The notes beneath the pieces are model-generated. The model made no database searches and was not told the origin of the DNA. It saw only the letters and a program-made list of their open reading frames with translations. From the NCBI GenBank assembly GCA_011389745.1, contig JAABTQ010000004.1:83007-147006 (forward strand): a DNA stretch of 64,000 nt, given 5' to 3'. This document shows positions 1-64,000 of this stretch, one piece after another. Position 1 is the stretch's first letter. The number at the start of each line of letters is the position of its first letter. Made by a program: the position numbers and the translations under genes. This DNA is from Desulfobacteraceae bacterium (GTDB lineage: Bacteria > Desulfobacterota > Desulfobacteria > Desulfobacterales > SKZT01).

Positions 1-242
1 ATAATGGGTATTGCTTTTGTATTATCCCGGGATTTTAAAACTCTTGCAACTTCAAGTCCATCGATTCCCGGGAGCATCAGGTCCAAAATAATCATATCCG
101 GAATTTCGGATTTTGCAATTTTAATGGCTTTCTCACCATTGTCCGCAGTAAAAACCTTGTATCCTTCACGAGACAGATTAAATGTTATAAGCTCCAGGAT
201 GTCATCTTCATCATCAACAACAAGAATTCTTTCCTTGGCCAT
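1..242 (-). CDS. Response regulator receiver (REC) domain protein, N-terminal part; gene runs off the left edge
   Basis: Own minus-strand translation from ATG 242-240: MAKERILVVDDEDDILELITFNLSREGYKVFTADNGEKAIKIAKSEIPDMIILDLMLPGIDGLEVARVLKSRDNTKAIPII. The DD pair and the IILDLMLPG phospho-acceptor block are typical of CheY-like receivers. It is absent from the ORF track because no stop lies in the window; track ORF 4..285(+) is its antisense shadow. Confidence 0.85.
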   Translation of the reverse strand, partial: MAKERILVVDDEDDILELITFNLSREGYKVFTADNGEKAIKIAKSEIPDMIILDLMLPGIDGLEVARVLKSRDNTKAIPI

Positions 243-479
243 GGATTGTAACCTTTACAGAGATAGAAGAGTCATCATTTATTAAAGAATGAAAATTTTT
301 AGGTAAGTTTTCATATTCTTCTTTACAGGAATCTTTCCCGAAAGTCAAAGAATGTGGGTGCATCCATATAATTAAAAAATATTTTCCGGATCATATTTTA
401 TGGTTGTTGGTTTTTATAACAAGCTGCAAATCAGGTTTTCTGCTTGATAAAATTACTGATTTTGTATAGATTGAATTCT

Positions 480-1250
480 ATGGGATATGTTTTTGATTTC
501 AATGATGCCATGAACTGCGAAAAATGGTTTTTAAATTCACAAAACCGAGCTATTGCAGATTCACACTACCATCTGATGCTGGATATGCTAAAAGCACATC
601 CAGGCCAATCCGTTCTGGATATCGGTTGCGGTCTGGGCACCGGAGTGGCTTTTTGCCATGAAAATGGTCTGCAAGCCACCGGAATTGATCCATCACCTTA
701 TATGTTGGATATTGCTGAAAAAAACCTTGGCCATTGGGCCGGGCTTCATCGTGGAAAAGCCGAAGACCTCCCCTTTGACGATAATTCATTTAACTACGCG
801 AGCTTGATAACCTGTCTCGAATTTGTAGATGATCCGCGAAAGGCAGTAGAAGAAGCATGCCGAGTTGCAAAAGACAAAATTTTTATCGGTATTATCAATC
901 ATTACGCTTTGACCAGAGTTAAAATACGAATTAAGGGACTTTTTACCGATACTGTATATAATCATGCACAATTTTTTAGTATCTGGGATTTAAAAAATTT
1001 AATATTTGATTTACTGGGAGATGTTCCTATTCAATGGCGAAGCATTCCAATACGTCCTTTACCAATGGGTATAATCAGAAAAAATCTCCATAAATTGCAC
1101 TTTGTGGACAGGTTTCCTTTTGGTGCCTATATCGTGATGGCCATCACACTCTTACCCCGGTTCAGAACCCGTCCTCTCGAATTAAAAATTTGCCCGAACC
1201 GCAGCACAGGAGTCGTACCCGGATTAACCTCGGATAAAACCAATACATGA
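480..1250 (+). CDS. Class I SAM-dependent methyltransferase (Methyltransf_11-like)
   Basis: Track ORF 444..1250. Motif I is VLDIGCGLGTG, followed by FDDNSFNYASLITCLEFVDDP. ATG at 480 (MGYVFDF) is more plausible than the upstream alternative start. Confidence 0.75.
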   Translation: MGYVFDFNDAMNCEKWFLNSQNRAIADSHYHLMLDMLKAHPGQSVLDIGCGLGTGVAFCHENGLQATGIDPSPYMLDIAEKNLGHWAGLHRGKAEDLPFDDNSFNYASLITCLEFVDDPRKAVEEACRVAKDKIFIGIINHYALTRVKIRIKGLFTDTVYNHAQFFSIWDLKNLIFDLLGDVPIQWRSIPIRPLPMGIIRKNLHKLHFVDRFPFGAYIVMAITLLPRFRTRPLELKICPNRSTGVVPGLTSDKTNT

Positions 1251-1364
1251 AAGCCGGAATCCCGAAAAAAAAGGCGAACCCACTAAATTACGAACCGTAA
1301 TTAATAGGGGTACGCCCATTTTTTCAAACAACATAAAAATACTTCTGACAAATCGATAGGTTTA

Positions 1365-1625
1365 TTAAGCTCGTGTTTCTTTAAATGGCCTTAGATTCAC
1401 CGCCTGTTTGCCCTTTGATGTTTCTCTGATTTCAAAAATGACACGGTCGTTGGACTGAAGTCCGAAATATCCAAATTCTTTGATCCCCGAATTATGAAGA
1501 AAAATATCTCCGTATTCCTCGGTAGTGACAAATCCGTATCCCTTCTTTTCATTATACCATTTGATATGACCTTCCACCAATCGCTTTTCCTTTCCGTTGT
1601 TTTGAACGAATGCCCGGCAAATCAC
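1365..1625 (-). CDS. Cold-shock domain protein (CspA family)
   Basis: GHIKWYNEKKGYGFVTTEEYGDIFLHNSGI carries the KGYGFV and DIFLH RNP-like motifs. The true start is probably GTG at 1577 (purine-rich AAGGAAAAG upstream), giving about 70 aa. Confidence 0.85.
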   Translation of the reverse strand: MICRAFVQNNGKEKRLVEGHIKWYNEKKGYGFVTTEEYGDIFLHNSGIKEFGYFGLQSNDRVIFEIRETSKGKQAVNLRPFKETRA

Positions 1626-1712
1626 TTTGCTAAAAGATCTAAAAATAACATACTATATATATATGTACCAGGATTTACACCAGAGCACTGTAAATTAATT
1701 TTTGAAGGATTC

Positions 1713-1741
1713 AGAATATTCCTTTTTCAATAAAATGTCAA
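1713..1741 (-). promoter_or_regulatory. Sigma70-type promoter candidate for the csp gene (TTGACA-17 nt-TATTCT)
   Basis: Minus strand reads TTGACATTTTATTGAAAAAGGAATATTCT. It implies a leader of over 100 nt, as is usual for cold-shock mRNAs. Confidence 0.4.
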
Positions 1742-1834
1742 ACATCGAAAATCTATAAAATCAAATCATTCATTAACAACGGCTTAATTCAATGTTCAAG
1801 CGGATTTGTAGTTTGGCCTGTTTATAAGGGCATA

Positions 1835-2035
1835 TTACATTGCATCCTTATCACTGGCTTCAATGGCTTTATCTATTTCCGCTTTCAACTGCGGAGGTAA
1901 ATCAGGAATATCAAGATTGAGAAATCCTTGAATGATCGACGAAACTGCTTCATCTTCCGTCAAGCCCCGGGACATGAGGTACATACTGTTGAGGTTAGAA
2001 CTAAATTTATGGTTGAGTTTCGCACAGGGAAGGCC
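1835..2035 (-). pseudogene. SufB/SufD-family C-terminal remnant
   Basis: Own translation: GLPCAKLNHKFSSNLNSMYLMSRGLTEDEAVSSIIQGFLNLDIPDLPPQLKAEIDKAIEASDKDAM*, with stop at 1835-1837. YLMSRG..EA....GF is the conserved extreme C-terminus of SufB/SufD. An in-frame TAA lies at 2036-2038 and no SufB body lies upstream. Confidence 0.55.
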
Positions 2036-2091
2036 TTACCATGTTTCCGGTTTTCTGCTGCTCAGGCCCAGTCCTCCCAAGGCAAACCACA

Positions 2092-2508
2092 CTATTTAGG
2101 TTCAGTAGGGTATCTTGACCGATTCCACTCGTGCCAGCCCCCTTTGAGGGCATAAACCTTTTCAAAACCTCTGTCTTTCATTTGCTTCGCCGTCCAGGCG
2201 GAGGTCCCCTCGCCAGGTCATGCGCAATACAAAATGTAGGTTTTTTTCAAATCATAATTAGAAATCCAATCTTTCAAATTAGCGGAATCTTCGTGAACAG
2301 CACCATTAATTTTTATGTCGCTTGCCCTCCAGTCACTCCCGGACCTGACATCCAAAAAAACAACATCAGAGTTATCCATCATTTCCCGGGCTTCTTCCTT
2401 GGTAATACGAGGAATTTCCGTTGCCGATATTTCATGCGATGTTGTGATCAGAATTGCCATCACAAACACCGACAAAATCATCAAAGTTTTTATATTGGTA
2501 ACTTTCAT
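2092..2508 (-). CDS. Exported single-domain rhodanese with in-frame UGA at 2218-2220 (candidate selenocysteine codon)
   Basis: Track ORF 2218..2508 has a signal peptide and ends ...KTYILYCA at TGA. The same frame continues PGEGTSAWTAKQMKDRGFEKVYALKGGWHEWNRSRYPTEPK to TAG at 2092-2094. That continuation is the canonical C-terminal half of a rhodanese domain. Confidence 0.6.
2197..2214 (-). promoter_or_regulatory. Candidate SECIS-like hairpin 4 nt downstream of the UGA
   Basis: RNA reads UGA CCU GGCG-A-GG GGACC UC-CGCC UGG. The stem is GGCG/CGCC plus GG/UC(C), with a bulged A and a G-rich apical loop. Confidence 0.35.
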
Positions 2509-2528
2509 ATCATTTTCCTTTCTTTTTT

Positions 2529-3833
2529 TCAGGTGAACAGATTCTTCACAGGTTTATATGGTAAAAGTCTGCTGAAAATCATGGTTAAAATTGAAATTAC
2601 AATAAATCCGACAATAAAGAACAACGAAATCGTCATATCCGGGTCCGTTGCAATCAAAACAACTGCCCCCACAGCATATACCATGACAGCAAAAGATCCG
2701 GGCAACGTCAACCTTTTGTTTTTCTTTCCGCTTGAGTGAAGCAGTTTTCTTATCGCGAACGCATTGAAAACCGCATGCGAAATCAGCCATAGATAAAAAG
2801 CACTGCGAGTAACCGTTACGGTGATATCCTTTCCCGCCATCCCCGTGAGCAACATACACAGAATTCCTATAAATAAAATCATCATGACGGCATTTCCTCC
2901 AAGCATTTTCCTGTTCAATACAGGAAAAATTTGTTGGGATCTGACCATGGAATGAATTACAGCGGATACACCTGCCAGAAGTGTGTTGACGGAAGCAAAA
3001 CTCCCTGTAAGAATCGCCACCCCCATGATTTTACGACCGTTTTCTCCTGAAATGGCGCGTGCTGCAATGGAATGAGGGACGGTACTGTCCGCAAGACGTT
3101 CCAAAGGGACAAAATGGAGGGAAATCTGCCACCAAAGCAGGAATATGGCACCGGCGGTAACAAATGCCGCCATGAGTGAAAATGTTTGGGACCGTCGATT
3201 CTGCTGTACCGCGTCATGGTACACAGCCAGTTCGGCGGCCATAAAGAGCCAAAAAACCAATACCAGTGATCTCCAATCCACATAGGGCATGTGGAAACCG
3301 TTTTGATTTTCAAAAACCGAGTCGCCCCAGTTGGAATAACCCATAATCAATAAGAGCATCATGGCTCCCATAAATATCACAACCGATATTATCTGAAGTC
3401 TTTCGGATGCTGAAGGGTTTATGAAGTTGACAGCAACTATGAGAATAAGAAAACAGATGGAAAAAAGGAGATTTGGAAACCAGTATAAAAATATTTCGTT
3501 AAGGGCATAACCAGCCATGGCAAGGATGAGAGTGGAAACACCAATGCAAAACGGAACCAGTGAGGCGAGTTGCAAAGCCGTGAGAACCCATTTTGAATCA
3601 ATTTTTACATGTATTTTCGGGGCTTCGGAACCCGATTCATCGGGAAGCCGGGCATAGCAGTATGCAGTCCAAAGGTTGATTATGGCGACAATGGGAATTG
3701 TCCACAAATACCAGTGCCCCATCATCCCTGCGCTATTTCCCAAAACCACCAGCGACAACGGAGATATCATAAACCCCATAGCCATGCAGGTTCTTATCAG
3801 GAAGCTTTTTAGGGACACATTTTGTTTATTCAT
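2529..3833 (-). CDS. Polytopic membrane protein, APC-superfamily permease-like
   Basis: 434 aa with about 12 hydrophobic segments and a layout resembling amino acid/polyamine permeases. It ends 21 nt upstream of the rhodanese gene on the same strand. The family call is tentative. Confidence 0.5.
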   Translation of the reverse strand: MNKQNVSLKSFLIRTCMAMGFMISPLSLVVLGNSAGMMGHWYLWTIPIVAIINLWTAYCYARLPDESGSEAPKIHVKIDSKWVLTALQLASLVPFCIGVSTLILAMAGYALNEIFLYWFPNLLFSICFLILIVAVNFINPSASERLQIISVVIFMGAMMLLLIMGYSNWGDSVFENQNGFHMPYVDWRSLVLVFWLFMAAELAVYHDAVQQNRRSQTFSLMAAFVTAGAIFLLWWQISLHFVPLERLADSTVPHSIAARAISGENGRKIMGVAILTGSFASVNTLLAGVSAVIHSMVRSQQIFPVLNRKMLGGNAVMMILFIGILCMLLTGMAGKDITVTVTRSAFYLWLISHAVFNAFAIRKLLHSSGKKNKRLTLPGSFAVMVYAVGAVVLIATDPDMTISLFFIVGFIVISILTMIFSRLLPYKPVKNLFT

Positions 3834-3945
3834 TTATCCATTATCTCCGATCATCATAATCTTTCCGGGCTTCATATTTTACAGCATAAACCTGTACCTC
3901 TATTTTGTGGCTCGATCATTCCGTTGTCAAGACGACCTTTTGCTC

Positions 3946-5877
3946 TCAGCCTGCCTTCAGCAAGACAAAGATTTCTCCCTCAACAGATTTATCGTTTTCT
4001 TTTCGAAGCACAACCGGGTTTACATTGTCTATTTTAAAATGATATTTTTCACCAAGAGATTTGATGTAGCCTGAGCCATGAGCAAAACGTCCGGTGAATT
4101 GCAAAGTGTAGCCGTCCTCAGGATAGCTTTCAGTTGAAAAAATAAAGCAGGCCCCTGGATTAAGCCTTTTTTCGAGATTTGAAAACAAAGGTTCCAAATC
4201 ACCCAAATAAACAAAAACATCTGCTGCGATCACCAGGTCGAACTTCTCCCGGCATTCGCTTAAAAACTCATTTATTTCCGAAACATGCAACTGATTGTAA
4301 AGAGCTTTATTTTCGGCCACCTCAATCATGTCCTGAGATATATCCACACCAGTCATATGCCCCGAGATATCGCGAAAGATTTCGCCCGCCAAACCCGTAC
4401 CGCAGCCCAGGTCGAGGACTTTTTCATATTTTTTGTGTTTTCCGATCGAATCATCCAAAGCTTTTCTGAGAAGTTGCGGTGTCTTGTAGGCAAGATTCCG
4501 GGTGAGATGTCTGTCGAATCGGTTTGAATATTGATTAAAAAGTTCTTTTACGTATTCCGGCGGGGCGCTTTTGGGATTTTTTCCGGATAAAACAGCTGCC
4601 ATATACCTGGCGGAATGATTTCCGGAATCGAGCTTAGCAGTCTTTTGAAACGCTGACAGGGCCTTATCCATATGCCCCAGCTCCATCAAAGTACTTCCCA
4701 TATTATGATAGGCATCGGCATATTCGGGCATAAGTGATGCTGCCTGCTCAAAAGCAATCAGCGCTTCCTGAAGCTTACCCTGGGTTTTTAAAAGGATACC
4801 GATGTTTTGAAACACATGGGGATTATTCGGTTCAAGGGAGATGGCTTTTCCATATGCCTCGAAGGCCTCCTGATTTTTTCCTGCTGCGTTTAAGGCAACC
4901 GCTATATTATTATAGGTCTGCGGATGTTTCGGGTCTATTTCAATGGCCTTCTTGTATGCTTCAATGGCCTCTTTTATTCGGCCTTCACTTTTCAAAGCAA
5001 TACCCAGACTGTTATAAGCTTCAGCAAAGTCGGGTTTGGTTTCAATGGCTTTTTCAAACTCACCAATAGCTTCGGCCATCCTTTTACGGGCAAGCAGATA
5101 GTTTCCATAACGATGACGGGCTTCGGCTGAATCCCCGGAAAAAACTATCGCTTTTTGAAAAGCATTATCTGCCTCATGTTGTTTACCCGCCAATTCAAAG
5201 GCTGCACCCAGATTCTGATAGGCATGTGAATTTTCAGGATCTGTTTCAATACATTCTTTAAAGGCCCCGATAGCCTCCGGTATCCTGTTCTGGAAAAGTA
5301 ATGCTTTTCCCAACCGGTTACGGGTCTCAACCAAATCAGGTTTTATTTCAAGGAGTTGTTTAAAAACAGATATTGCCTCTTCCGGTTGATTTTGTTTTAA
5401 AAACACTCTACCAAGATTGTGGTAAGCGTCGATATATTCCGGATCCAAATCAATAGCCCGTCGAAAGGCATCAATGGCCTTGTCCGTCTTTCCCTTTCCT
5501 CTAAGCACTTTTCCCATCATATTATAGGTTTCCGGATTTTGGGGATTTACGGCAAGAGCGCTGTGAAAAGCATCCACGGCATCATCGAAATTGCCCATTG
5601 AATTTAGTGCAAGTCCTAAATGGTTATAAAAATAGTCTCTGTCCGGTGCACTTTGAATGGCTCGGGTAATTAATTCGGCCGCTGACCTGGGATTTTTGTT
5701 TTGATAATAAATACCACCGAGCAAATAAAGAGCATCCGGATTTTCCGGATCACAATCCAGCAGTTTTTCATACCGTGTCCTCGCTTCATTAAACTGGCCT
5801 GCCTGATGTGCAGCAACTGCGCGATCGAGCATATCTTTTAAGTTCATCTTTTGTTGTTTCCTGTTCGTGTTTTCCAC
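3946..5877 (-). CDS. TPR-repeat protein with C-terminal SAM-dependent methyltransferase domain
   Basis: Many 34-aa repeats follow the A..Y..A(L/I)...P pattern. The C-terminus carries VLDLGCGTGLAGE...DLVIAADVFVYLGDLEPLF, a class I methyltransferase signature. Confidence 0.8.
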   Translation of the reverse strand: MENTNRKQQKMNLKDMLDRAVAAHQAGQFNEARTRYEKLLDCDPENPDALYLLGGIYYQNKNPRSAAELITRAIQSAPDRDYFYNHLGLALNSMGNFDDAVDAFHSALAVNPQNPETYNMMGKVLRGKGKTDKAIDAFRRAIDLDPEYIDAYHNLGRVFLKQNQPEEAISVFKQLLEIKPDLVETRNRLGKALLFQNRIPEAIGAFKECIETDPENSHAYQNLGAAFELAGKQHEADNAFQKAIVFSGDSAEARHRYGNYLLARKRMAEAIGEFEKAIETKPDFAEAYNSLGIALKSEGRIKEAIEAYKKAIEIDPKHPQTYNNIAVALNAAGKNQEAFEAYGKAISLEPNNPHVFQNIGILLKTQGKLQEALIAFEQAASLMPEYADAYHNMGSTLMELGHMDKALSAFQKTAKLDSGNHSARYMAAVLSGKNPKSAPPEYVKELFNQYSNRFDRHLTRNLAYKTPQLLRKALDDSIGKHKKYEKVLDLGCGTGLAGEIFRDISGHMTGVDISQDMIEVAENKALYNQLHVSEINEFLSECREKFDLVIAADVFVYLGDLEPLFSNLEKRLNPGACFIFSTESYPEDGYTLQFTGRFAHGSGYIKSLGEKYHFKIDNVNPVVLRKENDKSVEGEIFVLLKAG

Positions 5878-5898
5878 ATCATCGCTCCTGTATGAATT

Positions 5899-7473
5899 TT
5901 ATAGTAAACCTTTCCCGGGAGAAGCATAGTTTCTTTGAATGATATTCATGTAGTTGTTTTTTTCCTGTTCCCACCGGGCGTCATCCCATCCGAGAACCGG
6001 CTGACAAAGACCACGGATTCGCTGCATGTGGTTTTTTCCTCCACCGGGTAATATAACTCCCATGCGCAGTCGTCGAAGGAGAATATCCGCAAGATGACGA
6101 GCTTGTTCGTACTTGGCTACATAGGGCAATTCCGCCCAAATTGTGGGCGTGCCGGGTATATGATCCAAATCTTTCGGCAACGTATCATGGATTAGCCTTT
6201 CAGCACCTTTTCCATATCTTCCCTTAAGACGATTAACGGTATTTTCCGAAAGACCGGAATTTAATGAAATCGCATTGAAAGAATTGGAAAACAAGGTTGT
6301 TCGGGTGTCTATACGCGGATAAAAAGAAAAATGGGGCTGAGCCAGCTTAAGAACATCCCAGGCAATTTTTCTGAATGTTGTCAGCTTTCCGCCTGCAACA
6401 GAGATTAGGCCTTTGTCGGTCCTTAAAAAATGTTCTCTTGATTCCGCTGACGGATCTTTTTTGCTTTTGCTGAAAACGGTTCGAACACCGGCAAAAGTTG
6501 AAATGCAATCTCTGCGTGTAATACTCAATGATGGAAAAAAAGCCTGAACACCCTCGATCAGGTAGGACATTTCTTTTTCGGTAATTTTGGGAGAATCAAT
6601 CATAGCTTTTTCATGTTCAAGATCGGTTGTACCAAATAATACGACACCTTCCCAGGGGATAGTAAAAACGAAACGGCCATCTTCAGGGTGCAGGCAACTT
6701 ACCGCATGTGAAACTGGAAGGGTTTCTGATGAAAATACCAGGTGGCTTCCTCTGAGAAAACGTACATGGAAATCGGTTCCGTCCAGAGGATGAAGTTGAT
6801 CGGTCCATGGGCCTGTTGCATTGATCACCACGGGAGCAAAAAAGATCATTGCATCGCCGGTTTCAACATCTTCGGCATCGACTCCCGCCACGTCCCCCTG
6901 CCGATCCCGGTTAATGTTTTTCACTTTTGAGTAATTGGCCGCGGTCCCTCCATTAGCCACACCTTCCTGAATGAGCCTTAAAACCAGCCGTGAATCATCA
7001 ACCTGGGCATCGTAAAAATGAAAGCCTCCAAGAAGTCCTTCCGGACACAAATAGGGCTCCGACTTCAATAGTTCTTGAGGTCCATAAAACCGGTGCTGTT
7101 TTTTCAGCGCCATAAGATCATAAGCCATCATTCCCAACCCCAACATCCATTTACCGGGATGCTGATTTTTATATACCGGCAAAAAAAATCCCAGAGGTTC
7201 CACAAGCCCGGGAGCGTCCTTAATGAGTCTTTGCCGATGTACCACGGAGGTTCGGGTCAAACCCAATCTACCCTGTCCAAGATAACGAAATCCTCCATGG
7301 ACAAGTTTGGAAGAGCGACTGGAAGTACCCCAGGCAAAATCATTTTGCTCCAATAAAAGTGTCTTTATCCCCAGTTTGGTTGCTTCATGAAATATTCCTG
7401 CTCCTAAAATACCTCCCCCAATGATAATCATATCCCATTTTTTCGGAAGATCACTCAATTTAGGCTGTAACAT
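5899..7473 (-). CDS. glpD: FAD-dependent glycerol-3-phosphate dehydrogenase
   Basis: The N-terminus WDMIIIGGGILGAGIFHEATKLGIKTLLLEQNDFAWGTSSRSSKLVHGGFRYL is the GlpD/GlpA signature. Confidence 0.8.
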   Translation of the reverse strand: MLQPKLSDLPKKWDMIIIGGGILGAGIFHEATKLGIKTLLLEQNDFAWGTSSRSSKLVHGGFRYLGQGRLGLTRTSVVHRQRLIKDAPGLVEPLGFFLPVYKNQHPGKWMLGLGMMAYDLMALKKQHRFYGPQELLKSEPYLCPEGLLGGFHFYDAQVDDSRLVLRLIQEGVANGGTAANYSKVKNINRDRQGDVAGVDAEDVETGDAMIFFAPVVINATGPWTDQLHPLDGTDFHVRFLRGSHLVFSSETLPVSHAVSCLHPEDGRFVFTIPWEGVVLFGTTDLEHEKAMIDSPKITEKEMSYLIEGVQAFFPSLSITRRDCISTFAGVRTVFSKSKKDPSAESREHFLRTDKGLISVAGGKLTTFRKIAWDVLKLAQPHFSFYPRIDTRTTLFSNSFNAISLNSGLSENTVNRLKGRYGKGAERLIHDTLPKDLDHIPGTPTIWAELPYVAKYEQARHLADILLRRLRMGVILPGGGKNHMQRIRGLCQPVLGWDDARWEQEKNNYMNIIQRNYASPGKGLL

Positions 7474-7516
7474 TTTTCAGGTCACCCTTTTGGTTCATAA
7501 AAATTTTAATAAGCTA

Positions 7517-9142
7517 TTAATCTATCAACTTTCCGGGATTCATTCGTTTTTCCGGATCCACATGAGAACATAGCGTCCGGATTAATTCCATGCCAAGCTT
7601 TCCTTTTTCCTCTGCAATGTAAGGAAGATGATCAATACCGATCCCGTGCTGGTGACTGATCGTGCCCCGGGAATTTACAATTGCCCTGCTTGCCGCTTTT
7701 TTTAATGTCCTCCACCGTGACAGTGAATGTTCGGGTGTATCAGCAAGGCGGAATAAAAATGTTGTGTAAATATTCGATCCGGTCGGGTACACATGAGAAA
7801 GGTGTGAAAAGGTATATACTTTCTCTCCGATTGAATTTAGCCCTCGGGTAAGAACCTTTTCAATATTTTCCATGGTTGAAGTCACCTTGTCCCAATTGAC
7901 TGCTGTTTCCACAGTATCCACGGCATACCCATTGTCCCATAAACTATTTCTGAGATAGGGCGCACGAAAACGTTTTTTTTTCCAAGCTTTTCCCATGCTT
8001 TTGCCAACCCAAACTCCATTGAATTTTTTTAAATGAGAACAAACCTCTTTAACAGCCTGTGCAACCATTCCTGAAGATCCGGCAAAACCGATGAGCGCCA
8101 TACAAATACCTTTATCCGGAAACCTTCGTATTTTAAGATAATTCTTTAAAATCCAGATCAACCACTCATGTCCAGCCAAAGTCAGGTTCGTTTGAGTCTC
8201 TGCGGGATTGCTGAGGCGAACCATGGAAATGGGTATACCCTCACCCATGATCACCCTTACAGCTTCCAGAGCATTTTCCCAGGAAGGAAAAAAAACACCA
8301 TAGACATCATCCTTATCAGGTATAGGGGAAACCTTTACCATAACATGGGTCAATATACCCATCCTTGCCTCGGAACCCATAACCCAATGTCTTATATCCG
8401 GACCGGCAGCAGATGCCGGCGTCGGTGGAATATCGATTTTTCCTTTTGGTGTCAGCACTTGTCCTCCAACAAATAGCCCGTCGATACTTCCATATTTTAA
8501 GGACTGCTGCCCGCTGGACCGCGTCACTACCCAACCTCCCAGAGTCGAAAATTCAAAAGATTGGGGGAAATGTCCCAGGGTAAACCCTTTTGGGTTCAAA
8601 TGCCTTTCGATTTCAGGCCCCTTAATGCCGGCCTCAAATGTTGCAAGTCTTGTGTATGGATCAAAAGCGATCATCCGATTGAAATGCTTTAGCGAAATTG
8701 ATAATATGGGTCTTTTATCATCAGGAACACTCAAATGACCAACAACAGACGTTCCACCGCCATATGGAATAATAACCACCCCATTGGTATTTGCATAATG
8801 AATCAGTTCCTGAATTTGTTCTATCTTGTCGGGGAAGGCAACACCATCCGGGAAACGATCGAGAATACCACCCCGTATTGCAATCCAATCCGGAAAGCTT
8901 TGTCCATGACTGTGAAAGATTCTTTCCCTGGGGGCTGTGGTTATCAGTGGATGGGCACTGAGTCGGGTAGGCGGAACCCTTTTGATATAATCATTAAGAG
9001 CAAAATCCTGCCGGTGTTTTCCAGGTCCGATCGTGTCGGTCATAAATGCTCTTGCTTTACAAGGAATATCAATATAAACACTTTCATAGCCCCATCCGTT
9101 CCAGCGCGTGTTTTTTCTATTTTCCTTCTCGTGCATTTTCAA
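7517..9142 (-). CDS. FAD-linked oxidase of the alkyl-dihydroxyacetonephosphate synthase (AGPS)-like type
   Basis: N-terminal RWNGWGYE box, HSHGQS, PDGVAFP, the PYGGGTSVVGH FAD-binding segment and a C-terminal GTISHQHGIGIDH loop. This block order matches the AGPS family rather than plain GlcD-type oxidases. Confidence 0.7.
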   Translation of the reverse strand: MKMHEKENRKNTRWNGWGYESVYIDIPCKARAFMTDTIGPGKHRQDFALNDYIKRVPPTRLSAHPLITTAPRERIFHSHGQSFPDWIAIRGGILDRFPDGVAFPDKIEQIQELIHYANTNGVVIIPYGGGTSVVGHLSVPDDKRPILSISLKHFNRMIAFDPYTRLATFEAGIKGPEIERHLNPKGFTLGHFPQSFEFSTLGGWVVTRSSGQQSLKYGSIDGLFVGGQVLTPKGKIDIPPTPASAAGPDIRHWVMGSEARMGILTHVMVKVSPIPDKDDVYGVFFPSWENALEAVRVIMGEGIPISMVRLSNPAETQTNLTLAGHEWLIWILKNYLKIRRFPDKGICMALIGFAGSSGMVAQAVKEVCSHLKKFNGVWVGKSMGKAWKKKRFRAPYLRNSLWDNGYAVDTVETAVNWDKVTSTMENIEKVLTRGLNSIGEKVYTFSHLSHVYPTGSNIYTTFLFRLADTPEHSLSRWRTLKKAASRAIVNSRGTISHQHGIGIDHLPYIAEEKGKLGMELIRTLCSHVDPEKRMNPGKLID

Positions 9143-9167
9143 TTCCCATCAAATGTTGGTTTGAAAT

Positions 9168-9204
9168 AAAAAAAGGGCCTTTTACTCAAAAAGCCCCTTT
9201 TTAT
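9168..9204 (-). terminator. Rho-independent terminator after the HEAT-repeat gene
   Basis: Minus strand reads AAAAAGGGGCUUUUUGAGUAAAAGGCCCUUUUUUU: a GC/AU stem followed by a U-run. Confidence 0.6.
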
Positions 9205-9225
9205 CTAAGTTAGCCGGTTAACTGT

Positions 9226-10104
9226 TTACAGTTGGCTCATTATTTTTTTCGCCGCCGCCTGAACATCCAAATCCGGGTCAGCATACATTGCAGCAATTTT
9301 TTTCTTAAAATCAATAATCCGGTTCTTATCAGCTTCTCCGATACATTCCAATGCAAGAAGCCTTATTCTTGAATCATCATCGTTGAGGCATTGGAGATAG
9401 GCATCCAGACATTCCTCCGGTTCTGTCAAAGCCTTTAACAACACGAGTGCATCATATCGAAGTTCGGCATTCGGATGAGAAAGGTAATCCAAATATACCT
9501 CAATGACCTCATCCTGCTTTGAGGTCAAATGCCACAGATTGAAAAGTATGCATCTTTTCTGATCCAAGGCTCCATATTTCAAACGATCATAAAGTATTAT
9601 GAAAATTCGGTCATCCCCGAGGTCTGTCAACGCATTTACAGCCGCTTGCATCACATCCATATCCGAATCATAAAGAAGTGCAATCAATGGTATTGCCGCT
9701 TGAAAATTACCATTCCATCCCAGAGCGCCGGCGGCATACAATCGTAATTCAGAGTCTTCATTTTCCAAATCCTGCAAAAGCCTGTCAATCAGTAGTTGAG
9801 AATCTTTAAGGGTCGGAAAAATTACCCTGAGTTGTACTGCGGCAATATATCTTATTTCTTCATTTTCTTTAGGATCTGAAAGCATTCGGTAAAGGGGCCA
9901 GGCAATTTCTTGTTTAGCGGAACTGCCCAATAAAAGAATAATCTTTTGCTTAAGAGTGTTGTCTGCATATTTTAAAGCATTCAACAGCAATGGAATTGCT
10001 GTTTCCCGATCCTCAAAAAATAGTTCTTTGGTTTCAAGAAGTTTATCTACCTTTTTGAGAACCCGCGTTATGGGATTAAATTGAATTATATTGGTTTGTG
10101 TCAT
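9226..10104 (-). CDS. HEAT-repeat (PBS-lyase-type) protein
   Basis: Repeated modules such as LLxxLxDxDxxVRxxAAxALG (for example ENEDSELRLYAAGALG, DSDMDVMQAAVNALTDLG, DDDSRIRLLALECIG). Confidence 0.7.
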   Translation of the reverse strand: MTQTNIIQFNPITRVLKKVDKLLETKELFFEDRETAIPLLLNALKYADNTLKQKIILLLGSSAKQEIAWPLYRMLSDPKENEEIRYIAAVQLRVIFPTLKDSQLLIDRLLQDLENEDSELRLYAAGALGWNGNFQAAIPLIALLYDSDMDVMQAAVNALTDLGDDRIFIILYDRLKYGALDQKRCILFNLWHLTSKQDEVIEVYLDYLSHPNAELRYDALVLLKALTEPEECLDAYLQCLNDDDSRIRLLALECIGEADKNRIIDFKKKIAAMYADPDLDVQAAAKKIMSQL

Positions 10105-10313
10105 AATTTTTGGTTCTTATTTTTTATTTGAATTTGATTTAGTATAAGCCCAAAAAACTTTTTTGTCCATTAGGGTCAAAATTTATAATTTTTTATACAA
10201 CAAAGTTATAAAGTATCGCAAGATTAAAAAAATTGGTTATAATCATTATTGCATAAGATACTCAGAATCAGGTATCCTGCCTTAAAACAAAAACTATTGA
10301 GGATTTATATTTT

Positions 10314-12452
10314 ATGCGGATACGCTGGAAATTTCTGATTGTCTTGTTGAGCATCTCATTAACGCCCATGGTATTGATGCGCTTAAACGGCCAGCAAGCC
10401 ATGCGGGAGTTGGGGAATGATCTGGCTGTCCAAACTAAAAATGCGTTGATCTTCGAAACAAAGATCGCCTTAAAACGCCTCGTGGAGGACCATGCCCGAG
10501 TATTAAAACGTGAGCGAGAGTTATTGGAAATGACGCTTTCATTGCTTTCTTCTGAAACTCCAAAAAGACTTTACAATTTTGACGATGATTATTCTCTTCT
10601 GAAAACGGAAACCCATTTTTTACCTCAGTCAGTGCCATTACACGAACATGAAGCAAAAGAGATGTATTGTCAATTAAAGCCCGGGGGTCAATGTACGCCT
10701 TTTTCTGTAAATTTTTCAAACCAGGGGTTTTATATGGACACCCAGCCTAGCCCTAAAAATGAAGTCATTGATACTGCGAATCGACTGGCTTCCATGTTAC
10801 CTTTATATATCAGGTTAAAAAACAAACATCCTGAGCTAATCCTTTGGCAGTATGTCATCCTGGAAAAGGGAGTACGTACAATTTATCCGGATCCAGGACA
10901 TTATTTCGGCCGGATGTTGAATCATAAAAATATTTGGCCTGATTGGTACCGTCTTACCAAAGAAAAAAATCAGATAACCTGGTCGCAACCCTCCCTGGAT
11001 CAAATCACAGGAAATATCGCATTTTTCGTATCAGCCCCCCTTCATGACAGAAGGGGAAAATTTATAGGGGTCACTGCCATAGCCGTTCCGCTGACTGTTT
11101 TTCTTCATGAGAATGAACATATCCGCATGTTATCAGATCATGTGACACCTCTTCTAATCAGGGCTGAAACCTCTTCCGAACGGCCAATAAGTATCATAGC
11201 ACAGGAATCCGCCCAGGTAAAAAGACATATGCACTGGTTTGCAGCAGATTCACCCAAAAGGTTGGAGTCACCTGATAAAAAGCAATTGATAGAAATGGCT
11301 GCAGACCTTAAAAATCACAGATCCGAAGTTCGTGAGATGTTATATGGCGGAAAATCGACCCTGATGGCCTATCAATCATTTGATGAGCATGGTACGGCCT
11401 TACTTTTGATTATTCCCAAGGAAGATATTTTAAACAAGGCTATTCTCATGGAAAAATATGTCCATAGCCGAATTGATGAACAGATTATTTTTACCGGAAT
11501 AATTTTGCTCTCTGTCATTATATTAATAATAGGTCTATCTCTTGTACTTTCCCGATCCTTTACCCTGAATATCTCCAGGTTGGCAGAGGCTGTCGGACGT
11601 GTCGCTTCGGGGGACTTTCAGGCACGAGTCCGATTGAACAGTCGGGATGAATTGGGTGAACTCGGTAAGACATTCAATAAAATGATTCCGGCTCTTGAAG
11701 AGCGAGTTTTTATGAAACAATCATTGAATTTTGCCACGGAAGTTCAACAAAGCCTGTTTCCTTCCAACGTTCCGTATATTGAAGGCGTGGATATTGCTGC
11801 AAAAAGCCTTTACTGCCAAGAGACAGGTGGTGACTTTTATGACTTTATGGATGTAAACCGGGAAAACAAAACAAATACCGCAATTGCAGTCGGCGATGTC
11901 ACCGGGCATGGGCTGTCTGCCGCATTATTGATGGCCACTTGCAGAGCATTTTTAAGATCACGGCTGACCCAACCCGGTACCATGGGACAAATAATGACCG
12001 ACATCAACGGACTTCTGGCCAGAGACACCTCTGAAACAAGCCAGTTTGTCACTTTATTCTACCTGGAGATTGATCATGAGGAGAGGATTTTCCACTGGAT
12101 CAGGGCAGGCCATGATCCGGCAATTCTATATGATCCCAAGACTGATATGTTTTCGAATTTCGATGGTCCAGGTCCAGCTCTTGGGATTGTCAGCGATTTT
12201 GAATTTCATGAAACACCAGGCATGATATATGGGACCGGCCAGATTCTTCTCATCGGAACCGATGGCATTTGGGAAACAAGAAATCCCGAGGGGCAAATGT
12301 TTAGTAAGCAAAGAGTCAAAGAGCTAATCAAAAAGCACAACGCCAATTCAGCAAAACAGATACTGGATGCTATCATCAGAACACTTTTGGACTTCAGAGA
12401 AAGCCAACGGCAGGAAGATGATGTTACATTGGTCGTCATCAAGATTGATTGA
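10314..12452 (+). CDS. Membrane sensor-HAMP-PP2C (SpoIIE/RsbU-type) serine phosphatase
   Basis: N-terminal TM, a periplasmic Cache-like region, a second TM, HAMP (RLAEAVGRVASGDFQARV...ELGELGKTFNKM), then PP2C/SpoIIE (GGDFYDF...VGDVTGHGLSAALLMA...GTDGIWE). Confidence 0.8.
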   Translation: MRIRWKFLIVLLSISLTPMVLMRLNGQQAMRELGNDLAVQTKNALIFETKIALKRLVEDHARVLKRERELLEMTLSLLSSETPKRLYNFDDDYSLLKTETHFLPQSVPLHEHEAKEMYCQLKPGGQCTPFSVNFSNQGFYMDTQPSPKNEVIDTANRLASMLPLYIRLKNKHPELILWQYVILEKGVRTIYPDPGHYFGRMLNHKNIWPDWYRLTKEKNQITWSQPSLDQITGNIAFFVSAPLHDRRGKFIGVTAIAVPLTVFLHENEHIRMLSDHVTPLLIRAETSSERPISIIAQESAQVKRHMHWFAADSPKRLESPDKKQLIEMAADLKNHRSEVREMLYGGKSTLMAYQSFDEHGTALLLIIPKEDILNKAILMEKYVHSRIDEQIIFTGIILLSVIILIIGLSLVLSRSFTLNISRLAEAVGRVASGDFQARVRLNSRDELGELGKTFNKMIPALEERVFMKQSLNFATEVQQSLFPSNVPYIEGVDIAAKSLYCQETGGDFYDFMDVNRENKTNTAIAVGDVTGHGLSAALLMATCRAFLRSRLTQPGTMGQIMTDINGLLARDTSETSQFVTLFYLEIDHEERIFHWIRAGHDPAILYDPKTDMFSNFDGPGPALGIVSDFEFHETPGMIYGTGQILLIGTDGIWETRNPEGQMFSKQRVKELIKKHNANSAKQILDAIIRTLLDFRESQRQEDDVTLVVIKID

Positions 12453-12746
12453 TGGATGCGATGGGACTGCGATGCACCAATAATCCGGCTGGTTTATTGA
12501 CAGCAATTAAAAATGGGTCCCGGTATAGTATATCCAGTTGTTGTGAGATTATCATTTGTCATTCTTCGTTATTTTCACGGATAATTTTCCATGGCACAAC
12601 TTCGTCTTGCTCCACGGAATACAACTCTTTGCAATCTGAAACAACCTTATTAATCGCTTCGCCCTTTGTGCGCAATATTTAAGTATAGAAAGAGATCCAC
12701 AACTGTGATAATGATAATCAAATTTCAAATCCATGGAGGAGGCGAC

Positions 12747-13160
12747 ATGTCTAAAGAACCTAAAAGCAGTCAGGCTGACTCCGAAGAAACTTTTTCTTTA
12801 CTCAAACAGATTTTTGAAGAACTTATGCCTTTTGACAGATTGTTGGGGGTTAAGGTCGAAAATTTCACGGGAATTAACTGGGTTTCCGAAATTATCGACC
12901 ATGGGTTTATCCACTCCATCTATTCTTTTGACCCGAATAATATACCCATCGAGTTCAGTGCACCGGTTGAAAAACTTGATATCAGACGCTCTCCGCGAAT
13001 GGCCGACAAAAGCCCTTGTCAAAACGCCCTAAAGGGTTCTGAACCTCAGCCTGGACTTTGGCCTCCAATTTTGTATCCCACACCAAAAGAGCAACGGACC
13101 ATTTATCCTGGTGAGGGTACTATTCTGAATAAATCCGATTTTAAAATTAAATCTGAATGA
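12747..13160 (+). CDS. Hypothetical protein with a VOC/glyoxalase-like fragment
   Basis: ATG at 12747 is preceded by GGAGGAGG. The DHGFIHSIYSFDPNNIPIEFS block resembles the last strands of a VOC module; the remainder is unrecognisable. Confidence 0.35.
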   Translation: MSKEPKSSQADSEETFSLLKQIFEELMPFDRLLGVKVENFTGINWVSEIIDHGFIHSIYSFDPNNIPIEFSAPVEKLDIRRSPRMADKSPCQNALKGSEPQPGLWPPILYPTPKEQRTIYPGEGTILNKSDFKIKSE

Positions 13161-13209
13161 CTCTTGCAATCGGGAGAAATAAATCTTATGATTAAAGCAT
13201 TTATATATG

Positions 13210-13270
13210 AAGCCTCTTTTCTAACGAGCTTATAACAAAGCTTAAATAAAAGAGGCTTTGCTGTTTTTTG
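13210..13270 (+). terminator. Rho-independent terminator (11-bp stem, nested hairpin, T-run)
   Basis: AAGCCTCTTTT (13210-13220) pairs with AAAAGAGGCTT (13248-13258), followed by TGCTGTTTTTT. Confidence 0.6.
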
Positions 13271-13384
13271 AAAAAAGCATGAAAAGCGAGTTACAGTTAT
13301 TTTATGACTGCAAGCTAAAAATGTCGTTGGCTTTAAGGAAATCGTTGTTTTAATATAAAATCAAACAAGATTAAGGAGTTTTCA

Positions 13385-14392
13385 ATGTGGTCAAATTTTA
13401 AAAGGAATTTAGGATTTTTTGCATTTTTAATGTGTTGCTGTTTTCTGGTTACTTCATCCTTTGCAGGTGACAAATCCGAACCTGGCGGCGATAAAATTGC
13501 AGCCTCGGTAAATGGAAAAGTGATTACACAGACCGAATTTGAGCGTGAAATTCTCAACCTAAGCAATAGGCATTCCATCCAATCGCAAGATTCAACCATT
13601 CCCGATGATATCGAAAGTAAAGCTTTGGATAGTTTAATCACCAGACAATTGCTTTACGAAGCAAGCCAGAAAGCTCAAATCAAAGTCGACGATGCAGAAG
13701 TGGAGGAAAACCTGCAGCAGGCAATTTCAAAGTTTCCCAACAAAGAAGCCTTTGAATCCGTCTTAAAGCGTGAAAATATCACTGAAGATGAACTGAAATC
13801 CGAAATCCGATATGGACTTGCCATCCAGAAATATGTAGAAGATATGTATATTTCCAAAACCAGTGTTTCGGATGAAGAATTAAAGAGCTATTATGACTCC
13901 AACCCCGCTCTTTTCAAACATCCCGAAATGGTTAAAGCAAGCCATATCCTGATCAGGGTCGATGAGCAGGCGGATGAAGCACAAAAAAACGAGGCACGGA
14001 AAAAAATTGATGATATAGCAAAACAATTGAAGGAGGGAAAGGATTTTGCCGAGCTTGCCAAATCCCATTCCGAATGTCCCAGCAGCAGCAATGGAGGAGA
14101 TCTTGGCTCTTTCAGAAAAGGCCAGATGGTCAAATCCTTTGAAGATGTTGCTTTTTCATTGAATCCCGGCGAAATTAGCCCCGTGGTTGAAACAAATTTC
14201 GGCTATCATATTATCAAAGTCTCGGAAAAACAACCGGAAGGGACTTTTCCTTTGGATCAGGTAGAACCTCAAATTGAGCAAGTTCTTACCAGAGAAAAGG
14301 TACAACAGCTTATGGAAAAGGACATTGAAACTCTCAAATCAAATGCGGATATTAAAACTTTCATAAATACGGATGAAAAACCCAAAAGCTAA
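13385..14392 (+). CDS. Exported parvulin-type peptidyl-prolyl isomerase (SurA/PrsA-like)
   Basis: Signal peptide, then a PpiC domain: KASHILIRVDE...GGDLGSFRKGQMVKSFEDVAFSL..GEISPVVETNFGYHIIKV. Confidence 0.8.
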   Translation: MWSNFKRNLGFFAFLMCCCFLVTSSFAGDKSEPGGDKIAASVNGKVITQTEFEREILNLSNRHSIQSQDSTIPDDIESKALDSLITRQLLYEASQKAQIKVDDAEVEENLQQAISKFPNKEAFESVLKRENITEDELKSEIRYGLAIQKYVEDMYISKTSVSDEELKSYYDSNPALFKHPEMVKASHILIRVDEQADEAQKNEARKKIDDIAKQLKEGKDFAELAKSHSECPSSSNGGDLGSFRKGQMVKSFEDVAFSLNPGEISPVVETNFGYHIIKVSEKQPEGTFPLDQVEPQIEQVLTREKVQQLMEKDIETLKSNADIKTFINTDEKPKS

Positions 14393-14413
14393 ATAAATAA
14401 TTATTTCGATTCC

Positions 14414-14455
14414 AAAAATGCGGCGGAGCGCATTACATCACCCCGCCGCATTTAG
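14414..14455. terminator. Bidirectional terminator between convergent genes
   Basis: Perfect 11-bp inverted repeat: AAATGCGGCGG (14416-14426) and CCGCCGCATTT (14443-14453), flanked by A/T runs. Confidence 0.7.
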
Positions 14456-14512
14456 TTTTAATCATTTTATCTGATTTCCTTTCTTCATCTAATACAGTCG
14501 AATTTATTCAGA

Positions 14513-15607
14513 TTAACATTCCCATGAAATTAATACCTTCGTACCTTTTTCGACAAAAGATTCTATGGAGAAGAAACCTCCCGAGAGTTCGGTACGTTCT
14601 TTCATACCGATGATTCCCCAACCTTTTTCAGGTTGTCTTGGAGAAAGTGAATTTTTGATTTCAAAGCCGGAACCGTTGTCTTCAACCATAAAAATCAAGG
14701 TGTTTCTATCCTTTTTGATCAGCAGTTTTACCTTATCGGCACCACTGTGCTTAGCAACATTATTCAAAGACTCCTGCAATATTCGATAGATGATAAGCTT
14801 CAAGGGATCTGGTACATCATTTTCGTCTATTTCAAATTCCTGAACAATTGAAATTTCCGGGTACTTTTTTTTAAACTGACGGCAATGCCAATTGATGGTA
14901 GCTAAAATTCCCAAATCATCAATACATGGGGGCCTTAAATCGGTGATAATTCTTCTGACCTCCCAAATGCTTCGGTCAGCCATTTCAATAGCCGGTTGAA
15001 GGGCCTTTAGAGATATATACTGCTCATTTCCAACAGTCTCTATTTTATGGCTCAAGTAAATTTTAATTCCAGCCAGATTCTGAGCAATGGTATCATGAAG
15101 TTCCCTGGCAATCCTTTTTCGTTCATTTTCATGAGCTTGTAATAATTGGGCCGAAAGAAACCGGAGAATTTTCTCCGATTTTTTGAGCCTGGATTCCACA
15201 TTTTTTCGTTCGGAAATTTCTACGGAATTTCCAAGTATAGCCGGCTTTCCATTATAACTAATAAGTGTATTCCTGCGTATAGTCCATATGATTTGTCCGT
15301 CTTTTCTTATTCCCCGGATCTCATACTCTGATGACAGAATTGTTCCCTTCAACCACTTTTCTCTTAAGGTTTCAATAATTATCCTGTCCTGGGATGGAAC
15401 CAGATCGAGGGAATCTTTGCCGATCAACTCCTCGCGGTCGTAGCCATACATGTCAGCAAAGCGCTGATTGCAAAAAACAATCCTGCCCTCCTGAACAATA
15501 AAAATACCTGTTAAGGAATTTTCCACAATAATGCTATAAAGCCATTGCCGATCTTCATTTGTCTCTAATGTTTTAATCCTGTCCTCGAACTCTTCAATTT
15601 TACCCAT
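14513..15607 (-). CDS. PAS-domain sensor histidine kinase (HisKA_3/NarL-partner type)
   Basis: A PAS region is followed by RIARELHDTIAQNLAGIKI (H-box) and a HATPase_c domain (NNVAKHSGA...VEDNGSGF...GWGIIGMKER). No response regulator is adjacent. Confidence 0.8.
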   Translation of the reverse strand: MGKIEEFEDRIKTLETNEDRQWLYSIIVENSLTGIFIVQEGRIVFCNQRFADMYGYDREELIGKDSLDLVPSQDRIIIETLREKWLKGTILSSEYEIRGIRKDGQIIWTIRRNTLISYNGKPAILGNSVEISERKNVESRLKKSEKILRFLSAQLLQAHENERKRIARELHDTIAQNLAGIKIYLSHKIETVGNEQYISLKALQPAIEMADRSIWEVRRIITDLRPPCIDDLGILATINWHCRQFKKKYPEISIVQEFEIDENDVPDPLKLIIYRILQESLNNVAKHSGADKVKLLIKKDRNTLIFMVEDNGSGFEIKNSLSPRQPEKGWGIIGMKERTELSGGFFSIESFVEKGTKVLISWEC

Positions 15608-16011
15608 AGTCGGCGACTTTCCTCTGACAGCCTATCCAATTCAATGTTGCTCTCCATATTGAGTTCCTGCACAATGAGTTTTGCAACCTATTCAGTTTTT
15701 ATTGGATCTATTATTGCCCTCCAATGCATGGATTGCCCTATAAAAAATGTTTTGATTTTAAAATAGCATCGGCTCCAAAAAGCACAGCAATTAATTTATC
15801 ACAAAAGCCTGGAAATACACAATATATATTATAAGGGTAGTACTTGTTGTTAATTCAAATTCCGGTTAAAAACTCTCTTGACAGCATAATATTATGATTT
15901 ATTTTTCCCTCTAAAAGAGGGTTAACTTTCTGATATAATACAACTTAGATTAATGTATATAGATATGTGCAAATCCATTTTGAAAAAAAATTTTTGTATA
16001 TAAATTCCATT

Positions 16012-16040
16012 CTTTTTTTTATCAAGGAGGTGAAATCATG
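16012..16040 (+). promoter_or_regulatory. Candidate fourU-type RNA thermometer masking the Shine-Dalgarno of the first hsp20 gene
   Basis: CUUUUUU (16012-16018) can pair with AAGGAGG (16024-16030) across the loop UUAUC. That gives 7 bp: 1 G-C, 3 A-U and 3 G-U. The ATG is at 16038. Confidence 0.3.
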
Positions 16041-16514
16041 GCAATCATCAGACTAAAACAACCGGCATATCCGGGTGCCGGATTTGTTGGAGGGCATTTC
16101 GGAAAAAATGTCAATATATTTGAAAATGAAATGAATCGTCTTTTTCAAAAATTTTTTGGAAATGATTCGACGACTGCACATTCCAATGTTTTTCCGCCGG
16201 TAAATATTTATCAGGATGAGACCAACATCTATCTCACTGCGGAACTTCCGGGTATGGAAACCTCTGAGGTTACTATTGACATTGAACAAGACAGTATTCA
16301 GATCCAGGGAGAGCGGAACATCGAAAATGAAGGTGAAAACTTATGTTACCACAGGCGCGAAAGGGAAGGCGGTACCTTTTCCCGGAAACTCACCTTTAAG
16401 AACAAAATCGATTCAAATAATGTTTCTGCGGGACTCAAAGATGGTATCCTGAAAGTAACAATGCCAAAAGCCAGGGAAACTCAACCTAAAAAAATTATTG
16501 TTAAACCGGAATAA
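16038..16514 (+). CDS. Hsp20/alpha-crystallin small heat-shock protein (type A, copy 1)
   Basis: Alpha-crystallin domain: PPVNIYQDETNIYLTAELPGM...YHRREREGGTFSRKLTF...DGILKVTMPK. Confidence 0.9.
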   Translation: MAIIRLKQPAYPGAGFVGGHFGKNVNIFENEMNRLFQKFFGNDSTTAHSNVFPPVNIYQDETNIYLTAELPGMETSEVTIDIEQDSIQIQGERNIENEGENLCYHRREREGGTFSRKLTFKNKIDSNNVSAGLKDGILKVTMPKARETQPKKIIVKPE

Positions 16515-16565
16515 CTTCTGGGAAGGCCGGTGTATGTGGCCTGATTACGAATCAAGGAGGACACA

Positions 16566-16961
16566 ATGGAAGGTAAAGACATTCAGGTACAGGAAAAAAA
16601 AGAGGTTGACACTCAAGGAGAACTAACCCAGGAGGGCCCATTTTTCGTACCAAACATTGATATCTTCGAAGATGATAATAACATCGCTTTAATTGCGGAT
16701 ATGCCCGGAGTCAGCAAAGATAACATCGATATTCGCTTAGAAGATGGCCGGTTGCGCATACAGGGAAAAGTATCCAAAGAGGCACCCGGCAAGTATGTCC
16801 TTTCAGAATACTCCATTGGAGATTATTTTAGCAACTTTGCCCTATCCACTGCCATTGACCAGTCGGGCATTCAGGCATCAATGAAAAATGGCGTGCTCAG
16901 GGTTATTTTGCCTAAATCGGATAAATCAAAACCCAAAAAAATCACCATAACGTCAAACTAG
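16566..16961 (+). CDS. Hsp20/alpha-crystallin small heat-shock protein (type B, copy 1)
   Basis: VPNIDIFEDDNNIALIADMPGV...RLRIQGK...KNGVLRVILPK. Confidence 0.9.
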   Translation: MEGKDIQVQEKKEVDTQGELTQEGPFFVPNIDIFEDDNNIALIADMPGVSKDNIDIRLEDGRLRIQGKVSKEAPGKYVLSEYSIGDYFSNFALSTAIDQSGIQASMKNGVLRVILPKSDKSKPKKITITSN

Positions 16962-16991
16962 GAAAAATGTGAGAAAAGGGAGGGATTAAAA

Positions 16992-17450
16992 ATGTTTCCG
17001 AAAAGATTCATTGATTTTCCAGACTGGAATGTGGGTAATCCTTTTTTAGATTTTGAACGTATGCGACGTGACATGAACAGGCTTGCTGAAGGGTTCGGAA
17101 GCGGATTGCCTTCTTTTTCTACCGCGGGAGTTTTCCCTCTTACCAACGTGACTGAGGATAATAATAACTACTATGTGAGAGCGGAACTTCCGGGTATGAA
17201 TACCAGGGATATTGAAATTTCGGCAACTGATAGCAGCTTATCCATTTCAGGTCAAAGGATTATAGCCGAAGAGAAGGATCATGTCCGATACCATCGTCGG
17301 GAAAGAGAAGCTGGAAATTTCAGCAGAATGATAAGCCTTCCCGGTTCCGTAGACACGGATAAGGTAGAAGCAAGCTTTATGGATGGTATTCTAAAAATTG
17401 TACTTCCGAAATCCGAAGCTATGAAACCAAAACGAATTGAAGTCAAATAA
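16992..17450 (+). CDS. Hsp20/alpha-crystallin small heat-shock protein (type A, copy 2)
   Basis: PLTNVTEDNNNYYVRAELPGM...YHRREREAGNFSRMISL...DGILKIVLPK; paralogous to 16038..16514. Confidence 0.9.
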   Translation: MFPKRFIDFPDWNVGNPFLDFERMRRDMNRLAEGFGSGLPSFSTAGVFPLTNVTEDNNNYYVRAELPGMNTRDIEISATDSSLSISGQRIIAEEKDHVRYHRREREAGNFSRMISLPGSVDTDKVEASFMDGILKIVLPKSEAMKPKRIEVK

Positions 17451-17487
17451 GGAAAAATCATTTATGCCCAGAGGGGAGGGATTACCA

Positions 17488-17895
17488 ATGACCGATATAA
17501 ATAGTAAGGAGATTCAGGCAAGAGAAAAAAAGGATGTGTCTACCCCTGAACAGACAAAACCCGGACTTCTTTTTACACCAGCTGTGGATATTTTCGAAAA
17601 TGATCAGGGATTGACTGTTGTGGCTGACCTTCCGGGTGTCAAACCTCAAAATCTCGGAATCGACTTGCGAAAAGATACCCTCAGTATCATCGGTGATGTC
17701 GAATCACCTGAAAGCCCGGGTGAAACAGACCATATCAGGGAATTTAGAACCGGACGGTTCTTTAGGCAATTTACATTGTCGGAAGTTGTTGACCAAAACA
17801 AAATAGAGGCATCGTTAAAAAATGGGGTTTTACGATTGAGACTTCACAAGGTAGAAAAAGCCGTGCCTCGAAAAATAGCGGTCCAAGCAGGATAG
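17488..17895 (+). CDS. Hsp20/alpha-crystallin small heat-shock protein (type B, copy 2)
   Basis: Track ORF 17437..17895. ATG at 17488 follows GGGGAGGG. TPAVDIFENDQGLTVVADLPGV...KNGVLRLRLHK; paralogous to 16566..16961. Confidence 0.85.
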   Translation: MTDINSKEIQAREKKDVSTPEQTKPGLLFTPAVDIFENDQGLTVVADLPGVKPQNLGIDLRKDTLSIIGDVESPESPGETDHIREFRTGRFFRQFTLSEVVDQNKIEASLKNGVLRLRLHKVEKAVPRKIAVQAG

Positions 17896-17949
17896 TATCA
17901 TATATAGGTGTAGCGACTTCGACAGATCATGTTGGAGTGGTTGGTATTG

Positions 17950-17990
17950 AAAGGCCGATCGGGTATAATATTCCGAAGCGGCCTTTTACC
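17950..17990 (+). terminator. Terminator hairpin after the hsp20 array
   Basis: AAAGGCCG (17950-17957) pairs with CGGCCTTT (17979-17986), followed by a short T-run. Confidence 0.5.
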
Positions 17991-18267
17991 TTTATTGAGC
18001 AATAGAAAATTTGGCTTTCAGGTCGATAGATAAAATACGGGCTCAGTGAAGATGGCACTGAAAAAATATTACATCATACTACCCTCCAGATTAAAGCACG
18101 GTGACAAAATTAAAACCACCATTGGCTCGGTCCGAATAAATTTATTTGCATCTTTTGATTCAGGTATATATTATTTAAACGGTACCTGAACGAGAGTTCT
18201 TTAGCCTTTATTCCGGCTTAGCTTTACAGCAACATCAAACTCACCATAACAGAAAGGAAAGAAAAGT

Positions 18268-19722
18268 ATGCCGCTTTTTATAGTTGAAAAAAGAGAATCA
18301 ACATTCAAATACCATTTGTTTCTAACTTTATTAGCCCTTTCACTGATTTTTTCAAGTGTTTTCACTGCCAGCGCAAAAACCGCGCCCCCCGCAATGGTAC
18401 CTCAGAGTTTCACGGGATTGGCTGAAAGTGTCAGTCCGGCTGTTGTCAACATCAGAACTGTTAAAACAATGAGAGGTGGAGGCCCGGTGTTCAGACATTT
18501 CCAACGAGAGCCTTTTGGTAAGAATGATCCTTTCGAAGACTTTTTTGAACGTTTTTTCGGTGAAGAACAGCAGCGGGAATACAAACAAAGAAGTCTGGGT
18601 TCCGGATTTATCATTGATCCGGAAGGATTTATCGTGACCAATAATCATGTGATTGAAGGTGCTGATGAGATTATTGTCAAGTTAAAGAATGGAAAAGAAT
18701 TCGATGCCGAGATTGTCGGAAGAGACCCCAACACTGATTTGGCATTGCTGAAGGTAAAAACTCCTGAAAATTTCGAGGCCCTGAAACTGGGTGATTCCGA
18801 TTCTTTGCAGGTAGGCCAATGGGTAGTGGCAATCGGAAGCCCCTTCGGCCTGGAACAAACTGTAACCGCCGGCATTGTCAGTGCTAAAGGTCGGGTCATC
18901 GGTTCTGGTCCCTATGATGATTTTATTCAGACGGATGCATCCATTAACCCCGGTAACAGCGGGGGACCGCTTACCAACATGGAAGGTGAAGTTATTGGTA
19001 TCAATACAGCAATCGTTGCCAGCGGTCAGGGTATCGGATTTGCTATTCCGATTAATTTGGCCAAAGGAATTATCGAACAGCTTAAAGCCACGGGCGAGGT
19101 AACCCGCGGATGGCTGGGGGTTGCCATTCAGGATCTGACCAAAGAGATGGTGGAATATTACAACCTTAAAGACCGCAAGGGTGTATTGGTAGCCAAGGTA
19201 TTTGAAAATGATCCTGCCGATAAAGCCGGTATTAAAGCACAGGATATAATTATTTCCGTCAACGGAAAAAAAATTGAAACCAGTCGGGAACTGACCTCAA
19301 TGATCGCCACACTGGTAGTTGGAGAAAAGGCCAAAGTTACAGTGCTTCGCAATGGAAAAGAGAAAATTTTTACAGTTAATATTGCAAAACGTGATGAAGT
19401 TAAACTGGCATCTGAAAGCACTTCGAAAAATGGGGAAGCTGGAGAAATTGGTGTTCAGGTTTCCAATATTACCCCGGAAATTGCTGATCGACTTAATATT
19501 TCAGAAGCTGATGGTGTAATTGTAACCGGAGTGGATTCCGGCAGTAAAAGTGACGTTGCAGGGATACAGACAGGAGATATTATAAGAGAAATTAACCGTA
19601 AACGTATTAAAAACATTGATGATTTTAAAAACACCTTGCTTACCATCAAACAAGGAGAGCCCATCAGCATGTTCATTCACCGAATTAATACGGGTTTTAT
19701 CGTGGTTCGAATGGTCAAATAA
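18268..19722 (+). CDS. degP: Do-family periplasmic serine endoprotease (DegP/HtrA/DegQ) with two PDZ domains
   Basis: Signal/anchor sequence. Triad contexts are TNNHVI, DLALLKV and GNSGGPL; two PDZ-like segments follow. Confidence 0.9.
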   Translation: MPLFIVEKRESTFKYHLFLTLLALSLIFSSVFTASAKTAPPAMVPQSFTGLAESVSPAVVNIRTVKTMRGGGPVFRHFQREPFGKNDPFEDFFERFFGEEQQREYKQRSLGSGFIIDPEGFIVTNNHVIEGADEIIVKLKNGKEFDAEIVGRDPNTDLALLKVKTPENFEALKLGDSDSLQVGQWVVAIGSPFGLEQTVTAGIVSAKGRVIGSGPYDDFIQTDASINPGNSGGPLTNMEGEVIGINTAIVASGQGIGFAIPINLAKGIIEQLKATGEVTRGWLGVAIQDLTKEMVEYYNLKDRKGVLVAKVFENDPADKAGIKAQDIIISVNGKKIETSRELTSMIATLVVGEKAKVTVLRNGKEKIFTVNIAKRDEVKLASESTSKNGEAGEIGVQVSNITPEIADRLNISEADGVIVTGVDSGSKSDVAGIQTGDIIREINRKRIKNIDDFKNTLLTIKQGEPISMFIHRINTGFIVVRMVK

Positions 19723-19736
19723 ACTGACAACAATCT

Positions 19737-19768
19737 AAAAAAAGGGCGATTAAAAATCGCCCTTTTTT
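19737..19768. terminator. Bidirectional terminator between degP and groEL
   Basis: AAAAAAAGGGCGAT-TAAAA-ATCGCCCTTTTTT: a perfect stem with A and T runs on both sides. Confidence 0.8.
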
Positions 19769-19830
19769 AGTCCAAAACTGTTCCAAACAGTGTCTCAATA
19801 AACTAAAATTTATGCCATGCCTATTGATTA

Positions 19831-21468
<1,638 letters not shown>

Positions 21469-21478
21469 CTATCTGAAA

Positions 21479-21766
21479 TTATTCCATGACACCCATAATA
21501 TCATCTTCTCTCATAAACAGATGTTCGACACCATCAATTTTGAATTCCGTGCCTGCATATTTGGAAAAAAGAATACGATCTCCAACCTTGACATCCATGG
21601 CAGTTCGCCTGCCATCTTCTCCTATTTTACCAGGCCCAACCGCCACAATTTTACCATGATGGGGTTTTTCCTTGGCTGAATCCGGGATAATAATCCCGCC
21701 AGGAGTTTTGCTTTCTTCTTCTTCTCTTAAAACCAGAATACGGTCACCTAAAGGTCTTATCTTCAT
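21479..21766 (-). CDS. groES: Co-chaperonin GroES (Cpn10)
   Basis: [35 protein letters not shown]... Confidence 0.95.
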
Positions 21767-21935
21767 ATCTCGTTATCCTCCTTGTTATTGGTTTGCGTCT
21801 TATTATAACATTATGGTTCAGGTTCGATGAGACCTGGAAACCGATTGATTTAGTTTGTTTAAAGGGTTTTTGGCTTTAAGGAAAACATCCTTGGTTCAGG
21901 AAAGAAACATCAGTGGAGTCCGAATTGATTAAATT

Positions 21936-21967
21936 AAAAAAAACGAATATCCGAATTTGCATTCGCG
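21936..21967 (-). terminator. Weak terminator-like hairpin plus U8 tract inside the ribBA-groES spacer
   Basis: Minus-strand RNA reads GCGAAU-GCAA-AUUCG-GAU-AUUCG-UUUUUUUU. The 5' arm can pair with either AUUCG copy. The first option has a GCAA tetraloop; the second abuts the U8 run. Confidence 0.35.
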
Positions 21968-22121
21968 TATTACTCCTCATTCGATTCTGATTGACCGCAG
22001 GGCATAAGGCCCAAAGTGTCGGGTGTTATACGCCATACATTAACAAAACACCCAGCATGTTCTAACTGTTATTTATAGTAATTTCAAAATGTTAAAATAT
22101 TACCTACTCTTTTTACCGTAA

Positions 22122-22150
22122 ATTAATAATCACCATTTTTATCCTGTCAA
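22122..22150 (-). promoter_or_regulatory. Sigma70-type promoter candidate (TTGACA-17 nt-ATTAAT) about 350 nt upstream of groES
   Basis: Minus strand reads TTGACAGGATAAAAATGGTGATTATTAAT, about 50 nt downstream of the ribBA stop. Confidence 0.35.
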
Positions 22151-22200
22151 GGCGTTTTCATACATTTTTTGTGGGTATCGAAAAGGGCAGTGTCGCTCTT

Positions 22201-23415
22201 TTACGGACATGCATCAAGGTTGAGCCAATGTCCCATTTTCAGTTTCTTACACTCAAGGTAGCATCTGTTAAACTCATTAGGCTCAATTTCAATGGGAACT
22301 TGTTCCACAATACTAAGTCCATATCCTTGCAAACCAATGATCTTTTTCGGGTTATTAGTCATCAGTCGAATTTTTCTGACTCCCAGGTCCACCAGCACCT
22401 GAGCACCAATACCGTAATTTCTGAGATCCGGTTTAAAACCAAGCCTCTGGTTGGCTTCGACAGTATCCAGCCCCTTATCCTGGAGACAATACGCCTTAAG
22501 CTTGTTAACAAGGCCGATTCCCCGCCCTTCCTGGCGCACATACAACAGTACGCCTGACCCCGCCTGATCCATCATCATCATGGCCTTTTCAAGCTGATCT
22601 CCACAGTCACATCTTAGCGACCTGATGATATCTCCTGTAAAACACTCCGAATGGACCCGCACCAAAACGGGTTGTTCAGGGTTGATTTCTCCTTTTACCA
22701 GAGCAATATGTTGAAAATCCTCAACATCGTTATCATAAACGATAATTTTGAATTCACCTGCATGGGTAGTGGGAATAACCGATTCCACAGCTCTGTGCAC
22801 AAAGGATTCTTTTTGCATTCGATATTCGATCAAATCCTGAATGGTGCAAATGTTTATACCATGCTTCTTACTAAACTCTTCAAGTGAAGGCATCCGTGCC
22901 ATGTTCCCGTCTTCATCCATGATTTCGCAAATAACCCCCGAGGGATTCAAACCCGCTAACTTTGCCAGGTCGACAGAACCTTCGGTCTGTCCTGCCCTGA
23001 CAATAACACCGCCGATTTTGGCTCTTAAAGGAAAGATATGGCCGGGCCGAACCAGATCGCTGGGCTTAGCTCCATCGGTAATCGCTGTCAGAATTGTTCT
23101 GGCGCGATCTTGCACGGAAGCACCCGAGGTAACCCCACATCGGGCATCAATGGAAACGGTAAAACCCGTTTGAAAAGGTGAAGTATTATCAACGACCATC
23201 AGGGGTAAGTCCAGGGATTCAACCTTTTCTCTGGTCATGGAAAGACAAATAAGCCCTCGTCCGTATTTTGCCATAAAATTTATGGTTTCCGGGGTAACCT
23301 TTTCCGCGGCAATGGTTAAATCTCCTTCGTTTTCACGGTCTTCATCATCCACGAGAATAACCATTCGACCATCAGCAATATCTTTAATAGCCTCTTCTAT
23401 TGAAACAATTGGCAT
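22201..23415 (-). CDS. ribBA: Bifunctional 3,4-dihydroxy-2-butanone-4-phosphate synthase / GTP cyclohydrolase II
   Basis: The N-terminal half has [11 protein letters not shown] and GHIFPL. The C-terminal half has [11 protein letters not shown]...RCDCGDQL and QEGRGIGL. Confidence 0.95.
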
Positions 23416-23432
23416 GAAATATCTCCTGTTTT

Positions 23433-24362
23433 TTACTTTAAGGCATTTACAATCACCAGCACATTTTCGCGCATCATGCCGATATAGGTTGCACCGGCGG
23501 AACCGCCGGCCCCCATGGAATCAGAGTATAACTGCCCACCGATAGCCACCCCGGCCTCACGTGCAATTTCGCGAATCATTTTGGGGTTAACGCTGGTTTC
23601 CAGAAATATGGCAGGTGCCTGATAACTTCTGATTGAGTCAATGACATTCTTAAGCCTTTGAGGTGTTATACCGGCTCCAACTTCACTTCCGGTGGACCAT
23701 CCCACCGGTGCGAGACTAAGGTAATTATTCTGGGAATTGAACCGATATTCTCTGCAAAAGTAATTGAAAGCATCATGACTGGTAACCAGAATACGTTTTT
23801 GTGGAACAATTTGATTTACCTGTTCTTTGATCCAGATATCCAGAACTCTCAACTGTTCCAAATAAAGCTTTGCTCTGGCAATATATTCATCACTGTGATC
23901 AGGATCAAGTCTTACGACTGCTCTTGTGATATTGTTAACATAAACTGCCGCGTTCTTTGGTGAAAACCAGGCATGAGGGTCAAGGATTTTTTCTCCTTCC
24001 TGCTCAAATTCTAAAGGCTGTATACCTTCGGTGCACGTAACCAGAGGTTTGCCCGCATCTTTGGCCAGGATGGTCATCCAGCTCTTGCCTTCGAGATACA
24101 ACCCGTTTTGAAGTGTCAAGTCGGCCTCCATGACCATCATAGAATCCTGGGGAGTCGGCATGTATGTATGCGGGTCGGCACCTGGAGCCAGAATACATTT
24201 CACAATGCACCGATCACCCACGATCTGTGCTGTAAAATCGGCGATTTGGGTTGTTGAACTTACCAGCACCGGACGACTTCCACTATCTTTACAGATTCCG
24301 GTTTCTAAATTAATTACAAAACCAAAGAAAACCACAAATAAGGTTAACCATATTTTGTACAT
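23433..24362 (-). CDS. Metal (Zn/Mn/Fe)-type ABC transporter substrate-binding protein, ZnuA/TroA/MntC family
   Basis: Track ORF extends to 24476, but ATG at 24362 ([13 protein letters not shown]..., RBS GAGGTGG) gives a proper signal peptide. Motifs: [32 protein letters not shown]. No permease or ATPase gene is adjacent. Confidence 0.8.
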
Positions 24363-24431
24363 ATCCACCTCTCGTTTATAACTTTTGAATCGAATTGTTA
24401 CTTTAATCTTTAAGATACATCTTTTCAAGCC

Positions 24432-24482
24432 TGATGATTGATATTGACCATAAAATAACCTTTTGTTTGACATCAATCATCA
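24432..24482. promoter_or_regulatory. 11-bp perfect inverted repeat in the divergent SBP/GNAT promoter region (operator or leader hairpin candidate)
   Basis: TGATGATTGAT (24432-24442) and ATCAATCATCA (24472-24482) are separated by 29 nt and lie 70-120 nt upstream of the SBP start. Confidence 0.35.
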
Positions 24483-24612
24483 AGACTGTTAACCATGAAA
24501 TAAATCATTACTATAATAAACACCCTTCTTCGGCTGTGCCTTTTTTTTAATGTTTCTAATGAATTTAAAGGGTGAAGTGTTTATATTACATATATTCAAG
24601 GAGAGAGAGGTC

Positions 24613-25194
24613 ATGTTAGAAGATTATCCAAAAGAGGTTACTTTACAGGATGGCTTTAAATTAACTTTAAGGCCCATGACCAAATACGATTTTGACGGAC
24701 TTTACCGTTTTTTTGTTTCCCTGGCTGAATTTGACCGGAAACATTTAAGAAATGACACCCAAAGTCGCGTTCTTATTGAAAATTGGTGTCGGGAACTTGA
24801 TCATGACAAGGTTTTGCCCATCCTGGCTGAAATTGACGGAAAAATTATCGCCAATGCCACACTTCACCGGGAAACCCACGGTTGGTCCAAGCATATTGGA
24901 GAAATTCGGATGACCATTTCACCACAGTATCAACAGAAAGGTCTAGGGTTTCTTCTAGTCAATGAAATTGTAAATCTGGGGGAAAAAGTGGGGCTGGAAA
25001 AAATCACGGCGTGGGTGGTTACATCAAGGGACTACGTTATCAAACTTTTCGAGCAAAACAATTTTGTACCTGTTTCGACCCTTAAAAATTATGTTAAGAC
25101 TATCCATGACGGCTGCTACCAGGATGTTGTTATCCTGGTGAAAGACTTGAAACCCCTGTCGGCACAATCAGCATTTCGAGGAGATGAGAAATGA
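24613..25194 (+). CDS. GNAT-family N-acetyltransferase (Pat-GNAT-like), copy 1
   Basis: Track ORF 24550..25194; ATG at 24613 follows [30 protein letters not shown]...[20 protein letters not shown]. Its stop overlaps the thiolase start (ATGA). Confidence 0.75.
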
Positions 25195-26384
25195 GAGAAA
25201 TCGTGATTGCAGGTGCTGTGCGCACTCCTATAGGCGTCTTCGGAGGAACCTTGAAGGATACGACTGCTGTTGAACTCGGTAGTCTGGTTATAAGTGAAGT
25301 TTTGAAACGAGCAAAAGTAAGACCTGAAAAAGTTAATGAAGTCATCATGGGGAATGTACTTCAGGCAGGATTGGGACAAAACCCCGCCAGGCAAGCCGCA
25401 ATTCGAGCCGGAATCAGCCAGCATATTCCATCTTTTACGATCAACAAGGTTTGTGGTTCCGGTATGAAAGCAGTAATTTTGGCAGCTCAGGCAATTAAAG
25501 CGGGTGATGCCGACATTATTGTCGCGGGTGGTATGGAAAACATGAGCGAAGCTCCCTATGTGTTGCCCCACTCCCGATGGGGCCATCGAATGGGCCATGA
25601 TCAGTTGATCGATGTGGTTATTCAGGATGGGCTCTGGTGTTCTTTCGGCCATACACACATGGGAATTACCGCTGAAAATATTGCCGACAAATTCGGTTTC
25701 AGCCGCGAGGATCAGGATGAATTTGCAGCAAAAAGCCAGCAAAAAGCTGAAGCTGCAATAAAATCAGGACGGTTCAAAGATGAAATTGTGCCCGTAATCG
25801 TTCCTCAGCGAAAAGGAGACCCGATTATATTCGACACGGATGAATTTCCCAGATTCGGCTCGACCGTTGAGAAACTAAGCAAGCTCAAGCCGGCTTTTAG
25901 AGAGGACGGAACCATCACAGCCGGAAACAGCAGTGGTATCAACGATGGAGGCGCAGCCCTGTTGATTATGAGCGCCGAAAAAGCCTACAATATGGGTATA
26001 CGGCCTTTAGCAAAAATTGTGGCTTATGATTACCAGGGATGTGAACCTGAGTTGATGGGAACAGGGCCTATTTACGCAGTTCGCAGTGCAATCAATAAAA
26101 TACGGGAAAAATTTAATAAAGATATTGACCTGGTGGAACTTAACGAAGCCTTTGCTGCACAGGCCATGGCCGGCCTTCTTGATTTGAATCTGGACCCATC
26201 CATTGTCAATGTAAACGGAGGGGCTATTGCTCTTGGGCATCCAATTGGCTGCAGCGGCGCAAGAATTCTCACCACGATCGTTCATGAGATGGTAAAAAGA
26301 GACGCCAAAGTCGGTCTTGCCGGGCTTTGTATCGGAGGAGGTCAGGGGATTGCGACCATTGTTGAGAGATCTTGGTCTTACTAA
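25191..26384 (+). CDS. Acetyl-CoA C-acetyltransferase (thiolase II)
   Basis: [11 protein letters not shown] (active-site Cys), [39 protein letters not shown]. Confidence 0.9.
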
Positions 26385-26416
26385 TATTCAATTCGATATT
26401 CATGTGGAATAATCAG

Positions 26417-26965
26417 ATGAATACCTACTCATATCCCAAACATATCCGATTGAAGGATGGAACCGAATTATCAATTCGTCCTTTGAGAAAAGAAGATGAA
26501 AAGGTACTTCGTAACTATTTTTTGAGGCTTCCACCAAAAGAAGTCGCCCGGTTGAAACATGACGTTACCGATCCTGATCTTATCAGCAAATGGATTTATG
26601 ACCTTGACTATGATGTCGTCTTTCCGTTGGTGGCCATGGACAATGATCGTATCGTAGCCAATGGTACCCTGAAATTTAATATGATCGGATGGAGAAAACA
26701 CCAGGGGGAAATCCGGGCAACAGTAGATCCTGAATACAGGGAAAAAGGGCTTTCCACGGTATTGATCAAAAACATGATTGAAATTGCAAAGGGCATGGGA
26801 ATTGAACAGCTTACCGCGGAACTGGCACCAACTCTTGATGAAGCTTTCTTTTTGTTCGAAAAGATAGGTTTTAAAGAGGCTGCGGTGCTCAAAAATTTTA
26901 TCAAGGACCAGGAAGGTAAATATGAAGATCTGGTCATTATGATTATGGATTTGAATGAATCTTGA
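26417..26965 (+). CDS. GNAT-family N-acetyltransferase (Pat-GNAT-like), copy 2
   Basis: Track ORF 26372..26965; ATG at 26417 or 26402. YPKHIRLKDGTELSIRPL...GEIRATVDPEYREKGLSTVL; clear paralogue of 24613..25194. Confidence 0.75.
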   Translation: MNTYSYPKHIRLKDGTELSIRPLRKEDEKVLRNYFLRLPPKEVARLKHDVTDPDLISKWIYDLDYDVVFPLVAMDNDRIVANGTLKFNMIGWRKHQGEIRATVDPEYREKGLSTVLIKNMIEIAKGMGIEQLTAELAPTLDEAFFLFEKIGFKEAAVLKNFIKDQEGKYEDLVIMIMDLNES

Positions 26966-27178
26966 AATAAGTTTATAACAATAACAAACTTACCCTGGCT
27001 GATAGTCTTTAACATAGGCTTCAACTAAATTTACGATTTAGTCTGTCATCAACCAGGCATCATACCTTTCATCACATCTTTACTTTACAAACCAATTCTA
27101 TAATGTTAAATTTTTGGAGAAAGAGTAATGAATTAAGGAATGCCATTTCCTAAAATTAATAATACAGGAGCCGGTAAA

Positions 27179-27625
27179 ATGGAATACATCAAAATACGAT
27201 TTGGGGATGAATTTGATAAAATAGGTTCCAGATTCGAAGAGACTATCGAGGACATGTTTCGATCGATGGGTCCCATATTCAGCCTTGCAGAGCGCACCTG
27301 GAGACCTTCCATGGATATTTTTGAGACCGAGAATGAAATTATTATTCTGGCGGAAGTCGCAGGTGTCAGCAAAGACTGCCTTGATATCGAAGTCAACAGC
27401 AAAGCCGTAAAGATATCCGGAAATCGAAATGAAGTTTCCAAAATGGAAAGCTGTAAATACCGTCTGGCTGAAATACAATATGGTATTTTTGAGCGTATTC
27501 TGATTCTCCCGGCTTTCATTGATCCGGATAAGGTAGATGCGTCCTTTCAGGATGGTTTTTTAAAAATTCGATTAATCAAAAAGCCTGTTGAAAGAACAAT
27601 CAGAATACCAATTGCTGATGATTAG
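27179..27625 (+). CDS. Hsp20/alpha-crystallin small heat-shock protein (fifth copy, upstream of lon)
   Basis: Track ORF 27140..27625; ATG at 27179 follows AGGAG. PSMDIFETENEIIILAEVAGV...YGIFERILILP...DGFLKIRL. Confidence 0.85.
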   Translation: MEYIKIRFGDEFDKIGSRFEETIEDMFRSMGPIFSLAERTWRPSMDIFETENEIIILAEVAGVSKDCLDIEVNSKAVKISGNRNEVSKMESCKYRLAEIQYGIFERILILPAFIDPDKVDASFQDGFLKIRLIKKPVERTIRIPIADD

Positions 27626-27708
27626 TGCTTCATTAGTTTAAGTTCAGGGCTGCAAATTCTCATCAACCGGCCCCTTTCCTAATATCAATATCAATTATGG
27701 AGGTTTGC

Positions 27709-30060
27709 ATGACTGACAAACAGGCCCTTGACACGGAAAATCAAGTGGATAAAATGCCGGAAAAACTTTCTATACTCCCTCTTTTTGATGCCACACTTTT
27801 TCCCAAAATGGTGTTGCCACTAGTGGTGATGCAGGGTGAATCCATTCAACTCATCGATGAAGCCATGAGCAAAAATCGAATCATCGGCCTTCTTGTTTCG
27901 AAAGACAAGGAAATGAAATCGAGTTATTCCCGGGAAGACCTTTATGAAGTAGGCACCAGCGCATTAATCTTAAAAATGGCCAAAACGGAGGATAATAAAG
28001 CCCAATTGCTTGTGCAAGGTTTGAGTCGTTTCAGGATTAAAGAAGTTATAGAAGAACAGCCCTATTTAAAAGTTCATGCGGAACTTATAAAGGAAAATGA
28101 AGAAAAAGACAAAGAAACTGAAGCACTCATGAGCAATCTTGTAGGGCTTTTTACGCGGGTTGTGGAACTTTCACCAGGACTGCAACCGGAAATTGCAGGC
28201 ATGGCAAGATCCATCAAGGAAGCAGGTACTTTGGCGGATATGATAACTTCGTCAATTAACGCTACTTCCGAAGAAAAACAAAAAATACTTGAAACTGCTG
28301 ACATCAAAGAACGTCTCAAAGATGTCACCAGATTAACCAACTACCAGTTGGAAATACTTGAACTTGGAAGTAAAATTCAGACCCAGGTCAAAGGTGACAT
28401 GGACAAAAGGCAGCGGGAGTACTACCTGCGCCAACAGCTGAAAGCAATTCAGGATGAGCTTGGAGAAAAAGAAGAAGGGACCGTGGAAGTTGAAGAATAT
28501 CGGGCCAAAATCGAGGAGAAAAACCTTCCTGAAGAAGCCAAAAAAGAAGCTGAGCGTGAACTGGACAGGCTTTCAAAAATGCACCCTTCCTCTGCGGAAT
28601 ATACCGTAGTGTCCACCTACATAGACTGGATCACGACTCTTCCCTGGAACGAAACCACCAAAGATAACCTTGATATTAAAAAGGCCGAAAAAATTCTCGA
28701 TGAAGATCACTATGGTCTTGAAAAACCTAAAAAGCGAATCATTGAATATCTGGCGGTAAGAAAACTGAAACCTGAATCCAAAGGTCCCATACTATGTTTT
28801 GCCGGGCCTCCGGGGACTGGAAAAACTTCTCTTGGACAATCCATTGCCAGAGCACTCGGGCGTAAATTTGTGCGCATTTCTCTTGGTGGCGTCAGAGACG
28901 AAGCCGAAATTCGTGGACACCGAAGAACCTATGTGGGTGCTTTACCGGGCCGGATTATCCAGAGTTTGCGTCGCGCGGAGTCTAAAAATCCGGTATTTAT
29001 GCTTGACGAAATCGATAAGGTGGGAAGTGATTTTCGTGGTGATCCATCATCCGCACTCTTAGAAGTGCTTGATCCAGAACAGAACTACTCATTTCAAGAC
29101 CACTATCTGGATGTTCCTTTTGATTTGTCCAATGTGATGTTTATCACCACTGCCAATATCCTGGACACAATCCCTCCTGCGCTGAGGGACAGGATGGAGG
29201 TGCTTCAACTTCTTGGTTACACAGAGGATGAAAAAATTAAGATAGCCCAGCGGTATCTTATCCCGAGACAACGGGAAGCACACGGTTTAAATTCCGGCCA
29301 AATTAAATTTACCAAAGGAGCTGTCAAACGAATCATCAGCGGATACACCCGTGAAGCCGGTTTGAGAAATTTGGAAAGAGAGATCGCGACCATATGCCGG
29401 GGCGTTGCTGCAAAAATTGCTACTGGGGATTCCGAATCTGTTGATATCAAAATTGTCAATATATCTAAATACTTGGGATCTATCAAAATAACCTCCGAAG
29501 CCAAAGCCAGAACCATGACCCCTGGTGTCACCATGGGTCTTGCCTGGACTCCTACGGGAGGAGATCTTCTTTTTGTGGAGGCAACCGCCATGAAAGGTAA
29601 AAAGGGTCTGACTCTGACCGGTCAGCTTGGAGATGTTATGAAAGAGTCCGCCACCGCCGCCCTTAGTTTTATTAGAGCAAATGCACTTTCTCTGGGAATT
29701 GAAGAAAACTATTTTGAATCCCATGATATTCATATCCATGTTCCCGCCGGAGCTATTCCCAAGGACGGCCCCTCCGCAGGCGTGACAATGCTTACCGCAC
29801 TGGCTTCTTTATTAACCAATAAGCCCGTTAAAAAAGATTTGGCCATGACCGGTGAAATTACCCTTCGTGGTCAGGTGCTGCCGGTTGGAGGTGTCAAGGA
29901 AAAAGTTCTGGCCGCCCACCGGGCCGGCATAAAAACACTGATCCTTCCCAAGTTCAACGCGAAAGACCTGGAGGACATACCCAAGAAAGTTCAAAAGGAC
30001 ATTGAATTTCATTTTGTAGACAAAATGCGCGACGTATTAAAATTGGCCATAGAAAAGTAA
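27709..30060 (+). CDS. lon: ATP-dependent Lon protease
   Basis: N-terminal LON domain, AAA+ Walker [10 protein letters not shown], and a C-terminal protease domain with [11 protein letters not shown] at 27709 sits 5 nt after GGAGG (the track starts at 27697). Confidence 0.95.
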
Positions 30061-30110
30061 TAAGCGACTTAAATATTTTTCCCTGTTTCTATTGGGGTAA
30101 TATCATTTTT

Positions 30111-30887
30111 ATGATTACTATGAATATTTTAAATACCTTGCGATTATTAACCGTTTTGTTAATTGCCGTGTTAACTACCTTATCCATAAACGGATGTTCG
30201 AAAGCGCCGGTTGCTGTTGTTCCCGGACATAGTGCGGAGGGTTCCCCAAGGCCATATCGGGTGGGACAGGAATGGTACCAGCCTCTCGCCAGTGTCCGGG
30301 AATTCAAGGAACGGGGGGTGGCTTCATGGTATGGCAAGGACTTTCATGGCAAGAAGACATCATCCGGTGAAATTTACAACATGTATGACATGACCGCCGC
30401 CCACAAAATTCTTCCACTAGGAACTTATGTACGGGTTAAAAATCTGGAAAACAATCGGGTAATGGACGTTCGGATAAATGATCGTGGACCTTTTGTCCGG
30501 GGCCGTATTCTTGATCTTTCATACACGGCAGCAAAAAACCTTGAAATTGTCGGTCCAGGAACAGCAAAGGTTGAAATTGTCGCATTAGGAACCCGCAATG
30601 CATCAAAAATGAGAGGCTCCGAGGATATTGCGTACACTCCGGTGGATTATTTTTCCGGCACTTTCAGTGTCCAGGTAGGTGCATTTCAAGATCGGAATAA
30701 TGCGGAACGGCTTCGAAAAGACCTTGCATCGATTCACAAGGACACGTACATTAGCGCGTTTTCCAATGGTGACAATACCTTTTACCGTGTTCGGGTGGGT
30801 CGCTTTAGTTCAGTGGATCAAGTTATGAATGCGGAAAGACTGTTAGTTGAAAACGGATATTCGGGTGCTTTTAGCGTTGCCGACTAA
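30111..30887 (+). CDS. rlpA: Septal ring lytic transglycosylase RlpA-like lipoprotein (DPBB + SPOR domains)
   Basis: Lipoprotein-like signal (LSINGC), ASWYGKDFHGKKTSSGEIYNMYDMTAAHKILPLGTYVRVKNL...VRINDRGPF, and a C-terminal SPOR-like FSVQVGAF...YRVRVGRF. Confidence 0.85.
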   Translation: MITMNILNTLRLLTVLLIAVLTTLSINGCSKAPVAVVPGHSAEGSPRPYRVGQEWYQPLASVREFKERGVASWYGKDFHGKKTSSGEIYNMYDMTAAHKILPLGTYVRVKNLENNRVMDVRINDRGPFVRGRILDLSYTAAKNLEIVGPGTAKVEIVALGTRNASKMRGSEDIAYTPVDYFSGTFSVQVGAFQDRNNAERLRKDLASIHKDTYISAFSNGDNTFYRVRVGRFSSVDQVMNAERLLVENGYSGAFSVAD

Positions 30888-30917
30888 GATTCCAATTAAA
30901 ACCTGCAAGTATGGAGA

Positions 30918-31493
30918 TTGAGATTGTTGAATAAAGTCGTGTTTTTAGATCGAGATGGTGTTATAAACTATGACTCATTAAATTATATCAAAAGTCTTGA
31001 TGAATTCATTTTAATTCCAGGAAGTCTTTCAGCAATTTCCAAACTATCCCAACATGGATACAATGTATATGTAATTACAAATCAGTCGGCTATTGCCCGA
31101 AACTTAGCAGATATTTCCATTATCAACGATCTTCACCAATATCTGAGAGAATCCGTTTACCATGCGGGCGGCCATATCGACGGTATCTATTTTTGCCCCC
31201 ACCATCCGGACCAGGGGTGTCATTGCCGGAAACCCCGCACCGGTCTGATTGATCAGGCAGTTGCGGAAAATAATATTGATGTAGGTTCTGCGGTTATGGT
31301 TGGAGACAAATTAACGGATATAGAATGTGCCAAAAGGGCTGGATGCAAACGCGCGTATCTCGTCATGACCGGCATTGTGAATCCACTGAAACAAATTGAA
31401 AATGATCTCTTCCAGGATTTTTTTCAAAGTGCCAAAACCTTGTTCCACGCGGTAGATTTACTTGTTTATGAGGACAAAACAAAAAGCAGATAG
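30918..31493 (+). CDS. gmhB: D-glycero-D-manno-heptose 1,7-bisphosphate phosphatase (HAD family)
   Basis: FLDRDGVIN (HAD motif I), the CPHHPDQGCHCRKP zinc-loop motif, and VGDKLTD. The exact TTG start is uncertain (30918, 30924 or 30927). Confidence 0.8.
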   Translation: MRLLNKVVFLDRDGVINYDSLNYIKSLDEFILIPGSLSAISKLSQHGYNVYVITNQSAIARNLADISIINDLHQYLRESVYHAGGHIDGIYFCPHHPDQGCHCRKPRTGLIDQAVAENNIDVGSAVMVGDKLTDIECAKRAGCKRAYLVMTGIVNPLKQIENDLFQDFFQSAKTLFHAVDLLVYEDKTKSR

Positions 31494-33723
31494 CCCGGCA
31501 ATTATTGAAGGGGATTTGGAACGAATTACATATTACAACCAACAGACCCATTATACAATTGCACGTCTGAAAACCTCCGCAGCAGCCCGGCCCGTGACGA
31601 TAGTCGGATTTTTAGGAGGAATACAACCGGGTGAAACATTAAAAATATCCGGTTTTTGGGAGACCCATCCTAAATATGGGCAGCAGATTCGAGTCAATTC
31701 CTGGGAAGTAAAACTACCGGCCACAATTCAGGGCATTAGAAAATATTTTAAATCCGGCATTATTAAAGGTTTAGGACCTCAATTAACCGATCGCCTGATC
31801 AATCATTTCGGGGACAAGACACTTCAGATTATAGAACATCACTCCGATAGACTTCTGGAAGTCGACGGTATCGGAAAAAGGAAGGCATCCCATATTATAG
31901 ACGCATGGAAAGAGCACCATATCATGAGGGGTCTTATGCATTTTTTGCAGGACATGGGGATAAAATCAACCTATGGAGCAAAAGTTTTTCATACATACGG
32001 AGATCTTTCCCTTAAAGTACTACAGGAAAGCCCCTATCGTTTGGCCGAGGATATTCCTGACTTTGGTTTTCAAATAGCCGATACAATCGCCAGAAAAATG
32101 GGAACTCCGGATGATGATCCCATACGCATCAACGCTTGTATTTTGCATTGTCTTGATAAATATGCCGGCGAAGGTCACTCATTCGCTCTAAAAAAACATT
32201 TAACAATCCGGTGCGAGCATCTTTTTAAATTATACCAGGATGATGTTATCAACGGAATTAATTGCCTCTCTGAATCCGGGCAACTCATTATCGAAACGAT
32301 ACCTTTGGATACTGATGAACCTGATAATTTTGAAAATATCGATGATACTGCCGTTTACAGAAAATCGCTTTACAAAGCCGAATCCGGTATTGCCTCAAGA
32401 ATTGCCGCACTGCTCTCTGTTCCGCTTGAACCTGAAAAAATGGATATTGGTTCTATTCATTCCCAGATTGCCAATCAATTATCCATCAACCTGTCCTCAG
32501 ATCAGCTGGATGTCATAAGAGATTTGTTTTTTCAAAAAGCTGCCATTATAACCGGTGGACCCGGAACGGGAAAAACCACCTTGATCCGCTCAATAGTTGC
32601 AATATTTAAGGCCATAAATAAAAGAGTTCTTTTAGGGGCACCTACCGGACGTGCCGCCAAACGACTTTCTGATGTCTGCCTGGAAAAAGCAACCACTATT
32701 CACAGGCTTTTAGGCTTTACCTATGCCAATGGAAGTTCCGGACAATCCTTTTTTGGAAAAGATCAGGACAATCCACTCGAAGCCGATGTGATCATCATTG
32801 ATGAAGCTTCTATGATTGACACCTCGTTGATGTATCATCTGCTTAACGCTATCTCGCCTTCATCACGTCTGGTTCTGGTGGGTGATGTTTTTCAACTTCC
32901 CTCGGTTGGTCCTGGCAATGTCCTTTCGGACATGATCCGTTCTCAGGCAATCCGGGTTTATTATCTAAATAAAATTTTCCGACAGTCCCGGCAAAGCCGA
33001 ATCATTGTCAATGCACACAAAGTCCGAAATGGTGAATTTCCAGAACTTATTTCCTTTGATGAAAATGAACATTCAACGGAATTTTATTTCCTTGAGAAAC
33101 CAGAACCCAAAAATATTGCCGAAACCATCGTTTCTTTGACTGCTCACATTCTTCCATCTCGTTTTTCTTTTAATCCGGTTTCCGACATCCAGGTTTTAAC
33201 CCCTATGCATAAAGGAGATGCCGGGACAATCAACTTAAACATGCTGCTCCAAAAAGAAATTAACAATTCTTCTACCTATATGGATTCATTGGGACATACA
33301 TTCAAACTTGGTGATAAGGTTATGCACCTTAAAAACAATTATCAAAAAGAAGTTTTTAATGGCGATATCGGGATCATTTGCTCAATGGATTTGCAAAAAA
33401 AAAGACTTTCAGTTAACTATGAGGAACGAATCGTGAATTATGATTATGCGGAGACAGATGAACTTACACTGGCATATGCCATATCGGTTCACAAAGCACA
33501 GGGATCGGAATATCCCGCTGTTATTTTGCCTCTCATAACTCAGCATTACATGCTGCTGCAGCGAAACGTTCTTTATACGGCAATAACCCGGGGAAAAAAA
33601 GTGGTCATCATGGTGGGGACACAAAAGGCATTGAATATCGCGCTCAGTAATGATAAGCCACAAAAAAGACTTTCGGGTCTTTCTTTTCGAATCAAGCAGC
33701 ATCTGAATAATTTTTCGTTATAA
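31462..33723 (+). CDS. recD2: RecD2-type SF1B ATP-dependent DNA helicase
   Basis: N-terminal OB/HhH region, Walker A GGPGTGKTT, IIIDEASMID, LVGDVFQLPSVGPG, and C-terminal AISVHKAQGSEY...YTAITRGK. Confidence 0.85.
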   Translation: MFMRTKQKADSPAIIEGDLERITYYNQQTHYTIARLKTSAAARPVTIVGFLGGIQPGETLKISGFWETHPKYGQQIRVNSWEVKLPATIQGIRKYFKSGIIKGLGPQLTDRLINHFGDKTLQIIEHHSDRLLEVDGIGKRKASHIIDAWKEHHIMRGLMHFLQDMGIKSTYGAKVFHTYGDLSLKVLQESPYRLAEDIPDFGFQIADTIARKMGTPDDDPIRINACILHCLDKYAGEGHSFALKKHLTIRCEHLFKLYQDDVINGINCLSESGQLIIETIPLDTDEPDNFENIDDTAVYRKSLYKAESGIASRIAALLSVPLEPEKMDIGSIHSQIANQLSINLSSDQLDVIRDLFFQKAAIITGGPGTGKTTLIRSIVAIFKAINKRVLLGAPTGRAAKRLSDVCLEKATTIHRLLGFTYANGSSGQSFFGKDQDNPLEADVIIIDEASMIDTSLMYHLLNAISPSSRLVLVGDVFQLPSVGPGNVLSDMIRSQAIRVYYLNKIFRQSRQSRIIVNAHKVRNGEFPELISFDENEHSTEFYFLEKPEPKNIAETIVSLTAHILPSRFSFNPVSDIQVLTPMHKGDAGTINLNMLLQKEINNSSTYMDSLGHTFKLGDKVMHLKNNYQKEVFNGDIGIICSMDLQKKRLSVNYEERIVNYDYAETDELTLAYAISVHKAQGSEYPAVILPLITQHYMLLQRNVLYTAITRGKKVVIMVGTQKALNIALSNDKPQKRLSGLSFRIKQHLNNFSL

Positions 33724-33735
33724 AAGGATTTAGTT

Positions 33736-34797
33736 ATGCCGAACTCAATTATCACAGCAACCGGCAGTTATTTACCATTGAGAAAAATAACCAACGACTT
33801 TTTTTTGGATCATGATTTTTACGGTACTGACGGAAATAAACTCGAAAGAACCAATGCGGATATAGTTAATAAACTTCTCGAAATTACCGGGATCAAAGAG
33901 AGACGCTATGTCGATGATAATCAGAACACATCGGATATTGCCGGCATAGCTGCGGAAAGGGCATTAGTAAATTTTGACAGGGAACGTCTTGATTACATTA
34001 TAGTCGCACAAAATTTCGGAGACATGACACCTGAAAATAATCGAGTAGATATTGTCCCAACCATTGCTTCCAGAGTTAAACATAAACTAGGAATAAAAAA
34101 TCCCTACACAGTTTGTTTTGACCTTCCATTCGGTTGTCCCGGATGGCTCCAGGGAGCAATTATAGCCGATTATTTCATTAAATCCGGTGATTCAAAATAT
34201 ATACTTGTTATAGGGGCCGAAATACTCTCCCGGGTATCAGATCCGCACGACATCGACAGTATGATATTTGCAGATGGTGCCGGTGCGACCCTTATTGAAT
34301 CTACAGATCAAAATACAGGAATAATGTGTCATGTCACCCGCTCTGATACCTTCAAGGAAGCTTACCTTCTGCGCATGGGACATTCATATAACCCCCATCG
34401 AAACGGCAATGATCAATTCATAAAAATGGATGGCCACCTCATTTACAAATATGCAGTTAGAACAGTCCCTCTGGTCATCAAAAAAAATCTGGAACAAGCA
34501 GGTCTCGGTTTAAGTGATGTTAATAAAATTTTGATTCACCAGGCAAATGAAAAGATGGACATGGCTATTGTCAAAAGGCTGTTCAAATTATACGGCATCA
34601 AAGAAATTGATCCGGACATTATGCCCATGATAATTTGCTGGTCAGGAAACAGTTCCGTGGCAACACTTCCCACGCTTTTAGATTTGATCAAAAGAGGAAA
34701 GCTTGAAAATCATAACTTAAATTCGGGTGATATAATCGTGTTTGCATCGGTTGGCGCCGGAATGAACATTAATTCCATGGTTTATCGGGAGCCCTGA
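33736..34797 (+). CDS. 3-oxoacyl-ACP synthase III (FabH-like KAS III) family protein
   Basis: Cys-His-Asn contexts FGCPGWLQG, LIHQANEKM and GNSSVATLP. Confidence 0.75.
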   Translation: MPNSIITATGSYLPLRKITNDFFLDHDFYGTDGNKLERTNADIVNKLLEITGIKERRYVDDNQNTSDIAGIAAERALVNFDRERLDYIIVAQNFGDMTPENNRVDIVPTIASRVKHKLGIKNPYTVCFDLPFGCPGWLQGAIIADYFIKSGDSKYILVIGAEILSRVSDPHDIDSMIFADGAGATLIESTDQNTGIMCHVTRSDTFKEAYLLRMGHSYNPHRNGNDQFIKMDGHLIYKYAVRTVPLVIKKNLEQAGLGLSDVNKILIHQANEKMDMAIVKRLFKLYGIKEIDPDIMPMIICWSGNSSVATLPTLLDLIKRGKLENHNLNSGDIIVFASVGAGMNINSMVYREP

Positions 34798-34875
34798 ATG
34801 GAGAAATTTGATCCTATTTAGCTTAAAAATGCACCTTGTCCGTCTTTCCTCCGAAAGCAGGAATACAGAATAACT

Positions 34876-34903
34876 AAACCGGATGCCGGATCAAGTCCGG
34901 TTT
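34876..34903. terminator. Hairpin (8-bp stem) in a convergent intergenic region
   Basis: AAACCGGA (34876-34883) pairs with TCCGGTTT (34896-34903). Confidence 0.45.
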
Positions 34904-34908
34904 GACGC

Positions 34909-34957
34909 AAAAAGGCTTTGTTGCAATTCATCTGAATTTTGCGAGCAAAGCCTTTTT
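34909..34957. terminator. Bidirectional terminator (12-bp stem with nested hairpin)
   Basis: AAAAAGGCTTTG (34909-34920) pairs with CAAAGCCTTTTT (34946-34957), with flanking A/T runs. Confidence 0.7.
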
Positions 34958-34976
34958 TCTTTTATGTCAAACAAAA

Positions 34977-37067
34977 TTACGCGGCAACATCTTTGTTGTA
35001 ACAAATCCGGCAACAAGCCAGGCAACGGTGAGCTTCCCGGATAGCATCTTCTTCCTGAAGCACCAGATCTGCCTCATCAAACGTTTTAATTCTGTCATAG
35101 ACGGGCAACTCCGGCATTTCCGCTCGGTTCTTCTTCTGAATGCCCGGTACTTTCTCAAATATGGATTCTTTAATATGTTTTTTGAAAAGCGCTGACCCAG
35201 GAGCTTTAACTTCTTCACCCGATAAATATTGATGAATCGATCTGGCTGCTCTTCGGCCGCCTCCAATAGCTTCTACTACGAGTGAAGCACCTGTTGCGGA
35301 ATCTCCGGCAGTAAAAATATATGGAATGTTTGTTTGAAGCGTTATGGGATCGACTGCATCGATAGTGTTCCATCGGGTTATGGCGAGTTCCTGAATTCGT
35401 TTGGTGTCAGCATTCATAAAAGAGACATCCGGACCTTGCCCGATTGCAGTAATCAGCATATCGCATTCCATCAGGGTTTCAGAACCTTCCACAGGTACAG
35501 GTCGTCTTCTTCCGCTTGCATCAGGTTCTCCCAATTCCATTTTTAAATATTCCAGGTGGGTAACATGACCGTTTTCATCTCCGATTACCCGTGTGGGAGC
35601 TGCAAGAAATGTAAATTTTATTCCTTCATGTTCTGCAGCAACGATTTCAACCTCGTTGGCCGGCATTTCTTTTCTGGTGCGGCGGTACACAATATTGACT
35701 TCTTCGGCACCTAATCTTACTAAAGTACGCACACAGTCGATCGCTGTATTTCCGCCTCCGATAACCACACACTTTTTACCGATAGGAATCTCTTCATTAC
35801 TTTTACCCTGCTGAGCAGTGGCAAATCGTGTCAAAAAATTAATACCCGTGTAGCATCCTTTAAGATCTTCGCCTTCAACTTTCATATTGTAGTCTTTCCA
35901 AGCGCCCACCCCAAGGAATATGGCATCATAGCCTGCAGCGACAAGTGATCCGACAGTAAAATCCTTTCCAAGTTTTACACTGGTTTTGGCTTCGATTCCC
36001 AAATTAAGTATACCATCGATCTCCCATTTCAGCACCTTTTTTGGCAGACGATATTCGGGGATTCCATAACGGATCATACCACCCAGCTCAGGATTGTCAT
36101 CAAACACGGTAACTGAATGACCAAGCCTTTTAAGAAAAAATGCACAACTCAAACCCGCGGGTCCACCACCAACCACAGCAACTTTTTTTCCGGTGTCAGG
36201 AGCGACGGATATATGTAAACGCTTTCCTGAATTCATTTCATAGTCAGCGGCAAAGCGTTTCAATTGATTAATGGAAACGGCTTCATCTTCAATACCTCTG
36301 CGGCAAAAATCTTCGCAAGGATGCGGACATACCCTTCCACAAGAAAGAAGCAATGGATTCCTCTCTCTGATTGTATGCACGGCTCCTTCATAATCTCCCT
36401 CCCGAATCTGAGAAATATATTTGGGAATATCGATTTCAGCAGGACAGGTCTGCTGACACGGGCCGAGTGCATCTTCTTCCTTGTTTAACTCAAGGAGCCG
36501 TTGCGACATGGTTCTGATTTTTATTATACTCTTGGGACAGACCCGTTCACAGGCTCCGCATCCGACGCATTTTTCTTCAATAACAACCGGAAACCCATCA
36601 GGCCCCATTTCAATGGCATCAAATGCACAAGCAGTTATGCAATCACCCAATCCAAGACATCCGATCGTACACACCCTTTTTCCATCGTATAAAGCGGAAA
36701 GCGCACTGCAACTTTGGACACCCATATAATAGTATTTGTCATCCGCTCTGAAACCTCCGGTACACGTGTTTATGGAGCGAAGCGGCTCGGCAGTCCCTGG
36801 ATCAAGCCCCATCACCGCCGCAACATTGGCGGCACCTTCGGGCCCTGCAACCACACACACACTTGGAAGAGCCTCACCTTTGACCACGGCGCCAGCAGCC
36901 TGGGAACATCCCGCAAATCCGCATCCACCGCAATTTGCACCCGCCATTTTGTCTTCGACTTCAGCAATTCTGGGATCTTCATATACATAGAAGACTTTAC
37001 TGGCAGCACTTAATATACTTCCGCAGGATACCCCCAATCCCAACATAAATAGAACGGCTTCTATCAC
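34977..37067 (-). CDS. rnfB: RnfB fused to a GltD/NfnB-type NAD(P)H-FAD iron-sulfur oxidoreductase module
   Basis: Start GTG at 37067, 5 nt after AAGGAGG and just past the rnfA stop (the track starts at 37106). RnfB part: TM helix, NCGGCGFAGC, CTIGCLGLGDCITAC, CVGCGACERVCP. GltD-like part: CGRVCPHPCEDFC, KVAVVGGGPAGLSCAFFL, KKCVVIGGGNTAIDCVRTLVRLGAEEVNIVYRRTRKEMPA. Confidence 0.85.
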   Translation of the reverse strand: MIEAVLFMLGLGVSCGSILSAASKVFYVYEDPRIAEVEDKMAGANCGGCGFAGCSQAAGAVVKGEALPSVCVVAGPEGAANVAAVMGLDPGTAEPLRSINTCTGGFRADDKYYYMGVQSCSALSALYDGKRVCTIGCLGLGDCITACAFDAIEMGPDGFPVVIEEKCVGCGACERVCPKSIIKIRTMSQRLLELNKEEDALGPCQQTCPAEIDIPKYISQIREGDYEGAVHTIRERNPLLLSCGRVCPHPCEDFCRRGIEDEAVSINQLKRFAADYEMNSGKRLHISVAPDTGKKVAVVGGGPAGLSCAFFLKRLGHSVTVFDDNPELGGMIRYGIPEYRLPKKVLKWEIDGILNLGIEAKTSVKLGKDFTVGSLVAAGYDAIFLGVGAWKDYNMKVEGEDLKGCYTGINFLTRFATAQQGKSNEEIPIGKKCVVIGGGNTAIDCVRTLVRLGAEEVNIVYRRTRKEMPANEVEIVAAEHEGIKFTFLAAPTRVIGDENGHVTHLEYLKMELGEPDASGRRRPVPVEGSETLMECDMLITAIGQGPDVSFMNADTKRIQELAITRWNTIDAVDPITLQTNIPYIFTAGDSATGASLVVEAIGGGRRAARSIHQYLSGEEVKAPGSALFKKHIKESIFEKVPGIQKKNRAEMPELPVYDRIKTFDEADLVLQEEDAIREAHRCLACCRICYNKDVAA

Positions 37068-37083
37068 AGCAACCTCCTTGGTT

Positions 37084-37659
37084 TTATACCATGCCTTTAA
37101 AAGCAAAAAATGTCAGAGATAAAACGCCTGCCGTTACAAGACCTATGGAAGTATCCTGAAGTGGTTGTGGGACCCTACCCAATACGACACGCTCTCGAAC
37201 CCCTGCAAAGAGAATCAGTGCGAATCCAAAACCCACCGCATAAGATATTGCGGAAATCAGGGCCTGAATAAACCCGTATTCTTCGTTGATGTTAATCAGA
37301 CAAACACCCATAACCGCGCAGTTGGTGGTGATTAAAGGGAGAAATATGCCAAGACCGGCATAAAGAGCAGGTATACTTTTTTTAAGAAACATCTCCACAA
37401 ACTGAACCAAAGATGCAATGACGAGAATAAAAGCGATGGTTCTTAAATATTGTAACCCGAATTTATTAAGGAAAAAGGTATTGACAACCCAGGTGATTAT
37501 CCCAGCCATTGTTAATACGAATATTACCGCAAATGCCATACCTACAGCGGTTTCCATCTTTTTTGTCGTTCCAAGAAACGGACAGGCACCCAGGTATTGT
37601 GCCAAGATGATGTTATTTATGAATATACAGCTGATAATGAGAACTATATAATCGCCCAT
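37084..37659 (-). CDS. rnfA: Rnf complex membrane subunit A
   Basis: FINNIILAQYLGACPFLGTTKKMETAVGMAFAVIFV, 6 TM, position in the rnfCDGEAB order. Confidence 0.9.
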   Translation of the reverse strand: MGDYIVLIISCIFINNIILAQYLGACPFLGTTKKMETAVGMAFAVIFVLTMAGIITWVVNTFFLNKFGLQYLRTIAFILVIASLVQFVEMFLKKSIPALYAGLGIFLPLITTNCAVMGVCLININEEYGFIQALISAISYAVGFGFALILFAGVRERVVLGRVPQPLQDTSIGLVTAGVLSLTFFAFKGMV

Positions 37660-37682
37660 GATTTTCTCCTAAATCTTATAGC

Positions 37683-38276
37683 TTATTTTTTTCCAATGAA
37701 ATTCATAACACAGAGCATAAGGCCGAGTCCGATAAATGCGCCCGGTGCCTCGAGCATAAAGGCAAAGGGCTCAAAGGATGCCCCGGTAACATCTATTCCA
37801 AGTACCGTTCCGCTGCCCAGCAATTCTCTTACAGCGCCCAATGAGCCTAATGCCAGGGTAAAACCAATACCGATACCAAGACCATCGGCGATTGAAGGCA
37901 CTACACTTCTTTTAAATGCAAAAGCCTCACTTCTACCGAGCACAATACAGTTGACCACAATAAGAGGTATAAAAATACCTAGCGCAAGAAAGAGTGGATA
38001 GGCAAATGCCTGCATGAGCAATTCGACTACTGTAACAAACGTAGCAATGATGACAATAAAACAAGCAATTCTGACCTTTGCCGGTATGATATTTCTCAGT
38101 AGAGATACCAGAGTATTTGCGCATACCAGCACAAAGGTCGTGGCAATACCCATACCGATACCATTCTCGACCGATTTTGTCACCGCGAGGGTAGGACACA
38201 AACCTAAAACAAGTCTGAACGGTGGTATCTCTTCCCATAATCCTTTGACAAATTCCTGAGCTAATGTTTTGGCCAT
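37683..38276 (-). CDS. rnfE: Rnf complex membrane subunit E
   Basis: FRLVLGLCPTLAVTKSVENGIGMGIATTFVL; paralogue of RnfA in the canonical position. Confidence 0.9.
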   Translation of the reverse strand: MAKTLAQEFVKGLWEEIPPFRLVLGLCPTLAVTKSVENGIGMGIATTFVLVCANTLVSLLRNIIPAKVRIACFIVIIATFVTVVELLMQAFAYPLFLALGIFIPLIVVNCIVLGRSEAFAFKRSVVPSIADGLGIGIGFTLALGSLGAVRELLGSGTVLGIDVTGASFEPFAFMLEAPGAFIGLGLMLCVMNFIGKK

Positions 38277-38304
38277 AATTCTCTCCCTGGAATAGCTATC
38301 GCCT

Positions 38305-38898
38305 TTAGAAGGTTTTTATTTTTTCCAAAATCTGATCTTTATTTTCCAAATAAACTTTGGCGGCATCTGTTGCGGCATTGGCTACAGCTCTAGATGTTAT
38401 CGTTGATCCGCTTATAATGTTAATGGTACCCCCATCGTTTGTAACCTTTATCGGGCTGTCAATGCTCTTTGCCTTGAACTGTGATACAAAAGAGGGATCC
38501 TCCTTGGCTTTCGCTCCCATTCCAGGAGTTTCTGCGTGTGTTGTCACCGATACGCCGTGAATGGTGTCATTTTCCACATTGATGGCAACCATAACGCCCA
38601 CATCACCGCCATATCCTTTACCGAAAGCTTCCAGAGCGACCGTATTGGCCTTGCCGTCAAATTTACCGATAAAAAAGTCTTTCTCGGTCTCGGTCTCCCC
38701 AACGGCCATTTTAAAGCGGTCGGCAACAGGGTCATTGGAAGAACCCACCATGATTTCTTTAATGGCCGGTCCTTTAACAAAATTTAGCTGTGCCACCTCT
38801 ATTCTCTCCTTGGTCCCATTGCGGATTGAAGCCAAAAGACCACCGGAAAAAGAAGCCAGCACCGTTAAAACAATAACCATTTTCATCATATCACGCAT
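38305..38898 (-). CDS. rnfG: Rnf complex subunit G (periplasmic FMN-binding)
   Basis: Track ORF extends to 38952. ATG at 38898 lies 1 nt after the rnfD stop, with AAGGTGGA upstream. TM anchor; FMN_bind-type motif ISGSTITSRAV. Confidence 0.85.
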   Translation of the reverse strand: MRDMMKMVIVLTVLASFSGGLLASIRNGTKERIEVAQLNFVKGPAIKEIMVGSSNDPVADRFKMAVGETETEKDFFIGKFDGKANTVALEAFGKGYGGDVGVMVAINVENDTIHGVSVTTHAETPGMGAKAKEDPSFVSQFKAKSIDSPIKVTNDGGTINIISGSTITSRAVANAATDAAKVYLENKDQILEKIKTF

Positions 38899-38899
38899 A

Positions 38900-39859
38900 T
38901 CAGTCCACCTTTCCAAGTGCTTTGGGTCTAATTTTTTCAAATATCGGGGCAAGCAAATTTATGAGCAGGATTGCAAACAAGACACCATCGACATAAGCTC
39001 CGATGTTTCTGATCAATATGGTCATAAACCCGCCGACCAAACCGTAGATCAGCATGGGAATAAAGTTGACAGGCGAAGATGAATCCTCGGGTGCCAGAAA
39101 AAAAGCTCCGATCAGGGTATACCCGGTAAACAGATGAAACATAGGTCCGGCGTATTGATCAGGGTTGACCACGTTAAATATCAATGCGGTGATAACAACG
39201 CCGGCAAGAAAAGACAATGAGATTTCCCATCGGATAAAACCGCGAATAATCAAATAGATACCGCCTAAAACGAGCCCGAGACCAAATGTAGACCCGATGC
39301 CTCCGGTTTGTTTTGCCATAAGCAGATCACCAGGTGTAAATCCCTGTGTTCCTGCAGCGCCAAATGACTTTAGTGCAGTCAGTGGATAAATAGCATCGAA
39401 TCCAAAATCAAAATTGACCAGCGCCACATTAAAATCAAAGTAATCTTTCCAGCCGATAAACAAAATGAGCGCCCCAAGAACTACGGGATTAAAAGGATTA
39501 CTTCCGATACCACCAAATATTTGCTGCCCCACAACAACGGCAAAGAATGTTCCGGTGATGACAAACCACCAGGGAACCGTCGCCGGAAGCAACATGGCAA
39601 AAACCAGACCGATTACCGCAGCATTTCCGTCACCAATGGTTTTCTCGCTTTTTCGGAGAACATTGATAACCAGTTCCCATAAAATGGCTGAAGATACCGA
39701 AAGCGCGACAACCGCGACTGCGGGTATGCCGTACTGAAAAAGCCCCATAAGAACGGCCGGTAAAGCTGCCAGCAAAATGTGATAGTTTCGGGTGGGAACC
39801 CTGCTTCCGTCATGAATAAATGGAGCGTGTGAGACGATAAGTTTTTTCTGACTATACAT
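38900..39859 (-). CDS. rnfD: Rnf complex membrane subunit D (NqrB-like)
   Basis: HAPFIHDG..., FGGIGSNPFNP, GAFFLAPEDSSSP. It overlaps the rnfC stop by 8 nt. Confidence 0.9.
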   Translation of the reverse strand: MYSQKKLIVSHAPFIHDGSRVPTRNYHILLAALPAVLMGLFQYGIPAVAVVALSVSSAILWELVINVLRKSEKTIGDGNAAVIGLVFAMLLPATVPWWFVITGTFFAVVVGQQIFGGIGSNPFNPVVLGALILFIGWKDYFDFNVALVNFDFGFDAIYPLTALKSFGAAGTQGFTPGDLLMAKQTGGIGSTFGLGLVLGGIYLIIRGFIRWEISLSFLAGVVITALIFNVVNPDQYAGPMFHLFTGYTLIGAFFLAPEDSSSPVNFIPMLIYGLVGGFMTILIRNIGAYVDGVLFAILLINLLAPIFEKIRPKALGKVD

Positions 39860-41126
39860 GCTCTGCCTCCGCTAATCTTATCCGATCAAGTTCATATTTC
39901 GCCAATCTTATGTATTGAAAGATCGGAATTTTGGCTACACAGACAAAACTGCAAAGACCACATTCAATGCAGGAGTTCAAATCGTAATTATTTTCCGCTT
40001 CCTCATAATGACCGGGTTCCAGAAGCCGGACAATCATGTTGACCTGCATCCGTGCAGGGCAGATTCTGACACATTCTCCGCAATTAACACAGGGATATTC
40101 CGACGACAAAGGAACATTATCCTTATCCTGTATCATGATCGCATTGGTGTCGGACAGTATCGGATGATCTTCGGAATAAATCGCGGAACCGGTTAACGGG
40201 CCGCCGAATATCACCTGGTCTTTATCATTGATTGTAATATCACAAGCTTTAAACACCTCACTGACAGGAGTACCGATCCTGACCGAAACGAGCGTGGTGC
40301 TTCCATCTTTTCTGATAAGTGTCAGTATTTTATCCGTCGGAATTTTGCCTGTATCCATTGCGGTGCCTATTGATGCTACCGCCTCCGCCGATATAAAGCA
40401 GTATCCCAAATTTTCCGGTTTTTTGCCGGCCGGCACAACTTGCCCAAACAGATTTTTGATAATCATTTTGGGTTGTGCCATTGGATACTGACTGCCGACA
40501 ACCTTAACCTCGATACCGGCTGCCAAGGCCATCGCCGCAAGTCTTTCGGGCGCCACCAACACAATCGAATTTATACCGGTAAACTTACCAACAGCCGCAA
40601 TACCTGATTTGAGCGCCTTTAATCGGGATTGTACAACATACTGGTTTGTCGTGACCGCTATGTCTTCATCCATGCCATTGACAATTATCGTATGGATATC
40701 AACATCGGGATGCTTGAAATTTTTCAGCGGAGGACTTCCCGGTACAGCCGATAAGTACCTGATAGCACTCTCCAATGAAATTTCTTTGGCAATGTCGGAA
40801 AACTGCTCATCATACTCCTCATCCTTTGCCACATCCATTGTAATTGCAGTGAAGTTTCGGCCAAAATCCCCTGCCCAACCGGATAAGTCAGATACGGTAC
40901 CGGTAACCGGGGAAGTTGCATAAATATCTTTGGCCGTAGTAACCAATTGCCCGGTTTTCAGCAGATCCCCTTTTTTCAGGTCTCCATTGCCTCTATCCAA
41001 AGGGCTTTCCAGCAATAATTTTATCTGGCTGGGTTTGGAAACCTCTATCAGAGCGGGATCTAAATCTGTGAGGACAGTATAATCAATCCGGGGCTTAACC
41101 AGACCAATGAAAGATTTTTTAATCAT
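39852..41126 (-). CDS. rnfC: RnfC-like subunit retaining two [4Fe-4S] motifs but lacking recognisable NADH/FMN motifs
   Basis: N-terminal barrel (GDLLKTGQLV...SPVTGTVSDL) and C-terminal CVNCGECVRICP plus CIECGLCSFVC. Where GGAGFPT and NGAECEPY are expected, it reads LSAVPGSPPLKNF and NGMDEDIAVTT. Confidence 0.8.
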   Translation of the reverse strand: MIKKSFIGLVKPRIDYTVLTDLDPALIEVSKPSQIKLLLESPLDRGNGDLKKGDLLKTGQLVTTAKDIYATSPVTGTVSDLSGWAGDFGRNFTAITMDVAKDEEYDEQFSDIAKEISLESAIRYLSAVPGSPPLKNFKHPDVDIHTIIVNGMDEDIAVTTNQYVVQSRLKALKSGIAAVGKFTGINSIVLVAPERLAAMALAAGIEVKVVGSQYPMAQPKMIIKNLFGQVVPAGKKPENLGYCFISAEAVASIGTAMDTGKIPTDKILTLIRKDGSTTLVSVRIGTPVSEVFKACDITINDKDQVIFGGPLTGSAIYSEDHPILSDTNAIMIQDKDNVPLSSEYPCVNCGECVRICPARMQVNMIVRLLEPGHYEEAENNYDLNSCIECGLCSFVCVAKIPIFQYIRLAKYELDRIRLAEAEHV

Positions 41127-41189
41127 AGCCTAACCTTTTTGTTGTTTCGCCGAATCAGGTTAAAAGTCTTAAAATCTGAAGTCCAACGG

Positions 41190-41684
41190 CTATTTCAGAT
41201 GGCATCCATTACATTCCTGAGGACCGGCTTCGTTTTCCGTATGGCATCCGATGCACTGTCCATGAAATGCATCCGTCTGCATCATTGCCGACATTTCATC
41301 AACGTTATCGTGACAATCGTAGCAACTCTCTGCCGCGTAATAGCGCATGCCATCTTTAGTCTCGACTTCGAGCCCTTCATGATCTTCAACCTCGTGGCAG
41401 CTCAGGCAGGATTCTGCAAATCCTCCCTCCACATTTATGTGACACTCTCCACAAGATGATGTTTCTCCACCATGATGGTGGCAGCTATAGCAATCTATGC
41501 TATAACCGGCTTCCAACATGTGGGTTTTGTGAGTAAACAAAACATTTCCCGCTACACCTTCATAAACAATCCTTAAGGGCTCATCAGGTGTCTTAGCGGA
41601 AAAAGCCGTAAAGCTTATCACACCCACAAGGAACAAAACGATTGCCACTCCATAGGCCATCTGTAGTTCTTTTTTTGAAGTCAT
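41190..41684 (-). CDS. Membrane-anchored hexaheme cytochrome c
   Basis: N-terminal hydrophobic anchor and six CxxCH motifs: CYSCH, CGECH, CLSCH, CYDCH, CIGCH, CNGCH. It lies 63 nt upstream of rnfC on the same strand. Confidence 0.85.
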   Translation of the reverse strand: MTSKKELQMAYGVAIVLFLVGVISFTAFSAKTPDEPLRIVYEGVAGNVLFTHKTHMLEAGYSIDCYSCHHHGGETSSCGECHINVEGGFAESCLSCHEVEDHEGLEVETKDGMRYYAAESCYDCHDNVDEMSAMMQTDAFHGQCIGCHTENEAGPQECNGCHLK

Positions 41685-41924
41685 TTTTAACGAATTCCTT
41701 TCAGTAGACGATCATTAAAAAAGTGGGCGCTCCAAAAATTAAAGGTGTGACTTAGCATAACGGTTTATTGCATGCAAGTTTTTTTTTAGGATTGTTTGAG
41801 GACTTTTTTTATCAAGTTTACTGAAATTGTTTAAAATTATGTAAGTTACAGGAATTTGTGTATCCTGACGGAAAGATTGAAAGATAAAAACAATTTTTCC
41901 CAAAAAGGTCCCGTTGAAAAAAAA

Positions 41925-43592
41925 TTACTTTTTTTTACAAGCACCGCATATAGTGCAGGATCCTTTAATCGGACAGGGAGGAGATGTTTTTTCATTCAAG
42001 GCCTGATGATATTCTTTTAACAGAAAAGATTTGTCTATACCATGGTCAATAAAATCCCAGGGGAATATTTCATCTTCAAAACGTTTTCTAAGTACATAAA
42101 AATCAGGATTTAAGGTGGATTCCTTGAAGGTTTTAGGCCAATTTTCCTGATTTTTCACCGATTGCACAATCAGCGTTGAAACTTTTCGATCAGCTCTGGA
42201 AAAAAGCCCCTGCAAAGACGCCCATTTGGGCATGTCTGCATGAACCCTGACATTAGGAACTTTCCTGAGTCCGTCTTTCACCATTTTAATTTTTTTCTTC
42301 AGTGTTGAAATGTCATCCATGGCTGCCCACTGAAATGGTGTTAACGGTTTGGGCACAAAAGAATTTACGCTGACCGTGATTTCTCCGATACGCTTTTGGG
42401 GCCTGCTAAATTTGAGAAAGGCATGCTTGATTTTTTTGCACATAGTCACGATGGCCTGAACATCCTCTGTTGTTTCAGTCGGAAGCCCTACCATAAAATA
42501 TAGTTTCAGGTTTGGGATTCCCGCGGCCACGAGAGTTTCAACACCGGAAAGAATATGGTCAGAAGTGATACCCTTGTTAATAACATTTAACATTCTCTCT
42601 GAGCCGGCATCAGGAGCAATTGTTGCTGTTTTTATACTGCTTTTTTTAAGAACATGAACAAGCTCACCGGAAAGTGAATCGGCCCTGAGAGAACTGAATG
42701 AGAGCTGCAGATTTTTCTCATGTGCCAGAGCGCACAACCTTTCGATGTCGGGATGATCAGAAACCGCGGCTCCCATAAGTCCGACCTGATTTGTAATGCA
42801 GGCCCCTGTTGTTATATTTTCGGCCAACAGACTCAATGGCCTGAAACGGGGAGGCCGATATATAAACCCTGCACTGCAAAAGCGGCACCCATGGGCACAT
42901 CCTCTGGACACTTCTATGAGAAAGGTGTCTGCGAATGTTGTGTCGTCGGTTAATAGTGTACTGGTAGTGGAAAAATCAGAGAGGTCTTTGATGCGAATTT
43001 TCGGAATTGTTTCCGGAACATCCTCTATGGATTCAAAAGCCGAAAGCGTGCCATTGTCATGATAGCTTACCTTATAAAATGACGGAACATAAATTCCCGG
43101 CACACTGCGGGCAATTTTAACCATGCGATCATGTCGATTCTCTGCCGGATCATATAATTTGAAAAATTCATCCAGCATTCCCTCGGACTCACCCAGAAAG
43201 AAAAGATCGAAAAAGGGGGCGATAGGCTCAGGATTTGAAAAACATGCTACACCGCCCCCGACAATGAGAGGATGGTTATCGGACCTGTGGTCCGATAACC
43301 AGGGAATCCCGCAAGAACGCAGAATATTCAGAATGTTAGGAAAATCATTTTCAAAAGATACGGAAAAAGCGACGATATCAAAATCTTTAAAGGCACTTCC
43401 CGACTCTATTGACACATGGCCTTTGGATCCACGGTGATCCTCAGCTAAAAACGCCCTTTCGCACACCACATGATCTATCCTGTTGAGTTGTGCATAAACC
43501 GTTTGGAATCCCAGATTGCTCATGCCCAATTGATAAAGATTGGGATAAACCAGGCAAACCGAAATTCGATTTTTCCAAACCTTTCTAACCAC
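41925..43592 (-). CDS. B12-binding-domain radical SAM protein (TIGR03960-like)
   Basis: SRGCAHGCRFCSAG (CxxxCxxC) after an N-terminal B12-binding-like region (VCLVYPNLYQLGMSNLGFQ). GTG start lies 31 nt after the ftsZ stop. Confidence 0.8.
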   Translation of the reverse strand: MVRKVWKNRISVCLVYPNLYQLGMSNLGFQTVYAQLNRIDHVVCERAFLAEDHRGSKGHVSIESGSAFKDFDIVAFSVSFENDFPNILNILRSCGIPWLSDHRSDNHPLIVGGGVACFSNPEPIAPFFDLFFLGESEGMLDEFFKLYDPAENRHDRMVKIARSVPGIYVPSFYKVSYHDNGTLSAFESIEDVPETIPKIRIKDLSDFSTTSTLLTDDTTFADTFLIEVSRGCAHGCRFCSAGFIYRPPRFRPLSLLAENITTGACITNQVGLMGAAVSDHPDIERLCALAHEKNLQLSFSSLRADSLSGELVHVLKKSSIKTATIAPDAGSERMLNVINKGITSDHILSGVETLVAAGIPNLKLYFMVGLPTETTEDVQAIVTMCKKIKHAFLKFSRPQKRIGEITVSVNSFVPKPLTPFQWAAMDDISTLKKKIKMVKDGLRKVPNVRVHADMPKWASLQGLFSRADRKVSTLIVQSVKNQENWPKTFKESTLNPDFYVLRKRFEDEIFPWDFIDHGIDKSFLLKEYHQALNEKTSPPCPIKGSCTICGACKKK

Positions 43593-43623
43593 ACCGGTTT
43601 CGGAAAGGATATGATTTCTAATC

Positions 43624-44859
43624 TTAGTCAGCTCTTCTTCTCAAAAATGTCGGTATATCCAGGTCGCTATTGTCGATCACGAGCCCTTTATAATTTTTAT
43701 AGGGTGAAGTTTCTGAACCATCAGCAGGTCTTTGATTTCGGACAAATGTCGGAACATCATAGTTGACGGCTCTTTCCAAATCTGCGGGGGTAAGATCACG
43801 AACCTTACCCCTTATTTTTCTGTCCCGGAATCTTTCGGGCATGGCGGAGTCGGCATCCGTGCCGATGCCCGTGGCGATAACCGTCACACGAATTTCATCA
43901 CCCATTGTATCATCTACAGCTGTACCCCATATGATATCCGCATCTTCACCAACTTCACGGTAAATACGGTCTGAAGCCTGAGTCATTTCTTCCATTGTCA
44001 ATGAACTTGTTGAGGTAATATTCATCAATACACCTTTGGCTCCGGCAACGGATATGTCTTCAAGAAGCGGGTGTGAAATAGCACGTTCAGCAGCCTCGAC
44101 AGCCCTGTTTTCTCCGGATGCCACACCAATTCCCATAAGAGCCAGGCCGGCTTTTGACATGGTCTCCTTGACATCGGCAAAGTCCAGGTTAATCAATCCG
44201 GGAAGCATAATCAAATCAGTGATTCCCTTAACCGAGTGAAGCAAAATTTCATCAGCTTTCCTAAACATGGCCAACATGGTGGAGTCTTTTTCTGAAATTC
44301 CGCGAAGCCGGTCATTTGGAATTGTTATGACGGTATCTGCAACTTCCTTAAGAGCATAGATACCCTCTTCGGCCTGGTGTGCCCTTTTTTTCCCTTCAAA
44401 GGTAAAAGGCTTAGTTATAACCGCTACGGTTAAAATTTTGAGTTCTCTGCAGATTTCTGCAATAACAGGTGCAGCGCCCGTACCTGTACCACCTCCGAAA
44501 CCCGCTGTGATAAAAACCATATGGCTCCCTGACAAAGCATTTCTTATGGCTTCCTCATTTTCCATAGCCGACTCACGGCCTTTAGCCGGATTATTGCCGG
44601 CACCCAGTCCCTCGGTCAGCTTTTCACCCAGCTGAATCTTTAACGGTGCTCTGGACTTGTGCAGTGCCTGGGCATCCGTATTTGCCGCGATAAAATCAAC
44701 GCCTCTCAAGTCACCATCGATCATGTTGTCAATGGCATTACCGCCACCTCCTCCTACCCCGATCACCTTGATTCTGGCCATCGTATCCCTTTGCCTCGTC
44801 TGAGCACCAACATACGTAAAAGATGACATTTCCCCCCCTCCATTGTCTTTGATTGTCAT
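43624..44859 (-). CDS. ftsZ: Cell division GTPase FtsZ
   Basis: IKVIGVGGGGGNAIDNM, GGGTGTGAAPVIAE, C-terminal DIPTFLRR. Two strong RBS/ATG options (44859 and the in-frame MSSF start). Confidence 0.95.
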   Translation of the reverse strand: MTIKDNGGGEMSSFTYVGAQTRQRDTMARIKVIGVGGGGGNAIDNMIDGDLRGVDFIAANTDAQALHKSRAPLKIQLGEKLTEGLGAGNNPAKGRESAMENEEAIRNALSGSHMVFITAGFGGGTGTGAAPVIAEICRELKILTVAVITKPFTFEGKKRAHQAEEGIYALKEVADTVITIPNDRLRGISEKDSTMLAMFRKADEILLHSVKGITDLIMLPGLINLDFADVKETMSKAGLALMGIGVASGENRAVEAAERAISHPLLEDISVAGAKGVLMNITSTSSLTMEEMTQASDRIYREVGEDADIIWGTAVDDTMGDEIRVTVIATGIGTDADSAMPERFRDRKIRGKVRDLTPADLERAVNYDVPTFVRNQRPADGSETSPYKNYKGLVIDNSDLDIPTFLRRRAD

Positions 44860-44911
44860 AGCTTTGCCTCCTCCATTTTTTACATCCCATTGTTTATTGT
44901 CTCTTTACCAT

Positions 44912-46138
44912 TCAAATAATTTCCCTGAACCATTTTTTCATCCTTGCCACCAACCTGGCGAAAATGTTTGCATCCCGAATTCTAAATTTTTGAGGATTAT
45001 GATTCTTGGCGCCATACAGGAGCAACCCAACACCCGTGGCGTACATGGGATTGTTAACCACATCCACCAGCCCACTGATTCCTCTCGGCTGCCCCAGCCT
45101 TGCCGGAAGATGAAAAACCGACTCTGCAACATCGGTAATTCCATCCAAAAGAGCAGAACCTCCTGTGATAACAATACCCGATGGTATGAGATTTTCCACT
45201 CCTGCCCGATATAATTCTCTTCTTATCAAAGCAAAAATCTCTTCAACTCTAGGCTCCATGATTTCTCCCAGAATTTGTCTCGGCAGCTTACGTGGCGGCC
45301 TTCCACCCATACCCGGAACCTCGATGTTTTCATTACCTTTAATTTTGGCGGCCAGGGCGGTACCATATTTTATTTTGATTTTTTCAGCCTCCGCAAGAGG
45401 TGCTCGAAGTCCGATAGCAATATCGTTGGTTAAATTATACCCCCCAAGTGATAATACAAATGTATGATGGATATTTTTACCGGAGAATATCGCCAGATCA
45501 CTGGTGCCTCCCCCCATATCAATCAGGGCCGTACCTAATTCTTTTTCTTCTTCTGTAAGCACGGCATCACCGGATGCCAATGATTCCAACACAATGTCAC
45601 AAACATCAAGACCAGCGCGGTTAGCACATTTTACGATATTATGAGCCGAAGTTACCGCTCCGGTTACTATGTGAATTTTAGCTTCCAGGCGAACACCCGC
45701 CATACCAATGGGATTGTTAATACCCGCTTGTTCATCCACTATGTACTCCTGAGGTAAAACATGAATCAACTCCCGGTCCATGGGAATTGCCACAGCACGT
45801 GCAGCCTCTATAACACGATCTACATCATGTTGCGTCACTTCATGCCCTTTAATGGCAATAATCCCGTGGCTGTTAAAACCTGTGATGTGGCCACCGGCTA
45901 TTCCGGCATAGACCGAAGAGATTTCGCATCCGGCCATCAACTCAGCTTCTTCCACAGCTCTTTTGATGGAATCCACTGTCGCTTCAATATTGACGACCAC
46001 ACCTTTTCTCAGACCTATTGACGGATGAGTTCCGATACCAATAATATTGATATCACTTGGATTGACTTCGCCTACAACCGCACAGATTTTTGTGGTACCT
46101 ATGTCGAGACCCACGATGATATTATCCTGTCCCTTCAA
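44912..46138 (-). CDS. ftsA: Cell division protein FtsA
   Basis: Actin-like ATPase: IVGLDIGTTKICAVVGE, DMGGGTSDLAIF. Confidence 0.95.
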   Translation of the reverse strand: MKGQDNIIVGLDIGTTKICAVVGEVNPSDINIIGIGTHPSIGLRKGVVVNIEATVDSIKRAVEEAELMAGCEISSVYAGIAGGHITGFNSHGIIAIKGHEVTQHDVDRVIEAARAVAIPMDRELIHVLPQEYIVDEQAGINNPIGMAGVRLEAKIHIVTGAVTSAHNIVKCANRAGLDVCDIVLESLASGDAVLTEEEKELGTALIDMGGGTSDLAIFSGKNIHHTFVLSLGGYNLTNDIAIGLRAPLAEAEKIKIKYGTALAAKIKGNENIEVPGMGGRPPRKLPRQILGEIMEPRVEEIFALIRRELYRAGVENLIPSGIVITGGSALLDGITDVAESVFHLPARLGQPRGISGLVDVVNNPMYATGVGLLLYGAKNHNPQKFRIRDANIFARLVARMKKWFREII

Positions 46139-46140
46139 CT

Positions 46141-46998
46141 TTACGCCTCCCCTTTTTGATTGGCTTCAAGCTCGTTTTTAACCGGGTAAACCACGATGCG
46201 ATCGGGGTTTATTAAGTCTATAAATTGATAATCATTAAAAGTATCTTGATCCTTCAGTTGAAAAATAACTTTTTTAAGCTGCCCATATTTTTCCGAATAA
46301 TTTTCAAATCCAAGCTTGATAATTTTTTCCTGGTCTGTTGTGTACAGTGAAAGACCAATTTGACGATCCACATCGATACGTTGGATCAAATGGTTCGGAA
46401 TAACACTGTCCGATACCTCTCCAAGTCTAAACACCTCCATTACTGATACAAACCTGATACTCCCGGTATCCCGGGTTGTCCGGATGTCCGAATATGAAAG
46501 CCCTGAAATGATCGGTAAAATTTCTGAATCGTCAGGTTCCAGCTTTTTAAAAATCAATCCGTTAGTATTTAAAATAAATTTATCTCCCAGGTCCAGAACG
46601 GCCAGAGGTTTATGCTCAGTTATCCTGATGAATAGAGTATTAGGAAATTCACGTCCGACACGAGCCTGCTCTATCCATGGATGCCCCAGCAGTTTGTTCC
46701 TTGCAATAAATAAATTTAAAGATAATATGTTCATATTGTCTTTAATATCGGCCTGTTCTTTGACTTGTTTTTCCGAAAGCCGCTCTGTTCCTTCAATGAT
46801 GATACGTTCACATTCAAAATAGCTACACTGAGTCATCAGGTCATGACCAAAAATAAAAAGGGCACTCATTGCAGGCACTGAAACAATACAGAAAATTATT
46901 TTAAAAAACAATATAGCCCCACGAATCCTATTAGCTCTCAAAACTTCCGGCTTTTCTTTTCGCTGGTTTTTCCTGACCTTTTTGTTACGTACCTTCAA
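46141..46998 (-). CDS. ftsQ: Cell division protein FtsQ
   Basis: Basic N-terminus, a single TM, a POTRA-like region, and the position between murB and ftsA. Confidence 0.8.
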   Translation of the reverse strand: MKVRNKKVRKNQRKEKPEVLRANRIRGAILFFKIIFCIVSVPAMSALFIFGHDLMTQCSYFECERIIIEGTERLSEKQVKEQADIKDNMNILSLNLFIARNKLLGHPWIEQARVGREFPNTLFIRITEHKPLAVLDLGDKFILNTNGLIFKKLEPDDSEILPIISGLSYSDIRTTRDTGSIRFVSVMEVFRLGEVSDSVIPNHLIQRIDVDRQIGLSLYTTDQEKIIKLGFENYSEKYGQLKKVIFQLKDQDTFNDYQFIDLINPDRIVVYPVKNELEANQKGEA

Positions 46999-47939
46999 TC
47001 TCCAATAATCCTCACTTCCGGCTCCAAAATGATATTAAATTTTTTCCAGATCGTTTCCTGAATCATTTTCATTAAAACAAGAATGTCGGCAGCTGAGGCA
47101 TTTTTGCGGTTAACAATGAAGTTGGCATGCCTGGAAGATATTTCCGCCCCTCCAAATGATTTACCTTTCAGTCCGGCAAGATCAATCAACTGACCTGCTG
47201 ATTTTTCCGAATCGGGATTTTTAAAAAAACATCCTGCACTCGGAAGCCAACTCGGCTGCCTCTCTTTTCGCCACATTACGATTTTGCGAGCTTCCTTTCT
47301 GATTTTTTCCGGATCATCCGGGATCAATGCACAAGAACCGCTTACAATAACAGGTGCCGAAGCCGTAATGCCTGACAGATCGTTTTCCCATAATAGTTGC
47401 CGGTATGAAAACCGAAGTTTTTCCTTGGTAATGTTTCTGATCTCACCATCGGGCAAAATAACCTTTACCTTATTTAAAATATCTCCGATGCTACCCAGCC
47501 AGGTACCCGCATTTGTAACAATTCCTCCCCCGACAGTTCCGGGAATGCCAAGGGCAAAATTCACCCCTGAAAGACCTTTTTTTATTGCAAACCGACAAAG
47601 CCGGCTCAGGGGGGCCCCAGCCATAACATTGATAATACCATCTTCGGAACACTTTATGATGTGGTTGAACCTCTCTCTTAGCACAATTATTACCCCACGA
47701 AAACCATTATCTTTTACCAACAAATTGGTACCGTGGCCAATGATGAAATATTTCAAATTTCTTTGCCCAAGTTCCCTGATCAACTCTCTCAATACACCGA
47801 GATTCCTTGCAACCACAAAGGCATCAGCCGGACCCCCAACCTGAAAAGATGTGTGACACGACATGGGTTCGTTAAAAAAAACTGAATCTTCCAGAAGAGT
47901 TTGAAGCCATTTTTTTGCATCTTCATTTATTTCGGTCAA
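46995..47939 (-). CDS. murB: UDP-N-acetylenolpyruvoylglucosamine reductase
   Basis: FQVGGPADAFVV FAD-binding start, GHGTNLLV, SAGCFFKNP. Confidence 0.9.
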   Translation of the reverse strand: MTEINEDAKKWLQTLLEDSVFFNEPMSCHTSFQVGGPADAFVVARNLGVLRELIRELGQRNLKYFIIGHGTNLLVKDNGFRGVIIVLRERFNHIIKCSEDGIINVMAGAPLSRLCRFAIKKGLSGVNFALGIPGTVGGGIVTNAGTWLGSIGDILNKVKVILPDGEIRNITKEKLRFSYRQLLWENDLSGITASAPVIVSGSCALIPDDPEKIRKEARKIVMWRKERQPSWLPSAGCFFKNPDSEKSAGQLIDLAGLKGKSFGGAEISSRHANFIVNRKNASAADILVLMKMIQETIWKKFNIILEPEVRIIGD

Positions 47940-49302
47940 GAGTTTTTAGCACCTCCGTCCCAACAAGGTGAACATCTCCTGCTCCCACAGTCAGGAGAAG
48001 ATCCCCTTTTCTCAAATTTTCTTTCAGGTATTTCACCGCACTGTTAAAATCTTCCTTATATATTACCTCACGATGCCCATGAGCCAGGATGGATTCATAA
48101 AGTTTGTAACTGTCGACACCCTCGATTTTTTTCTCACTGGCCGCATAAATAGGCAGCACAATTACAATATCCGATTCATAAAAAGACCGTGTGAACTCCT
48201 CAAAAAGTGCCTTGGTACGTGTATAGCGATGGGGTTGAAAAATTACCACTAAACGCTTTTCCGGCCAGCTCTTTTTAGCCGCCATCAGGGTAGCCTTTAT
48301 CTCTGTAGGATGATGCCCATAATCATCAACCACAGTGATTCCGTTTATCTCTCCTTTTACCTCTAATCGACGTTGAACTCCTTCATGGCTTTCCAGTGCA
48401 CCCTTAATCACATCAAAAGAGATGCCCAGTTCCAATCCCACAGCCACCGCGGCCAATGAATTTGAAACATTATGCATGCCCGGCAGATTCAACAAAACTT
48501 TTCCTAGCTTTTTCCCCATGTGGAAAACTGAAAAAGTACTTTGAAGTCCCTTGAATTCGATATCTCTGGCCTGAAAATCCGCCTGAATGCTCATTCCGAA
48601 GGTGGTAAACCTTTTGCGAATTTCGGGAATAAGTGACTGCACATGTTCATTGTCAAGGCACAATACCGCAAGCCCATAAAATGGGATGCGATGAATAAAA
48701 CTCAAAAAGACATTACGGATATCCGTTAAACCCTGGTAATAATCCAGATGTTCCCGATCGATATTGGTCACCACAGCAATGGTCGGTGACATTTTTAAAA
48801 AAGAGCCATCACTTTCATCGGCTTCGGCAACAATATAGTCTCCTTGTCCCAGAACCGCATTGCAACCAATGCTTTTTAATTTTCCTCCGATAACCACGGT
48901 GGGGTCGAGACCACCTTTTCCAAGCACCGAGGCCACAATGGAAGTTGTCGATGTTTTTCCGTGGGCCCCTGCAATAGCCACGCTATATTTGAGACGCATT
49001 AGTTCCGCAAGCATCTCCGCACGCGGAATAACCGGAATCGACGACCTTCGGGCCATAAATACCTCGGGATTTTCAATGTCTATTGCTGATGATGTGACAA
49101 CAACATCGGCACCCTCAACATTCTTTTCATCATGGCCGATAAAAATCTTTCCACCGAGTTTTTTCAAACGATCTGTTATATCCGAAGCTTTTATATCCGA
49201 ACCGGATACCTGATACCTCAGATTTAAGAGCAGCTCCGCAATGCCGCTCATTCCGATTCCCCCTATGCCGACAAAGTGTATGTGATATTTTTTTAAATAC
49301 AT
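47923..49302 (-). CDS. murC: UDP-N-acetylmuramate--L-alanine ligase
   Basis: HFVGIGGIGMSGIAELL, GAHGKTSTTS, DDYGHHPTE. Confidence 0.95.
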   Translation of the reverse strand: MYLKKYHIHFVGIGGIGMSGIAELLLNLRYQVSGSDIKASDITDRLKKLGGKIFIGHDEKNVEGADVVVTSSAIDIENPEVFMARRSSIPVIPRAEMLAELMRLKYSVAIAGAHGKTSTTSIVASVLGKGGLDPTVVIGGKLKSIGCNAVLGQGDYIVAEADESDGSFLKMSPTIAVVTNIDREHLDYYQGLTDIRNVFLSFIHRIPFYGLAVLCLDNEHVQSLIPEIRKRFTTFGMSIQADFQARDIEFKGLQSTFSVFHMGKKLGKVLLNLPGMHNVSNSLAAVAVGLELGISFDVIKGALESHEGVQRRLEVKGEINGITVVDDYGHHPTEIKATLMAAKKSWPEKRLVVIFQPHRYTRTKALFEEFTRSFYESDIVIVLPIYAASEKKIEGVDSYKLYESILAHGHREVIYKEDFNSAVKYLKENLRKGDLLLTVGAGDVHLVGTEVLKTLDRNK

Positions 49303-49364
49303 ATCCCGCTTACTTTTCCTATTTATTTCAATTGCTTCTTTATCATCAGATCAGACAGCTTGTC

Positions 49365-50480
49365 TTATGTCCGTTGAAATATCCCTTTTTTATTTCCGAC
49401 CACCTCACAACATTCATCAACAATATTTTTAGCTGCATCCAGATGGCCGATGGAGGCCGAGATTTCCGCCATTTTTTCAAGCTCTCTGCGATTTTTTGCC
49501 AGGTTCAATATCTTTTCAGCCAAAAGTTCGCCTGTCAAATCTTTTTCATGAATTATTTCCGAAGCGCCTGCAGCGCACAGATTTCGGGCATTTAGAACCT
49601 GGTGGTCATCCGCAGCATGTGGAAATGGAATAAAAATGGCCGGCTTTCCCAGTGCTGATATTTCTGCGACGGTTGTGGCTCCCGCCCTGCATACCACCAA
49701 ATCGGCCTGTGCGTATATTCTATCCATGTTTTTAAAAAACGCCCTGATATCACCGGGTATCCGTTTTTTCTCATAGGCAGTTTTTACAATGTTTTCATCG
49801 GAATCACCGGTCTGATGAATGAAGAATATTTTTCCAGTTTCTCTTAAATTTTCAAGGGCCTCAATAACAGCCATGTTGATTCCATGAGCACCCTGGCTTC
49901 CACCCAAAATCAGAACGGTAAAAGGTCCTTCCATATCTTTTTTTTTTGGTGCGGCCTGCAATATTTCTATCCGAACAGGATTTCCCGTAAACCTTATTTT
50001 TGATTTCGGAAGATTTCCCATTGTATCTTTAAAAGATACACAAATACGATCAGCAATTCGGGATAAATAACGGTTGGCAATCCCCGGCAAAACATTTTGC
50101 TCACACAGCACTACAGGTATCCGATTCAACCATGCTGCCAAAACAACAGGAGCGGAGGAATAACTTCCCATGCCTACCACCAGATCGGGATTTTCTGATT
50201 TTAGAATTCCGATTGACTGGAAAAACCCCCGCACCAGGACCAGCACGGCTCCGGCCTGTCGAAAAAGACCCCGGCCCTTGATACCTTCGGCAGATATCTT
50301 TTTAGAAACAAACCCATATTCGGACAAAATTGAAACCTCGATAGGTTTGCCTGTACCGAGAAAAACAATGCGGTTTGCAAAATTGCGGGCCATGAATTCC
50401 TGGGCAATGGCAATTGCCGGAAACAGGTGCCCACCGGTTCCACCAACTGCAAAAACAATATTCAACGGGGTTTGAGTCAT
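49365..50480 (-). CDS. murG: UDP-N-acetylglucosamine--N-acetylmuramyl-(pentapeptide) pyrophosphoryl-undecaprenol N-acetylglucosamine transferase
   Basis: MTQTPLNIVFAVGGTGGHLFPAIAIAQE. ATG at 50480 overlaps the ftsW stop (TGATG); the track N-terminal extension to 50621 is rejected. Confidence 0.9.
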   Translation of the reverse strand: MTQTPLNIVFAVGGTGGHLFPAIAIAQEFMARNFANRIVFLGTGKPIEVSILSEYGFVSKKISAEGIKGRGLFRQAGAVLVLVRGFFQSIGILKSENPDLVVGMGSYSSAPVVLAAWLNRIPVVLCEQNVLPGIANRYLSRIADRICVSFKDTMGNLPKSKIRFTGNPVRIEILQAAPKKKDMEGPFTVLILGGSQGAHGINMAVIEALENLRETGKIFFIHQTGDSDENIVKTAYEKKRIPGDIRAFFKNMDRIYAQADLVVCRAGATTVAEISALGKPAIFIPFPHAADDHQVLNARNLCAAGASEIIHEKDLTGELLAEKILNLAKNRRELEKMAEISASIGHLDAAKNIVDECCEVVGNKKGIFQRT

Positions 50481-51628
50481 CAATTTTTCGTGCCTCCGAT
50501 ATTCATCAAAACACCAATGGCAGCCATATTTAGCAGGAGAGATGTCCCTCCATAACTTAAAAAAGGAAGAGTCAAGCCTTTGGTGGGCAACAGTCCTAAG
50601 GCGACCCCCATGTTGATGCATACCTGAAGCGCAAAAGAAATCGTGATCCCCGCTGCAATCAGCGATCCATAAAAATTTTCAGTGTTCTTGGCAATCATCA
50701 ACCCTCGCCAGATAATTAAAATGTACAGGCCGATGATAAAAACCACACCCAGGAGGCCAATTTCTTCTCCAACCACCGAAAATATAAAGTCTGTGTGCGC
50801 TTCCGGAAGATAAAACAGTTTTTGATACCCCTGTCCGATTCCAGCGCCAAAAAGTCCGCCTGAACCAAATGCCATCAAAGAATGGATAACCTGATATCCT
50901 CCATCTTCGGGATACTGCCAGGGGTCCCAAAATGTCATAATCCTGTCCAGACGATAAGATGCATTGATCATAATATAGCCCAGAATTGGTGCGATAAGTA
51001 TTAACGGTGTGGCCAAATGCAGTAAACTCACCCCTCCTATATACATCATGATCCAGGCAATAACCGAAAAAATAAGTATGGTTCCAAAATCAGGCTGAAA
51101 ATGAAAAAGGACACAGAATATACCCAAAACCAAAACATGAGGAACAAAACCGATTGAAAATTCACGAATTTTATCCTGCTTTTTGCACAAGGAATACGCC
51201 AGAAAGAAAATCATGGCAAGTCTGGCAAATTCAGAGGGTTGAAAAGTAAGTGCCCCAATGCGAATCCATCGACTGGCCCCCCCGGCTTTGTATCCGATAC
51301 CCGGTACATGTACCACAACCAACAAAATCATGGATAAAATCAAAATAGGGTAGGTTAAATGCCAATAGACCTTAAACGGTATATGTCGGCAAACCACAAG
51401 CGCAACAATACCGGCTACTGCAAATAAAGCCTGTTTGCGGAGGAAAAAAAAATCACTCCCGAATTTTGTCAATGCAACGGCCGAGCTTGCACTGTATACC
51501 ATCACCATGCCGATTCCCACCAAAAAAAGAACCGGAAACAAAATGTGCCTGTCACCTCTTGCCGCACACATGCCGACCTGAACTGGGCCTTTCACTGCTA
51601 TTTTTGGAATCTTACATCCTGTTTTCAT
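50480..51628 (-). CDS. ftsW: SEDS-family lipid II flippase/peptidoglycan polymerase FtsW
   Basis: Polytopic; GQGYQKLFYLPEAHTDFIFSVVGEE, GLLPTKGLTLPFLSYGGTS. Confidence 0.9.
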   Translation of the reverse strand: MKTGCKIPKIAVKGPVQVGMCAARGDRHILFPVLFLVGIGMVMVYSASSAVALTKFGSDFFFLRKQALFAVAGIVALVVCRHIPFKVYWHLTYPILILSMILLVVVHVPGIGYKAGGASRWIRIGALTFQPSEFARLAMIFFLAYSLCKKQDKIREFSIGFVPHVLVLGIFCVLFHFQPDFGTILIFSVIAWIMMYIGGVSLLHLATPLILIAPILGYIMINASYRLDRIMTFWDPWQYPEDGGYQVIHSLMAFGSGGLFGAGIGQGYQKLFYLPEAHTDFIFSVVGEEIGLLGVVFIIGLYILIIWRGLMIAKNTENFYGSLIAAGITISFALQVCINMGVALGLLPTKGLTLPFLSYGGTSLLLNMAAIGVLMNIGGTKN

Positions 51629-53025
51629 GGTGATCTCCGAAAATCAATCAGTTGAACGGCACTGCGAAAATCCTCACCTCTTTCCTTATAATTTGCGTAC
51701 ATGTCGAAACTGGCGCATCCGGGAGCCAAAAGGACCACATCCCCCGGAACTGAAGCATCAAAAGCTTTTAAAACAGCATCTTTCATGGAAACGGCAAATT
51801 CCGTATTCACGATATCCGACAAAATGCCATAAATTTTTTTAGCCGATTCGCCTATCAAAATCAGATGCTTTACCTGTTTTGCTACAACAGACCTTAATTT
51901 TTGAAAATCACTGTCCTTATCTCTTCCTCCCATAATAACAATCTGAGGCTGGTCAAACGTTTCCATGGCTTTTTCTGCGGCATCCGTATTGGTTGCCTTG
52001 GAATCGTTGATAAAGTCAACCCCGTTAATGGTGGCCACTTTTTCAAGCCGGTGTGCAAGACCATTAAAATTATTAAGCGCAGAATTAATTCCCTCTTTTG
52101 TCGCACCTGCTGCCAGAGCCGCTAAAATTCCAGCAGAAGCATTTTCCAGGTTGTGCATACCTGCCGGTTTGAATCCTGATAGGTCCGGGATCCAAATCTC
52201 TGAATTTTCCAGGTGAACGGATATACTCGGTTTAGATAAAAAAGCAGTTTTTTCGATAACCGCATAATCTGTTGATCTGACAGAAACCTTGTTTTTTTGA
52301 TAAAAATAGCGTTTTTTTGATTTTATGCGGGATGAAATTTTGTCCATGACATGATCAAGCCCGTTTAAAACAGCAATATCATTTGAGGTTTGATTTTCAA
52401 AAATCCGGGCCTTGGAATCGGCATAGGCTTCAAAGTTCGGGTACCGGTCCATGTGGTCGTCTGTGATATTCAGCAGCACCGCCACGTCAGGCCTGAAATG
52501 TTCAATGGTATCCAGTTGAAAACTGCTCAGTTCCACCACAAGACAGTCCGCTTTTTGGTTTGAATCGACATAACCGATAAGGGGGTTGCCGATATTTCCT
52601 CCAACAAAAATTTTCTTGCCGGATTTCATAAGCATTTCGCCCAATAGAGTGGTTACGGTAGTCTTACCGTTTGTTCCTGTAACAGCAACGATCGGTTCGG
52701 AAATGAACCGCGAAGCCAGCTCGATTTCTCCCAAAACCGGAATTCCTCTTTTGCGGGCATCGTTGAAATGCTTTAAGGTATGGGGAACTCCGGGGCTTAA
52801 AATGATCAATTCAGTGTCATTAAAAAGCTGGGGGCTGTGCCCACCGAGTTGAATCATGACACCCATTGTTTTCAGTTTTTCAGCCGCCTCTTTTACCTGA
52901 TCTCCTGCACCACTGTCCGTGACTGTTACGATGGCACCCCGTTTGATCAAAAAATGAGCAACAGCATCTCCGGTTATCCCGAGTCCGACTACCGTTATGC
53001 GCTTTTTCGTCAAATCCATGGCCAT
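51625..53025 (-). CDS. murD: UDP-N-acetylmuramoylalanine--D-glutamate ligase
   Basis: VVGLGITGDAVAHFL, VTGTNGKTT, position. Confidence 0.9.
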   Translation of the reverse strand: MAMDLTKKRITVVGLGITGDAVAHFLIKRGAIVTVTDSGAGDQVKEAAEKLKTMGVMIQLGGHSPQLFNDTELIILSPGVPHTLKHFNDARKRGIPVLGEIELASRFISEPIVAVTGTNGKTTVTTLLGEMLMKSGKKIFVGGNIGNPLIGYVDSNQKADCLVVELSSFQLDTIEHFRPDVAVLLNITDDHMDRYPNFEAYADSKARIFENQTSNDIAVLNGLDHVMDKISSRIKSKKRYFYQKNKVSVRSTDYAVIEKTAFLSKPSISVHLENSEIWIPDLSGFKPAGMHNLENASAGILAALAAGATKEGINSALNNFNGLAHRLEKVATINGVDFINDSKATNTDAAEKAMETFDQPQIVIMGGRDKDSDFQKLRSVVAKQVKHLILIGESAKKIYGILSDIVNTEFAVSMKDAVLKAFDASVPGDVVLLAPGCASFDMYANYKERGEDFRSAVQLIDFRRSP

Positions 53026-53041
53026 CGCTTTTATATTTTTT

Positions 53042-54121
53042 TTACCTTAGCTTTAATGTGCTCAATGAAATCAATGCCAGGGTTATGGAAATGATCCAAA
53101 ATCGGACACAAACCTTTGGCTCCTCCCATCCTTTAAGTTCAAAGTGGTGATGAAGCGGTGCCATTTTGAAAATCCGCCTTCCATGAGTCATCTTGAAAAA
53201 CCCAACCTGAAAAATAACCGACAAAGCTTCTATGACAAAGAGACCGCCCACAATAACCAAAAGGATTTCCTGCTTGGTGATTACTGCTACAGCTCCAAGG
53301 GCCGCCCCTAAGGAAAGGGATCCTGTATCTCCCATAAACATTTGGGCGGGATAGGAATTAAACCATAAAAAACCCAGACCTGCCCCGGCCAGTGTGGCAC
53401 AAAAAACCGTGATTTCCCCGGAGCCTGCTACATATTGGACTTGAAGATACTGCGCTATTTTGACATGACCGGCCACATATGCAAACAGCATATATGTGCC
53501 CGCTGCTATAATCACCGGACCAATAGCCAGTCCGTCAAGGCCGTCGGTTAAATTAACCGCGTTTGAAGTACCCACAATTACCAGCATGGCAAAGGGTATG
53601 TATGCCGGCCCAAGGTCCGGCTGAATGTTTTTAAAAAACGGTAACGTGACCTGCGTTGAAAAATCAGGGACAATATAAACAAAAACCGCCGTCATCAGTG
53701 CCACTAAACCCTGAAATAAAAATTTAGCCCGAACACCGAATCCCAGATTGCATTTTTTCACCTGCTTTAAATAGTCGTCAATAAAACCGATCGCACAAAA
53801 TCCCAAAGTGCAAAAAAGCACAATCCATACGTACGGGTTGGTCAATTGAGCCCAAAGAAAGGTGGATACCATTACGGAAAAAATTACCAAGGAACCACCC
53901 ATGGTCGGTGTTCCGGCCTTCTTATGATGATTAGCGGGACCGTCCTCGCGAATAAATTGTCCCACCTGCATTTCCTGAAGTTTTCTAATGACCCATGGCC
54001 CTAAAAAAAAGCAGATTAAAAGTGCCGTCAACCCGGCATAAATAGTCCTGAATGTAATATACCGAAAGACATTAAATGCCGTAAATGTCGAAGCCAAAGG
54101 GTAGAAAATGTGATAAATCAT
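53042..54121 (-). CDS. mraY: Phospho-N-acetylmuramoyl-pentapeptide transferase
   Basis: MIYHIFYPL start at 54121 overlaps the murF stop. [31 protein letters not shown]. Confidence 0.95.
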
Positions 54122-55548
54122 GGCTGACCTGTGTTCTGCTTGAGTCCTTTGACGATCTGTTCCATACCCATACCCCTTGAGCCTTTGATCAGCACCCAAT
54201 CCCCTTCCTCTAACCAGCTCTTGAGATCAGATAAAATTTGTTCCTTAGTACCCAAAAAAATATTTTCCTTTGACATGCCGGCGGCTTCAGCCCCATCAGC
54301 CACATTGCCGGCATGGGAACCAGCAACATAAAGCCTTGAAACTTTAATGTCCGCAGCAATCCGCCCGATTTTTTCATGAAGAACGGGTGCATGTTCGCCT
54401 AATTCAAGCATATCCCCGGCGATAAAAACACTTCGATGTTTTTCCCTCAAAGATTTCAAAGTTTTTAGCGCCTCTTCCATGGACCCGGGATTCGCATTAT
54501 AGGTGTCATCAATAACATGAATACCGTTTTGGGTTTCCAAAATATTCATTCTTGCCTGTGCAGGCTCAAAATCATTTTCCAGCGCCAATTTAATTTCAGC
54601 GGCATTAAGACCGAGTTGATATCCTACGGAGGCTGCAGCCAGTGCGTTGAGTACCATGAAAGAGCCTGGTATTTTCACATAAATGGTGATCTGTTCATCC
54701 GGCAACTCAAGGGTAAAGGAAGTACCTCGTTTCTGTTCCACGATGTTTGAGGCCCGAATGTTTGCATTTTTCGAGGTACCATAAAATAATACCTTCTCCG
54801 GAGCCCTGCCTGCCATGGAGACTACCCTTTTGTCCTCAGCATTTAACACCGCCACTCCATTTAAGGACATATGATCCAAAAGTTCACCTTTTGCCAAAGC
54901 GACTCCGTCCAAAGATCCGAAACCTTCCAAATGAGCAGGACCTACGTTGGTCATAACTCCGATGTCAGGACGACAAATACCGGCGAGATATGCAATCTCT
55001 CCGGGATGATTGGCTCCCATTTCCAGAACAGCACAATTGTGTTCGGAGGTCAGATTTAGAAGGGTTAAAGGAAGTCCGATCTGGTTATTAAAATTGCCAT
55101 GACTTTCCAGGGTTGAAAACCGGCGGCGAACTACAGCCGCAGTCATTTTTCTTGTAGTTGTTTTTCCGTTGGAACCGGTAATCCCTATGACAAAAATTTT
55201 CGATCTTCTCCGGTTAAATGAAGCCATATCGCCCAAAGCCTTTGTGGTATCCTCAACTCCGATGAAAACAAGGTTTCGAAAATCCTCATTATTATGAGCC
55301 AATACTCCGGCTTCTGATTTAGAGACCACAAAACAGTTAACACCTTTTTGAACAATATCCTGAATAAAATGGTGACCATCGTGCTTTTCTCCCCTGATTG
55401 CCACGAACACATCGGCTTCGGATACGGTTCGGGAGTCAATGGAAATCCCGGTGAACATTTTTTTTCTGTTACCGGTCATAAGAGTTCCTTCGGTAGCATC
55501 TAAAATTTCAGAAACTGTCCAGGGTATGGTCAAAGACATAAAAACCAC
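54118..55548 (-). CDS. murF: UDP-N-acetylmuramoyl-tripeptide--D-alanyl-D-alanine ligase
   Basis: [21 protein letters not shown]. The start may be the MSLT ATG at 55539. Confidence 0.9.
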
Positions 55549-55576
55549 ATCATTTGTTTACTATGGTTACGTGAAA

Positions 55577-57151
55577 CTACAAAGTCAGCGCTATTTTGGC
55601 CTCAAGGCGATCATCGAACGGAATGGTTTTTTTCCCAATAATTTGATATGATTCATGTCCTTTTCCTGCAATCAGAATCGTATCTCCGGGAGAAGATGCA
55701 CGCACGGCCGTCTGTATAGCATGTTTACGATCGGAGACAACAACATAACCCTTTTTAACAACACCATCATGAAGTTCCGAAGCAGAGTATGCAGAAATAC
55801 CCCTATTGCGTATTCCAATGAGGATTTCTTCAATAATTTCCAACGGAGGTTCAGATCGAGGATTGTCCGATGTGATAACCGATAAATCAGATAATTCCGC
55901 GGAAATTTTTCCCATCAAAGGTCTCTTTTCACGGTCACGGTCTCCCCCACAGCCAAACACACATATCAGCCTGTTGGAGGTCAAAGCCCTTAGCGTTTTC
56001 AGAACATTCTCAAGTGCATCCGGCGTATGGGCATAGTCCACATATACAAAACGACCTAAATCATTGGGCACTCTTTCTAACCGACCTGGTACACTTTTTA
56101 AATTTTCTATCCCTCTTCTTATCAACTCCCTTGATAAATTCAAGGCAACTCCGACACCTGTTGCAGATAAAATATTTTCGAGATTATATTCTCCAACCAG
56201 ATAGGATCTGATTTGTATTCCTCCATAAGGTGTTGAAATATCGCAACGAATTCCATCCAGTCCTAACTCGGTTTTTTCCGGATAAACCATATTAAGACGC
56301 GATTTACCAACGGAGATGCCGTTTAGCAAAAATTCCTTTAAAAGTAAATTTCCCTTTTCATCATTGCAGTTGATTACAGCTTTAGCCTTATCTTTCTTGG
56401 GACCGGAAACCAGATAGTGAGTAAACAAGCTTTTTTTGCAGGACCAGTAAGCCTGCATGGAGCCGTGGTAATCAAGATGATCCAATGTGAGATTCGTAAA
56501 AACAGCGACATCCATCCAGCAATTTTCAATACGCATGAGATCGATGGCATGTGAAGAGACCTCCATGACCACATGCGAAATTCCTTCGGCCAACATTTCG
56601 GCAAGTATTCGTTGTAAATCCAGAGATTCCGGTGTGGTTACCGAATTTATGAAAACTTTTTTTGCATAACGATAGTTGATGGTGCCGATAAGGCCGACTT
56701 TAAGCCCGGCATGTTCAAGAATGCTTTCGATCAGGTAAGATGTAGTGGTTTTGCCATTGGTACCGGTGATTCCGATGAATACCAGCTTTTCAGAAGGGTT
56801 TCCGTAAAACCGTGATGATAATTGAGCCAGGGCTTTTCTCGAATTTTCTACAATAATATTAACGGCAATAGTTGTCTTGACGGGCCGCTGGGATACAACA
56901 ACCGACGCACCTCTTTCAACCGCCTGATCGATAAAATCATGTCCATCAGATTTAAAACCTTTAATGGCTACAAAAAGCCCTCCTGGAGTCACATCCTGGG
57001 CTCGGTAATGAACAGACAAAACCTCCATATTCATAATGATTTTGTTATCTGAAAAATCTGTGGAATGGGGTCCTGGTAAAATTTTTAAACTGGTTTCGGG
57101 TTCTGAAATGCCGGCAATGGAAAGCCCTTGAATGAGCATACCAAGTTTCAT
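55577..57151 (-). CDS. murE: UDP-N-acetylmuramoyl-L-alanyl-D-glutamate--2,6-diaminopimelate ligase
   Basis: ITGTNGKTTTSYL, DYAHTPDAL, TSDNPRSE. Confidence 0.9.
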   Translation of the reverse strand: MKLGMLIQGLSIAGISEPETSLKILPGPHSTDFSDNKIIMNMEVLSVHYRAQDVTPGGLFVAIKGFKSDGHDFIDQAVERGASVVVSQRPVKTTIAVNIIVENSRKALAQLSSRFYGNPSEKLVFIGITGTNGKTTTSYLIESILEHAGLKVGLIGTINYRYAKKVFINSVTTPESLDLQRILAEMLAEGISHVVMEVSSHAIDLMRIENCWMDVAVFTNLTLDHLDYHGSMQAYWSCKKSLFTHYLVSGPKKDKAKAVINCNDEKGNLLLKEFLLNGISVGKSRLNMVYPEKTELGLDGIRCDISTPYGGIQIRSYLVGEYNLENILSATGVGVALNLSRELIRRGIENLKSVPGRLERVPNDLGRFVYVDYAHTPDALENVLKTLRALTSNRLICVFGCGGDRDREKRPLMGKISAELSDLSVITSDNPRSEPPLEIIEEILIGIRNRGISAYSASELHDGVVKKGYVVVSDRKHAIQTAVRASSPGDTILIAGKGHESYQIIGKKTIPFDDRLEAKIALTL

Positions 57152-58884
57152 CCCTTTACCTCTCCCTGTCGGTTGGCAGTCAAATGTTCTGTTTTGCCAT
57201 CAGGGGAAATATTCATAAAATTTAAGGTATGAAGAGCAATCTTTTTAAATACCGGAGCAGCTACAACTCCACCATAATGAGCTTTTTGGGGTTCGTCGAT
57301 CATTACCAATATTGCTGCCTCGGGATTTTTCACCGGAACAAAGCCCACAAAAGAGGACACAAATTTACCTCCGGCATAGGTTCCGTTTTCATCTATTTTT
57401 TGAGCAGTGCCGGTTTTTCCACCGACCTTGTATCCTTCAATGGCTGCCTTTGTTCCGGTACCTCCTTGTTCGGTAACCATGGCCATCATTTTTCTGATTG
57501 CCCCGGCAGTCTCCGACGATACTGCCCTGCGAACAGGCTGCGGGTTAAACTTTTCAATCATTGCTCCATTTTTATCGGTGATGGCTTGCACCACATAAGG
57601 TTTCATTAATATTCCGTCGTTTGCAATCGCACTCACAGCCGTAATCAACTGGATCGCAGATACGGATATGCCTTGTCCGAATGCGATAGCAGCATTATCA
57701 ATTTTTGTCCAACGCTGATAGGGTGAAAGCATGCCGGGTGTCTCTCCAGGACAATCAATTCCGGTTCTCTCACCAAATCCAAAGTTTTTTAAGGTGTCAT
57801 AAAGATTTTTGGAACCAATATTTTCACTCAATTTAACAGTTCCAATATTGCTTGAAACTTGTATGATTTGCTCTAAAGAGAGATATTGGTATGGGCGCGT
57901 ATCATGCACCACATTTCTTCCAATCCGATAAGATCCGTTTTCACAGTAATAAATTGAATGAGGCCCCGAAACTCCGGATTCAAGAGCTGCCGCGGCGCTG
58001 AAAATTTTCAGGGTCGATCCTGGTTCATAAGGATCGGTAATGGCACGGTTTCTCCATTTGTCCTTGGCAAATTGATTGTATGAATTTGGATTAATAAAAG
58101 GATAATGGGCCATCGCCAGAATAGCGCCGGTTTTAGGTGACATCACCACCACAATCCCATTTTTGGCGCCATTTTGAGTCACTGCTTCCGCCAGTGCGGT
58201 CTCCGCAATGTATTGAATTCTCCGATCAATGGTAAGAATCAGATTTTTACCACTATGATCGATTTTTTCATCAACTTCCAAACCAAGCCCGCGGCCCAAT
58301 GCGTCACGGATTACCCTGAACTGGGCCTGCTGACCCTCCAGGACACGATCATAGTAAAATTCAACTCCCTCAAGCCCCCGACCATCGACACCTGAAAAAC
58401 CGACAATCTGAGCGGCCATTGTCTTATTGGGATAATAACGGCTGCGCTCTGATTTAAAAACAATTCCCTCTAAATTTAATGCTTCAACCATTTCTACCTT
58501 TTTAGGGGTAACATGCCTTTCGATCCAAACAAACGGTGTATTCAAGGATAACTTTTTAACAAGGTCATTTCTGTTCAGCCTTAACGCTTTTGCCAAATCC
58601 CTGGATGTAGCTGCAACATCTTTGATTTGGTTAGGATGGGCTCCGATCGAAGTGACATCAATACTCAATGCCATCTTACCCATATTGGCATCAAAAATGA
58701 TCCCACGCTCTCCAAGGGATTTAACCGATCGCTTTACCTGACCATCGGCTTTCTGTGATAACCATGGTCCTTTAAAAAGGTGTAAATCTACGGCTCTTGC
58801 CACAATCCCCGAAAAGCAAATGCCAAATACAATTCCTACGACAATGACCCGAAATTTAATTTTATTGGACTCTTTTGTTTTCAT
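57148..58884 (-). CDS. ftsI: Division-specific class B penicillin-binding protein (PBP3/FtsI)
   Basis: N-terminal TM, STLKIF (SxxK), SSN, KTGTA. Confidence 0.9.
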   Translation of the reverse strand: MKTKESNKIKFRVIVVGIVFGICFSGIVARAVDLHLFKGPWLSQKADGQVKRSVKSLGERGIIFDANMGKMALSIDVTSIGAHPNQIKDVAATSRDLAKALRLNRNDLVKKLSLNTPFVWIERHVTPKKVEMVEALNLEGIVFKSERSRYYPNKTMAAQIVGFSGVDGRGLEGVEFYYDRVLEGQQAQFRVIRDALGRGLGLEVDEKIDHSGKNLILTIDRRIQYIAETALAEAVTQNGAKNGIVVVMSPKTGAILAMAHYPFINPNSYNQFAKDKWRNRAITDPYEPGSTLKIFSAAAALESGVSGPHSIYYCENGSYRIGRNVVHDTRPYQYLSLEQIIQVSSNIGTVKLSENIGSKNLYDTLKNFGFGERTGIDCPGETPGMLSPYQRWTKIDNAAIAFGQGISVSAIQLITAVSAIANDGILMKPYVVQAITDKNGAMIEKFNPQPVRRAVSSETAGAIRKMMAMVTEQGGTGTKAAIEGYKVGGKTGTAQKIDENGTYAGGKFVSSFVGFVPVKNPEAAILVMIDEPQKAHYGGVVAAPVFKKIALHTLNFMNISPDGKTEHLTANRQGEVKG

Positions 58885-59192
58885 TGCAATACGATGACCT
58901 GTTCAGAGTTTGGTAGTTGAAGTCCTAATTTTTCGCGTGCTATTTTTGCGATCCGTTCGGGTGATTTCAAACGCTCCGTTTCGACCTTGAGACGGCTTTG
59001 AAGCATCAACAGCTGTTTTTGCTGATCCAATTCATGACTGATCTTGTATCCGGTACCAATAGACTGCACCCTGCACCACGTATAAAAAAACAACTCCATG
59101 AAAAACAAAGCCAGCAACAGTAAGGATAGCCCCGTACGCCTGATAGTTTTCCTGTTCATTTTCTGCTTTTTCATTTCTGGTTTGTTTTCCAT
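58881..59192 (-). CDS. ftsL: Cell division protein FtsL-like small bitopic protein
   Basis: 103 aa with a single TM followed by a coiled-coil-like segment. The call rests mainly on position between rsmH and ftsI. Confidence 0.6.
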   Translation of the reverse strand: MENKPEMKKQKMNRKTIRRTGLSLLLLALFFMELFFYTWCRVQSIGTGYKISHELDQQKQLLMLQSRLKVETERLKSPERIAKIAREKLGLQLPNSEQVIVLQ

Positions 59193-59217
59193 TTCCGGAA
59201 AAATAAAAAGTACAGGA

Positions 59218-60159
59218 TTATATCCTTTCAGCTGCCCTCAATCTTGTGCTTCTGGCCATGGGATTTAATTCAACCTCCTGTTCGGTCGGCCGAACCGGTT
59301 TTTTAGTCAAAAACCGTAATTTCTTTTCAGAACGACAAATACATTGGGGAAAAATCGGCGGACAAGTACATCCTCTCGCCAAAGCCTTAATCCAATGCTT
59401 CACGATTCGATCCTCAAGAGAATGAAAAGATAAAATACACAGTCTTCCCCCCGGATTTAGAATGTCCGCTGTAGCGTCCAAAAATGACTCCAGCCTCTCC
59501 AGTTCATGGTTCACAGCAATCCTCAAAGCCATAAAAACACGGGTCGCGGGATGAATCCTTTGTGGTTTGGAAATAAACTTTTTCGGAATCGAATCAGAAA
59601 CAATTCTCACAAGCTCGAAACTACTTTTAATCGCTTTGACTTTTCTTGCTTTTACAATATTTGAAGCTATCCGCCTTGACCATCTTTCCTCGCCATATCT
59701 GAAAAAAATACCGGCCAGTTCTTTTTCATCCGCTGTATTGACAATATCCCCCGCAGTTAATACCGAGTTGCTATCCATGCGCATATCCAATGGTTCATCC
59801 TTCTGAAATGTAAAACCCCGACCGCTTTGCGCTAATTGATGAAGTGAAATTCCCAAATCAGCAAGGATGCCATCCACTTTATGGATATTAAGCTGAGTAA
59901 GCACAGACTTGATATTGACAAAATTATCATGAAAAAGAGTAATTTCTGATCCATAAGCGCTTAGAACCTTTTTTGCATTGTTAACGGCATCCTTATCCTG
60001 ATCAATACCTACCAGAAAACCTCCCGGCTTCATCCTATCAATAATTGCCCTGGAATGCCCTGCTCCCCCCAATGTACAGTCCACATAAATTTTTCCCGGC
60101 CTGACATTCAGGTGTTGGATAACTTCATTCACCATTACGGGGATATGGTGAATGGCCAT
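59218..60159 (-). CDS. rsmH: 16S rRNA (cytosine1402-N4)-methyltransferase
   Basis: HIPVMVNEV, DCTLGGAGHS, SFHSLEDRIVK. Confidence 0.95.
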   Translation of the reverse strand: MAIHHIPVMVNEVIQHLNVRPGKIYVDCTLGGAGHSRAIIDRMKPGGFLVGIDQDKDAVNNAKKVLSAYGSEITLFHDNFVNIKSVLTQLNIHKVDGILADLGISLHQLAQSGRGFTFQKDEPLDMRMDSNSVLTAGDIVNTADEKELAGIFFRYGEERWSRRIASNIVKARKVKAIKSSFELVRIVSDSIPKKFISKPQRIHPATRVFMALRIAVNHELERLESFLDATADILNPGGRLCILSFHSLEDRIVKHWIKALARGCTCPPIFPQCICRSEKKLRFLTKKPVRPTEQEVELNPMARSTRLRAAERI

Positions 60160-60165
60160 CAGGCA

Positions 60166-60612
60166 TTACAGTCCGAGCCTGGCGATCTCGTTTCTGACAT
60201 CTTCCTCTTGCATGTCTTTTTCGAGGTCGAGATTTTCCTGTTCCCAATTTTCACGGGACCATATTTCGAAATGATCCAGAACACCAACAATAACAATTTC
60301 TTTTTCAAGGTGAGCGTACTGCCTTAAAGCTGGGGGGATCAAAATACGATCCTGTTTATCACCGATACAGTCGTGCGCTCCGCCGATAAAAACCCTTCGG
60401 AATCGCCGCATGCTTTGACTCTTTTCTGCCAGGGAGAGAATTCGCTTTTCTATCTTACTCCACTCATCAAAGGTGTAGCCTACGAGACAATTATCCATGC
60501 GCGAAACCATAACCCCGTTCTGACCATTATTTTTTATCTGGTCTCGGAATCTTGCCGGAATAATGATTCGTCCCTTGTCATCAATGGTATGAAAAGAGCT
60601 GCCCCTAAACAT
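60166..60612 (-). CDS. mraZ: Transcriptional regulator MraZ
   Basis: MFRGSSFHTIDDKGRIIIPARFR plus a second DRILIPPALR half (duplicated SpoVT/AbrB-like fold). Confidence 0.95.
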   Translation of the reverse strand: MFRGSSFHTIDDKGRIIIPARFRDQIKNNGQNGVMVSRMDNCLVGYTFDEWSKIEKRILSLAEKSQSMRRFRRVFIGGAHDCIGDKQDRILIPPALRQYAHLEKEIVIVGVLDHFEIWSRENWEQENLDLEKDMQEEDVRNEIARLGL

Positions 60613-60834
60613 CCACTATCCTCCACTTTACCCCACCTTTTTTTCAATAATCTATCATTCAAATCAACATGTCAAGAAAAATTATTTTTTTTGAAAAAAT
60701 ATTCAATAATTCATAAATGTTAAACCGAACGTAACACATCCGTTTCGCAGCGGCGTCTTTTCGAAAATAAGTTTTAGTTATCGCCAATACTTTGGAATCA
60801 AATTAAAAACCTTGAACAAAAAAATCAGTTACTG

Positions 60835-60853
60835 TAATCAAACTAATTGATTA
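60835..60853. promoter_or_regulatory. Perfect 7-5-7 palindrome upstream of the oxidoreductase-cooF-cooS genes (operator candidate)
   Basis: TAATCAA-ACTAA-TTGATTA, about 40 nt upstream of ATG 60893. Confidence 0.3.
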
Positions 60854-60892
60854 ACCAGCTTCAACCCTACCTGAAATAAATAAGGAGGTTTC

Positions 60893-62137
60893 ATGAAGTA
60901 TATTGTCATCGGCAACGGAATCGCAGGTATTCAGGCGGCTGAAACAATCCGGAAAATGGATAGTGAGGGCTCAATTACGGTGATCGGAGATGAAACCTAC
61001 TCACCTTATTGCCGTCCTATGATCAGCCTTGTGCTGGAAGGTGTTTTATCACCTGAAAAATTGGCGATACGCGGAGAAGATTTTTATGAAAAACTCCATA
61101 TCGAACCTGTGCTGGGAAACCGTGTCACCCACATCGATGTTGCCGACAGGCAGGTGATTATCGACGAAACCTCAAAAGGCGGAAGAAAAACCAGTTTTTC
61201 TTTTGATAAACTGCTGATAGCCTCCGGTGCGGATGCCCGTCCGATAAAAGCCGATGGACTTAACCTGAAAAACATTTTTTACATGCGCGGTCAGGAACAT
61301 GTTTTGAAAATGTTGGAGGCTCTAACTACAGCAAAAAGCGCGCTGGTTCTGGGCGGTGGTCTGGTGGGATTCAAGGCGGCCTATGGCCTGATGAAACGCG
61401 GGCTTGAGGTCACCATTCTGATTAAATCAGGTTATCCGCTATCCATGCAGGCGGATGAGCCGGCAGGAGACCTGATTTTGAAAGAATTGGTCAAACATGG
61501 CCTGAAGGTTTTTGTGGGTGCGGAAGTCAGTTCTTTTGAAGGCGACCGCCAGGTCACCGGGGCCCATCTTACAGATAATTCCTTTATTAAATGCGATATG
61601 GTGGTCATCGGCAAGGGTGTTTTACCCTCCTTATCGTTTGTCCCGCGAGACCAAATCAAGGTAGATCTGGGCATTATGGTCGATGAACACCTCGAAACCA
61701 GTTCATCAGAAATCTATGCTGCTGGTGATGTGGCCGAGTATGTGGATATCGCAAGAAAAACGCGATGGGTCAATGCGATCTGGCCCGAAGCGGTCAATCA
61801 AGGAAGACTCGCCGGAATGAACATGGCCGGTAGACCGGTTTCATTGAAAGGAAGCCTGAGCAGAAATGTGATTCGAATCTTTGACGTGGATGTGATGACC
61901 TGTGGACTGGTCAACCCCCCGGCTGATTCCGATCACCAGGTCATCAGTCAAATCAACCCGCGCAAAAGCCTTTACCGAAAACTGGTTTTCAAAAACGATA
62001 TTTTGGTAGGCATGGTGATGGTCAACCAGATCGATCAGGGTGGACTTTTTGCAGCCCTGATTCAAAGCGAAATCCCTGTTCGCATACCCAAAGAGTCTAT
62101 GCTGAGCTCCAGCTTTAATTACAAACAACTTATTTAA
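60893..62137 (+). CDS. FAD/NAD(P)-dependent pyridine nucleotide-disulfide-family oxidoreductase (CODH-associated type)
   Basis: IVIGNGIAGIQAAE, ALVLGGGLVGFKAA, YAAGDVAE; RBS AAGGAGG. Confidence 0.75.
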   Translation: MKYIVIGNGIAGIQAAETIRKMDSEGSITVIGDETYSPYCRPMISLVLEGVLSPEKLAIRGEDFYEKLHIEPVLGNRVTHIDVADRQVIIDETSKGGRKTSFSFDKLLIASGADARPIKADGLNLKNIFYMRGQEHVLKMLEALTTAKSALVLGGGLVGFKAAYGLMKRGLEVTILIKSGYPLSMQADEPAGDLILKELVKHGLKVFVGAEVSSFEGDRQVTGAHLTDNSFIKCDMVVIGKGVLPSLSFVPRDQIKVDLGIMVDEHLETSSSEIYAAGDVAEYVDIARKTRWVNAIWPEAVNQGRLAGMNMAGRPVSLKGSLSRNVIRIFDVDVMTCGLVNPPADSDHQVISQINPRKSLYRKLVFKNDILVGMVMVNQIDQGGLFAALIQSEIPVRIPKESMLSSSFNYKQLI

Positions 62138-62193
62138 CATTTTTCAATGAATACCGGGCTGAAATTTAACCCAAAACATTTAAGGAGGCCTTT

Positions 62194-62808
62194 ATGAAAA
62201 AGGTAGTCGTAAACCCGGAACGTTGTGTCGGTTGTATGCAGTGCATGGTTGCCTGCGCAACAGCCCATTCCAAGTCCGGGGAACTGTTTTCAGCCATATG
62301 CGAAGTTCCTTTTCCCAAACCCCGGATCCATGTGGGAGTCGGACTTTACGGCGAAGGTTTTCCAAACAGATGCAGACACTGTGATCCGGCACCGTGCATG
62401 CTCGCCTGCCTTCCGGGGGCCATTTATCGTAATGCAGATTTTGACACCGTTATGATTGACCCGGACACGTGTATTAACTGTGCATCATGTGCCATGGCAT
62501 GCCCCTTTGGTGTAATTCGATATCATGAAGATATCCATGCACCCATAAAAAAGGTTGTGGCTGTCAAGTGTGACAATTGTATCGCCCGCCAGACAAAAGG
62601 ACTTATTCCTGCCTGTGTGGAAGTCTGCAAGTCCAATGCCCTTACCTTCGAGACTTCAACCGACGCCCTTAAACGCAAAACCAACGAGGTAGCCAGAACC
62701 GTATCGGCCGAGGCAAAACAAGTCACTGCACCGGGATTTAATCTGCTGAATGCCATGAAAAAGGCTCAGACTGAATTGAAAGTCAATTGTTCAAGGAGGG
62801 GAAACTGA
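62194..62808 (+). CDS. cooF: CooF-like polyferredoxin (four [4Fe-4S] motifs)
   Basis: CVGCMQCMVAC, CRHCDPAPCMLAC, CINCASCAMACP, CDNC...CVEVC. Its stop overlaps the cooS start (TGATG). Confidence 0.8.
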   Translation: MKKVVVNPERCVGCMQCMVACATAHSKSGELFSAICEVPFPKPRIHVGVGLYGEGFPNRCRHCDPAPCMLACLPGAIYRNADFDTVMIDPDTCINCASCAMACPFGVIRYHEDIHAPIKKVVAVKCDNCIARQTKGLIPACVEVCKSNALTFETSTDALKRKTNEVARTVSAEAKQVTAPGFNLLNAMKKAQTELKVNCSRRGN

Positions 62809-64000
62809 TGAGTAAAAATTATAGTGAGAAAACAATCACCACAGATGGTCAACTGATGCTGAAAAAAGCAGAGGAAGACCAGCTTGAAACGGTATGGGAT
62901 CGGTATGAAGCCCAGCTTCCTCAGTGTGGCTACTGTGAAATGGGCTTAAGTTGCCGGATTTGTAACATGGGACCTTGCAGAATAGATCCGTTCGGAGAAG
63001 GACCTCAAAAAGGGGTTTGCGGAGCAGATGCCGATATTATCGTTGCCAGAAACCTGGGTCGTATGGTGGCATCCGGAGCGGCCTCGCACTCAGACCATGG
63101 GCGGGACCTGGTGGAAGTTTTGGAAGCTGTTGCGGAAGGAAAAGCACCTGGGTATCAAATTAAGGATGAAGAAAAGCTCAGGCGAGTCGCAGGCGAATAC
63201 GGTATCAACGCCGATGGTAAAGACATTCTTAAAATTGCAGGAGAACTTGCCCACGCCATGCAGGAGGATTTTGGCACCCGTAAGAAAAGTTTAACCCTTC
63301 TGCTACGGGCTCCGGCGGCACGCCGCAAAGTATGGGAAAATGCCGGGGTGACTCCAAGAGGCATTGACCGTGAAACATCCGAAATGATGCACCGTACACA
63401 CATGGGGGTGGATAATGGCTGGGTGAGCCTTTTGCTTCAGGCGGTTCGAAACGCTCTGTCGGACGGTTGGGGTGGCTCCATGATCGCCACCGATGTTTCG
63501 GACATTCTTTACGGAACTCCCAAACCGGTTCAAACCGCAGCCAATATGGGTGTTTTAAAGGCCGATCATGTCAACATCGTCGTTCATGGCCATAACCCAG
63601 TCGTATCCGAAATGATACTACTCGCAAGCCAGGATCCGGATATTTTGGTTTTTGCCAAATCCAAAGGGGCTGCCGGTATTAATCTGGCGGGTCTTTGCTG
63701 CACGGGAAATGAACTATTGATGCGTCATGGTGTGGCCATGGCCGGAAACCATTTGATGACCGAACTGATAATCGCCACAGGCGCGGTGGAAATGCTCTTT
63801 GTCGATTATCAGTGTATCATGCCCTCTTTGGGAAGTATTGGTGACTGCTATCATACCAAAATGATCAGCACCAGCGATAAAGCCCGGTTTCCCAATATGG
63901 AGCATCAGGAATTTCACCCTGATAATGCCGCCGCCCTTGCCAAAACATTGGTGCGAAAAGCAGTCGAGAATTTTGAAAATCGTGGTGAAGTCTATATTCC
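62808..64000 (+). CDS. cooS: Anaerobic Ni-dependent carbon monoxide dehydrogenase catalytic subunit, N-terminal ~397 aa; runs off the right edge
   Basis: Own translation from ATG 62808 (RBS AAGGAGGGG): MSKNYSEKTITT...CGYCEMGLSCRICNMGPCRI...GVCGADADIIVARN...HSDHGR...VVHGHNP...GLCCTGNELLMRHG. It is absent from the track because no stop lies in the window. Confidence 0.9.
   Translation, partial: MSKNYSEKTITTDGQLMLKKAEEDQLETVWDRYEAQLPQCGYCEMGLSCRICNMGPCRIDPFGEGPQKGVCGADADIIVARNLGRMVASGAASHSDHGRDLVEVLEAVAEGKAPGYQIKDEEKLRRVAGEYGINADGKDILKIAGELAHAMQEDFGTRKKSLTLLLRAPAARRKVWENAGVTPRGIDRETSEMMHRTHMGVDNGWVSLLLQAVRNALSDGWGGSMIATDVSDILYGTPKPVQTAANMGVLKADHVNIVVHGHNPVVSEMILLASQDPDILVFAKSKGAAGINLAGLCCTGNELLMRHGVAMAGNHLMTELIIATGAVEMLFVDYQCIMPSLGSIGDCYHTKMISTSDKARFPNMEHQEFHPDNAAALAKTLVRKAVENFENRGEVYI

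Follow-up and report, generated by a model that had tools for sequence, protein, structure and literature searches.

The gene at positions 2508 to 2092 of the window (the whole 64,000-nucleotide stretch of DNA analysed here) contains an internal UGA that, judged by comparison with its relatives, almost certainly codes for selenocysteine (Sec). Our full explanation, which we hold to be highly probable, is that the gene encodes an exported rhodanese of the NCBIfam family NF041203 in which the UGA at codon 97 is decoded as Sec with the help of a conserved hairpin. We favour the Sec reading because the product belongs to this family, the UGA is fixed within it, the sequence behind the UGA is under selection, Cys-containing homologues exist, and the hairpin covaries. 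A first-pass annotation of the window had proposed the gene as a candidate selenoprotein. The Sec reading is supported on each of these grounds, but the protein is not new, as NF041203 and published reviews already cover its CxU form. The features of the locus are listed in Table 1.

Table 1. Features of the rhodanese locus, in window coordinates.
Feature	Position	Strand	Description and evidence
Complete gene of the predicted selenoprotein	2092..2508	(-)	138 codons, Sec at codon 97, then TAG; NF041203 member
41-codon tail after Sec97	2095..2217	(-)	Pfam match, fixed length, coding periodicity, synonymous-only changes
SECIS-like hairpin	2185..2203	(-)	covariation, suppressed synonymous variation, RNAalifold
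In-frame UGA, read as Sec97	2218..2220	(-)	two residues past Cys95, in the active-site loop; C-A-U
Cys95 codon TGC	2224..2226	(-)	codon counts in family copies; alignments to 6pfz and 1qxn
Predicted Sec-type export signal	2422..2508	(-)	residues 1-29, MKVTNIKTLMILSVFVMAILITTSHEISA; basic N-terminus, hydrophobic core, AxA-like end
434-aa divergent APC-fold permease (modelled)	2529..3833	(-)	neighbour survey, AF2 model, Foldseek

The minus-strand open reading frame begins with ATG at 2508 and extends to 2218, reading ...KTYILYCA and then TGA; the Ala96 codon GCA occupies 2223-2221 (-). Behind the UGA the same frame continues for 41 sense codons (PGEGTSAWTAKQMKDRGFEKVYALKGGWHEWNRSRYPTEPK) before TAG at 2094-2092. 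The first-pass annotation had described this frame, its stop, the tail and the resulting C-A-U motif accurately, down to the coordinates. It had also taken the continuation for the C-terminal part of the rhodanese fold, which was borne out by profile comparison. With Cys put in for the UGA, the 138-aa readthrough product matched the Pfam Rhodanese profile PF00581 as a complete domain (profile positions 1-101 of 102, E 1.5e-14, 54.7 bits against a gathering score of 22.2), whereas the match of the 96-aa ORF alone ended at profile position 69. The match is full-length only with the tail, which supplies the rest of the fold with the TSA helix, G-F, and YALKGGWHEW.

Against NF041203, the NCBIfam equivalog 'rhodanese_LYCAU, rhodanese-related (seleno)protein', the readthrough product (Cys for Sec) scored 163 bits at a cut-off of 115 (E 2.3e-48, model positions 3-126 of 126). 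The eponymous L-Y-C-A-U motif is present, the window reading I-L-Y-C-A-TGA. By these scores the gene is an ordinary, typical member of a family that is already catalogued. A CxU rhodanese selenoprotein was first predicted by Zhang and Gladyshev in 2005 (bSECISearch), the CxU form stands among the predicted selenoproteins of a 2022 review and a 2026 review (PMC13188914), and a study of Olavius algarvensis delta-symbionts reported eight genes of this rhodanese type together with a UxU variant (PMC1976440). The CxU rhodanese is therefore already known and not novel, and its status as a selenoprotein in the reviews is 'predicted'. What the present analysis adds for the family is a conserved SECIS core, an export signal and a frequent neighbour, a permease of the APC type.

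The CxU rhodanese family is widespread in metagenomes from sediment, freshwater and other anoxic habitats, with 315 relatives retrieved in one scan. From these relatives 80 metagenome loci were kept and read through the UGA, as were three MAG loci (Desulfobacteraceae and 'delta proteobacterium') with 80%, 52% and 46% identity. In total 87 family copies were compared, the window included, with identities of 42-100%. At the Sec column every one of the 87 had TGA. For the Cys column, two residues before it, TGC was counted in 41 copies, TGT in 31 and TGA in 15, and the L-Y-C-A-U (CxU) motif was accordingly found in 72 copies, the other 15 being UxU.

The UxU form was seen at loci L027-L029, L035, L036, L048, L051, L054, L058, L059, L065, L066 and L080, and in second copies at L009 (about 4623-4709) and L017 (about 2569-2655). 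Two tandem copies of the family are present in each of L009, L017 and L069. In UxU genes both UGAs lie 6 nt apart and upstream of the same conserved hairpin, so that a single SECIS presumably serves both.

The first-pass annotation had suggested looking for orthologues with Cys or UGA in the column of the internal UGA, and both were found: besides the TGA copies, an exhaustive protein search with the 41-aa tail as query retrieved full-length homologues with a standard residue at this column. These comprised CxC homologues (P0036, P0054, P0073, P0077, P0092 and P0093), CxS homologues (P0060, P0070 and P0087) and single sequences with CAD (P0083), SAR (P0049) and CAW (P0034, with the codon TGG). 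Nine out of ten non-Sec homologues scanned scored above the NF041203 cut-off. For the CxC type the scan covered five sequences, leaving out P0077; P0036, P0054, P0073 and P0092 passed and P0093 stayed below the cut-off at 105.5 bits. Since Cys aligns with Sec inside one family, the column shows the classical Sec/Cys pairing. NF041203 is also passed by P0034, P0049, P0060, P0070, P0083 and P0087, in which the Sec column is occupied by Trp, Arg, Ser or Asp; in P0049 Cys95 is lost as well. Part of the family has thus abandoned C-x-U/C chemistry.

A candidate SECIS element was sought in an ungapped, codon-anchored alignment of 78 distinct homologues. RNAalifold returned a single conserved stem in this alignment (columns 32-36/42-46), with 98.5% of cells paired, compensatory changes at four of the five pairs, and none of 500 shuffles matching it; slid controls were 21-63% paired. 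The covariation is visible in the codons themselves: where the Ser codon ended in U (AGU or UCU) the downstream Ala codon was GCA in 62 of 68 sequences, and where it ended in C (UCC or AGC) the Ala codon was GCG in 9 of 10. Within the stem, third positions had entropies of 0.27-0.73 bits, compared with 1.44-1.86 bits at four-fold sites of invariant residues elsewhere. The loop has the form N-G-[G/U]-N-N, and its G (G38) was invariant in 78/78 sequences even though the codon to which it belongs encodes R, G, S or W.

In the window the stem is formed by CGCC (2200-2197) and GGCG (2191-2188) around the loop UGGAC (2196-2192), with the invariant G at 2195, and it can be extended past a C.A mismatch (2201/2187) by the pairs U31-A47 (2202/2186) and C30-G48 (2203/2185). 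The conserved stem, below which no lower stem is conserved, has 4 bp here and 5 bp in most of the relatives; it starts 17 nt, and the apical loop 21 nt, after the UGA. The published bSECIS model describes a loop of 3-9 nt with G in one of its first two positions, an upper stem of at least 4 bp, a distance of 16-37 nt from UGA to loop and an MFE limit of -7.5 kcal/mol. The conserved hairpin fits this geometry in loop size, position of the G, stem length and 21-nt spacing. The energy of the minimal hairpin in the window (-6.3 to -6.4 kcal/mol) is weaker than the limit of -7.5, which may have been set on a longer segment; the same hairpin reaches -7.6 and -10.1 kcal/mol in the relatives L009 and L002, respectively. 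Its z-scores in the window were -1.82 (19-mer) and +0.15 (29-mer), and locally its CGCC arm can also take part in a competing fold of greater stability. We infer that the conserved hairpin is the SECIS element that would be bound by SelB.

The competing fold is the one that had been put forward in the earlier annotation as a candidate SECIS, a GC-rich hairpin (GGCGAGG/CCU-CGCC, 2214-2197) that begins 4 nt past the UGA. Although it can form in the window, it was rejected as a SECIS element and appears to be lineage-specific rather than conserved. Its z-score was -0.73, with 50 of 200 shuffles folding equally well; over the 78 homologues 55% of its cells were paired, and 445-500 of 500 shuffles equalled its covariation. 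Its loop also begins 10 nt from the UGA, nearer than the published minimum of 16.

Sequence alone cannot identify the residue that is inserted, and the UGA might instead be read through with a standard residue such as Cys or Trp by a near-cognate or suppressor tRNA, the hairpin then stimulating readthrough or having some other role. The homologue with Trp (TGG) at the column, the Ser, Asp and Arg members that still pass NF041203, and the energy of the window hairpin, which falls short of the bSECIS criterion, are all compatible with such decoding. We nevertheless consider it very improbable. The position of the hairpin, its loop size and its invariant G followed by G/U fit the consensus for SelB binding, and a column that alternates with Cys beside another Cys is the usual signature of Sec. 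The UxU forms would be hard to explain by leaky readthrough at two stops, and the relatives come from delta-proteobacterial lineages described as selenoprotein-rich.

Whether or not the residue is Sec, the codons past the UGA behave as translated sequence. The tail was exactly 41 codons long in all 80 loci with enough flanking sequence, and ended in TAA, TGA or TAG. Entropies at codon positions 1, 2 and 3 were 0.59, 0.52 and 1.29 in the tail and 0.84, 0.63 and 1.55 upstream of the UGA; beyond the terminal stop conservation collapsed, with an entropy of about 1.92 at each of the three positions. In four independent assemblies (one NCBI MAG and three from SRA runs) the gene encoded an identical protein and had TGA throughout. 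Their differences from the window amounted to nine distinct substitutions, every one a synonymous third-position change, and five of these fell in the tail. The frame was free of frameshifts and additional stops. Comparison of the copies thus shows the 41 codons past the UGA to be under purifying selection, in line with the argument of the first-pass annotation that such conservation is unlikely downstream of a genuine stop.

That the UGA is nevertheless a true stop, the product being a 96-residue truncated rhodanese fragment and the downstream DNA untranslated, is the choice gene callers have made in every database entry. TGA does normally terminate translation in this organism: it closes 13 of the 36 long reading frames in the window, so that UGA is not reassigned genome-wide. 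The 64-kb window also contains no Sec machinery: no selA, selB, selC or selD and no SelA, SelB or SelD signature motif were detected, ARAGORN reported no tRNA, and no Rfam family was found at gathering thresholds. Likewise, two scans for in-frame TGAs, which included Cys-adjacent TGAs near N-termini, yielded no second credible selenoprotein gene in the window, only out-of-frame noise. Untranslated DNA, however, would not hold a length of 41 codons in 80/80 loci, a coding periodicity and synonymous-only changes, and a 96-aa product would be missing the final third of the fold, to which the active-site loop and the GGW motif belong. We therefore rate termination at this codon as extremely improbable. 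That TGC or TGT, each one substitution away, was misread as TGA in sequencing or assembly, as the CxC homologues might suggest, or that the gene is a decaying pseudogene, has a probability close to nil given TGA in all 87 copies from independent metagenomes and MAGs and in the four assemblies of the same gene, the intact frame, and purifying selection on both sides of the UGA. Taken together, conservation of the UGA and the tail and the synonymous-only differences effectively exclude termination at the UGA, decay into a pseudogene and an error in base calling.

In public protein sets the family is represented without its active-site loop and the last third of its fold. A protein search returned 27 database homologues (P0001-P0027), all of which aligned only to the part of the query before the UGA, and the 13 intact sequences inspected all terminated at ...LYCA, so gene callers had ended them at the same codon. 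The truncation of all 27 entries at the Sec codon amounts to a systematic misannotation; the annotation needed is that of a 138-residue selenoprotein with Sec at position 97. One of the entries, P0004, carries the source label 'biopolymer transport protein ExbD'.

The description of the protein as exported in the earlier annotation is plausible as a prediction. The presequence reaches a Kyte-Doolittle maximum of 3.07 over 10 residues, and cleavage likely takes place before TEIPR, which would give a mature protein of about 109 residues. The layout is family-wide: a hydrophobic core was present in all 63 distinct family presequences, 97% had K or R among the first 10 residues, and in the examples inspected an AxA-like motif closed the presequence.

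With regard to the active site, the position of the canonical rhodanese Cys depends on the alignment, as 6mxv places it at the Sec column while 6pfz and Sud (1qxn) place it at Cys95, with a two-residue gap in the loop. Cys95 was retained in 12 of 13 aligned sequences (the window and 11 of the 12 non-Sec homologues), and the Sec column varied. The assignment of Sec97 to the canonical catalytic Cys after 6mxv was dropped in favour of Cys95, which is better conserved and which both other structures support. Because of these alignments and this conservation, Cys95 is probably the canonical catalytic Cys, and Sec97 probably an added partner in a longer loop, C-A-U-P-x-E-x-T.

Following the established bacterial mechanism, a complex of SelB, GTP and Sec-tRNASec would bind the hairpin and deliver Sec to the ribosome at the UGA. 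The N-terminal signal would then take the protein across the cytoplasmic membrane, where Cys95 and Sec97 may act as a C-x-U redox pair that could form a selenenylsulfide. This idea follows from Cys95 being probably canonical and Sec97 an extra partner in a longer loop. Instead of serving only as the carrier of a sulfane-sulfur (or selenium) adduct, the protein might with such a pair resolve the adduct or reduce it.

A gap of 20 nt separates the stop codon of the permease gene from the ATG of the rhodanese, which follows it in the same orientation, and because of this arrangement both genes are probably co-transcribed. In 37 of 61 assessable loci, among them L001, L004-L009, L011 and about 30 others, a permease homologue (28-64% identity) was the immediate upstream neighbour of the rhodanese and shared its strand; the remaining 24 had unrelated neighbours instead. 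The pairing is therefore suggestive but not obligatory. The window permease had no Pfam match even at E 10 and only a weak collinear match to an NCBIfam exporter of the YjeH type (27.6 bits vs a cut-off of 284); PF13520 was reached by 7 of 22 permease relatives, and a profile of the permease family found no match among PDB sequences. An AF2 model (pLDDT 78, pTM 0.83) compared by Foldseek retrieved AdiC (TM 0.73), KimA, LAT1 and ApcT with probability 1.0, TM about 0.7 and 13-17% identity. On the strength of this model the permease is assigned the APC/LeuT fold.

The apparent operon suggests that rhodanese and permease might handle a common small substrate across the membrane. They could form a dedicated two-component system for capturing, reducing and importing or exporting a chalcogen (selenium or sulfane sulfur), in which the periplasmic selenoenzyme would prepare the substrate for the permease, though we think this improbable. 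No specific high-affinity selenium transporter is known from prokaryotes (2026 review, PMC13188914), and such a system, if real, would fill this recognised gap. For experimental work, concrete handles are available in the SECIS core conserved across the family and in the permease that often neighbours the rhodanese.

On the other side of the rhodanese, SUF-like Fe-S genes follow in the relatives L084 and L001. A functional link between them and the rhodanese was considered unlikely, as the rhodanese is predicted to be exported and the window is without those genes. Compared with the collinear, 97-98% identical assembly GCA_011390975.1, the window lacks 1,828 bp at the junction 1985/1986. The missing segment (L084 10525-12352) encodes an ABC ATPase resembling SufC, together with the greater part of a 408-aa SufB/D (SmsB-like) protein, of which the ORF at 1835-1984 (-) is a remnant, a 49-codon C-terminal piece. 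The 80%-identical relative L001 retains the sufC-sufB region. Either a deletion specific to this strain or a collapse in the assembly accounts for the absence of these 1.8 kb. Elsewhere in the window, an ORF at 12666-13160 (+) of 164 aa had no Pfam match and scored 19.9 bits with an NCBIfam thioesterase model at a cut-off of 107.

Compared with known systems, the window gene has the single-domain size, the CxU motif and the one Sec of the NF041203 family, and nothing substantive sets it apart. The UxU variant of the Olavius algarvensis delta-symbionts belongs to the same family and has Sec in the same column; the difference is that the window gene keeps Cys (TGC) at the first position and therefore has one Sec instead of two. 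The rhodanese selenoprotein forms 1, 2 and 4 (UxxS, UxxG) and TsoB resemble the window protein in that they are of the rhodanese fold and have Sec in the active-site loop or close to it, but differ in Sec motif and position, and against the model for the rhodanese/DsbD fusion TsoB (NF045694) the window protein scored only 19.8 bits, compared with a cut-off of 805. Its hairpin resembles the bacterial SECIS consensus (bSECISearch; E. coli fdhF type), which likewise lies in the coding sequence directly 3' of the UGA, in its 5-nt loop, the G at position 2 followed by G/U, the 21-nt spacing and the 4-5 bp stem. Unlike that consensus it is very short, is without a conserved lower stem, and is weaker than the -7.5 limit. 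Finally, the Cys-type rhodaneses of solved structure, namely the tandem rhodanese 6mxv, Wolinella Sud (1qxn) and E. coli GlpE (1gmx), share fold and size class with the window protein, and sequence matches to solved rhodaneses of this type ranged from E 3e-15 to 7e-3. Their loop has six residues and one catalytic Cys, whereas that of the window family contains C-A-U, appears to be longer by two residues, and has an invariant Glu at a place that is basic in canonical rhodanese loops.

Follow-up and report, generated by a model that had tools for sequence, protein, structure and literature searches.

Where do electrons enter and leave an Rnf complex whose RnfC subunit has apparently lost its NADH site and whose RnfB subunit carries one? 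The question is raised by an operon in a 64,000-nucleotide stretch of a Desulfobacteraceae genome (contig JAABTQ010000004.1; here, the window). A first-pass annotation, made from the sequence alone, had pointed to three deviations from the usual Rnf. These were an RnfC that keeps its Fe-S motifs without the GGAGFPT and NGAECEPY signatures, an RnfB fused to a complete GltD/NfnB-type FAD and NAD(P)H module, and a co-encoded multiheme cytochrome c. As an account of structure, this reading stands. Its implied novelty does not, as the three deviations, and the cytochrome as an extra point of electron entry or exit, had already been published (PMC5109826; PMC11887813 and its supplement).

Architecture and identity of the operon

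Seven open reading frames on the minus strand, between 34977 and 41684, form one operon in the order that had been annotated (Table 1). They encode a hexaheme cytochrome c, RnfC, D, G, E and A, and an RnfB-GltD fusion; all six Rnf subunits (RnfA, B, C, D, E and G) are matched by both Pfam and NCBIfam. The fusion (34977-37067, minus strand; 696 amino acids) most likely starts at 37067, not at 37106, with a GTG that follows an AAGGAGG ribosome-binding site. The start of rnfG is most likely at 38898, an ATG just past the rnfD stop. The cytochrome gene lies 63 bp upstream of rnfC. At the other end, a hairpin (free energy -20.4 kcal/mol; z-score -3.0 against shuffles) is probably a bidirectional terminator that marks the end of the operon. 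The operon holds no apbE (rnfF), no rseC adjoins it (one is present at 18 of 80 loci), and Pfam and NCBIfam found no FNR or Fer2 family domain in its products.

Table 1. Features of the operon, in order of transcription (window coordinates)
Feature	Position	Strand	Basis
Hexaheme c3-family cytochrome c, first gene; N-terminal hydrophobic anchor or uncleaved signal	41190..41684	(-)	six CxxCH; PF02085
RnfC variant: RnfC fold, two [4Fe-4S] motifs, FMN/NADH site lost	39852..41126	(-)	profiles, motif alignment, AF2 model
RnfD variant: covalent-FMN threonine replaced, as is the FMN pocket; riboflavin ligands largely kept	38900..39859	(-)	PF03116, alignments
RnfG, periplasmic FMN subunit; flavinylation motif ISGSTIT retained	38305..38898	(-)	NF045876, alignment to solved RnfG chains
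RnfE, canonical	37683..38276	(-)	E 7e-59 to A. woodii RnfE
RnfA, canonical	37084..37659	(-)	E 9e-60 to A. woodii RnfA
RnfB module, residues 1-~199: TM helix, N-terminal 4-Cys 'FeS' domain, 2x[4Fe-4S] ferredoxin domain	36471..37067	(-)	PF04060, Fer4 families
GltD/NfnB-type module, residues ~200-632: Fer4_20 (2x[4Fe-4S]), FAD site GGGPAG, NAD(P)H site GGGNTAID...VYRRTRKEMPAN	35172..36470	(-)	PF14691, PF07992
C-terminal extension ending in RCLxCCxxC, Cys682/685/686/689 (696-aa numbering)	34977..35171	(-)	cysteine conservation
Probable bidirectional terminator: hairpin between A-run and U-run; operon end	34909..34957	(-)	lies between convergent rnfB-gltD and fabH-like genes

This architecture already has a name. 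The Rabus group (2016, 2025) called it the "Desulfobacula toluolica Tol2-type Rnf" or "Rnf2" (Wohlbrand et al., 2016, Proteomics, cited in PMC5109826; PMC11887813) and reports it from every Desulfobacteraceae genome. As described there, RnfB is ~700 amino acids long with a pyridine-nucleotide oxidoreductase domain, a cytochrome c3 gene lies in the cluster, and RnfC has neither the FMN-binding signature of NADH-ubiquinone oxidoreductase nor an SLBB domain (PMC5109826; PMC11887813). The window operon shares every described feature, and nothing essential differs. Its fusion, at 696 residues, combines PF04060, Fer4, PF14691 and PF07992, and neither PF10531 nor PF13375 was detected in its RnfC. The same architecture is found elsewhere in the Desulfobacterales, with fusion proteins that are 64-92% identical in Desulfobacula, Desulfocicer, Desulfosudis and many Desulfobacterales MAGs; Desulfocicer vacuolatum DSM 3385, a Desulfobacula sp., Desulfosudis oleivorans and others have the same gene order. 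From this shared architecture and the match to the published description, the window operon is almost certainly an orthologue of the Desulfobacteraceae Rnf2, or Tol2-type, complex. The annotation had known of no characterized Rnf of this combination; indeed, no biochemical characterization of the Rnf2 type was found in the literature, although the architecture itself had been described. What is added here is the loss of the covalent-FMN site in RnfD.

Nor is the fusion an artefact of assembly. The full gene set (cytochrome, rnfCDGEA and RnfB-GltD) recurs in 65 of the 74 assessable genome loci. The cytochrome and rnfCDGEA precede the fusion at 55 of 80 genome loci and follow it at 10; at nine, the fusion has no rnf neighbours. 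RnfC relatives that share only 27-47% identity among themselves show the same architecture in six of the seven contexts, and its distant carriers include Spirochaetota and Syntrophales. The arrangement is more than a chance one. Proteomics of other strains found Rnf2 to be abundant and constitutive (PMC11887813); in D. multivorans, published proteomics saw the cluster cytochrome in one growth condition only.

Cofactor sites, subunit by subunit

In the fusion, the RnfB part is matched over residues 17-204 by 7zc6_B (E 9e-46), and its cysteines are all 100% conserved. Residues ~192-651 match GltD/NfnB-type modules, best in the PDB 9n5u_A (a chain of NfnABC; E 1e-125), 9bov_A and 8oh5_C. The module is complete, as had been claimed: NF009410 scores 501 bits, and conservation of the FAD and NAD(P)H motifs is 95% or higher. 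It carries the YRR (2'-phosphate) motif typical of NADPH-binding GltD/NfnB relatives, which suggests that NADPH is probably its preferred substrate. With the modules of NfnAB, NfnABC and StnABC it shares Fer4_20 and the FAD and NADPH-type Rossmann motifs (against solved chains of NfnABC, Stn and NfnB, E 1e-125 to 1e-95). Unlike them, it is fused to a membrane-anchored RnfB, and no gene for an NfnA, GltB or NuoEF-like partner lies within the operon. In 9n5u_A and 9bov_A, the part aligned to the C-terminal extension runs on into the next Fe-S domain; the four cysteines of the extension are 100% conserved across 121 sequences.

RnfC, conversely, has lost a site. Its score against TIGR01945 is 181 bits, below the cut-off of 246; its match to Complex1_51K, at 39.9 bits, is above the Pfam cut-off of 31.2 and is partial (profile positions 24-148 of 150). 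Its AF2 model (pLDDT 93) gives Foldseek TM-scores of 0.77-0.82 to RnfC structures and 0.67-0.70 to full-length NqrA. Alignment to solved RnfC structures places a deletion of some 10 residues ("SAVPGSPPL") where the glycine-rich loop GGAxFPT would be; NGAECEPY is replaced by NGMDEDIA and YPQGAEKQL by YPMAQPKMI, and the equivalents of ECEPY, GAE and NVxT are all replaced. The loss belongs to the family: over 100 clusters at 50% identity conserve the pattern, and both GGAxFPT and ECEPY are missing from every neighbouring RnfC that could be extracted, from ~60 of the genome loci. The two CxxCxxCxxxCP motifs are kept, and their eight cysteines are invariant across the family, down to 27% identity. 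The annotated signature losses are thus real and family-wide.

RnfD (PF03116, E 9e-85) has changed in a way that the annotation overlooked, a fourth deviation that covaries with the other three. The threonine that carries covalent FMN (T156 in A. woodii; T153 in C. tetanomorphum) is a tyrosine in the window, and this column reads Y, A, H, F or D in the family. Elsewhere in the pocket, R130 is A, E185 is S, G237 is Y and S284 is L; all five C. tetanomorphum FMN-pocket residues (R130, T153, E185, G237, S284) are replaced in close and distant members. As judged from the alignments, then, the covalent-FMN site is lost and the whole pocket is remodelled across the family. RnfD may still bind a flavin non-covalently. 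Of the riboflavin ligands, N123 is kept and D249 is E (residue roles from PMC9588780 and PMC11889175). No report of this loss was found in the accessible literature. Both RnfD and RnfC having lost a flavin site, the usual route back from RnfG to NAD, by way of RnfD and then RnfC, is two flavins short.

The remaining Rnf subunits look conventional. RnfG passes NF045876 (RnfG_DVU2794) with 233 bits, above the cut-off of 205, and a GAT or GST flavinylation motif is present in 57 of 62 RnfG orthologues. RnfE conserves its cluster-ligand cysteines (LCPTLAV, VNCIVLG) and the EAFAF glutamate, and RnfA its cysteines in ACPFLG and TTNCAV. Together they keep the four [2Fe-2S] cysteines and several of the residues named around the Na+ path by PMC11889175, which assigns Na+ pumping to RnfA/E and only electron transfer to RnfD.

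The cytochrome matches PF02085 (Cytochrom_CIII) at E 1e-9. It had been called membrane-anchored; its N-terminus is indeed hydrophobic and shows no good signal-peptidase site, which makes anchoring plausible and no firmer than that. Orthologues lie directly upstream of rnfC at 59 loci with 4-8 heme motifs each, most having four, five or seven where the window cytochrome has six; those of distant relatives have 4-16. A c3-type gene stands alongside the operon at these 59 genome loci and in six of seven distant contexts, and the cytochrome is part of the conserved cluster.

Likeness to known systems

To canonical Rnf (A. woodii 9eri, C. tetanomorphum 7zc6, A. vinelandii 8ahx), the operon is similar in its six homologous subunits, its rnfCDGEAB order, the [2Fe-2S] ligands of RnfA/E, the RnfG flavinylation site and RnfC's pair of [4Fe-4S] clusters. 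It differs in lacking the FMN/NADH site of RnfC and the covalent-FMN site of RnfD, in an RnfB that has gained FAD, NAD(P)H and two further clusters, and in the added cytochrome c.

Na+-NQR offers a different parallel, having a pyridine-nucleotide dehydrogenase at the RnfB/NqrF position and an RnfC/NqrA subunit without a flavin and NADH site. The window dehydrogenase, however, is of the GltD type (FAD and 2x[4Fe-4S]) on a real RnfB, whereas Nqr uses an FNR-type NqrF with a plant-type [2Fe-2S]. Window RnfC keeps clusters that NqrA has lost, NqrB keeps a covalent FMN that window RnfD does not, Nqr has no cytochrome, and an Nqr-type quinone site is conjecture here. Membership in Na+-NQR was rejected on the GltD-type module, the eight RnfC cysteines, and Nqr equivalog scores that all fall far below their cut-offs.

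Methanosarcina acetivorans Rnf-MmcA also has a multiheme cytochrome c encoded upstream of rnfC, makes no use of NAD at RnfC, and has RnfG as the proposed donor to the cytochrome. The archaeal RnfB, however, is simply a polyferredoxin and carries no NAD(P)H module, ferredoxin is the sole donor, and methanophenazine is the acceptor. A Methanosarcina-type Rnf was rejected, as no NCBIfam rnfA-G_Methano equivalog model reaches its cut-off and GltD is attached to RnfB. The Desulfovibrio operon dhcA-rnfCDGEABF opens with a co-transcribed gene for a c3-family multiheme cytochrome, and the RnfG model that window RnfG passes is of the DVU2794 type; that operon, however, includes apbE (rnfF). By its published description, the Desulfovibrionaceae complex belongs to Rnf1, in which RnfB is small and RnfC standard (PMC11887813). 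DhcA reportedly showed no fitness phenotype, in an operon reported as the other Rnf type.

A proposed path for electrons

The functions that the annotation suggested (an NAD(P)H:cytochrome c oxidoreductase, its reverse, or a three-way hub) are reasonable as proposals. Tentatively, we favor an ion-coupled NAD(P)H(/ferredoxin):cytochrome c3 oxidoreductase from which electrons leave at RnfG; the gene content, the cofactor motifs and the way these are conserved and covary are observed, and substrates, direction and ion coupling are all inferred. Here, NAD(P)H, probably NADPH, would reduce the FAD of the GltD module, and reduced ferredoxin may be a second input at the RnfB clusters. The [4Fe-4S] clusters of GltD and RnfB would then relay electrons to the [2Fe-2S] centre lying between RnfA and RnfE, whose reduction and re-oxidation would move Na+ (or H+) outward in the canonical manner. 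The next stop would be the covalent FMN on periplasmic RnfG. Because RnfD is without its periplasm-side FMN and RnfC without its FMN/NADH site, electrons would exit there, to the co-encoded multiheme cytochrome c3 and on to the periplasmic cytochrome pool, Qrc, menaquinone and sulfate reduction. Reverse running, from cytochrome c to NAD(P)+, might also occur, and the RnfD riboflavin site and the two invariant RnfC clusters could be a second module for some other partner. The Rabus group had already proposed, for Rnf2, a reduction of cytochrome c3 that feeds Qrc (PMC11887813).

The intact FAD and NAD(P)H module with its YRR motif and invariant cluster cysteines, the canonical RnfA/E and the retained RnfG flavinylation motif all speak for this path, as do the FMN-pocket replacements in RnfD, the missing RnfC signatures, the accompanying c3-type gene and the published abundance of Rnf2. 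Against it, the invariant RnfC cysteines and largely kept riboflavin ligands are not accounted for by a simple exit; there are also a possible non-covalent flavin in RnfD, the loci whose fusion has no rnf neighbours, the D. multivorans cytochrome seen in a single condition, and the lack of a DhcA fitness phenotype in Desulfovibrio. Further, the potentials of NAD(P)H and of c3 hemes lie close together, which would leave little driving force for pumping, unless the donor is ferredoxin or the hemes lie relatively positive.

A stricter form of this hypothesis is possible, if more doubtful. Both flavins of the return path (FMN on RnfD, FMN on RnfC) would be gone, and Rnf2 would act as an NAD(P)H(/ferredoxin):cytochrome c3 oxidoreductase working one way across the membrane, an electron being exported along with Na+/H+ via RnfA/E, with no U-shaped wire from cytoplasm to cytoplasm and with the RnfD-riboflavin/RnfC-cluster half repurposed as a separate redox module. 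If true, the core genome of dominant marine sulfate reducers, and also Spirochaetota and Syntrophales, would hold an uncharacterized class of respiratory ion pump.

Alternative paths

The Nqr parallel suggests that the U-shaped path may persist. Electrons from NAD(P)H would then enter at RnfB-GltD, cross to RnfG and return through RnfD, by its riboflavin and perhaps with the help of a heme relay or a flavin bound non-covalently, to the RnfC clusters. From there they would reach a cytoplasmic or membrane acceptor more positive than NAD(P)H (DsrC, some other Fe-S protein, or a quinone at RnfD, for example), with the cytochrome as only a side branch. In its favour are the invariant RnfC cysteines, the persistence of N123 (with D249 as E), an RnfC fold that docks as in RnfC/NqrA, and the Nqr arrangement, in which the NADH module takes the position of RnfB and a cofactor-poor subunit that of RnfC. 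The path is nevertheless unlikely. The FMN-D pocket is remodelled at five of five described positions, including a bulky tyrosine at G237, which leaves a long gap between RnfG FMN and riboflavin; the operon has no conserved candidate gene for an acceptor, and the cytochrome is conserved too consistently for an incidental role. A role for the RnfC clusters would also come from a three-way hub, in which the GltD FAD bifurcates as in NfnB, Stn and NfnABC, sending NADPH electrons down a membrane/cytochrome branch and a low-potential ferredoxin branch that might run via the C-terminal CxxCCxxC site and RnfC, or confurcates in reverse. The closest solved relatives of the module are, after all, the NADPH-binding modules of bifurcating NfnABC and StnABC (9n5u_A, 9bov_A, 8oh5_C), the four C-terminal cysteines are invariant, and NuoE/NuoF-GltD-like genes lie just downstream of the fusion in some distant loci. 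We consider the hub improbable, as non-bifurcating GltD modules exist (in glutamate synthase, for example), no NfnA-like [2Fe-2S]/FAD partner is present, cluster binding by the C-terminal cysteines is conjecture, and the RnfB and RnfC clusters are 25 to >30 Å apart in solved Rnf structures.

The simplest version of a site that has moved is classical Rnf chemistry with its ends exchanged, ferredoxin delivering electrons to exposed RnfC clusters and NAD(P)+ being reduced at RnfB-GltD. This explains both the kept clusters and the new NAD(P)H site. In the RnfA/E mechanism, however, flow from the RnfC side to the RnfB side couples to ion influx, so that exergonic flow from ferredoxin to NAD(P)+ would dissipate the gradient. 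The exchange also requires an RnfG-RnfD link that is apparently broken, leaves the cytochrome no role, and seems very improbable. Hardly credible is an ordinary ferredoxin:NAD+ Rnf with GltD and cytochrome as accessories, its RnfC binding FMN and NADH through diverged residues. The RnfC-like fold and the above-threshold Complex1_51K match point that way; set against them are the deleted glycine-rich loop and the replaced ECEPY, GAE and NVxT equivalents, throughout the clusters counted above.

Operon organization

The seven reading frames of the Rnf2 operon are closely spaced, with intergenic distances running from an 8-bp overlap up to 63 bp. A ribosome-binding site lies upstream of the rnfB GTG and of each of the remaining starts. 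From this tight packing and from the conserved synteny of these genes, we infer that those of the window probably form a single operon. After the last stop of rnfB-gltD, examination by eye and folding identified a hairpin with A and U runs on its flanks (-20.4 kcal/mol, z -3.0). A convergent fabH-like gene lies just beyond, and the hairpin between the two genes is likely a bidirectional terminator. A scan of the operon for promoter and terminator consensus sequences missed this hairpin and returned counts at the level of shuffled sequence. No Rex box (TTGTGAAnnnnTTCACAA, with three mismatches or fewer) was found upstream of the operon; matches were rarer than chance.

Features of the Rnf2 operon and its flanks in the window
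Feature	Coordinates	Strand	Remark
Upstream flank	41925-46138	-	identified by eye
Cytochrome c	41190-41684	-	ORF
rnfC	39852-41126	-	ORF
rnfD	38900-39859	-	ORF
rnfG	38305-38952	-	ORF; probable start 38898
rnfE	37683-38276	-	ORF
rnfA	37084-37659	-	ORF
Long rnfB (rnfB-gltD)	34977-37106	-	ORF; probable start 37067
RCLxCCxxC of the fusion	34977-35020	-	last ~15 codons
Hairpin	34909-34957		by eye and folding
fabH-like gene	33736-34797	+	convergent
Downstream flank	31462-33723	+	identified by eye

As judged by eye, ftsZ, ftsA and an ORF containing a radical-SAM-type CxxxCxxC motif lie in the upstream flank, the downstream flank holds a large gene that resembles a helicase and has a P-loop motif, and the immediate neighbours of the operon in the window include no further respiratory genes.

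The cytochrome, RnfC and the RnfB-GltD fusion

The first-pass annotation had described a hexaheme cytochrome c, an RnfC that keeps its Fe-S motifs but lacks GGAGFPT and NGAECEPY, and an RnfB that carries a full GltD/NfnB-type module. As a whole the observation stands, gene content included. The cytochrome has six CxxCH motifs, a hydrophobic N-terminal segment and a match to Cytochrom_CIII.

RnfC carries two CxxCxxCxxxCP cluster motifs. It scores 181 bits against TIGR01945, where the cut-off is 246, and its match to the Complex1_51K profile is confined to positions 24-148. Alignment to three solved RnfC chains places the GGAxFPT loop inside a deletion of about 10 residues; the same alignment has NGMDEDIA where NGAECEPY is expected and YPMAQPKMI for YPQGAEKQL. 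AlphaFold2, run with 81 sequences of the family, gave a confident model (pLDDT 93, pTM 0.92) whose TM-scores are 0.77-0.82 to RnfC and 0.67-0.70 to full-length NqrA. The fold of RnfC is retained, while its cofactor and substrate signatures are lost. GGAxFPT and ECEPY are also absent from every extractable neighbouring RnfC (about 60 loci), which have conserved patterns of their own, LPGxP and DxDL. An exhaustive search with RnfC returned over 100 clusters (50% identity) with both cluster motifs and neither signature; canonical RnfC sequences surface only below about 145 bits. These same losses rule out a motif drift limited to one genome. One protein of 761 aa (P0311) joins a motif-less RnfC to RnfD (PF03116), and is apparently an RnfC-RnfD fusion.

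In the RnfB-GltD fusion, 696 aa long, residues 1 to ~200 match RnfB (7zc6_B, E 9e-46) and residues ~192-651 form a complete GltD/NfnB-type module. Among solved structures, this module finds its best relatives in the bifurcating complexes NfnABC and StnABC, whose NADPH-binding modules it matches with E 1e-125 to 1e-110. Conservation is 95% or higher for all Fe-S cysteines, GGGPAG, GGGNTAID and VYRRTRKEMPAN. The YRR motif, by analogy with its GltD/NfnB relatives, suggests that the substrate would be NADPH. At the C-terminus, the four cysteines of RCLxCCxxC are 100% conserved in 121 sequences; the motif aligns to the stretch where NfnABC/Stn homologues run into a further Fe-S domain, and may represent an additional cluster or serve for docking. 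The fusion is no product of misassembly or chance: more than 120 protein clusters (72-95% identity) align to it end to end, all its cysteines are conserved, and it recurs in all 80 loci returned from species-representative genomes.

A published type of Rnf

The annotation had also implied that the architecture is new. It is already in print (PMC5109826, PMC11887813) as Rnf2, and the operon of the window belongs to this type without special features. The structural part of the annotation's rewiring hypothesis (signatures lost, GltD fused, cytochrome added) is upheld, and its novelty is not. The portion of Dorries et al. (2016; PMC5109826) that summarizes Wohlbrand et al. (2016) describes this architecture, with the cytochrome in the cluster, and assigns to D. 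multivorans and D. autotrophicum both a Tol2-type and an A. woodii-type Rnf. The contents of Pereira et al. (2011) and of Wohlbrand et al. (2016) are taken here as related in PMC5109826, PMC4287179 and PMC11887813. The name Rnf2, and its place in the Desulfobacteraceae core genome, come from a 2025 study (PMC11887813), in which Rnf2 was abundant and constitutive in six strains. That study proposes that oxidation of ferredoxin (and perhaps of NADH) delivers electrons to cytochrome c3, and from there to Qrc, menaquinone and Qmo.

Linkage of a cytochrome to rnf genes is known also in Desulfovibrio (dhcA) and in Methanosarcina (MmcA); the Desulfovibrionaceae Rnf is, on the statement of PMC11887813, of the Rnf1 type. 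In line with the annotation's remark that no Rnf complex with this combination has been characterized, the literature searched yielded no biochemical characterization of an Rnf with an RnfB-GltD or large RnfB. A 2025 review of Rnf and Nqr mentions neither Rnf2, Desulfo-, sulfate nor cytochrome c.

Distribution

Almost all of the 80 fusion loci belong to Desulfobacterales; Desulfocicer vacuolatum DSM 3385, Desulfosudis oleivorans, Desulfobacula, Desulfamplus and an Olavius symbiont are among them. In 55 loci, rnfCDGEA immediately precedes the fusion, and 49 of those 55 have the cytochrome too, giving the complete set. The order fusion-cytochrome-rnfCDGEA occurs in 10 of the 80, nine have no rnf neighbours, and six are too truncated to judge.

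Seven distant RnfC contexts (27-47% mutual identity), from Spirochaetota, Syntrophales and metagenomes, were also compared. A fusion of 671-718 aa immediately follows rnfA in six of the seven, and a c3-family cytochrome with 4-12 hemes immediately precedes rnfC in six; the remaining one has a 16-heme cytochrome nearby. The co-occurrence that the annotation proposed to look for is thus found: motif-less RnfC, fusion and cytochrome covary across phyla.

The flavin site of RnfD

In canonical RnfD, FMN is covalently attached to a threonine, which is T156 in A. woodii and T153 in C. tetanomorphum, and this FMN acts as relay between the RnfG FMN and riboflavin (PMC9588780, PMC11889175). In the window, RnfD has Tyr at this position (near residue 158), and the column in the Rnf2 family holds Y, A, H, F or D. 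The other residues described around the FMN by Vitt et al., R130, E185, G237 and S284, are identical in A. woodii. In the Rnf2 family, R130 is replaced by hydrophobic residues, E185 by S or A, G237 by Tyr (60 of 62 sequences) and S284 by V, L or I. The distant loci have the same replacements, so that across all loci compared (L001-L087) all five described residues are changed. The riboflavin ligands are mostly kept, with N123 retained and D249 replaced by E.

This apparent loss of the flavin site is a fourth deviation, absent from the first-pass annotation. The Rnf2 literature found makes no mention of it, and PMC11887813 calls the remaining subunits "very similar"; it is newly noted here.

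In contrast, RnfG, RnfA and RnfE are conventional. RnfG retains its flavinylation motif. The similarity of RnfA and RnfE to their A. woodii counterparts is about as high as could be expected (E ~1e-59); the four cysteines of the [2Fe-2S] centre are all conserved, as are several of the residues that have been named along the Na+ path.

A model for electron flow

In canonical Rnf, electrons from RnfB reduce the [2Fe-2S] centre of RnfA/E with uptake of Na+ from the cytoplasm, and their transfer onto the RnfG FMN leads to release of Na+ outside (PMC11889175). RnfD serves only the electron return: its FMN and riboflavin pass the electron on to the clusters of RnfC, from where it reaches the FMN of that subunit and NAD+ (PMC11889175). 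The Rnf2 operon keeps the input and pump half intact and extends it with an FAD and NAD(P)H module, its return half is without both FMNs, and a multiheme cytochrome is added on the same side as the RnfG FMN. Taken together, these features speak for an NAD(P)H(/ferredoxin):cytochrome c3 oxidoreductase with ion coupling, in which electrons would exit at RnfG and whose reaction would be reversible in principle. The RnfD loss sharpens this testable model of Rnf2.

An exit at RnfG has a weak point: the conservation of the RnfC clusters, and of the riboflavin ligands in RnfD, implies that the RnfC/RnfD half does something. One rival is an Nqr-like U-shaped path to an acceptor more positive than NAD(P)H; another is a bifurcating three-way hub working through the C-terminal cysteine site of the fusion. 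A polarity-swapped ferredoxin:NAD(P)+ enzyme is disfavoured, because in the conserved mechanism of RnfA/E an electron flow from RnfC to RnfB goes with an influx of ions. That RnfC has a cryptic NADH site is very unlikely.

A large share of organic-carbon oxidation in marine sediments is reportedly due to Desulfobacteraceae. To learn whether Rnf2 connects NAD(P)H or ferredoxin with the periplasmic cytochrome pool would fill a gap for complete-oxidizing sulfate reducers, namely how cytoplasmic electrons reach sulfate reduction and how energy is conserved. Rnf2 also offers a natural experiment that parallels the transition from Rnf to Nqr; here, the dehydrogenase sits at the RnfB position and the RnfC and RnfD flavins are apparently lost. 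The window itself adds one more copy of an already described gene cluster. The interest that remains lies in Rnf2 as a type still uncharacterized, and in its RnfD.

Neighbouring genes at other loci

The fusions without rnf neighbours (L044, L052, L053, L055, L057, L062, L065, L068 and L076, with flanks of up to 8 kb, shorter for L057 and L065) are mostly labelled Desulfatiglandales or Desulfatiglans. Upstream of the fusion, L062 has metF/metV-like methylene-THF reductase genes and a 1305-aa GltD/HdrA-like flavoprotein.

An RseC/MucC-family gene adjoins the Rnf2 operon in 18 of the 80 genome loci and in four of the seven distant ones (L083-L086); tblastn gave no match to it within the window. 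At 17 of these genome loci it closely precedes the cytochrome gene (L034, L035, L037, L039-L041, L043, L047, L048, L051, L054, L056, L058, L059, L061, L064 and L078), and at the eighteenth, L021, it is downstream of the fusion. RseC has been linked to Rnf function in Clostridium ljungdahlii. The cytochrome-rnfCDGEA operon of L083 is without an adjacent rnfB, and after it comes rseC, which is on the other strand; that genome presumably encodes RnfB at another site.

Among the distant contexts, L081 (Spirochaetota, 12113-16320) has two RnfB-GltD fusion genes in tandem. NuoE-like and NuoF/NuoG/GltD-like genes, reminiscent of Stn/NfnABC, directly follow the fusion in this same region and in L082 (14393-17296) and L084 (14014-17155). 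In L087, a Syntrophales MAG (14270-17142), the genes after the fusion encode a second RnfG-like (FMN_bind) protein and a protein in which MFS is fused to the flavin transferase ApbE.
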